Shown: piece by piece, positions 1 through 32,000 of the stretch
Layout: each line of letters starts with the position of its first letter
Numbering within the stretch: position 1 is the first letter of the stretch
Assembly: GCA_947629265.1 (NCBI GenBank)
Contig: CANRCZ010000008.1
Location: forward strand, 14,751 to 46,750
Direction of reading: 5' to 3'
DNA from: an uncultured Bacilli bacterium
GTDB lineage: Bacteria > Bacillota_I > Bacilli_A > RF39 > UBA660
Length of the DNA: 32,000 bases
The notes under the pieces: model-generated
Databases searched by the model: none
Told to the model about the DNA's origin: nothing
The model's input: only the letters and a program-made list of their open reading frames with translations
Translations under genes and position numbers: made by a program

Positions 1-23
1 AAGCATAAAAAAAGAGATTTTTA

Positions 24-1979
24 TTATTTTAAAAATCCCATATTATTTTTAATTAATTCTTTTGCATTTTCATCTCTTTTTTCTACTGGTGACATAACAA
101 TTTGATTATTCTCTAAACTTACTTTTACGCAATTTTCCAATTCCTCATATTCCAATTTTTTATTGCTTCTTTTACCGCAATCAGTAAGTGGGAATGACTC
201 TACGTTATTTCTAACTCTAAATACAACTTTTTCTGCGACATCGTTTCCAAGTGCCTCTTTAACTCTACATAAAGCTGAAAATAATACTTTATCTACGTCA
301 GCGTTTGTTTCAGGTTGTAATTCAATATGACAAGCGTATGTAATGTCGTCATCGCCATGCTCAATTGTTTCACATGATAATATATTTCTAGTATCTTTTG
401 AAATTTCTTCAGATATCTTAAATGGTGGGATAGCTTTACATGACTCGTTAATTCTACCTTTTACATGAATATATCCTTTATCATCAATATAGCCATAAAC
501 ACTACAATCACCATAAATTTCACCATTAATTTCCTTGAAAAATTTTGCATTTGCTTCTGGATTATTTCTATATTCTTTCATATTACATGGTGACTTAGCA
601 TATAATCTACCTATTTCTCCATTTTTACAGATATTACCATCAGCATCTAACACTGCTAAATCTACCATACTGTAAGTTCTAAGTATGTCATAGTCTTCAT
701 CATTCATACGTTTTAATTTTTTCATTAGATTTCTAAATACTATGAAAAATATACCACCATGTTCACAGTCACCGCCTGCAACTGACATAGTTACAACTGA
801 TTTAGGTGTATGAGTTTTTTCAATTCCGGCATCAGTTAATTTACACATTTTATTAGCAAGCTCTTCTTCACCCCTAGATAATGGCTCACCAACAGACATT
901 GGTACAAGTAAAAATGGAAGCTTTACATTTACATTATATTTATTTAATTTTATTACGATTTTAGATAAGTTAACCCAAAAGCTTCTTGTAGCACAAGCGA
1001 AAGTTGGTTTATTAATTTGTAAACTACTATGGAAGAAATCTTTATCATATATTGGTTCTAAACAAACAGTTGCTTCTTCAATAAGAGAGTCTGTTATACA
1101 AGACATTATGTTAGTATTAGAATGTGTAGGAATATGAGCTAAAACTCTCATATTTTTCATTGATGGTGTGTTTGAAACCTTTGGTTCATGGAAAGTACCC
1201 ATAGTTATATAGCTTCTTAACTTATGTACGATAGCCTTTGGTCTAGATGAATTTGTAGATCCACTAGAATAAGTTATTGTAAATTCATCATCTAAATCAA
1301 CTTTTTCTTTTACTACACCAGTATAATTTTCACCTTTTTCAATAAATTGTGATTGATTCATAATGTTATCATTCATATATTCTTTAGTTTTATTTTCAAA
1401 TTTATAGAAAGAATCATCAAGTTCTTCATAAGGATCTTTACCATTAACTAAAGAGTCAGCAAGCGACATCATAACAACATTATTACAATCTGATTTATCA
1501 ATAGAATCTTTTATTAAAGGATATTTATTATCACCAACAAAAATATAATCACATTTAGTTTGATTTATAATTTCTGTTATGTAATCTTCATCAAAATCAT
1601 CACCAAAAACATTTAATTTAGCACCAATGATACTAACAGCTCCTAATAAATAAACAAATTCTGGTGAATTTGAAATACAAGCTGGTATTTCATCACCTTT
1701 TTTTATTCCAAGAGCCTTTAATGATTTAGCGAATTGCATCATTTTATCAAGCATTTGTTTATATGTAATGTTATTTCCTCTATAAAATAAGGCTGTTCTA
1801 TGTAATTCACTTTTATTTTTAGAAAAAATTTCATCATACAAAGACCAATTATGAAATCTTTGAATATCGCTCAATACTTTTTCTAATTTAGCATTTTGAC
1901 GTTTGTATAACTTACTGTTTATTAATTTTTTTATGTTGTACGTTTTTAAATTATTTATCATATCTTTCTTATCTCCCAT
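24..1979 (-). CDS. AMP-dependent synthetase/ligase (adenylate-forming, acyl-CoA-synthetase-like)
   Basis: 651-aa ORF with adenylation motifs TITYSSGSTNSSRPKAI (cf. SSGTTGxPKG), GDCSVYGYIDDKGYIHVKGRINE (cf. GD..D.DGY..GR.KD) and a C-terminal Lys region TDCGKRSNKKL. A GGGAG Shine-Dalgarno lies about 10 nt before the in-frame ATG at 1961 (MINNLK...), so the true start may be 1961. Confidence 0.75.
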   Translation of the reverse strand: MGDKKDMINNLKTYNIKKLINSKLYKRQNAKLEKVLSDIQRFHNWSLYDEIFSKNKSELHRTALFYRGNNITYKQMLDKMMQFAKSLKALGIKKGDEIPACISNSPEFVYLLGAVSIIGAKLNVFGDDFDEDYITEIINQTKCDYIFVGDNKYPLIKDSIDKSDCNNVVMMSLADSLVNGKDPYEELDDSFYKFENKTKEYMNDNIMNQSQFIEKGENYTGVVKEKVDLDDEFTITYSSGSTNSSRPKAIVHKLRSYITMGTFHEPKVSNTPSMKNMRVLAHIPTHSNTNIMSCITDSLIEEATVCLEPIYDKDFFHSSLQINKPTFACATRSFWVNLSKIVIKLNKYNVNVKLPFLLVPMSVGEPLSRGEEELANKMCKLTDAGIEKTHTPKSVVTMSVAGGDCEHGGIFFIVFRNLMKKLKRMNDEDYDILRTYSMVDLAVLDADGNICKNGEIGRLYAKSPCNMKEYRNNPEANAKFFKEINGEIYGDCSVYGYIDDKGYIHVKGRINESCKAIPPFKISEEISKDTRNILSCETIEHGDDDITYACHIELQPETNADVDKVLFSALCRVKEALGNDVAEKVVFRVRNNVESFPLTDCGKRSNKKLEYEELENCVKVSLENNQIVMSPVEKRDENAKELIKNNMGFLK

Positions 1980-1991
1980 CCGTATTCGTTT

Positions 1992-2020
1992 ATACTAACA
2001 CAATAAACAATATTTGTCAA
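1992..2020 (-). promoter_or_regulatory. sigma-A type promoter for the ligase gene
   Basis: The minus strand reads TTGACA (2015-2020), a 17-nt spacer, then TAGTAT (1992-1997) with TG at the extended -10 position. It overlaps an imperfect palindrome, tttgtc-N7-gacaaa (2013-2031). Confidence 0.5.
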
Positions 2021-2089
2021 TTTTCGACAAACAATTTTTTAAATAATTTTTAAAATAAGACCAATAACTATTGATCTTATTAATATATA

Positions 2090-4072
2090 TTATTTTAAGA
2101 ATTTTTCAAGAACTCTATTTAACTCTTCAGTATTGATTGGTTTTGAAATATAATCATCAAATCCTACCTTTAAATAAAGCTCTTTTTTACCAACAATAGC
2201 ATCAGCGGTAAGCATAACTGTTGGAATGTTGATATCATTTTCTTTTAACTTACGTAGTGTATCAGTTCCACTCATCTCTGGCATCATTTGATCTAGTAAT
2301 ATTAAATCAAAGTTGTTATCATTTTTTAATATTTCAATACATTCTTTACCACTTTTAGCACTTACAATACCTACTTGATAAGGTTTTAATAATCTTGTAG
2401 CTACTTTAATATTTAAAGCATCATCATCGACAATCAATATTCTCTTATCTTTAGCGATGAAAGAATCGACATTTTTTTTCTTTGTTTGATGAGCATATAT
2501 ATCACCTATTGGTGATGCATTCGCTACCGTTTGATCAATTATAACAGTAAAGGTACTACCTTTATCTAATTCGCTTTCAGCGATTAATTCACCTTTTAAT
2601 AGATCAACATATTTTTTAGATATATATAATCCCATACCAGATACGTAAGATTTTTGATTTGATTTGATATTATCTGATAGTAAGTTAGATAGTTTTCTTT
2701 TTTCAATACCAATACCTGTATCTGCTACGGATATACTAAGTTTACCTATTTCATCGTTACCATTCCATTTTACTGTAACGACGATACTACCTTTTAATGT
2801 ATATCTTACAGCATTATTTAAGATATTGACGATAATCTGTCTTAATTTTGATACGTCACCATGTAGGACACTTGGTGTCATAGGATCGACAGCGATATCT
2901 ACTTTTACATTTTTTTCTTTTAATTTTCCTTTAGTAACAGCTTCTAAATCTTTGATGAATTTTGCTAAATCGTAATCTTTTTCTTTTAGTTCGATAACGC
3001 CACTTTCTAGACTTGAAATATCTAAAATACCATCGATTACCTCGATTAAGTTATTACTAGCACTATTGATATTTTCGATATCTTCTCTTATATTTTCATT
3101 AAGTTCATCGTTAGCTAGAATAGATTCTGATAAACCGTTGATAACGTTCATTGGGGTTCTTATTTCGTGAGACATGATTGCCAAAAATTCAGATTTAGCT
3201 TCGTTAGCTTCGTTAGCTTGATCTAAAGCTTGTTGTAATAGTTTATTTTGTTTTTTTACGTTTTCAGCATCTTCGGTTATATCTTTAGTTAAAATAGTTA
3301 TAAAGACACCATTTTTACCTTTGGTATGGAAGCATGTACTTTCTAACCATTGTTCTTTTTTGTTCTTTAAACGGTATTTTAGTTTGATTGTTTCTAAGTT
3401 GGCACCGTTTTCTAGATCGTTTTTCATAGCGATTACTTTATTTATTTCATCGATAACAGCTTGTTGATCATCTTTAAATATATAGTTGGTAATGATTTTT
3501 TCTAGTTCTGCTCTTGTATTACCCGTACGATCTTCACCAAAGTAATGATAGCTGTCTTTTAGGTTTTTAAGGCTTAATACTCCTGTACCTATTTGAACGG
3601 TTATTTCAACGTCGAAAGCTGCTGCTACGATCTGATTAAATTTTTGTTCTCTTACTTTTATATCTGATGCTTGACTTACTAATAAGTGTTGTCGATTATG
3701 TTCGGTTGTTGCATCAGATATTAGTATTACGTAAGATTTTTTCTTTTTAGCGGTAAAAGGATATATCTTTATTCTAAGCCATCTAGTAGTTTGATAGGTA
3801 TTATTATTGTAAGCTACTAGTCCACTTATAAATTCTGATCTTTCATCCCAATTTCTTAATTCTTCTTTAATTACAGGAATGTTAAATATTTCCTTAACTA
3901 GTTTGGTTACGCCTTTTTTATAGTCAAAATCTTTAAGACCTAGTACCTCTTTAATATTTTGAGATGCATAAATAAATTCTTTTTTGCTAAAGTCATACAT
4001 TAGATAAACGGTATTGGCGTTTCTAACTAGGACATGTAATAATTTTTCTTGGTAGTTATTTCTTAGGAACAT
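2090..4072 (-). CDS. Cytoplasmic hybrid sensor histidine kinase (PAS-like N-terminus, HisKA, HATPase_c, C-terminal receiver)
   Basis: 660 aa with no obvious TM segment. H-box SEFLAIMSHEIRTPMN; ATPase boxes NILNNAVRYT, DTGIGI, GMGLYISKKYV; receiver RILIVDDDALN ... DLILLDQMMPEMSG ... ISKP. Confidence 0.85.
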   Translation of the reverse strand: MFLRNNYQEKLLHVLVRNANTVYLMYDFSKKEFIYASQNIKEVLGLKDFDYKKGVTKLVKEIFNIPVIKEELRNWDERSEFISGLVAYNNNTYQTTRWLRIKIYPFTAKKKKSYVILISDATTEHNRQHLLVSQASDIKVREQKFNQIVAAAFDVEITVQIGTGVLSLKNLKDSYHYFGEDRTGNTRAELEKIITNYIFKDDQQAVIDEINKVIAMKNDLENGANLETIKLKYRLKNKKEQWLESTCFHTKGKNGVFITILTKDITEDAENVKKQNKLLQQALDQANEANEAKSEFLAIMSHEIRTPMNVINGLSESILANDELNENIREDIENINSASNNLIEVIDGILDISSLESGVIELKEKDYDLAKFIKDLEAVTKGKLKEKNVKVDIAVDPMTPSVLHGDVSKLRQIIVNILNNAVRYTLKGSIVVTVKWNGNDEIGKLSISVADTGIGIEKRKLSNLLSDNIKSNQKSYVSGMGLYISKKYVDLLKGELIAESELDKGSTFTVIIDQTVANASPIGDIYAHQTKKKNVDSFIAKDKRILIVDDDALNIKVATRLLKPYQVGIVSAKSGKECIEILKNDNNFDLILLDQMMPEMSGTDTLRKLKENDINIPTVMLTADAIVGKKELYLKVGFDDYISKPINTEELNRVLEKFLK

Positions 4073-4098
4073 TTTGTATCATCTACTTTCTTTTGTTA

Positions 4099-4127
4099 AT
4101 TATATCATATTGATTTTTTTTAATCAA
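4099..4127 (-). promoter_or_regulatory. sigma-A type promoter for the hybrid kinase
   Basis: The minus strand reads TTGATT (4122-4127), a 17-nt spacer, then TATAAT (4099-4104) preceded by TGa (extended -10). Confidence 0.5.
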
Positions 4128-4164
4128 TAAAATAATATTTAATTGGCATTTAAAAACAAAGTAA

Positions 4165-4196
4165 TTAAAAAAAATGATAGTTTTATTTATCATTTT
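4165..4196 (-). terminator. Rho-independent terminator after CDS 4212..5048
   Basis: 8-bp stem aaatgata (4172-4179) / tatcattt (4188-4195), followed on the minus strand by a run of about 8 T. Confidence 0.6.
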
Positions 4197-4211
4197 CTTT
4201 AGTAATTATAG

Positions 4212-5048
4212 TTATGCTAATATCCAAGCTTCTTGACCAAATTCATCTATTCCTTTACCTGTAGTAAGGACACTAGATTTTAGAACAATTATAGGTCGAA
4301 TACCGAATGCTAGTTCACCATGAGGAAGAATAACAGTATTCCCTGTAGGATTCAGATATAAAAGACGATTATCAGAAGCATATTCATTAGATTCATTGGC
4401 TAACCAATAAAGTGTATTAGTTTGTCGTAAATCGTTTGTTCCAGCAAGTTTTTCCACATCTTCTTTAGTTATTGAGCGTGCTGAAATTGCATACGAATTC
4501 TTATATTGATTAGCTCTTTCATTTAACAATCTTATACTCTCACTTGGATATGAATCTTCTTTTATACTATGATAATAACATTCAGGCTGACCAGCATGAA
4601 TTATAGTTACTGTTTTAGTACTTGTATTTGTTTCAAGCACACGCCAACCTTGATACTTTGATAAAGCATCTTTATAACATGCTACACTTGTATTTTTACT
4701 TGTATTAGCTTTATATCCACCAAACTGTCCTTGTTCTGTTGGTTTTCCTAATGTTTTATCCCATGTTCCAGCATTATAATTTACAAAATCTCCCTCTTTT
4801 ACCACATCAGCTAAATAGGCATATTTATAAACTTTCGCTTTTTCTTCCAAATCATCAACTTTAACAGCCTTACCTATTAAGTCATCTAACGCTTGTTTTA
4901 CATTCATCGTTTGACCATTTCTAGTATAACTTACACTTTCGCTTGTAAAACTACCTACTGCATAGCTTACCCCTCCCATTAAGATAACCCCTATAAATAT
5001 GCCTATTATAAGTTTACTTTGTCTTTTTAAATAACTCATTTTTTTCAT
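4212..5048 (-). CDS. Membrane-anchored extracytoplasmic protein, paralog A (DUF6273-like signature; function unknown)
   Basis: 278 aa with SD GAGGGG upstream. The N-terminus has a basic stretch plus a hydrophobic helix, LIIGIFIGVILMGGVSYAV. Blocks shared with 5636..6493: SESVSYTR.GQT..VKQALD.LIGKAVKVDDLEEK, FGGY, GWRVL, HAGQPECYYH, YWLA, FG[IF]RP..VLK, LTTGKGIDEF.QEAW. Confidence 0.8.
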   Translation of the reverse strand: MKKMSYLKRQSKLIIGIFIGVILMGGVSYAVGSFTSESVSYTRNGQTMNVKQALDDLIGKAVKVDDLEEKAKVYKYAYLADVVKEGDFVNYNAGTWDKTLGKPTEQGQFGGYKANTSKNTSVACYKDALSKYQGWRVLETNTSTKTVTIIHAGQPECYYHSIKEDSYPSESIRLLNERANQYKNSYAISARSITKEDVEKLAGTNDLRQTNTLYWLANESNEYASDNRLLYLNPTGNTVILPHGELAFGIRPIIVLKSSVLTTGKGIDEFGQEAWILA

Positions 5049-5068
5049 TTTTTACCCCTCTTTCTAAC

Positions 5069-5111
5069 AGGACATTTTATTTATATTATAATTATATAAA
5101 TTTTATGTCCT
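5069..5111. promoter_or_regulatory. Inverted repeat (candidate operator) in the divergent intergenic region of module A
   Basis: aggacat (5069-5075) and atgtcct (5105-5111) flank an AT-rich core. On the minus strand this core contains TATAAT-like hexamers for the 4212..5048 gene. Confidence 0.4.
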
Positions 5112-5162
5112 CTTGTCAACTGTTTATTTAAAAACTGTGAGAATATATTTTTGAGGTAAAAC

Positions 5163-5606
5163 ATGAAAAATAGAATAAAAGATTTAAGAGAAGATAGAGA
5201 TTTATTACAAAAGGATATTGCCCTTTTTCTAAATATAACAATTAGACAATACCGTAGAATTGAAAAAGGTGAAAATGAGCTATCTTATAATAGTTTAATA
5301 AAATTATCAGAGTTCTATAATACGTCAGTTGATTATATTTTAGGAATTATCAATAATATTGAACCCTATCCTAAAAATAAAAGTTATAATAAAATAAAAG
5401 ATCTTCGTATAGAAAATAACCTATATCAAAAAGATATTGCTAAAATATTAAATATAACTCAACCTGATTATTCCGTTATCGAAAGCAATAAAAATGAATT
5501 ATCATACGATGGATTAATCAAACTTTCTAATTTTTATAACACATCTATTGACTATTTACTTGGTTTAACCGATATTAAACAGCCATACAATAAAAAGGTA
5601 GAATAA
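5163..5606 (+). CDS. XRE-family transcriptional regulator with two tandem HTH domains, paralog A
   Basis: 147 aa with SD GAGG. Two copies of the Cro/C1 pattern (DLRE...L.QKDIA..LN.T...Y..IE....ELSY..LIKLS.FYNTS.DY.LG). Confidence 0.85.
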   Translation: MKNRIKDLREDRDLLQKDIALFLNITIRQYRRIEKGENELSYNSLIKLSEFYNTSVDYILGIINNIEPYPKNKSYNKIKDLRIENNLYQKDIAKILNITQPDYSVIESNKNELSYDGLIKLSNFYNTSIDYLLGLTDIKQPYNKKVE

Positions 5607-5629
5607 AAGATAAGCGTCGCTTATCTTTT
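5606..5629. terminator. Bidirectional hairpin terminator between convergent genes
   Basis: Near-perfect palindrome aaagataagcg-t-cgcttatcttt with T-rich tracts on both strands. It starts at the TAA of 5163..5606. Confidence 0.55.
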
Positions 5630-5635
5630 AATTTA

Positions 5636-6493
5636 TTATTGTGGAGCTACTAAAGTCCATGCTTCTTGTTTAAATTCATCTATTCCTTTACCTGTTGTTA
5701 GTATTCCCTCTTTTAAGACTACAACTGGACGAAAACCGTATGAAAGATCGCTACTGGAACCATTGATATTACCTGCATTTCCCACGAGATACAAACGAGC
5801 ACTATCTCCTGCATCGGCTAGCCAATAATATGCTCCTGTATTTCTTAAATCATTACTAGTAACCTTTATATCGTTAGTAATTTCTAAAGCTTCATTATAA
5901 TCAAGGGCATGAGCTGATTCGGCGAATTCATTCTTATATTCTTTTGTTGCTTGGTCATTTAATAATTTCACACTTGCCGCACTATATCCATTAGTACTAT
6001 TATATCCGTGATAATAACATTCAGGTTGGCCTGCATGGACTAGGTAAACTTGCTTATTTTCAACTTTTAATACACGCCAACCTTTCAAACTTGTTGAGCC
6101 CCAACTAGACACAAGACCACAAATTACACTTTCTCCTTTACTGTGACCCTCAGTATATCCACCAAACTTTCCTTGTTCATTTGGAATAGCTACAGTCGAT
6201 TTCCAATCACCGGCATCGTAGGCCACATAATCACCGACTTTTGCTACGCTAGCTAAATAATCAACGCCCATATTTTTATAATAAGCCACTTTTTCTTCTA
6301 AATCATCAACTTTAACAGCCTTACCTATTAACTCATCTAACGCTTGTTTAACCGTCTTAGTTTGACCATCTCTAGTATAACTTACACTCTCACTAGATAA
6401 ATTATCTACAGCATAGCTGACCCCTCCCATTAAGATAACACCTATAAATATACCTATTATCAACCTACTACTACTTTTAATTAATCTTAACAT
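5636..6493 (-). CDS. Membrane-anchored extracytoplasmic protein, paralog B (DUF6273-like signature; function unknown)
   Basis: 285 aa with SD GAGGTGA. Same N-terminal anchor and conserved blocks as 4212..5048; the central part is diverged. Confidence 0.8.
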   Translation of the reverse strand: MLRLIKSSSRLIIGIFIGVILMGGVSYAVDNLSSESVSYTRDGQTKTVKQALDELIGKAVKVDDLEEKVAYYKNMGVDYLASVAKVGDYVAYDAGDWKSTVAIPNEQGKFGGYTEGHSKGESVICGLVSSWGSTSLKGWRVLKVENKQVYLVHAGQPECYYHGYNSTNGYSAASVKLLNDQATKEYKNEFAESAHALDYNEALEITNDIKVTSNDLRNTGAYYWLADAGDSARLYLVGNAGNINGSSSDLSYGFRPVVVLKEGILTTGKGIDEFKQEAWTLVAPQ

Positions 6494-6504
6494 TTTATCA
6501 CCTC

Positions 6505-6549
6505 ATACACGTATTATTTATATCTACATTATATAAATTTTCCGTGTAT
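6505..6549. promoter_or_regulatory. Inverted repeat (candidate operator) in the divergent intergenic region of module B
   Basis: atacacg (6505-6511) and cgtgtat (6543-6549). Position and span (about 45 bp) match the module A repeat, but the half-site sequence differs. The shared core is attatataaatttt. Confidence 0.4.
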
Positions 6550-6587
6550 TAGTCAATACTTTTTTATTAATATGAGAAAATTAACCT

Positions 6588-7031
6588 ATGAGAAATAAAA
6601 TAAGAGATTTAAGAGAAGATAATAACTTATACCAAAAAGATATCGCTAAAATATTAAATGTTACTCAACAACAATATTCAAGAATTGAAAAAAACGAAAA
6701 TCAACTTTCTTATGATAAATTGATTATTCTAGCGGATTTCTATAATATATCAACTGATTACATTTTAGGACTTACAAGCAATAAAAAAATACATACTAAA
6801 AATAAAAGTTATAACAAAATAAAAGATCTTCGTATAGAAAATAACCTATATCAAAAAGACGTCGCTAAAGTATTAAATATAACTCAACCTGATTATTCTG
6901 TTATCGAAAGCAATAAAAATGAACTATCATACGATGGATTAATCAAACTTTCCAAATTCTATAACACGTCGATCGATTACATACTTGGTTTAACTGATGA
7001 TAAAAAACCATACACAAAAGAAGCTACTTAA
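6588..7031 (+). CDS. XRE-family transcriptional regulator with two tandem HTH domains, paralog B
   Basis: 147 aa. The second HTH domain is nearly identical to that of 5163..5606, while the first is clearly diverged. Confidence 0.85.
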
Positions 7032-7041
7032 TAGCTTCTTT
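7017..7041. terminator. Bidirectional terminator hairpin spanning two convergent stop codons
   Basis: 10-bp stem aaagaagcta (7017-7026) / tagcttcttt (7032-7041) with loop cttaa. T-rich tracts follow on both strands. The XRE TAA (7029-7031) and the pnp TAG (7024-7026, minus) lie inside the hairpin. Confidence 0.55.
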
Positions 7042-9159
7042 TCTTGAAAGATTAAGACGTCCTTTCTTATCGTAACCCAATGACTTAACGATAATCTCAT
7101 CGCCAACTTTAACAATATCACTTGGTTTTTCAACACGTTTACTATCTAATTGTGAAACATGAACTAAACCCTCACAACCTGGCCATAATTCAACAAAGCA
7201 TCCAAAATCTTCAACTTTAACGACTTTACCAGTATATATCTTGCCATCTTCAACCTCTCTAACGACACTTTTAATCATCTCAGCGGTCTTATCGATTATC
7301 TCTTGACTAGTATGATATATAATAACACGTCCATCATCCTCTAAATCGACCTTAACAGCATTGATATCATTGACGGTCTTAACATTGCTAGCATCTAAGA
7401 TAATCTTAGTGATCATGTCACCACCCTTACCGATGACATCTTTAATCTTATCAGGATTAATCATAAAGGTCATCATCTTAGGAGCGTACTTGCTAACCTC
7501 TTTACGAGGTTCAGCGATCTGTTTAGTCATAACGTCTAATATCTCAAAACGAGCTTCCTTAGCTTGCATTAAAGCTTCCTTTAATATCTGCTTAGTAATA
7601 CCCTTTATTTTAATATCCATCTGTAGTGAACAAATACCATCTTTAGTACCAGCGACTTTAAAGTCCATATCACCTAGATGATCTTCCATACCTTGAATAT
7701 CCGTTAAAATAGTATAATCCTTACCATCCTTAGAGGTAATAAGTCCCATTGCAATACCAGCGACTGGAGCCTTAATTGGTACACCAGCAGCCATTAAAGC
7801 CATACAACCAGAACAGATCGTAGCTTGACTTGAAGAACCATTAGACTCTAGTATTTCAGATACAACCCTAATCGTATATGGGAATTCTTCCTCGGTTGGA
7901 ATAACTTGTGATAAAGCTCGCTCTCCTAAAGCTCCATGACCGATTTCTCTTCTACCAGGTGCTCCATAACGACCAGTTTCTCCAACAGAAAATTGTGGGA
8001 AATTGTAGTGTAACATAAACCTTTTAGCATCCTCGATACCAAGACCATCTAAAATTTGATGTTCCCCTAAAGCACCTAAAGTTACAACACCTAAAGACTG
8101 TGTTTCTCCTCTTGTAAATAAAGCTGAACCATGAGTTCTAGGTAACAAGTCAATATCGGTTGAAAGAGGTCTAATCTCGTTCATCTTTCTACCATCAGCT
8201 CGCGTCTTTTCATTAACGACAATCTGTCTAAAAATCTCATATTCGATATCTTCTAAGACCAATTTTACTTTTGTTAATAACTCATTTAGCTCTTGTTCAC
8301 TTAAAGCACTATTTTCTTCCTCGTATTTTGATACGACATCTTCTTTTACTTTATCGATAGCGGCATACTTTTCTAATTTTTCTTTAATACGCATTGCACT
8401 ATCTAACTTACTAGCTGATAAAGCTCTAACCTCTTCTTTTAAATTATCAGAGATCTCTAATTTTTCATATTCCATCTTCTCTTCACCGATTTCGTCGATG
8501 ATCTTCTCTTGGAATACACATAATTCTTTAATAGCTTCATGACCAAACATTAAAGCTTCTAACATGTCTTCTTCCTTAACCTCTTTAGCGCCAGCTTCAA
8601 CCATGTTAATAGCTTCTTTAGTACCAGCGACAGTTAGATCGATATCCGATTTTTCCATCTGTTCAACAGTTGGATTTATAATAAATTCACCATCGATTCT
8701 TCCCACTTTAACACCAGCGATTGGACCATCAAATGGTATTTTAGATATACAAGTTGCAAGTGATGAACCTAACATTGCTGTAAGTTCTGGTGAATTATCT
8801 TGATCAACCGATAAAACCGTATTGACAACTTGAACCTCGTTTCTAAAATCACCAGGGAATAATGGTCGCATTGGTCGATCGATCATTCTAGCTGCTAAAG
8901 TAGCATTATCAGTAGGTCGACCCTCTCTTTTAATAAAACCTCCAGGTATTTTACCAACTGAATATAACTTTTCTTGATATAGTACCATAAGTGGAAAAAA
9001 ATCAGATAAAATATTAGCATTCTTGCTAACGACAACCGTCGATAAAATAACCGTATCACCATATCTAACTAGGACCGCTCCATGAGCTTGTTTCGCTAAT
9101 TCACCATGTTCAACAACTAATTTTCTTCCTCTAAAATCTAATTCAAATACTTTTTTCAT
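7024..9159 (-). CDS. pnp: Polynucleotide phosphorylase (polyribonucleotide nucleotidyltransferase)
   Basis: 711 aa with two RNase PH domains plus KH and S1 ([28 protein letters not shown]). Classic position downstream of rpsO. SD AGAGG. Confidence 0.97.
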
Positions 9160-9211
9160 AAATACCTCTTTCTATATTTTAATCTTTTCAAGTGGTTTAC
9201 AATACCTCATA

Positions 9212-9240
9212 TAATAAAGACACTTAAAAATAAGTGCCTA
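9212..9240 (-). terminator. Hairpin terminator/attenuator between rpsO and pnp
   Basis: The minus strand reads aggcactt-loop-aagtgtct (8 bp, one G.U) followed by TTATTAT. Confidence 0.45.
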
Positions 9241-9249
9241 CTTTTAAAA

Positions 9250-9519
9250 TTATTTTCTTAAACCTAAACTTTTGATAAGCTCACGATAACGTGTTACGTC
9301 AGTCTTAAGTAAGTATTGTAACATACTTCTTCTTTGACCAACTTTCTTAAGTAATCCACGTCTAGAGTGATGATCATGTTTATGTTCTTTTAAGTGTTCT
9401 GTAAGTTCATTAATCTCTTCAGTTAAGATAGCGATTTGAACCTCAGGAGAACCAGTATCTCCCTCTTTACGAGCATATTTCTTAACTATTTGAGCTTTTT
9501 TTTCAGTACTTAATGCCAT
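9250..9519 (-). CDS. rpsO: 30S ribosomal protein S15
   Basis: 89 aa: [64 protein letters not shown]... is canonical S15. Confidence 0.97.
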
Positions 9520-9596
9520 AAAATCTCTCCTTTATCTATATTCGCTTATACCTAGAATAAGTCGGAGTCTCTCATTCCAAGAATAAGTACATTAAT

Positions 9597-9625
9597 AATA
9601 TACCTTATTTTGATCGATTATGCAA
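9597..9625 (-). promoter_or_regulatory. sigma-A type promoter for rpsO (about 70-nt structured leader follows)
   Basis: The minus strand reads TTGCAT (9620-9625), a 17-nt spacer, then TATATT (9597-9602). The leader contains a repeated cttattct element and could be an S15 autoregulatory leader; I could not verify that. Confidence 0.5.
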
Positions 9626-9658
9626 GAATAATTTTAAAAATTTAAGCTTTTTTTAATT

Positions 9659-9967
9659 TTAGCGGTTATCTTCGATCCAACTTGTCAACATATCCTTAGG
9701 CATAAAACCGGTTTGTTTGGCAATTTCCTTACCATTTTTAAATAAAATCAACGTTGGAACAGCCATAACTCCATATTCTTTCGCTAAAGAAGAACATTCA
9801 TCGATATCCACCTTAGCGATCACTAAATTAGATCGATCACTTGAAATATCTTCTAAAACCGGTCCTAACATTTTACAAGGCCCACACCAAGTTGCAAAAA
9901 AGTCAACTAAGACTAAATCATCATTAATTATATCATTGAAACTATCTATATCAGCATGTTTAATCAT
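9659..9967 (-). CDS. trxA: Thioredoxin
   Basis: WCGPCK active site. I prefer the ATG at 9967 (MIKHADID..., SD GGTGA 5 nt upstream) over the track start at 9979. It overlaps the upstream cvpA-like stop by 8 nt. Confidence 0.9.
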   Translation of the reverse strand: MIKHADIDSFNDIINDDLVLVDFFATWCGPCKMLGPVLEDISSDRSNLVIAKVDIDECSSLAKEYGVMAVPTLILFKNGKEIAKQTGFMPKDMLTSWIEDNR

Positions 9968-10685
9968 TTTTATCACCATATATCTTGACTAAAGTATCCA
10001 ATCCTTTAAAATCAATCTTTCCTTTCTCTTTTAATAATTTAACACTATCGACACTAACAACATTATACTTTAACATCGAATTTAAAGCCTCATAATTAAA
10101 CGTATCAACATTGATATTATTATCTTTGTACTCTTCCTTTAAATCGTTAATATCGTCCGTTACTTTCTTAAAATCTTTCGTAAAACTTGATAAAATAAAC
10201 GTACTATCTAAAAGTTTATCACTCAATTTAGAACTTTTAATCTGCTTAAAATTAAAAGTTGGTAACGATAAAATATAAACGACGATAAACGACCAAACAA
10301 CCCCCTCGATAATACCGACTACTAAACCTAATATCTTAGATGGTATCCCTAAAACGATCGTTACTTTAAGTAATTTTTCAAATATCCTTGTAGCGAAACT
10401 TACGACCTTTAAAATAACCGTTAATAAAGATAATAAGATAAAAAACGAAAGAACCTCATACACTAGGATATTGATAACCGTTACCCCTTTAAAAAAGCCA
10501 CCAAAAGGAATAAACGGTAAATGATTATAAAGAAAATTAGAAAGTGGACTCTTTAAATAAAACGCTAAAACTAAAACGACAAAGAAACCTAAAAATGATA
10601 CTAATTCCCTCGTAAAACCTCGTTTAAAACCTAAAAGGCTACATCCAATAACAATAATAATTACCGCTAAATCAACTACGTTCAC
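9960..10685 (-). CDS. cvpA: CvpA-family (colicin V production) integral membrane protein
   Basis: 241 aa with an apparent GTG start. The N-terminus DLAVIIIVIGCSLLGFKRGFTRELVSFLGFFVVL is typical of CvpA. Four to five TM helices are followed by a soluble tail. Confidence 0.7.
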   Translation of the reverse strand: MNVVDLAVIIIVIGCSLLGFKRGFTRELVSFLGFFVVLVLAFYLKSPLSNFLYNHLPFIPFGGFFKGVTVINILVYEVLSFFILLSLLTVILKVVSFATRIFEKLLKVTIVLGIPSKILGLVVGIIEGVVWSFIVVYILSLPTFNFKQIKSSKLSDKLLDSTFILSSFTKDFKKVTDDINDLKEEYKDNNINVDTFNYEALNSMLKYNVVSVDSVKLLKEKGKIDFKGLDTLVKIYGDKND

Positions 10686-10782
10686 TATATCACATCCTAT
10701 AACTAGTATATTATAAAATTTTAAAAAAATAAAGTTTTTTTATGCTTTATATGGTAAAATAGTTACAGAAAGAAGGTTTAAT

Positions 10783-11730
10783 ATGACGATATCTTTTAAA
10801 GTAAGTGAAAATACTAAACAAGAAATGATCGACTATTTCGAGGATAAAAAAAGAATTAAAACCCCACCCTACGCTATTTTTCAAGCTGATGAATGTGATA
10901 CGGTTGTAACATTATATGAATCTGGTAAAGTTGTCTTTCAAGGTATAAGTGCTGATATCGACGCTAATATGTGGAAACAAAGAGAAAGAAAACTAAATCC
11001 TAATAGCAATATCGAAGAAAAAAATAGCAACGATAAAAAAGAAAAAAAGGATATTTATATCGATCCTAAAATATATAATGCTTCTTGTATCGGTTCGGAT
11101 GAGGTCGGAACTGGTGATTATTTTGGTCCGATTGTCGTAACCGCTAGTCTAGTTAAAAAAGAAGATATTAAATTTTTAGAGAAACTTGGGGTAAAAGATT
11201 CTAAAAAATTAACTGATGATAAAATACTGGAAATCGTTCCTAAATTTAAAGATAAAATCATATATGAAAGTATCATCTTAAACAATAATGATTACAATAA
11301 TTACTATAATGAAAATCTAAATATGAATAAAATAAAAGCGATCCTCCATAATAAAGTTCTATATAAATTAGCCCATGAACATAGTGATTATGATTATATT
11401 ATCGTCGATGAATTCGCTAAACCATATGTCTATTATAACTATTTAAAAGATACCCCTAATGTTCAAAGAAATATAACCTTTTTAACTAAGGGTGAAACTA
11501 AATCTTTAGCGGTCGCTTGTTCTTCTTTGATATGTCGGTATATCTTTATCAACTATTTTGATAAAATCGGTAAAGACTTAGATATGTTCTTACCTAAGGG
11601 TGCTAGTGAAACAGTTGATAAAACAGCTTTAGAAATCGTCAATAAGTATGGTTTTGATAAGTTAAAAGAGGTCGCTAAATTGAATTTTAAAAATACGGAT
11701 AAAATTAAAGAGATGATAAATAAAAAATAA
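10783..11730 (+). CDS. rnhC: Ribonuclease HIII
   Basis: 315 aa with an N-terminal TBP-like domain and then the RNase HII/HIII core GSDEVGTGDYFGPIVV ... DSKKL ... IVDEFA. Confidence 0.85.
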   Translation: MTISFKVSENTKQEMIDYFEDKKRIKTPPYAIFQADECDTVVTLYESGKVVFQGISADIDANMWKQRERKLNPNSNIEEKNSNDKKEKKDIYIDPKIYNASCIGSDEVGTGDYFGPIVVTASLVKKEDIKFLEKLGVKDSKKLTDDKILEIVPKFKDKIIYESIILNNNDYNNYYNENLNMNKIKAILHNKVLYKLAHEHSDYDYIIVDEFAKPYVYYNYLKDTPNVQRNITFLTKGETKSLAVACSSLICRYIFINYFDKIGKDLDMFLPKGASETVDKTALEIVNKYGFDKLKEVAKLNFKNTDKIKEMINKK

Positions 11731-11755
11731 AAATGCTATTTTAAGTAGCATTTTT
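11731..11755. terminator. Bidirectional terminator between convergent rnhC and 11785..12543
   Basis: 8-bp stem aaatgcta (11731-11738) / tagcattt (11746-11753) flanked by A and T runs. Confidence 0.55.
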
Positions 11756-11784
11756 AAATGGTTATAATTTACTTATTTTGATGG

Positions 11785-12543
11785 TTATTTAAAGTCTTTT
11801 ACTAAATGCTTGTTACTTTTATTATGATTTTCTTGTAATTCTTTTTTTTGATTACTAGATAATGGTACGTTACCCTCAAAGTAATCACAGAATAAATCAG
11901 GAATTTGAATAGATTCGGTTGGATACATTTCAGCCTCATCTAAATCTTCTTTATATATATAGTTTTTTGACATTTTAAATGTTAAATAAGTTTCTAGATT
12001 ATTAGCTTCGTTTACTTTTGTCAATAAGGTATTAATATTATATACTGTTGGTGTTACAAGACGATTGATATCGGTTGATAGAATGTTACCCTTTTCATCT
12101 AAATTGATATCTAAGTTAGTGATTAAATCTTGGATTGTCTCAGTATCATTGTGACCGATCTTTTCGATGATATTTAATAATAAAAGGGCTTTTCTTCTAA
12201 CGATATCGGTATATGTTTTAAAATATTCTAAAGTATATGGTTGATAATTATATCTAAGGATTGCTAAGCTATCGACAAATGTTTGAGCTGAGTTTGAAAA
12301 TTCAAGATTTTTAAGGTAGTTTGGATCTTCTATTCTCATCTTTAGTCGTGGATTTTCTACTGCTAATTTATTATCTAGATATTCTTTTATTTGTTCGTTA
12401 GTAACAACTACTTTAGCATTATTAACTCCGTTTTTTATTTCGTCTAATTTACAATCACATAGTTCTTCTAAAATTGTAATAATAGATTGGTAATCACAGT
12501 ATTTGTTATCTGTACCATCAGAATAAGACTCTAAATTATTCAT
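11785..12543 (-). CDS. Hypothetical protein (252 aa, predicted helical, no recognisable motif)
   Basis: I moved the start to the ATG at 12543 (MNNLESYSDG...). GGAGG lies 7 nt upstream, and the track start at 12579 falls inside the promoter -10. Confidence 0.7.
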   Translation of the reverse strand: MNNLESYSDGTDNKYCDYQSIITILEELCDCKLDEIKNGVNNAKVVVTNEQIKEYLDNKLAVENPRLKMRIEDPNYLKNLEFSNSAQTFVDSLAILRYNYQPYTLEYFKTYTDIVRRKALLLLNIIEKIGHNDTETIQDLITNLDINLDEKGNILSTDINRLVTPTVYNINTLLTKVNEANNLETYLTFKMSKNYIYKEDLDEAEMYPTESIQIPDLFCDYFEGNVPLSSNQKKELQENHNKSNKHLVKDFK

Positions 12544-12567
12544 ACAAAACCTCCTTCTTTGCGACAT

Positions 12568-12596
12568 ATTATACAACAATTTTAACGTTTATACAA
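12568..12596 (-). promoter_or_regulatory. sigma-A type promoter for 11785..12543
   Basis: The minus strand reads TTGTAT (12591-12596), a 17-nt spacer, then TATAAT (12568-12573). Confidence 0.5.
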
Positions 12597-12914
12597 GCTA
12601 TTTTTTTAATTTATGTGTTAGATATGAGGTAGCTTCTTTATTCTTTGATTAAATCTTATCTTATAACGTGTTTAGTAGTGTTTTAATTTGTGATAAATTT
12701 AATATAAAAACACTTGATACTTTGCAAGTGTTTAGAATAATAATACTCTTAATTATTGTGATTATAAGCGTATATTTAATAAAAATACCATGTGTATGGA
12801 ATAAGTGTTGATATAATGATTATGTGTGCACTTGCTCATAATTTCTATTTATTCAATAATAAAAAGAGAATTACCTCTTTTTATTATATTTTTACCTTTT
12901 TATAGTATTAATTT

Positions 12915-13025
12915 AAAAGAAAAATCACCTAACTCAGCAATGATTTAGGTGATGCACATTATTATATGGCAACACTCAACGTGCTAAATTGAATATTCCC
13001 TCTTATCTATTCAAGTTTCCTTGAC
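12915..13025 (-). ncRNA. Predicted antisense sRNA, orphan copy (no cognate peptide ORF upstream)
   Basis: Runs from the promoter at 13032..13060 to hairpin atcacctaa (12924-12932) / ttaggtgat (12945-12953) plus a T-run on the minus strand. Confidence 0.4.
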
Positions 13026-13031
13026 ATATTC

Positions 13032-13060
13032 ATAATACCATAAAAATAAGCTTTTATCAA
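13032..13060 (-). promoter_or_regulatory. Antisense sRNA promoter, unit 1
   Basis: The minus strand reads TTGATA (13055-13060), a 17-nt spacer, then TATTAT (13032-13037) preceded by TGg. Confidence 0.55.
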
Positions 13061-13163
13061 GGCATTTTGGCTACTAATTCAATTTTATTTTTTGTATAGC
13101 CTACTATTTTTTTAATTGCTATATAAGTTGTTTTAAATTTGTGATAAATTTATTACAAAACTA

Positions 13164-13193
13164 TTGTGTTACAAACATTTTTTTTGGTACAAT
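13164..13193 (+). promoter_or_regulatory. Promoter of small-peptide mRNA, unit 2
   Basis: TTGTGT (13164-13169), an 18-nt spacer, then TACAAT (13188-13193) preceded by TGg. Confidence 0.55.
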
Positions 13194-13257
13194 ATTTGTA
13201 GGAACATTTAATAGTTGGGTGATTGCCTCTATATTTATAAATTGGAGGTGGTGCTTT

Positions 13258-13341
13258 ATGAGTAAAAAGGATTTTCTAATCTCTGTATTATTAATTATAA
13301 TACTTTTACTTATAACACTACTATTTGTAGTGTTGAACTAA
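13258..13341 (+). CDS. 27-aa hydrophobic peptide, candidate type I toxin (MSKKDFLISVLLIIILLLITLLFVVLN)
   Basis: GGAGGTGGTG lies 4 nt before the ATG. The peptide has a charged N-terminus and a single TM-length hydrophobic stretch. A paralog sits at 13680..13763 with synonymous and conservative differences. Confidence 0.6.
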   Translation: MSKKDFLISVLLIIILLLITLLFVVLN

Positions 13342-13448
13342 AAAAATCACCTAACTCAGCAATGATTTAGGTGATGCCAAATTCATTAGGCAACACTCAA
13401 CGTGCGAAATTGAATGTTCCTTTTTTATTTTATTCAAGTTTCCTTGAC
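13339..13448 (-). ncRNA. Predicted antisense sRNA, unit 2 (candidate antitoxin)
   Basis: Promoter at 13455..13483. The hairpin 13346-13354 / 13367-13375 is followed on the minus strand by 7 T that overlap the peptide stop codon. The RNA is fully complementary to the peptide mRNA 3' UTR. Confidence 0.5.
13392..13426 (+). terminator. Rho-independent terminator of peptide mRNA, unit 2
   Basis: Stem aacactcaa (13392-13400) / ttgaatgtt (13410-13418) with one mismatch, then cc + TTTTTT. Confidence 0.5.
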
Positions 13449-13454
13449 ACATTC

Positions 13455-13483
13455 ATAATAACATAAAAACAATATTATATCAA
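13455..13483 (-). promoter_or_regulatory. Antisense sRNA promoter, unit 2
   Basis: The minus strand reads TTGATA (13478-13483), a 17-nt spacer, then TATTAT (13455-13460) preceded by TGt. Confidence 0.55.
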
Positions 13484-13585
13484 GGTATTTTGGTCACTAA
13501 TTGAATTTTATTTTTTGTATCACCCGCTGTTTTTGATTGCTGTATAAGTTGTTTTAAAATTGTGATAAATTTATTACAAAAACTA

Positions 13586-13614
13586 TTGTGTTACAAACAC
13601 TTTTTTGATACAAT
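13586..13614 (+). promoter_or_regulatory. Promoter of small-peptide mRNA, unit 3
   Basis: TTGTGT (13586-13591), a 17-nt spacer, then TACAAT (13609-13614) preceded by TGa. Confidence 0.55.
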
Positions 13615-13679
13615 GTCTGTAGGAACATTTAATAAGTTGGGTGCTACCTCTTATCTTTATAGATTGGAGGTGATGCTTG

Positions 13680-13763
13680 ATGAGTAAAAAAGATTTTTTA
13701 ATCTTTGCTTTATTCATTATAATCCTTTCATTAATAGCATTACTTTTTGTAATTCTAAAATAA
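13680..13763 (+). CDS. 27-aa hydrophobic peptide, candidate type I toxin (MSKKDFLIFALFIIILSLIALLFVILK)
   Basis: GGAGGTGATG lies 4 nt before the ATG. Length and architecture match 13258..13341. Confidence 0.6.
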   Translation: MSKKDFLIFALFIIILSLIALLFVILK

Positions 13764-13870
13764 AAGTGCACCTAACTCAAACAGTTTGAGTTAGATGCCA
13801 AACAAACATTAGGTAACACTCAACACTGCATATTGAATGTTCCTTTTTATTTTATGCAAGTTCCCTTGAC
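13758..13870 (-). ncRNA. Predicted antisense sRNA, unit 3 (candidate antitoxin)
   Basis: Promoter at 13877..13905. The hairpin is ctaactcaa (13772-13780) / ttgagttag (13786-13794). The T-run begins a few nt after the stem, so termination looks weaker than in unit 2. Confidence 0.45.
13815..13848 (+). terminator. Rho-independent terminator of peptide mRNA, unit 3
   Basis: Stem aacactcaa (13815-13823) / ttgaatgtt (13833-13841), then cc + TTTTT. Confidence 0.5.
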
Positions 13871-13876
13871 ATATTT

Positions 13877-13905
13877 ATAGTACCATAAAAATAATCTTTT
13901 ATCAA
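13877..13905 (-). promoter_or_regulatory. Antisense sRNA promoter, unit 3
   Basis: The minus strand reads TTGATA (13900-13905), a 17-nt spacer, then TACTAT (13877-13882) preceded by TGg. Confidence 0.5.
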
Positions 13906-13942
13906 GGTATCTATATTAAATTTATAAAATTGATAAATCTAA

Positions 13943-15841
13943 TTATCTTTTTTTAATCTTAACTTTCTGATTATTTCTAAGTGAAGATAAGATCTCTATT
14001 TCCTTTTGTTTAACCTCACTAACGGTTAAATTGAAATAATCAGCGAGAGCTTCATAACTATAATTTTCTTGATATCTAAGCATAATAAATGATAATTCCA
14101 TAGGTGGTAAAGTCGATAATAATTGCATCATATTTTCACTAAATACAGTATTTTCTATCTTTTCATATGTATTATCAGGACTTTCAATATAGTCTAGTCT
14201 TGTTTCATTATAGTTTTTATCACTATTATCATACTTAGCTGCATCAATTGATAGATTATTAGACTGTTTTTTATATTGTTTTAAATAGGTTCTAAAGCAT
14301 CCTTTTACCGTTAAATCCATATATTTAATTATCTGTCCATATACGTTTAAATTAATTCTATCGATAACAGCAATTAAATAGAGTTTAATTTCACTTTCAA
14401 AATCTTCAAAATTATCTTTCTTTAAATCGATATTATAATCGCGACATAAAGAATGAATAGTATGATAAAGGTACATTCTTTGTTTCATTACTATCTCATT
14501 TCTCGTATCGTATAATTTGCTTTTATATATACCGATTAAATCGTATAGTTCGATATTTTCGATATCGCAATTTGATTTTAAATTCTTAACTAACAAAAAT
14601 AAGTTAGATAATTTTTTATCGGTAATTAGCTTATAATCGTTACTATCTTTAGCATCTGAAAAATACCAAATTAAGTTGATAGCTTGAGAATATGAAAAAT
14701 CCATACTAATTAGATAATTTACGTTACAAAAATCGATTTTTAAAAAGTCACAAAGTTCTTTTAATTGTTTTAAATCTTGGATTTCACCTATTTCTAAATC
14801 TTTAAATAGTTTATTTATTTTATTAATTTCAAGTCTATCTTCATATTTTTTAACTGCTAATTCTACTATTTTAGTATCATCTATATCTTGATTTGACTGT
14901 AAGGTTTTAATTCTCCTCAAAATATTTGAATAAGAATAACCCTCTTTATTACAGAAACTTGCTAAAGATTGATTTTCAAAATAGTATTTGGTTGTAACGG
15001 GTGGATTTTCTAGATAGTCGTTTATTATCTGCTTTATAGCATAATCGGTATCTTCACAGTCTCTATATTCACTTAAATATTTATTGATTATAGCTTTATA
15101 GCTGATGCCATTATCTATACAGTATTTTCTTAAGGTCATACCGTCATACATATATTTTATAGAAATTTTTTTATAGGCTTGGACACATTCATTTACAATT
15201 TCTTGGAGTGGTTTATCACTATTTATTTTTCTTTTTAGGATAGCTCCCCTAATTGAATTATAATTTATATCGTTATTTTTACAGTAGTCTATTAAGGGAA
15301 TACCGTTATAATAATATATAATTCCATTTTTATTAATTAAATCTATTCCCTCAATAATAAGGTCATTAATATCTTTATCACAACCGGATATTAATTTTCT
15401 ATTTACGAATGATACGATACTCGTATAAGGAATATTATTTTCTTTACAGTATTCGGTTAATAGAATGCCATTATAAAGATATTTAGGTTCAAATGGTTGA
15501 TATTGCATCATGATGGCTTCTATAAATTCATCATCATTCAAATTGGAAAATTTTTCTTCATTTTTATGATACTGTATATACGAAAGAATATTTTGATAGC
15601 TTACGTTATTTTCTTCACAATATTGTTTTAGAGGAATACCTACGTAATAGTATCTATATATACCTTTATGGAGTTTATCCATATATTTTTGGATTATTTC
15701 TTCATCCGTCTGATCGGGATTTTTCAATTTTTGGCGATATATGTATCGTCTTAATGTATCATATTTTAATTCTGGATTGTTTTTACAAAATTCGTATAAG
15801 GTAAGTCCTTTATAGCTATATTTTTTTGAATTACTTTTCAT
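13943..15841 (-). CDS. Sigma-70-like protein with an N-terminal array of six HTH-like repeats
   Basis: 632 aa with SD AGGGGGGTGA. There are six repeats of about 50-65 aa with the pattern Y.Y.G[ILM][PT]L..[YF]C..N.[IV].Y..I (e.g. YKGLTLYEFCKNNPELKYDTLRRYI, YNGIPLIDYCKNNDINYNSIRGAI). The C-terminus LPPMELSFIMLRYQENYSYEALADYFNLTVSEVKQKEIEILSSLRN matches sigma-70 region 4. Confidence 0.6.
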   Translation of the reverse strand: MKSNSKKYSYKGLTLYEFCKNNPELKYDTLRRYIYRQKLKNPDQTDEEIIQKYMDKLHKGIYRYYYVGIPLKQYCEENNVSYQNILSYIQYHKNEEKFSNLNDDEFIEAIMMQYQPFEPKYLYNGILLTEYCKENNIPYTSIVSFVNRKLISGCDKDINDLIIEGIDLINKNGIIYYYNGIPLIDYCKNNDINYNSIRGAILKRKINSDKPLQEIVNECVQAYKKISIKYMYDGMTLRKYCIDNGISYKAIINKYLSEYRDCEDTDYAIKQIINDYLENPPVTTKYYFENQSLASFCNKEGYSYSNILRRIKTLQSNQDIDDTKIVELAVKKYEDRLEINKINKLFKDLEIGEIQDLKQLKELCDFLKIDFCNVNYLISMDFSYSQAINLIWYFSDAKDSNDYKLITDKKLSNLFLLVKNLKSNCDIENIELYDLIGIYKSKLYDTRNEIVMKQRMYLYHTIHSLCRDYNIDLKKDNFEDFESEIKLYLIAVIDRINLNVYGQIIKYMDLTVKGCFRTYLKQYKKQSNNLSIDAAKYDNSDKNYNETRLDYIESPDNTYEKIENTVFSENMMQLLSTLPPMELSFIMLRYQENYSYEALADYFNLTVSEVKQKEIEILSSLRNNQKVKIKKR

Positions 15842-15971
15842 AGTGATATCACCCCCCTGATTTTTTTATATTTTCCCTTGATTACTAAAATATTTTATCA
15901 TAAATTATTGAATATTAAAACCTAAAACATGAAATTATTAATTATTAAAAACAAGACCAAAAACAAGACCA

Positions 15972-16003
15972 TAAAAAAATAAAACCCTTATAAAATAAGG
16001 GTT
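15972..16003 (-). terminator. Rho-independent terminator after tRNA-Thr
   Basis: Stem aaccctta (15983-15990) / taagggtt (15996-16003), followed by a long T-rich tract on the minus strand. Confidence 0.65.
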
Positions 16004-16013
16004 ATATACTTAA

Positions 16014-16087
16014 TGGTGCCACAAGTAGGAATCGGACCTACATTAAAGCCTTACCATGGCCTCGTAATACCACTATACTATTGTGGC
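16014..16087 (-). tRNA. tRNA-Thr(GGU)-like, divergent, CCA encoded
   Basis: The minus strand reads GCCACAA TA GTAT AGTGGTA TTAC G AGGCC ATGGTAA GGCTT TAAT GTAGG TCCGATT CCTAC TTGTGGC ACCA. The cloverleaf folds, but the T-loop is TCCGATT rather than TTCRANN and position 32 is A. Confidence 0.6.
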
Positions 16088-16106
16088 AAGTAAATATTAC
16101 ATTATT

Positions 16107-16135
16107 ATATTACCCTATATCAACGATTTTTTCAA
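16107..16135 (-). promoter_or_regulatory. Promoter for tRNA-Thr
   Basis: The minus strand reads TTGAAA (16130-16135), a 17-nt spacer, then TAATAT (16107-16112). Confidence 0.45.
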
Positions 16136-16154
16136 TACATTTTTAAAATTTTAT

Positions 16155-16182
16155 AACGAAAAAGCTAGTTCATAAACTAACT
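16155..16182 (-). terminator. Terminator of the GH25 gene (hairpin includes its stop codon)
   Basis: The minus strand reads agttagtt-tatg-aactagct (8 bp, one G.U) followed by TTTTCGTT. Confidence 0.45.
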
Positions 16183-17187
16183 TTCCTTTATTTGAATAGC
16201 ATCTATCTCTTGATTTAATATACCAGCATATCCATTAGTAGCATCATCAGTTTTATAGCCACTTACCCATGGAAGCCATCTTTTGCGCTTCCTTAAATGA
16301 ACCCGATATTTCAGCTTCTTACTAGTTGATTTAATCATAAAACCATCGATCGGTTTATTATAAATACCCGCATAATCACTACGATTTTTAACCTCTGGTA
16401 ACCATTTACCACCTTTATAATGAACTCTATAAAATAAATCACCACTGTTGCTACTAGCATAAATACAACAAATATCGTGATTAAATATACCCGCATAATC
16501 ACTATCGTTAACCACATTAGGTAACCATTTATTTTTTATATCATCCCATACTTGATAAGTAATCATATAATCATCGGTTCGATCACTATCGATTAGCTTA
16601 TTAGCGATATCACCATCAAATCTTTTACCGTTGATTTTAGCATTATTAGTGTTTTGCCAGATACTATAATCTTTTTTATAAGTACATTTATCACCCCACT
16701 GAGCTACCCACTTATCAAAACGATCTAACCTATCAGAATTTAACTGATTATTTAACCAACTTAAACTAGCATATATACCAGTATGATAACCTTGACTTTC
16801 TAACATATCACAAAAAGTATAACAGATATCAACTAAAACACTATCACTAGGCATGCCATTTTTAGCTTTATACCCATCACCATCTTCCATATCAAACCAT
16901 ACACCATATTTAAAATTTTTACCTACTTGTTTTAATAATCTTAACGCATGACGAGCTTCACTTAAAGCATCATTCGTATTTAAAGCATAGCTATAAAGGT
17001 AGATACCATAAGGAATACCTAATTTTTCACATTTATCGACGTTGTTTTTATACTGCTTATCATCTTGTGATACCTCATCATTACCATAACCACATCTGAT
17101 AATAACAAACTCGTATCCACTTGCTAAAACGTCATCAAAATTAACGACACCATTATTCGATGATACATCGATACCCTTTTTATTCAT
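16177..17187 (-). CDS. GH25 muramidase (lysozyme) with three C-terminal ChW-like repeats
   Basis: 336 aa. The N-terminus KGIDVSSNNGVVNFDDVLASGYEFVIIRCGYG ... GIPYGIYLYSYA is typical of GH25. The C-terminal repeats are WLPNVVNDSDYAGIFNHDI, YRVHYKGGKWLPEVKNRSDYAGIYNKPIDGFMIK and YRVHLRKRKRWLPWVSG..NGYAGILNQEIDAIQIK. No signal peptide. Confidence 0.8.
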   Translation of the reverse strand: MNKKGIDVSSNNGVVNFDDVLASGYEFVIIRCGYGNDEVSQDDKQYKNNVDKCEKLGIPYGIYLYSYALNTNDALSEARHALRLLKQVGKNFKYGVWFDMEDGDGYKAKNGMPSDSVLVDICYTFCDMLESQGYHTGIYASLSWLNNQLNSDRLDRFDKWVAQWGDKCTYKKDYSIWQNTNNAKINGKRFDGDIANKLIDSDRTDDYMITYQVWDDIKNKWLPNVVNDSDYAGIFNHDICCIYASSNSGDLFYRVHYKGGKWLPEVKNRSDYAGIYNKPIDGFMIKSTSKKLKYRVHLRKRKRWLPWVSGYKTDDATNGYAGILNQEIDAIQIKES

Positions 17188-17280
17188 AAATCACCCCCTA
17201 TTGTTACATTACTATATGAGGATGATATAATCATAGATAATCTTTTTGTTTAAAAAAAGAATATTGTTTTATGAATATTC

Positions 17281-18870
17281 TTAATTACTAAATTTTTCAA
17301 GATATTCTTGATAACTCATCTGTTTATCACGTAATTTACCATCTTCTTTAATTTCGATTAGACGATTACTTACACTTTCGATTAATTCTTGGTCGAAACT
17401 AGCGAAAATTAAAGCTCCTTTATATTTTTCTAACCCTAAATTTAAGGAATTGATCGACTCGATATCTAAGTGATTAGTTGGTTCATCTAGTATTAAAACG
17501 TTACCTTGTTCTAACATCAGTTTACAAAACATTAATCTAACTTTTTCACCACCTGATAAAACGTGAATGTTTTTAAGTACCTCTTCTCCACTAAACAACA
17601 TTCTACCTAAAAAACCTCTAACGAAACTATCTTCTTGGTTAGTTGAGTAATCTTTTAAAAATTCGACTAAATTAACGTCTTTATTAAAATATTCATCGTG
17701 GTTTTTAGCGAAATAACCGATATTGACAGTTGAACCATATGTAACAGTTCCACTATCTGGTTTTAAATCACCAGCGATAATTCTTAAGAGGATGGTCTTT
17801 TCGATTTCGTTAGAACCTATTAAAGCGATCTTATCATCTGGTCTTATGGTTAAGTTGATATTATCTAATACTTTTTTACCATTTAAGCTATAGCTTACGT
17901 TATTTAAACTGATAACCTCTTTACCTAATGGTTTAGCGATTTCAAAGTTGATATATGGGTACTTTCTAGATGATGGTTTAATTTCATCTAAGACGATTTT
18001 ATCTAATAATTTTTTTCTGGATGTAGCTTGTTTTGATTTAGATGCATTAGCGCTGAAGCGAGCGATAAAATCTTGTAACTCTTTAATTTTTTCTTCTTTT
18101 CTTTTATTAGAATCTTTCATCTGCTTTTGAATAAGTTCACTTGATTTGAACCAGAAATCATAGTTACCGATAAATAAAGTGATTTTTTCGTAATCGATAT
18201 CGACGATATGTGTACATACTTTATTTAAAAAATGGCGATCGTGAGATACGACTAAAACGGTATTTTTAAAGTTGATTAAAAATTCTTCTAACCACATTTT
18301 GCTTTTAATATCTAGTCCATTAGTTGGTTCATCTAGTAATAGAATGTCAGGTTCACCAAATAGGGCTCTAGCTAATAAGACTTTAACTTTTTCTTTATCG
18401 GTTAATTCACCCATCAATTTATCTTCATAGCTGGTATCTAGACCTAAACCTGCTAATAAAATATTAGCGTCACTATAAGCTTGCCAACCGTTTAATTCAC
18501 TAAAACGAGCTTCTAATTCCCCTACTTTAATACCATCTTCTTCGGTAAAATCGGGTTTCATATATAGGGCATCTTTTTCTTTCATGATATTATATAATTC
18601 ACTATTTCCTTGTAAAACGGTATCCATAACGGTATATTCATTAAATTCGTTATGATTTTGTTTAAGGGAAGATATTCTTTCACCTTTACCGATAGTTATA
18701 TCGCCTTTAGTTGTTTCGATTTCACCACATAATAATTTTAAAAATGTTGATTTACCAGCTCCATTAGCGCCGATAATTCCATAACAGTTATCGTCTTTAA
18801 ATTCTAGATTGACATCTTTAAATAAGGTTCTCGTATTGAATTTTAAACTGACATTATTAACTTTTAACAT
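17281..18870 (-). CDS. ABC-F family ATPase (two NBDs, no TM domain) with one degenerate composite ATP site
   Basis: I moved the start to the ATG at 18870 (MLKVNN...; SD GAGGTGA). NBD1 has Walker A GANGAGKST and Walker B LLLDEPTNGLD. NBD2 has signature LSGGEKVRL and Walker B LILDEPTNHLD. The NBD1 signature is LTDKEK (18388-18405) and the NBD2 Walker A is GSNEIEKT (17794-17817). Confidence 0.85.
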   Translation of the reverse strand: MLKVNNVSLKFNTRTLFKDVNLEFKDDNCYGIIGANGAGKSTFLKLLCGEIETTKGDITIGKGERISSLKQNHNEFNEYTVMDTVLQGNSELYNIMKEKDALYMKPDFTEEDGIKVGELEARFSELNGWQAYSDANILLAGLGLDTSYEDKLMGELTDKEKVKVLLARALFGEPDILLLDEPTNGLDIKSKMWLEEFLINFKNTVLVVSHDRHFLNKVCTHIVDIDYEKITLFIGNYDFWFKSSELIQKQMKDSNKRKEEKIKELQDFIARFSANASKSKQATSRKKLLDKIVLDEIKPSSRKYPYINFEIAKPLGKEVISLNNVSYSLNGKKVLDNINLTIRPDDKIALIGSNEIEKTILLRIIAGDLKPDSGTVTYGSTVNIGYFAKNHDEYFNKDVNLVEFLKDYSTNQEDSFVRGFLGRMLFSGEEVLKNIHVLSGGEKVRLMFCKLMLEQGNVLILDEPTNHLDIESINSLNLGLEKYKGALIFASFDQELIESVSNRLIEIKEDGKLRDKQMSYQEYLEKFSN

Positions 18871-18881
18871 TGTAATCACCT

Positions 18882-18911
18882 CAAAAATAAAACCCTTGAA
18901 AAATCAAGGGA
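18882..18911 (-). terminator. Rho-independent terminator directly after tRNA-Ile and about 12 nt before the ABC-F SD
   Basis: Stem cccttga (18893-18899) / tcaaggg (18904-18910), followed by TTTTATTTTT on the minus strand. Confidence 0.65.
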
Positions 18912-18922
18912 TAATTACTCTA

Positions 18923-18999
<77 letters not shown>

Positions 19000-19021
19000 A
19001 TAAAGTACTTATGACTATTCA

Positions 19022-19050
19022 AGTATACAATAATTTTTGCATTTTGACAA
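19022..19050 (-). promoter_or_regulatory. Promoter for tRNA-Ile
   Basis: The minus strand reads TTGTCA (19045-19050), a 17-nt spacer, then TATACT (19022-19027). Confidence 0.55.
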
Positions 19051-19121
19051 GTCTTTTTATCAATTTTTATTTATTTTTATATAATTATTATATGCTTAGT
19101 CAGTAAATAAGTACTAAATTT

Positions 19122-20774
19122 CTATATTTTTACCTCTTGAACGACGATCAAAATCATTGGTCGACATTCTGTTTCTTTGTATAAATACTTTCCTAATTTA
19201 TCTCTGATACCTAGTTTTATTTTATTAAAATCGATGTAATTATTTTTGATATTTTCGTTGATAACCTCTAATGATATTTTAGAAGCTTCTTTGATAAGAT
19301 CTAAGTTATCTTTTACGTAAATAAAACCACGGGTTAATATTTCTGGACCAGCGACGATCTTTTTAGATGCACTATCGATACTAGCGCTTACAATAACGAT
19401 ACCGTTATCACTTAGTAGTTCTCTATCTTTAACGACGACACTACTTATATCACCGACAACTTTACCATCGACAAGGATATCATCAACTTTTATTCTTTCG
19501 GTAGTTTTCATGAGTTTTCCATCTTTAAAGGCAACAACTTGTCCATTTAGTTTTAAGATGATATTTTCTTCTTTATAACCTAGTTTCATAATGCAGTTTT
19601 TGTTTTCAACTTGATGACGGAATTCACCGATAACGGGCATATAATATTTAGGGTTCATTAGATTGGTCATCATCATTAAGTCTTCTTTAGAAGCGTGAGA
19701 ACCTAAATATTTTTTACTAGATAAAATAACGACATTAGCGCCTATTTTAGCTACCTCATCGTATATAGCGGTCGCTCTTTTTTCCATTCCCTCGTATACT
19801 TGGGAAGCAAAGATCAAGGTATCATTTTCGTTTATTTTAATAAATTTATCGTAACCTCTAACGATACGTTGCATGTTAGAAAATGGTTTTTCTCTTTCAT
19901 CGGATATAAGGACGATAATATTTTTATCGTTTATATGTTGTAATGATAATATATTTTTAGGGTTAAAATTGATATATTTCATATCGATAGCTTTTAAAAC
20001 CATGTTTTCTAATCTTTTACCTAAAATAACGACTTTTCTTTTAGTCTCTTTAATTTGGGTTAATATCTCTTGTAATCTTGAAAATTGTGTTTGAAAGATA
20101 TTAATTAAGATACGACCCTCAACTAAGTCTAAATTTTCTCTAATAACACTTGATATACGATTATTAGGGGCTGTATAACCTACTTTATCAGCATATTTTG
20201 ACTCGCTTAGCAAACATAAAACACCTTGTTTTCCAACGTATGCAAGTTTGCCAATATCCATTTTGTAAGCTCCTTGCATCGCTTGATCAAAGACAAAGTT
20301 ACCAGTATAGACGATTGCACCATCGACAGTATTGACAACATATCCAACGTTTCTTGGTGTTGAATGGGTTAAGGATATTGGGAAAATACTATTGTTTCCA
20401 AATTTTATATTACGATGGGGTTCGATGACATGAAGATTGGTCGCTTTTACGTTTTCATCCGCTAATTCGTATTTTAATAGTTCGATCGTAAAATCGGTTC
20501 CGTATATATCTAAATCAGGCATCTCTTTTAATATATCAGGTAAAGCTCCCATCTGTTCATCGTGACCATGGGTTATGAAGATACCTTTTACTCGTTTACG
20601 GTTTTCTTTGATATAGTCAAAGTTAGGAATAATATAATCGATACCTAACATTTTGTCATCGGGATATTTTAATCCAGCATCGAAAACGAAGATATCTTTA
20701 TCGACCTCGACAACGTACATATTTTTTCCGTCTTCATTTAAACCACCTAAGGCAAAGATTTTTATTTTAGCCAT
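19122..20774 (-). CDS. rnj: Ribonuclease J family protein, J2-like (metallo-beta-lactamase/beta-CASP fold with substituted metal ligands)
   Basis: 550 aa, collinear with Bacillus RNase J1 as I recall it (N-terminus IFALGGLNEDGKNMYVVE, C-terminus RPMILIVVQEV). The HxHxDH motif reads HGHDEQ (20554-20571), TGDF reads TGNF and MPIHGE reads MPVIGE. Confidence 0.85.
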   Translation of the reverse strand: MAKIKIFALGGLNEDGKNMYVVEVDKDIFVFDAGLKYPDDKMLGIDYIIPNFDYIKENRKRVKGIFITHGHDEQMGALPDILKEMPDLDIYGTDFTIELLKYELADENVKATNLHVIEPHRNIKFGNNSIFPISLTHSTPRNVGYVVNTVDGAIVYTGNFVFDQAMQGAYKMDIGKLAYVGKQGVLCLLSESKYADKVGYTAPNNRISSVIRENLDLVEGRILINIFQTQFSRLQEILTQIKETKRKVVILGKRLENMVLKAIDMKYINFNPKNILSLQHINDKNIIVLISDEREKPFSNMQRIVRGYDKFIKINENDTLIFASQVYEGMEKRATAIYDEVAKIGANVVILSSKKYLGSHASKEDLMMMTNLMNPKYYMPVIGEFRHQVENKNCIMKLGYKEENIILKLNGQVVAFKDGKLMKTTERIKVDDILVDGKVVGDISSVVVKDRELLSDNGIVIVSASIDSASKKIVAGPEILTRGFIYVKDNLDLIKEASKISLEVINENIKNNYIDFNKIKLGIRDKLGKYLYKETECRPMILIVVQEVKI

Positions 20775-20803
20775 GTTACCCTCCTTTCTTTTTTAGCTCA
20801 TTA

Positions 20804-20832
20804 ATTATACCATTATTTAGTCTTAAGTTCAA
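20804..20832 (-). promoter_or_regulatory. Promoter for the RNase J gene
   Basis: The minus strand reads TTGAAC (20827-20832), a 17-nt spacer, then TATAAT (20804-20809) preceded by TGg. Confidence 0.55.
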
Positions 20833-20836
20833 TATT

Positions 20837-21445
20837 TTATTTAACCTTATAGAATTTGTTTAGGAATTTAGCGAATTCAAAAACGATAATATTGTTTTTA
20901 TTGATAGCGAAACTTTTACCTATGGCTTTACCACCGATAGTAAGGCTAGCGACTAAGGCTGTAATAATCAAACTTATAAAGAAAATATTGATATTTAATA
21001 TACTAGCGATATTGCTAGCGACGATCGTACTAGCGGTACCGGATATAATACCACATATATCACCGATAACGTCACAACAGAACGATGATACTTTATCAGC
21101 GTTTTTGATTAGTTTAACTGATAGTTTGGCGCCATATACTTTTCTAGATGCCATCGAATTAAAAGGTATTAAGTCACAACTGGTCATAGCGACACCGATG
21201 ATATCGAACATGATACCGATTAAAATAAAAATGATAACGATGATAATTCCTATGATGGTATTCACGTTTGGTAAGATAGTTTCTGATAGACTAGAAAATA
21301 CTAGTGATATGATAAAGGTTAAAAGAACGATCTTTAAAAACCATGGTATTTCAACTTTTTTTCTTAGTTTTTTGTCTCTATTTTTGGTTAAGGTAATCAA
21401 ATTTTTAAGTTCATCTTTTACTTCTTGTTTTTCTTCTTTTCTCAT
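20837..21445 (-). CDS. oapA: OLE-associated protein A-like small membrane protein
   Basis: I moved the start to the ATG at 21445 (MRKEEK...; SD AGGTGGTG). About 202 aa with four predicted TM helices and the motif CCDVIGDICG (DxxxD). It lies immediately downstream of, and co-oriented with, a roughly 545-nt structured non-coding region. Confidence 0.6.
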   Translation of the reverse strand: MRKEEKQEVKDELKNLITLTKNRDKKLRKKVEIPWFLKIVLLTFIISLVFSSLSETILPNVNTIIGIIIVIIFILIGIMFDIIGVAMTSCDLIPFNSMASRKVYGAKLSVKLIKNADKVSSFCCDVIGDICGIISGTASTIVASNIASILNINIFFISLIITALVASLTIGGKAIGKSFAINKNNIIVFEFAKFLNKFYKVK

Positions 21446-21483
21446 TGTCACCACCTGGATTTAGAACTTATATGTGTTTATAC

Positions 21484-21509
21484 AAAAAAAGAAATTGGCT
21501 ACCAATTTA
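21484..21509 (-). terminator. Hairpin terminator/attenuator at the 3' end of the large ncRNA, upstream of oapA
   Basis: The minus strand reads aaattgg-tag-ccaattt followed by CTTTTTTT (stem at 21492-21498 / 21502-21508). Confidence 0.55.
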
Positions 21510-22028
21510 GTTAACTTTACGCCTTAGGTCAAGTAGAATTTCTCTAGCTTTTACATCACGTTACCATGATTGCGGTTCCCCTTTAAAAAAGCTAATACGA
21601 TGTATCTATAATTTGGATATATCAGTATCACTTGATCGCCACTTAGTACGTACTGCAATCCTAAAAAGGTTTCACTCTAGGAGATTTCCCCACCATTATA
21701 TCTATTATTAGTTCTTTTTTGCAGATAGCGTTTCAAATTGCAATAGCTGTAAACTTTAAGGCCTTAAAGTTTATAACCTGATCAATTATCCCCACTATCC
21801 ACGCAAGACAAGCTATCTACTTAAAAGTAGCAATCTAAAAAAATTTAGGTTATAAATACTGGAACAATGTTCGTATGCCGTTACGGTTGCCCAGCATTCT
21901 ACCTCTTAATATACACCCCAAACTGGGCGTAAGAAGCATATATCAAGAGTTGTATAGGTATGCTTTTAACGGATTTTTAGCCCCGTCTTCCTAATAGATA
22001 TCAATGACTAGAATAATGTGCCAATTCT
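21484..22028 (-). ncRNA. ole: Large structured ncRNA, probable OLE (ornate, large, extremophilic) RNA
   Basis: About 545 nt with no ORF and visibly higher GC than its surroundings. A near-consensus promoter lies upstream, a terminator lies at the 3' end and the oapA-like gene follows directly. Many local helices are present, e.g. aagcata..tatgctt, aactttaa-ggcc-ttaaagtt, ctac-ttttaa-gtag. Not verified against a covariance model. Confidence 0.6.
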
Positions 22029-22034
22029 TGATTA

Positions 22035-22063
22035 ATTATACCAAATTTTTTTGATTTGGTCAA
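22035..22063 (-). promoter_or_regulatory. Near-consensus promoter of the large ncRNA
   Basis: The minus strand reads TTGACC (22058-22063), a 17-nt spacer, then TATAAT (22035-22040) preceded by TGg. Confidence 0.6.
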
Positions 22064-22158
22064 TTGATTATATGCAAGTTTTAATTAAGTTAATACAGTT
22101 TAAAAAATATGAAATATTAGTTTATTAAAAATAATAAATTTTGTTATATTACTTTTGA

Positions 22159-22728
22159 TTACATATTTTTGATGTATTGAAACGTTTCAGTATCGACAAA
22201 TTCTGAAACATTTTTATTATCTTTTTCCATTTTCTTTATATCGATAGCTTTATATAATGTTTCATCTAATGGTGGTAAAACTTGTGCTAGATAGTTATGA
22301 TCGTAATCTTTTTCATTATTAATTTTATTTTTATATTGTTCTTTTATTTTTCTAAATTTGCCACTTTCATCATAAAGAATAGTAGATTTTTTAATAAAAT
22401 CACGTCTTAATACGTCTGATGGGTTTAAATCCATATGTGTGTATTTGCTATCTGTATCTGAATATAAGCATATTTTAACTCCATAGTCAGCGATATTTTC
22501 TTTTGATTGGTATGATAAGTTGTATTTTTTAAGTTGTTCATCATAGTCATCGTTGATATCTCTTACTATGGTAATATCTATAACACCACTATCGGTATTA
22601 TCTAAATTAACAAAAGGTGTAAAATAGATACATTTAACATTTTCATCCTTTTTAAATTCAAATATTAATCTTGCTAGTTCGTCACATAATTTATCTCTTT
22701 GTTTTTCAGTTATATTTATAGTTTGCAT
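22159..22728 (-). CDS. Hypothetical 189-aa protein, last gene of the cassette (weak, degenerate nucleotidyltransferase-fold resemblance)
   Basis: SD AGGAGG. The segment VKCIYFTPFVNLDNTDSGVIDITIV loosely resembles the hhhFGS..RG....SDhDhhh strand-turn of minimal NTases. However, GS and the second Asp are not conserved, so function is unassigned. Confidence 0.6.
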   Translation of the reverse strand: MQTINITEKQRDKLCDELARLIFEFKKDENVKCIYFTPFVNLDNTDSGVIDITIVRDINDDYDEQLKKYNLSYQSKENIADYGVKICLYSDTDSKYTHMDLNPSDVLRRDFIKKSTILYDESGKFRKIKEQYKNKINNEKDYDHNYLAQVLPPLDETLYKAIDIKKMEKDNKNVSEFVDTETFQYIKNM

Positions 22729-22772
22729 TTTTATACCTCCTAATTAACTATAGTTATATCATTTTTTAAATC

Positions 22773-23993
22773 TTATCTATGTTTAATATTGATTTTATGA
22801 TCAATAAAGTTTAATTGTTCATATGGAACATATATTACTTTACCCCCTTTTGGATTAATTTTTCCTTTGTTAAAAACAATCCAAATAACGTTCATAGGAA
22901 TATTAGGCATACTTGCATACCCATCAGTAAATATTATTTTGTTTTCTACTCTTCTACTAAAGGAGTTGACTGCTACATTAAAGTCAGTTCCTCCACGACC
23001 TTTAAATACTATATTGTCAATATCTTCTTCGGTTCTTATTTCCTGAAAGCCATAAAATTCTGTATCAAAACACCCGACTTTTAATTTTGAATATTTTAAA
23101 ATATTTTTACATTCTCTTAAAAAGTTTCTTAATAATTGATCATTTATAGATTCACTCGTATCTAATAAAATTTCTGTTTCTGTCATTGGTCGTTCTTCTA
23201 AGTTAGCGATTACAACACCATCTTCAATGTAAGCATTTTTGTAAGACCAATCAACATCGTATTGGATTGTCTCTCTTAAAACGTATCTCCAATCAATTAT
23301 CGGTTTTGCTTTTCCTATCTCATATATAATTCTTTGTTCACTATTAGTATATACTCCAGCTTTTGTTACCTGTTCAGATAAAATTTGCTTTAAAGCTTTT
23401 AAATTTTCCTTTTTTTCTTCTAAATTCTTATTAAAAGCACATTGCTCTCCCATCTTACTAATTTTATCTATTTCTTGTTGTAATTCATCAGATTGAGATT
23501 CTTCTTTTAACCTTTTTACTGCATCCTGCCACATACTATGAGTATCATAATCCTCATCATATTTTTGTTCATCAGAAAAACCATATTCTTGATTTTGTTG
23601 TTTTTCTTTAAATAATTTATCATATAATTGTTCTGAATTGTAATTTATTGCTTCTTCGATATCTACGTTACCTTTAGGGATTTTCAAACCATCTCGTTTT
23701 AAAAATTGGTTTATTACAGCATCTGTTGCTATATTCCAAAGTTTAAGATCTTTATTTTCGCTTCTTAATATATGATTGAATGCTATATGGCATACCTCAT
23801 GAGTGATGAAAAAAATTTGCTCATCTAGTTTAAGTTTTTTTAAAGATTCCGGATTATAATATATCGTTTTACCATCAGTAGCTGCTGTTTTTGTTTCTCT
23901 ATCTTCTTTATAGTTTACATTTGCTAATACACTTCCAAAGAAAGGATATTTTACAAGCATTTTTCTTTTTATTGATTCAATATCAAAATTCAT
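22773..23993 (-). CDS. Zn-metallopeptidase-like (HExxH) N-domain fused to a VWA-like domain (DUF2201/COG3864-type)
   Basis: 406 aa. N-terminal region: YPFFGSVLANV...TAATDGKTIYYNP...FFITHEVCHIAFNH (HExxH at 23787-23804) ...WNIATDAVINQ. C-terminal region: ILLDTSESI (MIDAS-like DxSxS) ... GRGGTDFNVAV ... IIFTDGYA. Confidence 0.8.
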   Translation of the reverse strand: MNFDIESIKRKMLVKYPFFGSVLANVNYKEDRETKTAATDGKTIYYNPESLKKLKLDEQIFFITHEVCHIAFNHILRSENKDLKLWNIATDAVINQFLKRDGLKIPKGNVDIEEAINYNSEQLYDKLFKEKQQNQEYGFSDEQKYDEDYDTHSMWQDAVKRLKEESQSDELQQEIDKISKMGEQCAFNKNLEEKKENLKALKQILSEQVTKAGVYTNSEQRIIYEIGKAKPIIDWRYVLRETIQYDVDWSYKNAYIEDGVVIANLEERPMTETEILLDTSESINDQLLRNFLRECKNILKYSKLKVGCFDTEFYGFQEIRTEEDIDNIVFKGRGGTDFNVAVNSFSRRVENKIIFTDGYASMPNIPMNVIWIVFNKGKINPKGGKVIYVPYEQLNFIDHKINIKHR

Positions 23994-24087
23994 AGTTTAC
24001 TCCTCAAAACAGATTTTGAAACATTAGTATCAGGTGAAAACTCTATAATGATAGGTGCAACAATTGAAACATATTTTTTTAATATGT

Positions 24088-25983
24088 TTATTTTTTTAGT
24101 ACCCATCTTTTTATTTCTCCTGAATTAGCTAATCTAGCTTCAGCAATTAATTCTAATTTATATTCATCGTCACTAGCCCATAGTTGATCAAATAATGCTT
24201 CAAACTCAGCTCCTAGATTTGTTGTCACGAAATTTCTAACTTTTGTCATATTTTCTTCATCAACTTGAGAAAGTCCCATTGTCGTAGCATATCTTTGAGC
24301 AGTATTTAATAATTCAATATCTGTTTCACTATAGCAATCATTAATCACATCATCTAATGTTATAACTGGTTGATCACAGAAACCTACAAATTCTTCGGTT
24401 ATATCTTCCCCAACTAAAGATCTCAACATTGCTGGTTTTCCTGTAGCATAGAGCATTTTAGAAGCCATTTCCCATTTTCTTGGATCGGCATTAGGTGTTT
24501 CACCGTTATATTCACTCCTTAATGTTTCACCATTTTTATAAGCTATATATGAATAAATGGCTGGATGAATGTTATTTTCCCTTGCCCATTTTAGCCATCC
24601 CTCGGTTGTTGTTTTTATATAAACATGTGCAAATCTATTAAATAGTGGTTCAGCTAATTGATTGGCTGACAAAGAATCTTTCATCTCGTTTCCAGCTGCG
24701 ACAATTCTTGCATTTTTTGGTAGTTGCCACATTCCATTTACCTCTCTATCTAAAACAATATTAAAAGCTATTCCTTGAATACTAGGTAAAGCATTTGTTA
24801 TTTCATCAAAGAAAACGATATGTAATTTATCGGGTTCGGCTTCACATTTAGTTTCTAGTTTTTTTAACCATGTAGGTTTAATATCGAACATTTCACCTGT
24901 TTGTTGATTATAAACGCTTTTGCCATTTAGACTTTCAGGTGTTGCATTTCTTAAATATATAATTACACTATCAGGGTCAATTTGCTTTACTCTTGCACTT
25001 TTCCCCTCACTTGATGCACCATGTAAAAATACGGCTACTCCACTTTCGATTGCCCCTTTAATAATTTCTTCTTCGCTTACTTGATCTAAATTTAATCCAT
25101 AAGGATTTCTTCTACCTTTTATCTGTTGTTTTTCTTCAAAAGTTTTCTTTTCTTTTGGTGATATTTGCACTATATCTTTTGCAAAATTATTATTTAAAAA
25201 ATCATACATCGCGGTCTTTTTAAAATCGCCATAATAATTACAATCATTGCAAAATCTTATTCCTGATGCGATTAAATTTTTACATAACATAATTTTAGCA
25301 TTACTATCAATATACCATTTAAGAGGAGATACCTCTATCCAAACTTGATTTCCATTTTTATATTTTTTCCCGTTTGAAAGTTCACGTTCATACTCACCTA
25401 TATAACACGTAGTTATATATTTTCTTCCATCGTATTCACATTCCCTATATTCCTCTACCCCATTATTAAATGGAGATGAATTCTTATTATTTTTTCTAAA
25501 ATTTCCTGTATATTTTCTTCCAGTTTCTTGTAATTGACCACAAAATAATGCTTTTTCCAATTCATGTTCCATAGATTCACTAACAGCATATTGTGGATAT
25601 TCTCCATATTCTATTTCAAGAAATCCATTTTTTCCCGTAACTCCGTTGTTCATTAGGATATTAATATCATCAGAAAATTTGAAGACAGGCCGAATTCCGC
25701 CTGTGTCAAAATCAGTAAAAACATTGTCATGTGAACCAGTCTCATTAACACTATCGACAGCTCCTTTAATATTAGTTGATGATAAATAATACCATCCCGC
25801 ACGACCTTTTAAAGATTTATCATAATCTACATGACTCCAATCATAACCATTTGCTCCTAAAATAATTGCAAAATCTGTCAATGCACACTTGCTACCCATA
25901 TCGCGTATTAACTCACTTTTATTAGGGCCAAAAACTTGGTCTGCAGTAAGTAATGTAAATTCACCATTTAAGTTAAAATTCAT
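24088..25983 (-). CDS. DUF6273-like N-terminal domain fused to a MoxR/AAA_5-type AAA+ ATPase
   Basis: I moved the start to the ATG at 25983 (MNFNLNGEF...; SD GAGGTG), giving 631 aa. N-terminal ~285 aa: LLTAD...TDFAIILGA...WYYLSS...GGIRPVF, EYGEYPQY, PLKWYID, FLNNNFAKDI. ATPase: Walker A GASSEGKS (24997-25020), Walker B IVFFDEI (24800-24819), sensor-1 RIVAAGNE, PLFNRF. Confidence 0.8.
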   Translation of the reverse strand: MNFNLNGEFTLLTADQVFGPNKSELIRDMGSKCALTDFAIILGANGYDWSHVDYDKSLKGRAGWYYLSSTNIKGAVDSVNETGSHDNVFTDFDTGGIRPVFKFSDDINILMNNGVTGKNGFLEIEYGEYPQYAVSESMEHELEKALFCGQLQETGRKYTGNFRKNNKNSSPFNNGVEEYRECEYDGRKYITTCYIGEYERELSNGKKYKNGNQVWIEVSPLKWYIDSNAKIMLCKNLIASGIRFCNDCNYYGDFKKTAMYDFLNNNFAKDIVQISPKEKKTFEEKQQIKGRRNPYGLNLDQVSEEEIIKGAIESGVAVFLHGASSEGKSARVKQIDPDSVIIYLRNATPESLNGKSVYNQQTGEMFDIKPTWLKKLETKCEAEPDKLHIVFFDEITNALPSIQGIAFNIVLDREVNGMWQLPKNARIVAAGNEMKDSLSANQLAEPLFNRFAHVYIKTTTEGWLKWARENNIHPAIYSYIAYKNGETLRSEYNGETPNADPRKWEMASKMLYATGKPAMLRSLVGEDITEEFVGFCDQPVITLDDVINDCYSETDIELLNTAQRYATTMGLSQVDEENMTKVRNFVTTNLGAEFEALFDQLWASDDEYKLELIAEARLANSGEIKRWVLKK

Positions 25984-25997
25984 ATTGCACCTCACTT

Positions 25998-26040
25998 TTT
26001 TTAAAATTATCTATGTTTAATATTGCTTTCATCATAAGTA
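25998..26040 (-). repeat. Relic copy of the 3' end and downstream spacer of the peptidase-VWA gene
   Basis: 19 nt, ttatctatgtttaatattg, are identical at 26007-26025 and 22773-22791 (the last codons and stop of 22773..23993). Flanking similarity is partial. Confidence 0.6.
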
Positions 26041-26068
26041 AATTTTAATTGGCCATATTTTAATACAC

Positions 26069-27169
26069 TTATTTTTTCAGTATCCTTTTTTTAGTTTTTC
26101 CTGAATTAGCAAGTCTAGCTTCAGCAATTAATTCTAATTTATATTCATCGGCACTAGCCCATAATTGATCAAATAATGCTTCAAACTCCGCTTCTAGATT
26201 TGTTATTACGAAATTTCTAACTTTTGCCATATTTTCTTCTTCTATTTGTTCTAAATCATCTTGTTCTTCTAGTTCATTGGATATTTTAGTTTTTGAACGT
26301 GATGATAACATATTATCACTAGCGATATCAAGTTTTTGATAAGTTTTGCTAGGAATTATTTCTTTAGCAAAACAATTATTTAAAAAGTAATATATTGTTG
26401 TATTTTTAAAGTCAACATCATCTATATCAAAGTCATCAAAGTCATAATATTCAATAAACTTTATACCAGAAGCTAGAGAAATATTGCTTAATACTATTTC
26501 GTCTTCTGTATCGATTAACCATTTAATTGGTTCTACTTTAATCCATTTTTTGTCTCCCTCATTACAAATTTCATAATTTGATAAAGTTTTAGAGTTATTT
26601 GCCTCTAGACATTCAACAAGTATGTATTTTTCACCCTTGTATTCATATTCACGATGCTCTCTTCCTTTAAATAAACCATCTTCCATTCTTATATCAGTAG
26701 TGTATGTCTTTCCAGTTTCATGTAATAGACCTAATTTATATCTTATAAATAGTTTGTTTGATAATTTTTTATCAACTACGTATTGAGGATATTCACCATA
26801 TTCTACTTGTAGTACGCCATCTGCTATCTCTTTTGGATTAGAATAATCATTAGGAAATTTATCTAATGGTATCGCTGGTCGAATGTTAAAATGATTACTA
26901 TCAAGAAAGCATCCCCATTGATTGTCATTAAAACAAGCTTCTACAACATATTTATCTTCATTAAAAGATCTAGTTGCCCAAGGACCAAAGAAAGTTTTAC
27001 GTTCATTTTTAGAGTCTGAGGTACTAACACCACCATCAGCTCCTAAAATAATAGCGAAATCAGATAATCGACTAATATATCCCAATTCTTTTATGATTTT
27101 TATTTGATCGTCTCCCCAAATTTCATCTGCAGTAAGTAATGTAAATTCACCATTTAAGTTAAAATTCAT
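26069..27169 (-). CDS. DUF6273-like protein, ATPase-less paralog of 24088..25983
   Basis: I moved the start to the ATG at 27169, giving 366 aa. The N-terminal ~20 aa and C-terminal ~55 aa (EENMAKVRNFVITNLEAEFEALFDQLWASADEYKLELIAEARLANSG) are nearly identical to the ATPase fusion. The central domain is a diverged DUF6273-like module (SDFAIILGA, NIRPAIPL, EYGEYPQY, PIKWLID, FLNNCFAKEI). There is no Walker motif. Confidence 0.8.
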   Translation of the reverse strand: MNFNLNGEFTLLTADEIWGDDQIKIIKELGYISRLSDFAIILGADGGVSTSDSKNERKTFFGPWATRSFNEDKYVVEACFNDNQWGCFLDSNHFNIRPAIPLDKFPNDYSNPKEIADGVLQVEYGEYPQYVVDKKLSNKLFIRYKLGLLHETGKTYTTDIRMEDGLFKGREHREYEYKGEKYILVECLEANNSKTLSNYEICNEGDKKWIKVEPIKWLIDTEDEIVLSNISLASGIKFIEYYDFDDFDIDDVDFKNTTIYYFLNNCFAKEIIPSKTYQKLDIASDNMLSSRSKTKISNELEEQDDLEQIEEENMAKVRNFVITNLEAEFEALFDQLWASADEYKLELIAEARLANSGKTKKRILKK

Positions 27170-27233
27170 ATTGCACCTCATTTCTCATATTATAACAAAT
27201 TAAGTTATCTAATAAATTTATTCTATTAATCGA

Positions 27234-27992
27234 TTATTTTTTTCTTTTTACTAATGTAGGACCTTTTTCTTCTAGAGTTTCTTTTATAATTTCGATACCA
27301 AGATCGTTATAACTATCTTTTAATTTTTCATCTAATTTACCTTGTTGATAGTATTTTAAATATTTTTCTTCATTGTATCCTAAATCAAAATAAAGATATA
27401 AATTACTATTTAAAGTATCTAATTGTTGTTTATCATCAACTTTTACAACCTTAAATTCTTTTTCATCAATTTTATTATTTTCTTGCTTTTTAATTTTTAA
27501 ATCTTCTAACACTTGTTTTTCTTCTAATAATTGTTTCTTTAAAAATTCAAGTTCATTATTAACACCTTTTTCTTCTTTTAAAGATCTTTTATATTGTCTA
27601 TATGTATCAAATTCAAGCAAAGCTGCAACTGGTAAAAATAAAATAGACGAAATCATACTAAGGAATTGACCACTACTAAAAGTACCAAATCTTGTATTTA
27701 TTTGAGTTGAAAATGAATTAGATCCTGTTAAACCGTAAAATAATAAATTAGCACCAACGGTTGTAATTAATAATGTCATAGGAAGAAAGAAAGGGATATA
27801 ATGTTTCATATTGTTCTTTTTATACAATCTACTTTTTCTTTCTAATTCTATTGATTTATCTTCTAACGTTTCGATTAAATTTTCTTGAACTAGTATATCA
27901 TCTAATCCATCATAATATTCTGCTACCTTTTTTTCACCGTTTTCATCAATTATTATTACTTTGTTATCAACATAGATATATTCTTTATTCAT
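27234..27992 (-). CDS. Two-TM membrane protein with C-terminal coiled-coil, first gene of the cassette
   Basis: 252 aa with SD GGAGAGG. TM helices IPFFLPMTLLITTVGANLLFYGL and FLSMISSILFLPVAALLEF are followed by the charged heptad-like stretch ELEFLKKQLLEEKQVLEDLKIKKQENNK. Confidence 0.75.
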   Translation of the reverse strand: MNKEYIYVDNKVIIIDENGEKKVAEYYDGLDDILVQENLIETLEDKSIELERKSRLYKKNNMKHYIPFFLPMTLLITTVGANLLFYGLTGSNSFSTQINTRFGTFSSGQFLSMISSILFLPVAALLEFDTYRQYKRSLKEEKGVNNELEFLKKQLLEEKQVLEDLKIKKQENNKIDEKEFKVVKVDDKQQLDTLNSNLYLYFDLGYNEEKYLKYYQQGKLDEKLKDSYNDLGIEIIKETLEEKGPTLVKRKK

Positions 27993-28017
27993 AAAATAAC
28001 CTCTCCTCGCGCCTAGT

Positions 28018-28026
28018 ATTATACCA
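28018..28026 (-). promoter_or_regulatory. Extended -10 promoter element for the five-gene cassette
   Basis: The minus strand reads TGgTATAAT. The -35 is weak (CTTTAA/TTTAAA). It lies between the pheT terminator and the SD of 27234..27992. Confidence 0.45.
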
Positions 28027-28073
28027 TAAATAACAAAAATTTAAAGTATTTTATATCCAAAAGTTTTAAAATA

Positions 28074-28100
28074 AATAAAAAAGTAGAATTTAATCCACTT
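28074..28100 (-). terminator. Rho-independent terminator of pheST
   Basis: The minus strand reads agtgga-ttaaat-tctact (6 bp, one G.U) followed by TTTTTTATTT. Confidence 0.5.
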
Positions 28101-28103
28101 TCA

Positions 28104-30479
28104 TTATTTACGTAATTTAGAATTGGTTTTGGTTTCAACCTCTTTAATTACCTTATTCATTAAATTAGTTATTTCATCATTTTGTAAAGTATGATCCATA
28201 TCTGATAAAGTTAATTTAAACGCTAATGACTTTTCATCTTCTGAAACATTTTCACCCTCGTATAAATCAAATAGTGAAATATTTGTAAGTAATTTACCAC
28301 AAGCTTTTTTAATAACATCCATAATATCTTTACTAGGTGTATCCTTTTTAGTTACAAACGCTAAATCTAAATTACTACTAGGATATTTAGATAGTTCCTT
28401 ATATTTAATATTACCCGTTTTAATTTCATATAACTTAGTCAAATTTAACTCTAAAACATAATTATCATCTTTACTTACCTTAGGATTTACCCTACCAAAG
28501 TAACCTAGTTTAGTACCATTTACGATAATTTCAGCACTGCGGTATGGATGCATATCACTAGGTATATTATCAGTTACACTAAAGGTATAGCGGTTATTTA
28601 ATCCTAAATAATTAAGCAAATTCTCTAAAATACCTTTAATAACATAGAAATCAACATTTATATTTTTATTCATCCAAGTAGTATTAACGTACTTACCTTG
28701 CATTAAAATACCTAATTTAAGATCTTCTTGATCAGTATCATAGTAAGTAGTACTTATTTCATATATCATGATATCTTGAATATCACGAGCTTTATTATAA
28801 TCAGCCACTTTAATTAAACTTGGAATAAGTGAACGTCTACATATACTTTTATCTAGACTCATCGGTTTATCTAGTTTAACTAATTCACCATCATCATATC
28901 TAAACATATTAGCTTCTTTAGGACTTACTAAAGTATAAGTTCTAACCTCATTTAAGCCTAAACCTCTTAAATGTCTTGATATATCCTTATAGTATTTAAT
29001 AAATGGTGAATAACTACCCTTTTTATCAGTTAAAACTGGTAATTTAGCTTCGATTTTTTCATAACCATAAAGTCTACCTACCTCTTCGATTAGATCTTCT
29101 TTAATAGCGACATCAAGTCTTCTATTAGGAATAGTTACAATGTAGTTATCGTCTTTATATTCGTAGTTAAAGCCTAAACGATCGAAAGCATCTTTAATAT
29201 CAGCATCGGTTATAGTAGTACCTAGTACCTTACATATTTTTTCTTTAGTTATAGTTGCTACTTTATCTTTTTTCTCTATTTCATCATAGATAACGGTATC
29301 TTTTAATATCTTAGCATCAGCATATTTTTCTAGTAAGTAACATGCTCTATTTAAAGCTTTTAAAGTGTATTCATAGTTTAATCCTCGTTCGTATCTAACA
29401 CTAGCTTCGCTTCTTAAATCGAGATTGATAGATGTATATCTGATATTGTATGGTTCAAAGATGGCACTTTCGATTAAGATCGTTTTAGTATTTTCATCGA
29501 CCTCAGTATTTTCACCACCCATAACTCCAGCGATACATATTGGTTTAGTTCCATCGGTTATGACGATATCATCTTTATTTAAAGTTCTCTCTTTAGAATC
29601 TAAAGTGATGATCTTTTCATTATCTTTAGCCATTCTAACTAGTATTTTATCTTTAACTTTGTCTTTATCGAAGAAATGAAGCGGTTGACCATATTCTAAC
29701 ATGACGTAGTTAGAAATATCGACAACGTTATTAATTGAACGCATACCAGCTGATTCCAGTCTTCTTTTAATAAAGGCTGGTGATTCTTTAATAACGACAT
29801 CGGTAGCCATTTTAGCGGTATAGTATTTACATTTATCAGTACCAATTTCCAATTTAAAATGGTTATTGATCGAATCATCTATTTCATGATAATCAGCATC
29901 TGGTAAGGTTACTTTTTTATTTAAAACTGCTGCTACCTCGTAGGCAAAACCGATATGATTAGTACAATCGATAGCGCGGTTTGGATTTAAGTCTAGGTTG
30001 TATAGTGCATCATTTAATCCTGCATAGATATTATAATCCATTCCCACTTGAGCATCATCATCTAATTCGCATATTCCTTTACTGTATGTTAAATCGTTTT
30101 TTTCTTCTAATCCTAATTCAAATAACGCACAGATCATACCTTTTGAGGTAACACCTCTAATCGTACTTTCTTTAATAACAAAATCACCTGGTAAGATAGC
30201 TCCTACTTTGGCGACGATTACTTTTAAACCCTCTCTTACATTAGAAGCTCCACAGACGATCTGTAAAGTTTCATCACCAATATCAACTTGACATACGTGT
30301 AAGTGATCACTATCAGGATGGTTTTTAACCTCTTTAATTAAACCGATAACGAGATTATCGATCCTTTTATTTAAGACAGCTTCAACGTTGACACCAGCAT
30401 TAGTAATTTTAGTTGCTAAGTCGTTTAAGTCAACACCATCTAAATCGACATATTCGCCAACCCAGTCCATGTTTATCAT
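28104..30479 (-). CDS. pheT: Phenylalanine--tRNA ligase beta subunit
   Basis: 791 aa with an N-terminal tRNA-binding OB domain, B3/4, B5 and a C-terminal anticodon-binding-like domain. The ATG overlaps the pheS TGA (ATGA at 30476-30479). Confidence 0.95.
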   Translation of the reverse strand: MINMDWVGEYVDLDGVDLNDLATKITNAGVNVEAVLNKRIDNLVIGLIKEVKNHPDSDHLHVCQVDIGDETLQIVCGASNVREGLKVIVAKVGAILPGDFVIKESTIRGVTSKGMICALFELGLEEKNDLTYSKGICELDDDAQVGMDYNIYAGLNDALYNLDLNPNRAIDCTNHIGFAYEVAAVLNKKVTLPDADYHEIDDSINNHFKLEIGTDKCKYYTAKMATDVVIKESPAFIKRRLESAGMRSINNVVDISNYVMLEYGQPLHFFDKDKVKDKILVRMAKDNEKIITLDSKERTLNKDDIVITDGTKPICIAGVMGGENTEVDENTKTILIESAIFEPYNIRYTSINLDLRSEASVRYERGLNYEYTLKALNRACYLLEKYADAKILKDTVIYDEIEKKDKVATITKEKICKVLGTTITDADIKDAFDRLGFNYEYKDDNYIVTIPNRRLDVAIKEDLIEEVGRLYGYEKIEAKLPVLTDKKGSYSPFIKYYKDISRHLRGLGLNEVRTYTLVSPKEANMFRYDDGELVKLDKPMSLDKSICRRSLIPSLIKVADYNKARDIQDIMIYEISTTYYDTDQEDLKLGILMQGKYVNTTWMNKNINVDFYVIKGILENLLNYLGLNNRYTFSVTDNIPSDMHPYRSAEIIVNGTKLGYFGRVNPKVSKDDNYVLELNLTKLYEIKTGNIKYKELSKYPSSNLDLAFVTKKDTPSKDIMDVIKKACGKLLTNISLFDLYEGENVSEDEKSLAFKLTLSDMDHTLQNDEITNLMNKVIKEVETKTNSKLRK

Positions 30480-31519
30480 ATATTTTCCCTCCTATTAAAG
30501 GTATCACAGTTTCTTAAGTCATTTAAGTAAAATGTTCTTACATCTTTAATACCATATTTTAACATTGCTAATCTCTCAGCTCCAAAGCCAAAAGCAAATC
30601 CTGTCCATTTTTCACTATCGTATCCACAGTTATTTAAAACGTTAGGATGAACGATACCAGCTCCACCGACGGTAATCCAACCGGTTTCTTTACAGATATT
30701 GCATCCTTTACCACCGCAGTTAAAACATGATATATCAAGTTCTACTGATGGTTCAGTAAAAGGATAAAATGATGATCTAAAACGAGCTTTAACGTTTTCA
30801 CCGAATAATTTTTTAGCGATTATTTCAAAGGTAGCTTTTAAATTAGCGAGTGAAATATCTTTATCGACTAATAATCCCTCAATTTGGGTAAATTGATGAG
30901 AATGGGTAGCATCATCATCATCTCGACGATAAGTTTTACCAGGACAGATTATTCTGATTGGTGTTTTTTCTTTATTCGCTAGCATCGTTCTAATTTGAAC
31001 TGGCGATGTTTGACTACGTAGTAATAATTCATCAGTTATATAGAAAGTATCTTGTGCATCTCTAGCGGGATGCCCTTTAGGTAGATTTAATAGTTCAAAG
31101 TTATATAGATCCTTTTCAACCTCAGGACCAGATTCGACATCGTAACCCATCGAAATCATAAGTTCTTCGACCTCTTCGATCATCTTTTCTAAAATATGAG
31201 GACTACCACTTTTGATTTCTAAACCTGGTAAGGTAATATCTATCTTTTCGTTTTCTAGTTTTTTATTAAGTTCTTCTTCTTCGATTTTTGATTGTAATTC
31301 TTCTAAAAGAACGGTTACGTCTTCTTTAAATTTGTTGATTAAACTACCTATTTCTTTTTTTTCTTCTAAGGTTAAATCTTTCATATTAGCGGTAAGGGCT
31401 GTAACACAACCTTTTTTACCTAAATACTCTGTTTTTAAGTCGTTTAATTGTTTTAAGGTTTTAACCTCTTTAATTTTATCTTGTAATTGTTCTTGTAAAC
31501 TTTTTATTTTATCTTTCAT
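30476..31519 (-). CDS. pheS: Phenylalanine--tRNA ligase alpha subunit
   Basis: 347 aa with an N-terminal coiled-coil and class II core motifs: HPARDAQDTFY, RSQTSPVQIR, FRSSFYPFTEPS, GFAFGFGAERLAML. Confidence 0.95.
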   Translation of the reverse strand: MKDKIKSLQEQLQDKIKEVKTLKQLNDLKTEYLGKKGCVTALTANMKDLTLEEKKEIGSLINKFKEDVTVLLEELQSKIEEEELNKKLENEKIDITLPGLEIKSGSPHILEKMIEEVEELMISMGYDVESGPEVEKDLYNFELLNLPKGHPARDAQDTFYITDELLLRSQTSPVQIRTMLANKEKTPIRIICPGKTYRRDDDDATHSHQFTQIEGLLVDKDISLANLKATFEIIAKKLFGENVKARFRSSFYPFTEPSVELDISCFNCGGKGCNICKETGWITVGGAGIVHPNVLNNCGYDSEKWTGFAFGFGAERLAMLKYGIKDVRTFYLNDLRNCDTFNRRENI

Positions 31520-32000
31520 CTATACCATCCTTATCTTTTAAAGCTGACCAGTTATCTCTTATACCAGTAGCGTTATCATCATCTGTTTTTAAGTAATTTA
31601 TAAAAACGCCTTGAACATATGCTTCACCTTGTTTTAAGGTTACAGTTTCTTTTCCTTGATTTTGTAAGGAAACTATCATATGTCCCTCGTTTTTTTTATT
31701 GTTATAAAAATCACTATCGATAAGACCTATTTGATTAGTTAGTCTTAAATTATATTTAAAACCAAGGGAACTCCTTATGATCAATAATAAGGCTTCATCA
31801 CTTTGATAGTAAGATTTATAACCGGTTGGAATTTTAACGATTTCGTTTGGTTTAATAGTTATATCTTTAATTAAAAAGAAATCGTATCCCGCTGATTGGC
31901 TAGTGCTTCTTTTAGGTAAGATATAACTATTATATAACTTTATATCGTCTTCGATATCGTTTTTAAATTGTTCAAACGATATTTTTTCAAAGCCTCTCAT
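31509..32000 (-). CDS. dut: dUTP diphosphatase-like (trimeric dUTPase superfamily)
   Basis: 163 aa. The ATG coincides with the last three bases of the window, so the true start could lie further upstream. Motifs: SAGYDFF, IRSSLG, GLIDSDFY. The C-terminal glycine-rich motif is not obvious. It overlaps the pheS start by 11 nt. Confidence 0.7.
   Translation of the reverse strand: MRGFEKISFEQFKNDIEDDIKLYNSYILPKRSTSQSAGYDFFLIKDITIKPNEIVKIPTGYKSYYQSDEALLLIIRSSLGFKYNLRLTNQIGLIDSDFYNNKKNEGHMIVSLQNQGKETVTLKQGEAYVQGVFINYLKTDDDNATGIRDNWSALKDKDGIDER

Follow-up and report, generated by a model that had tools for sequence, protein, structure and literature searches.

A tandem array from an uncultured Bacilli bacterium as a probable new family of type I toxin-antitoxin modules with a 3′-overlapping antisense RNA and a 5′-3′ mRNA clamp

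Introduction

In the genome of an uncultured Bacilli bacterium, a unit of about 422 bp is repeated in tandem, and two of its three copies carry a 27-codon open reading frame (ORF) that faces a minus-strand promoter. Do these copies constitute type I toxin-antitoxin (TA) modules, as an earlier note on the DNA had proposed, and how would a toxin be kept silent in them? [quoted passage not shown] Type I toxins are also known to undergo tandem duplication (PMC2887945), and locking of toxin mRNAs by pairing between their 5′ and 3′ ends is known from hok and aapA1 (PMC5416894). Here, we describe the array in its window, i.e. the whole stretch of 32,000 nucleotides that was analysed, together with related modules. 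With a probability of roughly 75%, the array would represent a new family of type I TA modules in the Gram-positive style that combine a 3′-overlapping antisense RNA with a 5′-3′ mRNA clamp.

Results

A tandem array with a period of 422 was detected by TRF at 12909-13910 (2.4 copies, 82% matches). Alignment of the three units places its start at about 12634 rather than 12915, and thus unit 1 is a full-length unit. The earlier note had been right about the number of units and their period of about 422 bp but not about the start, and all sequence elements that it listed were located in the window. The array comprises three complete 422-bp units, with the toxin half decayed in unit 1. All transcript ends were predicted from motifs of promoters and terminators, which are common in DNA of 26% GC. 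Promoter-like hexamers are not enriched in the AT-rich region (17 versus 13.8 ± 4.0 in shuffled sequences). The evidence for the promoters is therefore their conserved position in units and homologues and not their number, whereas enrichment was seen for terminator-like sites (2 versus 0.2). An inverted-repeat scan also revealed a palindrome upstream of each present or former toxin promoter, the core of which is invariant in all three units of the alignment:

12687-12708, no strand: palindrome of 20 bp, TTTGTGATAAATTTAATATAAA, unit 1 copy upstream of the former toxin promoter
13138-13159, no strand: palindrome TTTGTGATAAATTTATTACAAA, immediately 5′ of the −35 box of toxin A
13560-13580, no strand: further copy of the palindrome, 5′ of the toxin B promoter

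A search for relatives, which the earlier note had recommended, recovered related modules at nine distinct sites (L001 to L008 and L010; L009 is a repeat of L001 and was left out of the count) from uncultured gut Bacilli, represented by species-level MAGs and metagenomes. The carriers include a 1.5-Mb circular genome, and OZ006970.1, RGIG1752 and HGM10802 are examples of sequences with such modules. Every related module lies in a different genomic context, no synteny is shared between the window and the related loci, and L004 and L008 contain multiple divergent copies per genome. Two other types of basic-then-hydrophobic peptide, encoded by L008b/c and L004b, are found on the same RNA scaffold; the three types can be labelled MSKKDFLI, MPKRIF and MNKREKSFF. 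Phage and plasmid collections gave no match to one unit (blastn) or to the peptide (tblastn). In viral contigs, none of 195 matches to the peptide pattern was confirmed, and 12 matches to a DNA pattern of the scaffold were all attributable to chance, with no HMM match.

The putative toxin genes are as follows:

13164-13193, plus strand: toxin A promoter, TTGTGT (13164-13169)-18-TGgTACAAT with extended −10 (13188-13193); an equivalent promoter aligns in homologues
13258-13341, plus strand: toxin A ORF, 27 aa, MSKKDFLISVLLIIILLLITLLFVVLN; dN/dS about 0.19 across homologues
13586-13614, plus strand: toxin B promoter, TTGTGT (13586-13591)-17-TGaTACAAT, −10 at 13609-13614, read from the sequence
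13680-13763, plus strand: toxin B ORF, 27 aa, MSKKDFLIFALFIIILSLIALLFVILK; from the ORF list, with selection across homologues

The leader of 58 nt carries GGAGG at 13244-13248, and in the window and the homologues the ORFs encode 26-30 aa with GGAGG 9 nt upstream. A basic N-terminus (MSKKD) is followed by a single hydrophobic stretch predicted to span the membrane (mean Kyte-Doolittle hydropathy of residues 6-26, 2.6-3.5). In modules with this type of peptide, all N-termini read MSKKDFLI although their codons have undergone synonymous changes. For instance, the Ser codon of L007 has switched from AGT to TCT. With a mean pN of 0.18, a mean pS of 0.58 and a median dN/dS of 0.19, substitutions across homologues indicate that the peptide ORF is under purifying selection. 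An ORF of less than 60 aa with a Shine-Dalgarno (SD) sequence, a hydrophobic membrane-spanning peptide and coding selection agree with a type I toxin gene. The lack of a charged or bulky C-terminal tail, which many type I toxins have (PMC2887945, PMC8309996), counts against this assignment. As had been surmised, the peptide lies outside any named family: Pfam and NCBIfam scans of both window peptides at E ≤ 10 returned nothing meaningful, Rfam searches of 12500-14000 at the gathering threshold and at E ≤ 10 yielded noise only, and a literature search for 'MSKKDFLI' found no match.

A short amphipathic-to-hydrophobic peptide could also be exported or serve as a signal (bacteriocin-like, PSM-like or a pheromone), its production being controlled by the antisense RNA, and the L008 copies do reside among genes for secreted proteins. 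We consider this highly improbable, since the sequence amounts to one uninterrupted membrane-spanning segment and no leader or cleavage motif, exporter, immunity gene or modification gene was seen in any of the contexts.

The transcripts that would carry the ORFs are predicted to start at AGGAAC and to be highly structured:

13200-13432, plus strand: predicted toxin mRNA A, about 233 nt; 5′ end (13200-13222) pairs with 13394-13421, and an anti-SD:SD hairpin covers GGAGG at 13244-13248
13621-13853, plus strand: predicted toxin mRNA B, about 233 nt, with the architecture of mRNA A
13346-13375, no strand: 3′-UTR hairpin of mRNA A, which on the opposite strand is the terminator hairpin of antisense RNA 2; compensatory changes at 5 of 11 pairs
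13391-13432, plus strand: terminator of mRNA A, imperfect hairpin (13391-13420) and T-run; its 3′ arm can instead pair with the mRNA 5′ end

The minimum free energies of mRNA A (−73.3 kcal/mol, z = −8.1) and mRNA B (−71.6 kcal/mol, z = −8.0) are far below those of shuffled sequences, and across five different modules the z values are −8.1, −8.0, −8.9, −6.4 and −4.2. In the predicted clamp, the first 23 or so nucleotides are paired with the 3′ end, where the partner strand comprises the terminator's 3′ arm together with some of its 5′ arm. An upstream CCUC(U/C) is predicted to pair as an anti-SD sequence with the GGAGG ribosome-binding site. In the RNAalifold consensus, 94.7% of the cells are paired, compared with 37-49% when the partners are slid. 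Changes on both sides occur at 17 of 51 pairs, against 1-5 in slid and 5.3 ± 1.6 in shuffled alignments, and none of 500 shuffles reached 17, in a set of only 11 distinct sequences several of which are closely related (L002/L003, window A and B). Helices 1 and 2, which form the 5′-3′ pairing, comprise 21 pairs (96-98% paired, six compensatory), and the 5′-3′ helix alone has five compensated pairs; its U-G pairs would read as A-C mismatches on the opposite strand. The terminator hairpin that alternates with the clamp is also maintained across homologues. Although missed by a simple scan, it is 88% paired, compared with 28-46% when slid, and in mRNA B it occupies 13813-13843 and is followed by a T-run. 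Covariation thus lends strong support to the predicted mRNA fold. L001/L009, which is also exceptional in its antisense −10 box (see below), deviates by clamp mismatches and an Asp within the membrane segment that is predicted to make a dead toxin; together with unit 1, this decay lends circumstantial support to toxicity of the peptide. L007 has kept peptide and clamp without a clear terminator or antisense promoter, which counts against the TA interpretation.

In type I systems, the toxin mRNA is typically highly structured and its ribosome-binding site sequestered, and both features are predicted here. The probability that the SD sequence is unpaired does not exceed 0.06 in mRNA A and 0.16 in any full-length mRNA, and with a blocked or missing 3′ UTR it is at most 0.05 in most of them. 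Opening or closing of the SD sequence by the antisense RNA was rejected as a mechanism, the SD sequence being paired in all modelled states. That no modelled state opens it also weighs against the TA interpretation. In the models, the SD sequence remains sequestered with the 3′ UTR free or blocked, and the antisense RNA therefore most likely affects the stability of the mRNA instead of controlling ribosome access directly.

On the minus strand, units 2 and 3 contain the following elements:

13338-13448, minus strand: predicted antisense RNA 2, about 110 nt; complementary to the entire 3′ UTR of mRNA A and reaching its stop codon
13455-13483, minus strand: antisense RNA 2 promoter, TTGATA-17-TATTAT with TG; promoter scan and homologue position
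13759-13870, minus strand: predicted antisense RNA 3, about 112 nt; terminator hairpin 13798-13768 and T-run
13877-13905, minus strand: antisense RNA 3 promoter, TTGATA-17-TACTAT with TG; begins 37 nt past the stop (13943) of a convergent gene of 632 aa

Antisense RNA 2 (fold z = −4.0; 95 bits in nhmmer) would form a duplex of −162 kcal/mol with mRNA A, and antisense RNA 3 (z = −5.5) one of −161 kcal/mol with mRNA B. The predicted overlap between toxin mRNA and antisense RNA is about 95 nt (13338-13432), and the T-runs of the three antisense terminator hairpins (12924-12953, 13346-13375 and 13768-13798) reach the stop codons. Lack of conservation of the minus-strand promoters was one of the outcomes by which the earlier proposal was to fail; these promoters were found at the homologous position in most modules, which speaks in favour of the proposal. 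Each of the three window units as well as L004, L005, L006 and L008a/b/c has a sigma-A-type promoter whose −10 box ends 32-37 nt beyond the stem of the mRNA terminator. In L010 the distance is 15 nt, L002/L003 carry TTGAAT-17-TGgTAGTAT slightly under the scan threshold, and L001/L009 is the only module without a good −10 box in a scan of homologous positions. The two internal hairpins of the antisense RNA covary at 8 of 19 pairs, and its 5′ hairpin is kept with differing stems (CAAG/CUUG, UAAA/UUUA, UCAA/UUGA and GAAG/CUUC). At the sequence level, the module thus includes what defines a type I antitoxin, a gene for a cis-encoded complementary antisense RNA with its own promoter and terminator. 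Plus-strand matches TTGACA-18-AACAAT/AATAAT at 13444 and 13866 were rejected as promoters, because their TTGACA belongs to the antisense 5′ hairpin and is unconserved in L001, L002, L003 and L006.

Unit 1 differs from its neighbours in the following way:

12634-13084, plus strand: unit 1, toxin half decayed and antisense half intact in the three-unit alignment
12816-12905, plus strand: decayed toxin pseudo-ORF, MIMCALAHNFYLFNNKKRITSFYYIFTFL, without SD sequence and non-hydrophobic
12916-13025, minus strand: antisense RNA 1, candidate orphan antitoxin, about 110 nt; 5′ hairpin, middle hairpin and terminator hairpin (12924-12953) with T-run
13032-13060, minus strand: antisense RNA 1 promoter, TTGATA-17-TATTAT with TG; promoter scan

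Positions 92-227 of the mRNA model match 12878-13005 in nhmmer. Antisense RNA 1 (fold z = −3.9; 79 bits in nhmmer) is 86% identical to antisense RNA 2, and its predicted duplex is more stable with mRNA A (−119 kcal/mol) than with mRNA B (−75 kcal/mol). It could therefore still pair with toxin mRNA A and provide a second dose of antitoxin. The earlier description of two active modules and one orphan antitoxin fits these predictions, with the refinement that the orphan is the remainder of a decayed full unit.

Coding selection, mRNA structure and antisense RNA would fit equally well with a small membrane protein that is harmless to the cell, such as one modulating a transporter, a sensor or a division protein, and that is tuned by a cis-antisense RNA without any TA logic. 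A charged C-terminal tail, which is common among type I toxins, is missing from the peptide, and among the named type I 'toxins' there are some with only weak toxicity (PMC2887945). However, tandem duplication, divergent copies within one genome (L004, L008), placement in contexts unrelated to one another, translational silencing at two levels and a scaffold on which peptides can be exchanged are traits of type I toxins rather than of ordinary small proteins (PMC2887945, PMC5416894). The decay of unit 1 was asymmetric, with the toxin lost and the antisense half kept, which likewise argues against a benign protein. We therefore regard this alternative as unlikely.

With respect to its surroundings, the array lies in a segment (11.2-16.2 kb) with a GC content of 24-26%, compared with 28-34% in the flanks, that abuts a tRNA-Thr gene. 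The idea of a classic integrated island was dropped, no integrase being seen in the window segment. The suggestion that the modules stabilise the surrounding island does not generalise, because homologues adjoin the core genes rseP, smpB, femAB and pheST. In five unrelated contexts, a convergent gene ends with its stop codon 1-37 nt ahead of the antisense promoter, and no terminator separates the two. These neighbours are rseP, smpB, femAB, a WYL regulator gene and the sigma-like gene of the window. As a consequence, 3′ UTRs formed by read-through from the convergent gene would carry antitoxin sequence.

Such positions, often directly after the stop of a convergent gene where the unit would act as a terminator, might also be occupied by a terminator cassette, a small element of mobile or repeat type that spreads between convergent genes and whose ORF and promoters are incidental; a 14-nt direct repeat flanks L007. 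Against such a cassette, purifying selection acts on the ORF while synonymous sites turn over, SD sequence and start codon are conserved, and the 5′ UTR covaries with the 3′ end, a feature that a pure terminator cassette does not need. Neither terminal inverted repeats nor a transposase were seen. We hence give little credence to a mere cassette, mobility and TA function not being mutually exclusive.

Discussion

The best reading of these data is a module that most closely resembles bsrG/SR4 and txpA/RatA and, in addition, possesses a 5′-3′ mRNA clamp like those of hok and aapA1. Similar to bsrG/SR4, txpA/RatA, bsrE/SR5, yonT/SR6 and sprG/SprF, it is found in Firmicutes and codes for a small hydrophobic peptide. 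In the bsrG/txpA group, convergent RNAs overlap at their 3′ ends by about 75-120 nt, compared with about 95 nt here, the SD sequence of the toxin mRNA is partly sequestered, and by analogy, RNase III-dependent decay would be the expected mode of action of the antisense RNA (PMC4147584, PMC8309996). A convergent antisense RNA over the 3′ end of the toxin mRNA, as in TxpA/RatA and BsrG/SR4, is thus predicted here too. Homology to these systems was not detected, as the Rfam BsrG model scored 14.7 bits (E about 1), which is below its gathering threshold of 55, and no protein family matched. Moreover, the antisense RNA of the bsrG/txpA families also overlaps the ORF (PMC8594479), whereas here it covers the 3′ UTR and stop codon only. 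The peptides of 26-30 aa carry N-terminal charges, unlike those of the bsrG/txpA group with 38-59 aa and C-terminal charges, and no 5′-3′ clamp built from a terminator arm has been described for them.

An antisense RNA that converges on the toxin mRNA and does not overlap the ORF is shared with par (Fst, RNA I/RNA II) of Enterococcus faecalis pAD1 and with Fst/Ldr, as are a membrane peptide of about 30 aa with essential N-terminal K/D residues, a structured 5′ region that limits translation and tandem chromosomal copies (PMC2887945, PMC8309996). In contrast, the APxxxG motif, the conserved Trp and the charged C-terminal tail of Fst (PMC8309996, PMC2887945) are absent: Pfam gave no match at E ≤ 10, and no peptide contains a Trp, an AP dipeptide or a C-terminal tail. 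The two par RNAs share a bidirectional terminator, whereas here the hairpin of each RNA is nested in the other, and the 5′ direct repeats that provide complementarity at the translation start of par are absent. Consistent with this, an RNA II-type antitoxin was not recognised, there being no Rfam match and two separate hairpins.

The likeness to hok/Sok and aapA1/IsoA1 concerns the lock on the mRNA. In these systems, 5′-3′ pairing locks the full-length toxin mRNA with a sequestered SD sequence, and a stable toxin mRNA is opposed by a presumably labile antisense RNA (PMC5416894), a difference in stability that would apply to our module as well. The long-distance pairing itself is present here as judged from predicted folds and covariation. 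However, the antisense RNAs of hok/Sok and aapA1/IsoA1 target the 5′ UTR or translation initiation region and not the clamp-forming 3′ segment, and activation there needs 3′ trimming, whereas 3′ truncation did not open the SD sequence in our models. Both systems are Gram-negative, from a different phylum and without sequence similarity to the module. Its antisense RNA lies within the 3′ UTR, and neither HOK_GEF nor any other Pfam family matched the peptide.

These comparisons allow us to propose a mechanism. During transcription, the terminator hairpin would form first and later yield to the more stable 5′-3′ clamp. As the clamp would keep both ends of the RNA double-stranded, the message should be long-lived but poorly translated. 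From the convergent promoter just past the terminator, an antisense RNA of about 110 nt with three hairpins would be produced that is fully complementary to the 3′ UTR as far as the stop codon. Pairing probably starts at the complementary hairpin loops and would displace the mRNA 5′ end from the clamp. The resulting duplex of about 95 bp would be cut by RNase III, leading to destruction of the toxin mRNA. If the supply of antisense RNA fails, the stable mRNA would persist, and the peptide would insert into the membrane and harm the cell. More tentatively, the family may be one in which the 3′ arm of the terminator swaps partners after transcription, the antisense RNA competes with the mRNA 5′ end, and the module is wired into host transcription such that toxin release is coupled to shutdown of the neighbouring gene.

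In summary, the array would add an unannotated type I TA family from poorly studied uncultured gut Bacilli. Its modules are invisible in current annotation because gene callers miss genes of 27 codons. The underlying RNA model is unusually well supported by comparative data, namely the dual-use terminator arm, the 5′-3′ clamp and the anti-SD hairpin, and it joins the 3′-antisense layout of Gram-positive systems with an mRNA lock of the hok/AapA1 type. At least three unrelated peptides on one scaffold suggest that the regulatory RNA chassis, and not the toxin, is the conserved unit of this family.

Organisation of the array

Direct reading of 12500-14400 together with repeat tools confirmed a tandem array with a period of 422 bp, which TRF placed at 12909-13910 (2.4 copies, 82% matches). 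Units 2 and 3 each carry an ORF for a putative toxin, A and B respectively, with GGAGG 9 nt upstream and a promoter of the type TTGTGT-17/18-TGnTACAAT ahead of it.

Putative toxin ORFs of the array
13258-13341, plus strand: toxin A, 27 codons, MSKKDFLISVLLIIILLLITLLFVVLN
13680-13763, plus strand: toxin B, 27 codons, MSKKDFLIFALFIIILSLIALLFVILK

Minus-strand promoters (n = 3; TTGATA-17-TATTAT/TACTAT, all with TG) occupy the equivalent position in every unit, and downstream of each the minus strand has a strong hairpin whose T-run extends to the peptide stop codon. All these elements, which an earlier note had described, were recovered on re-reading. Its account of unit 1 stood in part: the antisense half is kept and an intact toxin ORF is missing, but alignment of 12634-13084 to the next two units and an HMM search revealed a full, decayed unit, so that the array begins at about 12634 and comprises three full-length units. 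In unit 1 the SD sequence is gone and only a non-hydrophobic pseudo-ORF is left of the toxin ORF; an upstream palindrome and the entire antisense half are retained. At 26% GC, this DNA shows no enrichment of promoter-like hexamers (17 against 13.8±4.0 expected), so motif counts prove nothing by themselves and the case is built on conservation.

The 20-bp palindrome TTTGTGATAAATTTATTACAAA lies directly upstream of each toxin -35 box, including that of the decayed unit (12687-12708, 13138-13159 and 13560-13580). It is absent from the homologous loci and could be an operator or UP-like element. Within unit 1, a minus-strand terminator-like hairpin at 12708-12733 (AAACACTTGCAAAGTATCAAGTGTTT plus a T-rich tail) lies upstream of a 264-aa gene and may insulate this gene from transcription leaving the array.

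Relatives of the module and coding potential

A degenerate back-translation search, confirmed with tblastn as the earlier note had proposed, recovered homologous loci: eight from the genome collection and two from metagenomes (L001-L010, L009 repeating L001). They originate from uncultured gut Bacilli, with human, goat and rabbit among the hosts; one of them lies on a circular chromosome of 1.52 Mb. Phage, plasmid and viral-contig collections yielded no copy. All peptides start with MSKKDFLI and comprise 26-30 aa; no protein family matched, in agreement with the earlier note, and the motif occurs in none of the papers searched.

Among 11 sequences, nonsynonymous differences averaged 0.18 and synonymous differences 0.58 (median dN/dS 0.19). 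A conserved Ser codon is TCT in L007 and AGT in all others, and residues 6-26 are uniformly very hydrophobic. Together, these sequence features identify the 27-codon ORF as a gene under purifying selection.

Homology spans the whole module beyond the ORF.

Conserved elements in the module alignment
5' end: AGGAACATTTAATA-GTTGGGTG
anti-SD: CCTC
SD: GGAGGTG
3'-UTR hairpin: GCACCTAACTCA...TTAGGTGC
terminator: GGTAACACTCAAC...TTGAATGTTCC plus T-run
small hairpin, then convergent promoter

Since the flanking genes differ between all loci, the module is an autonomous unit. Further modules encode unrelated peptides, two in L008 (MPKRIFCIKVLRYITIILLLLTLLVIEIKK; 8064-8340 and 10192-10470) and one in L004 (MNKREKSFFIIIIILLFIIISLIYR; 1511-1790). 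These peptides are basic, then hydrophobic like the MSKKDFLI type, and RNA layout and antisense promoter region are as in the MSKKDFLI modules.

Several loci have peculiarities of their own. In L008 (1-12081), at least five paralogous minus-strand genes of about 410-520 aa are interleaved with the modules at a spacing of about 2.1 kb; the two scanned had no Pfam match, and those paralogues that were read from their start have a signal-peptide-like N-terminus (MKNLKMFAI...). L007 (5941-6185), on a contig labelled Muribaculaceae, is a divergent member with conserved peptide and entirely different UTR sequences, in which neither a terminator nor an antisense promoter could be made out clearly. 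A 14-nt motif, ACCAAYAATTACCA, occurs upstream of the modules in L002 (436-449), L003 (5877-5890) and L007 (5889-5902) and is absent from the window. In L007 a direct repeat of it brackets the module (5889-5902 and 6198-6211), which may be an insertion or duplication footprint. The module and its smpB-RNase R surroundings are common to L002 and L003 (4575-8251); L003 contains about 1.7 kb extra between module and smpB (an HTH_38 protein and a 136-aa ORF) and a serine-recombinase-like fragment upstream.

Predicted structure of the putative toxin mRNA

Single-sequence folds of the mRNAs greatly exceeded shuffled sequences in stability (z = -8.1 and -8.0 for A and B in the window; -8.9 for L004b and -6.4 for L008b, two of the modules with other peptides; -4.2 for L007). 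RNAalifold on 11 modules yielded four informative consensus helices: one between the 5' end of the mRNA and its extreme 3' terminus, one between the 8 nt following that 5' segment and the terminator 5' arm, the anti-SD:SD helix and the 3'-UTR hairpin. In this consensus 94.7% of cells are paired, compared to 37-49% with partners slid, and 17 of 51 pairs show changes on both sides (1-5 when slid, 5.3±1.6 when shuffled, the observed value being reached by 0 of 500 shuffles). As several U-G pairs of the 5'-3' helix would be A-C mismatches on the opposite strand, the fold can be assigned to the plus-strand RNA. The strongest sign that this predicted 5'-3' clamp is under selection is its retention in L007 and L004b despite completely different sequences. 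Its 3' arm doubles as an arm of the terminator hairpin, which is also maintained (88% paired versus 28-46% slid). Presumably, the terminator hairpin forms during transcription and is then replaced by the longer clamp.

The predicted antisense RNA

One condition that the earlier note had set for its reading was conservation of the minus-strand promoters, and most homologous loci bear this out. The antisense -10 box ends 32-37 nt past the terminator stem in the three window units, L004, L005, L006 and L008a-c; in L010 the promoter lies 15 nt past the stem. L002 and L003 carry TTGAAT-17-TGgTAGTAT, slightly below the scan threshold, and in L001/L009 the -10 box is damaged (TAGACG). The predicted antisense RNA contains a 5' hairpin, always retained with a stem sequence that varies by locus, and two further hairpins covarying at 8 of 19 pairs; it folds with z-scores of -3.9 to -5.5 against shuffles. 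Its complementarity to the toxin 3' UTR covers about 95 nt and ends at the stop codon.

Predicted duplexes of cognate mRNA-antisense pairs reach about -161 kcal/mol compared to about -87 kcal/mol for A-B cross pairs, indicating partial insulation between the modules. The orphan antisense RNA of unit 1 is predicted to pair with mRNA A at -119 and with mRNA B at only -75 kcal/mol and thus would effectively provide toxin A with a second antitoxin.

A convergent gene ends shortly before the antisense promoter in five unrelated contexts: the promoter starts 1-37 nt after the stop codon of that gene, with no terminator in between.

Stop-to-antisense-promoter sites and convergent genes
Window 13877-13943: sigma-like 632-aa protein
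L001 5051-5125: RseP
L002 753-825: SmpB
L004 6185-6263: FemAB
L010 3161-3206: WYL-HTH regulator

Read-through transcripts of the convergent genes would hence include the antitoxin sequence and stop at the antitoxin terminator. More speculatively, the module may be coupled to host-gene transcription.

Genomic surroundings

The window derives from a low-GC Firmicute chromosome and carries rnhC, RNase J, ABC-F and pheST-like genes, an S15 leader, tRNA-Thr, tRNA-Ile and OLE RNA. The array is flanked by the 264-aa gene, without Pfam or PHROGs match, and the gene of the 632-aa protein (13943-15841, minus strand). The latter combines a C-terminal sigma-70 region 4 with six internal repeats of about 50 aa (Y.G..L..YC..N...Y..I) and gives weak matches to families of phage sigma factors and late-transcription coactivators; an identical protein was not found on record. 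From about 11.2 to 16.2 kb, adjoining tRNA-Thr (16014-16087), GC content is 24-26% versus 28-34% in the flanks, and no integrase was found in this segment. Stabilisation of an island by the array, as the earlier note had considered, was not confirmed: the segment is mildly atypical, yet homologues adjoin core genes.

Elsewhere in the window, a GH25 endolysin-like gene (16177-17187) sits between tRNA-Thr and tRNA-Ile. The full-length OLE (ornate large extremophilic) RNA (21479-22040, minus strand, 291 bits) is followed by a 205-aa gene (20837-21454, minus strand) that has a weak, sub-threshold CNNM Pfam match and could encode the OLE-associated protein. A two-gene cassette is duplicated at 4212-7031 (4212-5048(-)/5636-6493(-), 50% identity; 5163-5606(+)/6588-7031(+), 74% identity).

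Discussion

In our models the probability of the SD sequence being unpaired was in most cases at most 0.1, be it in the full-length, the 3'-UTR-blocked or the 3'-truncated mRNA. As the SD is paired in all modelled states, it is probably not the site through which the antisense RNA acts. We prefer a route like that of txpA/RatA, in which antisense pairing would remove the protective clamp and the long duplex would serve as RNase III substrate, leading to degradation of the toxin mRNA (PMC4147584). Clamp and anti-SD hairpin would hold the mRNA stable yet silent, for which hok and aapA1 are precedents (PMC5416894). Transcription, RNase III involvement, toxicity and folding order are our inferences. 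Circumstantial sequence evidence favours toxicity: unit 1 decayed asymmetrically, losing the toxin and keeping the antisense half, and the only module whose antisense promoter is damaged, L001/L009, likewise shows an Asp within its membrane segment as well as clamp mismatches. L001/L009 could, however, also receive antisense transcripts by rseP read-through.

The position of the antisense RNA on the 3' side is the Gram-positive type I layout (PMC8594479). By layout, bsrG/SR4 and txpA/RatA are closest, without sequence or model match (Rfam BsrG 14.7 bits versus a threshold of 55) and with the difference that the overlap ends at the stop codon. In contrast to par/Fst, the peptides lack the APxxxG motif, Trp and C-terminal tail, and the module has neither a shared terminator nor 5' direct repeats (PMC8309996, PMC2887945). 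The 5'-3' lock resembles hok and AapA1, whose antisense RNAs target the opposite mRNA end.

Coding conservation, structures and promoters, as established here, bear out the type I toxin-antitoxin-like reading of the earlier note, toxicity being presumed. The occurrence of unrelated peptides on one RNA layout suggests that the conserved unit is the RNA chassis. Systems of this kind are well known; with good comparative support from sequence, the array appears to represent a new, unannotated type I toxin-antitoxin-like family.

Follow-up and report, generated by a model that had tools for sequence, protein, structure and literature searches.

Five co-directional ORFs lie between pheS-pheT and the OLE RNA in the DNA analysed here, a stretch of 32,000 nucleotides from an uncultured Bacilli bacterium (called 'the window'), and this locus raises the question of which of these ORFs belong together and what their products might do. 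A preliminary description had interpreted all five as a single accessory cassette with a possible role in defence or conflict. The comparisons presented below point instead to a three-gene core, g2 to g4, which belongs to a widespread family with DGR-diversified members.

Layout of the locus and extent of the conserved unit

The five ORFs (g1 to g5, region 22159-28050) are all on the minus strand with pheS and pheT upstream, are separated by gaps of 64, 85, 94 and 44 nt according to the ORF coordinates, and each have a GAGG-type Shine-Dalgarno sequence before the start, as had been described. The motifs reported earlier (GASSEGKS, IVFFDEI, RIVAAGNE and NRF in g3, HEVCH and DTSES in g4) were likewise all found in the translations. 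The features of the locus are:

21479-22040, minus strand: OLE RNA (291 bits)
22159-22728, minus strand: g5, 189-aa orphan, neighbour outside the conserved module
22773-23993, minus strand: g4, 406 aa, Zn-metallopeptidase (HEVCH) plus VWA (MIDAS DTSES) domains, from Pfam and PHROG
23990-24106, minus strand: remnant (38 codons) of the middle gene sm130; its translation, MGTKKINILKKYVSIVAPIIIEF..., aligns with the sm130 N-terminus
24088-25983, minus strand: g3, 631-aa ORF, N-terminal module of about 275 aa, MoxR-like AAA+ ATPase and helical C-terminal region
24604-25086, minus strand: AAA+ core of g3 read from the sequence (Walker A GASSEGKS, Walker B IVFFDEI, sensor-1 AAGN, NRF arginine)
25159-25983, minus strand: aa 1-275 of g3, the N-terminal module, whose homologues in relatives are DGR targets
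25675-25788, minus strand: VR-equivalent of g3 (aa ~66-103, ending GGIRPVF), from alignment to DGR VRs; without IMH or hairpin
25996-26058, minus strand: g2-g3 intergenic remnant of another VWA gene (its 3' end), 82.5% nucleotide identity to 22762-22824
26069-27169, minus strand: g2, 366 aa from the ATG of MNFNL, N-terminal module 35% identical to that of g3
27189-27197, minus strand: extended -10 TGtTATAAT directly upstream of g2, read from the sequence as a consensus match only
27234-27992, minus strand: g1, 252-aa protein with two TM segments, neighbour outside the conserved module
28018-28045, minus strand: promoter-like site TTTAAA-16-TGgTATAAT with TG-extended -10 upstream of g1, from the scan

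The promoter proposed before g1 is thus present as a site, but such sites are not enriched in the window (43 found against 44.4 expected in shuffles). The terminator proposed after pheT corresponds to no more than a 6-bp, AT-rich stem with a T-run behind it, and the terminator scan made no call there. The putative -10 at 27189-27197 would allow g2-g4 to be transcribed separately from g1.

The core spanned by g2-g4 (22773-27169) represents a widespread module, with more than 2,385 full-length homologues of g3, mostly in metagenome-assembled genomes of gut Bacilli and Clostridia. Among 75 genome loci, the only recurrent genes were those for the ATPase, the VWA protein and sm130 (55 loci), and the flanks varied: the same ATPase/VWA pair was found between rpsR and rpmE (L001), after pheT, in a conjugative element (L003, with genes for TrbL, PrgI, a VirB4-like ATPase, CHAP and serine recombinases) and at many other sites. 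Homologues of g1 and g5 were present in none of the 75 module-bearing loci. Instead, 127 homologues of g1 were found elsewhere, without ATPase or VWA genes, and g5 matched five proteins among 5.8 billion, including the window's own sequence, one homologue being located between lysS and dcuC. In keeping with the two TM segments described for it, g1 contains hydrophobic stretches at about aa 66-88 and 107-129, whereas g2-g5 contain none. It is, however, linked to the module nowhere else, which speaks against its proposed role as effector, and profile searches gave no support for the NTase-like strand suggested for g5. The idea of an accessory insertion therefore holds for the g2-g4 core, which is accessory and mobile as judged by its varied sites, but not for a five-gene unit; g1 and g5 are probably unrelated neighbours.

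The ATPase, its paralogue and the peptidase-VWA protein

The AAA+ core of g3 is near-invariant among 115 homologues, and every family-invariant residue and catalytic motif is retained in the window copy. The protein matched the phage ATPase family phrog_1297 (1.8e-45), while Pfam AAA_5 scored 17.1 bits, below the gathering score of 22, so that 'MoxR' is a class assignment by similarity for g3. In Foldseek searches the g3 model matched MCM subunits (E ~1e-6) and, with probability 1.0 and a target TM of 0.39-0.40, NorQ from the NorQD complex. Such matches cannot tell MoxR apart from the rest of the helix-2-insert clade, and it is by similarity that g3 is classed as a MoxR-like ATPase of this clade. 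Downstream of g3 by 94 nt, g4 belongs to the DUF2201 (COG3864-type) family, with two domains above their gathering scores (DUF2201_N, 3.4e-38, 132.3 bits, cut-off 23.2; DUF2201, 2.5e-13, 50.7 bits, cut-off 26.4), HExxH and DxSxS present, and a match to phrog_1314 at 1.2e-68. The earlier reading of a MoxR-like ATPase partnered by a peptidase-VWA protein of the DUF2201 type thus agrees with Pfam, PHROG and Foldseek, AAA_5 being sub-threshold, and a VWA gene adjoins the ATPase gene in 67 loci.

In 55 relatives the ATPase and VWA genes are separated by the middle gene sm130 (~130 aa), the product of which looks like a degenerate AAA fragment. In the window this gene is represented by the 38-codon remnant, and the low-complexity insert carried by the VWA protein of most relatives is missing from g4. 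Clostridial relatives also have neither sm130 nor the insert, and the two-gene form is therefore a normal state. The second ATPase-related gene, g2, is a paralogue of g3 without the AAA+ core: its C-terminal part corresponds to the final ~60 residues of the ATPase and is 80% identical to g3 (BLASTP and tblastn pattern). The VWA remnant between g2 and g3, when translated, matches aa 385-406 of g4.

The N-terminal module and its link to DGRs

Directly upstream of the ATPase gene, 14 relatives carry an Avd-like gene, a template repeat (TR) and a reverse transcriptase (RT) gene; one of these relatives was shown to be part of a conjugative element. An RT was found within 10 kb in 19 of the 75 loci. 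These RTs were recognised by RVT_1 (1.2e-16), accompanied by a bAvd-like protein (1.4e-5), and contain the motif LGNxSSQ, a marker of DGR RTs. The template repeat matches ATPase codons ~68-100, and the mismatches fall almost exclusively at template adenines (in TR/VR pairs 80-103 nt long, between 7/9 and 14/14 of the mismatches are at TR adenines; binomial P 2e-7 to 5e-4). The full combination of RT, Avd and adenine-specific TR/VR pair was present in L003, L016, L018, L020, L023, L025, L041, L050, L056 and L086. DGR-linked relatives also share the VR end GTTCGCCCAG(C/A)TT and a downstream hairpin. Between the near-identical copies L003 and L010, 12 nucleotides differ, 11 of which are located within nt 230-263, in the variable stretch, and the entropy of the family peaks at aa 71-90. 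The adenine specificity of the TR/VR mismatches and the confinement of differences to the VR identify the N-terminal domain as the DGR variable region. Across aa 1-631, g3 is 58-64% identical to the DGR targets of L003, L016 and L020, and its VR-equivalent aligns with theirs.

The window copy itself appears to be retroelement-less. Within the 32 kb, no RT was detected (tblastn best E 0.41; Pfam survey without RVT_1), Avd was not found, and self-comparison of the window gave no TR/VR pair with adenine-specific mismatches. The VR-equivalent of g3 has a GC content of 0.36 and neither IMH nor hairpin, whereas likely active relatives have a GC content of 0.45-0.55 and both elements; at the position of the IMH, g3 has ATTCGGCCTGT and the relatives have GTTCGCCCAGC. 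In g2 the IMH is borderline (two mismatches) and there is no hairpin. A DGR elsewhere in the genome, beyond the 32-kb window, could still act on g2 or g3 via a different homing sequence. The DGR connection and the signs of reduction in the window copy had both been overlooked in the earlier work.

The AF2 model of the g3 N-terminal module is compact (pLDDT 86.8, pTM 0.87), and the module is presumably cytoplasmic, as signal peptide and TM segment are absent. Standalone versions are common (1,338 clusters). Foldseek returned no significant fold match for the model, of C-type-lectin type or otherwise (best E 0.09 in PDB and 0.06 in BFVD), a viral DUF6273 protein being matched at E 0.19 only. The preliminary description had called the modules of g2 and g3 DUF6273-like; Pfam DUF6273 (PF19789) gave no hit at E<=0.1 in either window protein and none at E<=1 in their N-terminal modules, but a similarity emerged through relatives. 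Three of 21 N-terminal modules had sub-threshold DUF6273 matches (best E 0.0011), the g2 homologue P0246 (E 1e-71) scored 26.3 bits against a cut-off of 23.5 across the aligned region, and five homologues carry a precomputed PF19789 annotation. The similarity to DUF6273, a domain that published work treats as C-type-lectin-like and as a target of DGRs (10.1101/2024.10.15.618418), thus seems to be remote and visible only via relatives. The suggestion that the module acts as a sensor receives strong indirect support, since the same module is the DGR variable region in relatives.

Predicted function, alternatives and relation to known systems

Taken together, the comparisons favour a reading in which g2-g4 would be a conflict or recognition system, a variant of the DGR-linked MoxR-vWA systems that computation has revealed, in which the window holds a retroelement-less, partly reduced chromosomal copy of a mobile module, and in which g1 and g5 are bystanders; we assign this reading as a whole a probability of about 0.6. 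The function is predicted from the domain content and the DGR link. In relatives, the retroelement uses adenine-specific mutagenic homing to rewrite a stretch of ~30 codons (aa ~68-100) within the N-terminal module, and the resulting variable surface would bind a ligand that is most likely a protein from a phage, a plasmid or the host. The AAA+ ring and its VWA partner may then convert binding into remodelling of the target, as in RavA-ViaA, CbbQ-CbbO and NorQ-NorD, and the attached metallopeptidase may cleave the bound target. In the window, specificity would be frozen, with RT, Avd and template repeat missing and the homing signals decayed; the middle gene is truncated, and g2 may supply a second, fixed binding specificity to the g3-g4 machine. 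A bolder version, which we hold only tentatively and consider rather improbable, is that the family is a self-reprogramming protein-level targeting machine, by which a conjugative element or its host could evolve, within a population, the capacity to capture and cleave intracellular targets not recognised before, for instance proteins of a phage or the defence proteins of a recipient. The window would then represent a later stage, in which the module had left its element, lost the retroelement and kept the frozen specificities of g3 and g2.

Among the alternatives to a DGR-type recognition system, it is unlikely that the ATPase and peptidase-VWA protein form an assembly or processing chaperone pair for a structure of a mobile element (a virion, a conjugation apparatus or a surface protein), with the N-terminal module selecting the client and no role as immune sensor. 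This would fit the strong matches to phrog_1297 and phrog_1314, which are encoded by adjacent genes in the N4-like phage KP8 and, matched separately, occur in 686 and 567 phage records, the virion-assembly role proposed for the phage pair (PMC7824862), and the locus that lies beside T4SS genes within a conjugative element. However, the DGR-diversified fusion is nearly missing from viral contigs (one full-length relative in 2.9 million, with the order Avd-RT-ATPase-sm130-VWA), many chromosomal copies have no genes of a mobile element around them, and a hypervariable client-binding surface fits poorly with a fixed assembly client. It is more doubtful still that the window copy is a decaying, functionless remnant of a multi-copy DGR-linked array. 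The loss of IMH and hairpin, the GC-poor VR-equivalent, the reduction of sm130 to 38 codons, the VWA leftover between g2 and g3, the missing AAA core of g2 and the absence from g4 of the insert typical of relatives would all be expected of such a remnant, but g2, g3 and g4 are intact ORFs with Shine-Dalgarno sequences, all family-invariant residues of g3 and the HExxH and MIDAS motifs of g4 are retained, and the Clostridial relatives show the two-gene form to be normal. Segments of the locus, moreover, recur at 99.9-100% identity on two short contigs from two other metagenome assemblies (g1 plus the beginning of g2; the last part of g4 together with g5 and OLE).

The reading of all five genes as one defence cassette, with DUF6273-like sensors, an ATPase/VWA-peptidase switch and g1 as the protein that kills or protects, appears very improbable. 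In its favour, the ORFs are co-directional and tightly spaced, have Shine-Dalgarno sequences and follow a promoter-like site, and its sensor idea agrees with the DGR link; set against this are the absence of g1 and g5 from all 75 related loci, the occurrence of their homologues elsewhere without ATPase or VWA genes (127 for g1), the possible separate promoter before g2, and the PADLOC-DB v2 models, none of which matched any of the five proteins at E<=0.1. The last result agrees with the earlier expectation that the genes would fall into no known defence system. The accompanying statement that no characterised system of this kind exists was too strong: computational studies have described C-type-lectin sensors that are diversified by DGRs and linked to MoxR/vWA systems, as well as fusions of CLec and AAA domains (PMC7159879, PMC10907252), and phages are known to carry the pair of MoxR and metallopeptidase-vWA proteins (PMC7824862).

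Until now, predictions of intracellular DGR-diversified sensors tied to MoxR/vWA systems have come chiefly from multicellular cyanobacteria, from actinobacteria and from purple sulfur bacteria. The g2-g4 family places the variable domain directly on the ATPase, partners it with a phage-type peptidase-VWA protein and is very abundant among gut Bacillota of animals and humans, where its homologues number in the thousands. As a compact module of three to six genes, it is therefore a practical entry point for studying recognition by cytoplasmic DGR targets and the action of MoxR-VWA pairs on a ligand, and the window offers a natural 'DGR-off' state and an ATPase-less paralogue, both useful for comparison.

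The closest known counterparts are the MoxR-vWA ternary systems, in which DGR-diversified C-type-lectin sensors were identified computationally (Kaur et al. 2020, PMC7159879; Dore et al. 2024, PMC10907252). Both groups combine a MoxR-type AAA+ ATPase, a VWA partner, a peptidase and a DGR-mutated domain, of C-type-lectin type in the ternary systems and putatively so in the g2-g4 family, and both have been proposed as cytoplasmic sensors in biological conflict. In the ternary systems, however, the variable domain is C-terminal, usually on the vWA protein or a separate target, and a trypsin- or caspase-like peptidase is carried by a third protein, VMAP; in the g2-g4 family the variable domain is N-terminal on the ATPase, the HExxH motif is on the VWA protein (DUF2201), and no VMAP was observed, sm130 being the only recurrent third gene. 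Hosts also differ (multicellular cyanobacteria, actinobacteria and Chromatiales versus small-genome gut Bacilli and Clostridia), and in the g2-g4 family at least one DGR-bearing locus is on a conjugative element, the window copy being without a DGR. DGR VRs have been reported to be systematically C-terminal (PMC8144416), whereas that of the g2-g4 family is at aa ~68-100 of ~630. The CLec-AAA fusions (2017, as cited in PMC10907252; Midasin/AAA note, PMC5758913) likewise combine, within a single polypeptide, a DGR variable domain with an AAA-type ATPase; going by their descriptions in these sources, they come from another lineage, have another domain order and are not reported with a DUF2201 partner.

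The phage pair of MoxR AAA+ and metallopeptidase-vWA proteins (phrog_1297/phrog_1314; N4-like and jumbo phages; Iyer et al. 2021, PMC7824862) consists of a homologous ATPase core and a homologous peptidase-VWA protein encoded side by side, but identity is only ~25-29%, its ATPases are ~350 aa and have no N-terminal variable module, and in lytic phages the pair has been proposed to act as an assembly chaperone pair in virion assembly rather than in defence. RavA-ViaA, CbbQ-CbbO and NorQ-NorD also consist of an AAA+ ring and a VWA/MIDAS partner, but their clients are known and metabolic, a variable module is absent, and the VWA protein carries no peptidase domain. Tentaclins (PMC10743442) and the Toutatisvirus targets (10.1101/2024.10.15.618418) belong to the same remote DUF6273 family and likewise have their VR where the DUF6273 region ends C-terminally; these are extracellular virion proteins, in contrast to the predicted cytoplasmic module fused to the ATPase in the g2-g4 family.

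Gene neighbourhood and conserved unit

All five minus-strand ORFs of the preliminary description (g1 to g5) were recovered from the window with identical boundaries:

27234-27992, minus strand: g1, 252-aa ORF
26069-27169, minus strand: g2, 366-aa ORF
24088-25983, minus strand: g3, 631-aa ORF
22773-23993, minus strand: g4, 406-aa ORF
22159-22728, minus strand: g5, 189-aa ORF
21479-22040: OLE RNA (291 bits), downstream of g1-g5

The intergenic gaps (64, 85, 94 and 44 nt) agreed with those reported earlier, a GAGG-type ribosome-binding site preceded all five starts, and every motif quoted for the ORFs was found in the translations. The genes are flanked by pheS and pheT upstream and by oapA and the OLE RNA downstream. 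The proposed promoter exists as a promoter-like site (28045-28018) of a kind that is not enriched (43 such sites versus 44.4 expected from shuffled sequence), and the proposed pheT terminator amounts to no more than a weak, AT-rich hairpin with a T-run. An extended -10 element (TGtTATAAT, 27197-27189) lies immediately 5' of g2 and would allow separate transcription of g2-g4. Two hydrophobic segments were found in g1 and none in g2-g5, for which a cytoplasmic location is predicted on this basis.

A search with g3 yielded more than 2,385 homologues, largely in gut metagenomes and in MAGs labelled Bacilli, 'Tenericutes' or Clostridia; the top 120 align over 95-100% of its length with 56-72% identity, and 115 of these were 600-660 aa long. 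Among 75 genome loci of relatives carrying a g3-like ATPase (designated by L numbers), the recurrent neighbours of the ATPase gene were the VWA-peptidase gene (67/75) and, between the two, a gene of ~130 aa (sm130; 55/75), the surroundings being otherwise variable; this gene pairing and the domain composition of the module are directly observed. Largely correct in other respects, the preliminary description is not supported in treating the five genes as one unit or in casting the TM protein g1 as effector: the conserved unit is g2-g4, neither g1 nor g5 had a match in the 75 loci, and those of the 127 g1 homologues that were inspected lay apart from the module, in other neighbourhoods. For g5, a search of a 5.8-billion-protein collection returned five proteins only, the window's own sequence included, one of them encoded between lysS and dcuC, and four profile libraries gave no match; its family is thus a very rare one. 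In a relative (L083/L084, 5548-10190), the g1 homologue sits amid several unannotated genes and adjoins a T4SS coupling protein gene, and a nearby 373-aa protein contains six CxxC...CxxC zinc-ribbon-like repeat units. Genes downstream of g1 homologues were considered as candidates for g2-like proteins and were rejected, showing no similarity.

The module is mobile. It was found between rpsR and rpmE in L001, within a conjugative element that also encodes T4SS components and serine recombinases in L003, and, as in the window, downstream of pheT in L006, L012 and L037, with either no gene or two other genes in between. OLE RNA was absent beside the module in L001, L003, L006, L012, L016, L037 and L041. 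The four genomes with the module just 3' of pheS-pheT (28104-30479 in the window) have 0-2 unrelated genes in between, and the pheT proteins were only 37-55% identical where compared (L006, L012); the placement reflects either a long-standing location within the clade or a site favoured for insertion.

A retroelement-targeted N-terminal module in relatives

The gene immediately upstream of the ATPase gene at 14 loci encodes a reverse transcriptase (RT; 340-370 aa, RVT_1 1.2e-16) and is itself preceded by a gene for a 196-aa bAvd-like protein (1.4e-5). Between these two genes sits an 80-103-nt copy of ATPase codons ~68-100, and mismatches between this upstream repeat and the ATPase copy were nearly confined to adenines of the upstream copy (binomial P 2e-7 to 5e-4), as for the template (TR) and variable (VR) repeats of a diversity-generating retroelement (DGR).

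Mismatches at template adenines between the two repeat copies, by locus
L016: 12/12
L020: 10/10
L023: 10/10
L025: 12/12
L041: 14/14
L056: 11/12
L018: 9/11
L003: 7/9
L050: 11/11 (gapped alignment)

Both copies share the end GTTCGCCCAG(C/A)TT, and a CCCC...GGGG hairpin follows 3' of the target copy; these are the homing elements expected of a DGR. L003 and L010 represent the same element in two MAGs, with 12 differences across the 1,893 nt of the ATPase gene, 11 of them inside nt 230-263. Across 115 homologues, column entropy peaked at ~2.5 bits at aa 71-90, compared with 0.1-0.3 bits in the ATPase core. Taken together, these data show that in relatives the N-terminal module is a DGR target, with its variable region at codons ~68-100. 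An RT was found within 10 kb at 19 of the 75 loci. Where none lies nearby, homing sequence and hairpin are nevertheless kept at many loci, together with a GC-rich VR (0.45-0.55, versus 0.32 for the gene), which suggests diversification in trans. Tandem ATPase copies were frequent. The four in L043 (8530-17992) have identical variable regions; the five in L039 (4337-17585) all differ in theirs and retain homing sequence and hairpin, which suggests a single DGR serving several targets. Among 2.9 million viral contigs, one full-length relative was found, with the gene order Avd-RT-ATPase-sm130-VWA seen in relatives.

The product of sm130 (L016 11917-12309, with equivalents in 55 loci) was rejected as the Avd: it is AAA-fragment-like, and the bAvd-like protein is the 196-aa product encoded ahead of the TR. 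It bears a weak likeness to the Walker-B-to-sensor-1 part of an AAA domain (Pfam AAA, E 0.015) and has no Walker A, and its start codon region overlaps the ATPase stop codon. In L056 (10213-10292) the variable region contains an in-frame stop codon, and at several other loci (L027, L034, L060) the ATPase gene is in two pieces; DGR nonsense variants in consensus assemblies would explain both, as would errors of assembly. The peptidase-VWA proteins of most Bacilli relatives (L012 12332-14617, L001 12284-14209 and others; 433-761 aa in total) carry long, internally repeated Q/S/N/G-rich low-complexity inserts of highly variable length between the two domains, missing from g4 and from clostridial versions.

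The label 'DUF6273-like' for the N-terminal module is probably right, though remote. Neither g2 nor g3 matched Pfam DUF6273, and the links run through relatives: sub-threshold matches in L016 (aa 50-104, to the C-terminal end of the profile) and L003 (aa 238-287, to its start), a precomputed PF19789 hit on five homologues, and the g2 homologue P0246 (E 1e-71), which exceeds the DUF6273 gathering score over the aligned region. The pattern of matches suggests a Pfam domain assembled from both termini of the 275-aa module and interrupted by a beta-rich insert. In the literature, DUF6273 has been described as a C-type-lectin-like domain targeted by DGRs, its C-terminal end holding the VR (10.1101/2024.10.15.618418; see also PMC10743442); this fold is unconfirmed for the module, since a confident AlphaFold model of aa 1-275 (pLDDT 86.8, pTM 0.87) had no significant Foldseek neighbour in PDB or BFVD. 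Clustering at 50% identity gave 1,338 clusters of this widespread module, many of them standalone proteins of 270-400 aa like g2.

Proposed function and closest described systems

By its Pfam matches g4 is clearly a DUF2201_N metallopeptidase (3.4e-38) and DUF2201 VWA (2.5e-13) protein, both scores lying above the cut-offs, and g3 scored 17.1 bits against AAA_5, below the 22-bit threshold. PADLOC gave no match for any of the five proteins, an NCBIfam search gave noise only, and a PDB sequence search was empty for g4 and yielded no useful match for g3. Exact-sequence look-ups of g3, g4 and a flanking gene found no record. The full-length model of g3 (pLDDT 77.7) matched MCM subunits and NorQ of the NorQD complex, which places g3 in the helix-2-insert AAA+ clade, a clade that takes in MoxR. 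The modelled clade fold and the VWA partner support the term 'MoxR-like', strict family membership being unproven.

In PHROGs, the ATPase part of g3 matched phrog_1297 (1.8e-45) and g4 matched phrog_1314 (1.2e-68); an adjacent ATPase/peptidase-VWA pair, as in g3/g4, is present in the N4-like phage KP8. Searched each alone, the ATPase and the peptidase-VWA matched 686 and 567 phage records, respectively, at ~25-29% identity. The MoxR and metallopeptidase-vWA pair of jumbo phages has been described as a chaperone/co-chaperone pair by Iyer et al. (PMC7824862), and the main rival explanation, that the ATPase and peptidase-VWA act here as an assembly chaperone, has this earlier proposal for the phage pair in its favour; we consider it unlikely. 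A literature search on DUF2201 and COG3864 found nothing functional.

As to function, all of which we infer, the variable surface of the N-terminal module would bind a ligand, and the AAA+ ring with its VWA/MIDAS partner would remodel the bound protein, by analogy with RavA-ViaA, CbbQ-CbbO and NorQ-NorD, AAA+/VWA pairs that remodel bound protein; the HExxH domain may cleave it. The setting would be conflict with phages or other mobile elements, following the reasoning applied to DGR-linked MoxR-vWA ternary systems, themselves computational predictions (Kaur et al. 2020, PMC7159879; Dore et al. 2024, PMC10907252). The earlier notion of an accessory conflict module with a sensor domain is partly supported and is considerably sharpened by the DGR link, its functional side being a proposal.

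Those ternary systems and the CLec-AAA DGR targets of CPR bacteria are the closest described. Here the variable module occupies the N-terminus of the ATPase itself, in contrast to the systematically C-terminal position reported for DGR VRs (PMC8144416). Further differences from the closest described systems are an HExxH peptidase domain carried by the VWA protein, gut Bacillota as hosts and, for at least one DGR-bearing locus, residence on a conjugative element; the ternary systems have a VMAP protein, and here none was seen among the recurrent genes. The DGR surveys PMC8144416 and PMC11661182 make no mention of ATPase, AAA, MoxR or vWA targets. The module family is abundant and compact and links two active fields, and the window holds a copy without the retroelement.

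Condition of the copy in the window

The locus in the window derives from the module family but is DGR-less. No RT, Avd or template repeat was found in the 32-kb window, and the VR-equivalent of g3 (25675-25788) has a GC content of 0.36, ends in the diverged sequence ATTCGGCCTGT and lacks the hairpin; its counterpart in g2 lies at about 26860-26975. A remnant of sm130 persists as a 38-codon ORF (23990-24106), the first ~23 residues of which align with sm130, and ~60 nt from the 3' end of a VWA gene are left between g2 and g3 (25996-26058). The g2 protein consists of the N-terminal module (35% identity to g3) and the last ~60 ATPase residues (80%), without the AAA core, and g4 is without the Q/S/N-rich insert of most Bacilli relatives. 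With the C-terminal tail that it shares with g3 (aa 571-631), g2 may act as an adaptor. VR decay, the two remnants, the coreless g2 and the insert-less g4 point to descent by deletions from a tandem ATPase-VWA array.

The window copy is read as streamlined and of fixed specificity, a DGR having been sought within 32 kb, rather than as dead, because g2-g4 are intact, the two-gene form also occurs in clostridial relatives, and parts of the locus are found again, 99.9-100% identical, in two other metagenome assemblies: a short contig in one spans g1 and the beginning of g2, and a short contig in the other covers the end of g4 together with g5 and OLE. Related assemblies are ERZ27249643 and ERZ27249360, from which the window would seem to stem from rabbit-gut data. 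All family-invariant residues are retained in g3, as are the HExxH and MIDAS motifs in g4.

Elsewhere in the window, 2.4 copies of a 422-bp unit (82% matches) lie at 12909-13910, where long ORFs are absent, between a 264-aa ORF and a 632-aa protein with a sigma-70 region-4 match only. Two diverged copies of a gene pair (4193-5594 and 5626-7019; ~1.4 kb, 66.6% nucleotide identity) each comprise a minus-strand ORF of 278/285 aa with no Pfam match and a plus-strand ORF of 147 aa, and further internal repeats of ~209 nt are present.
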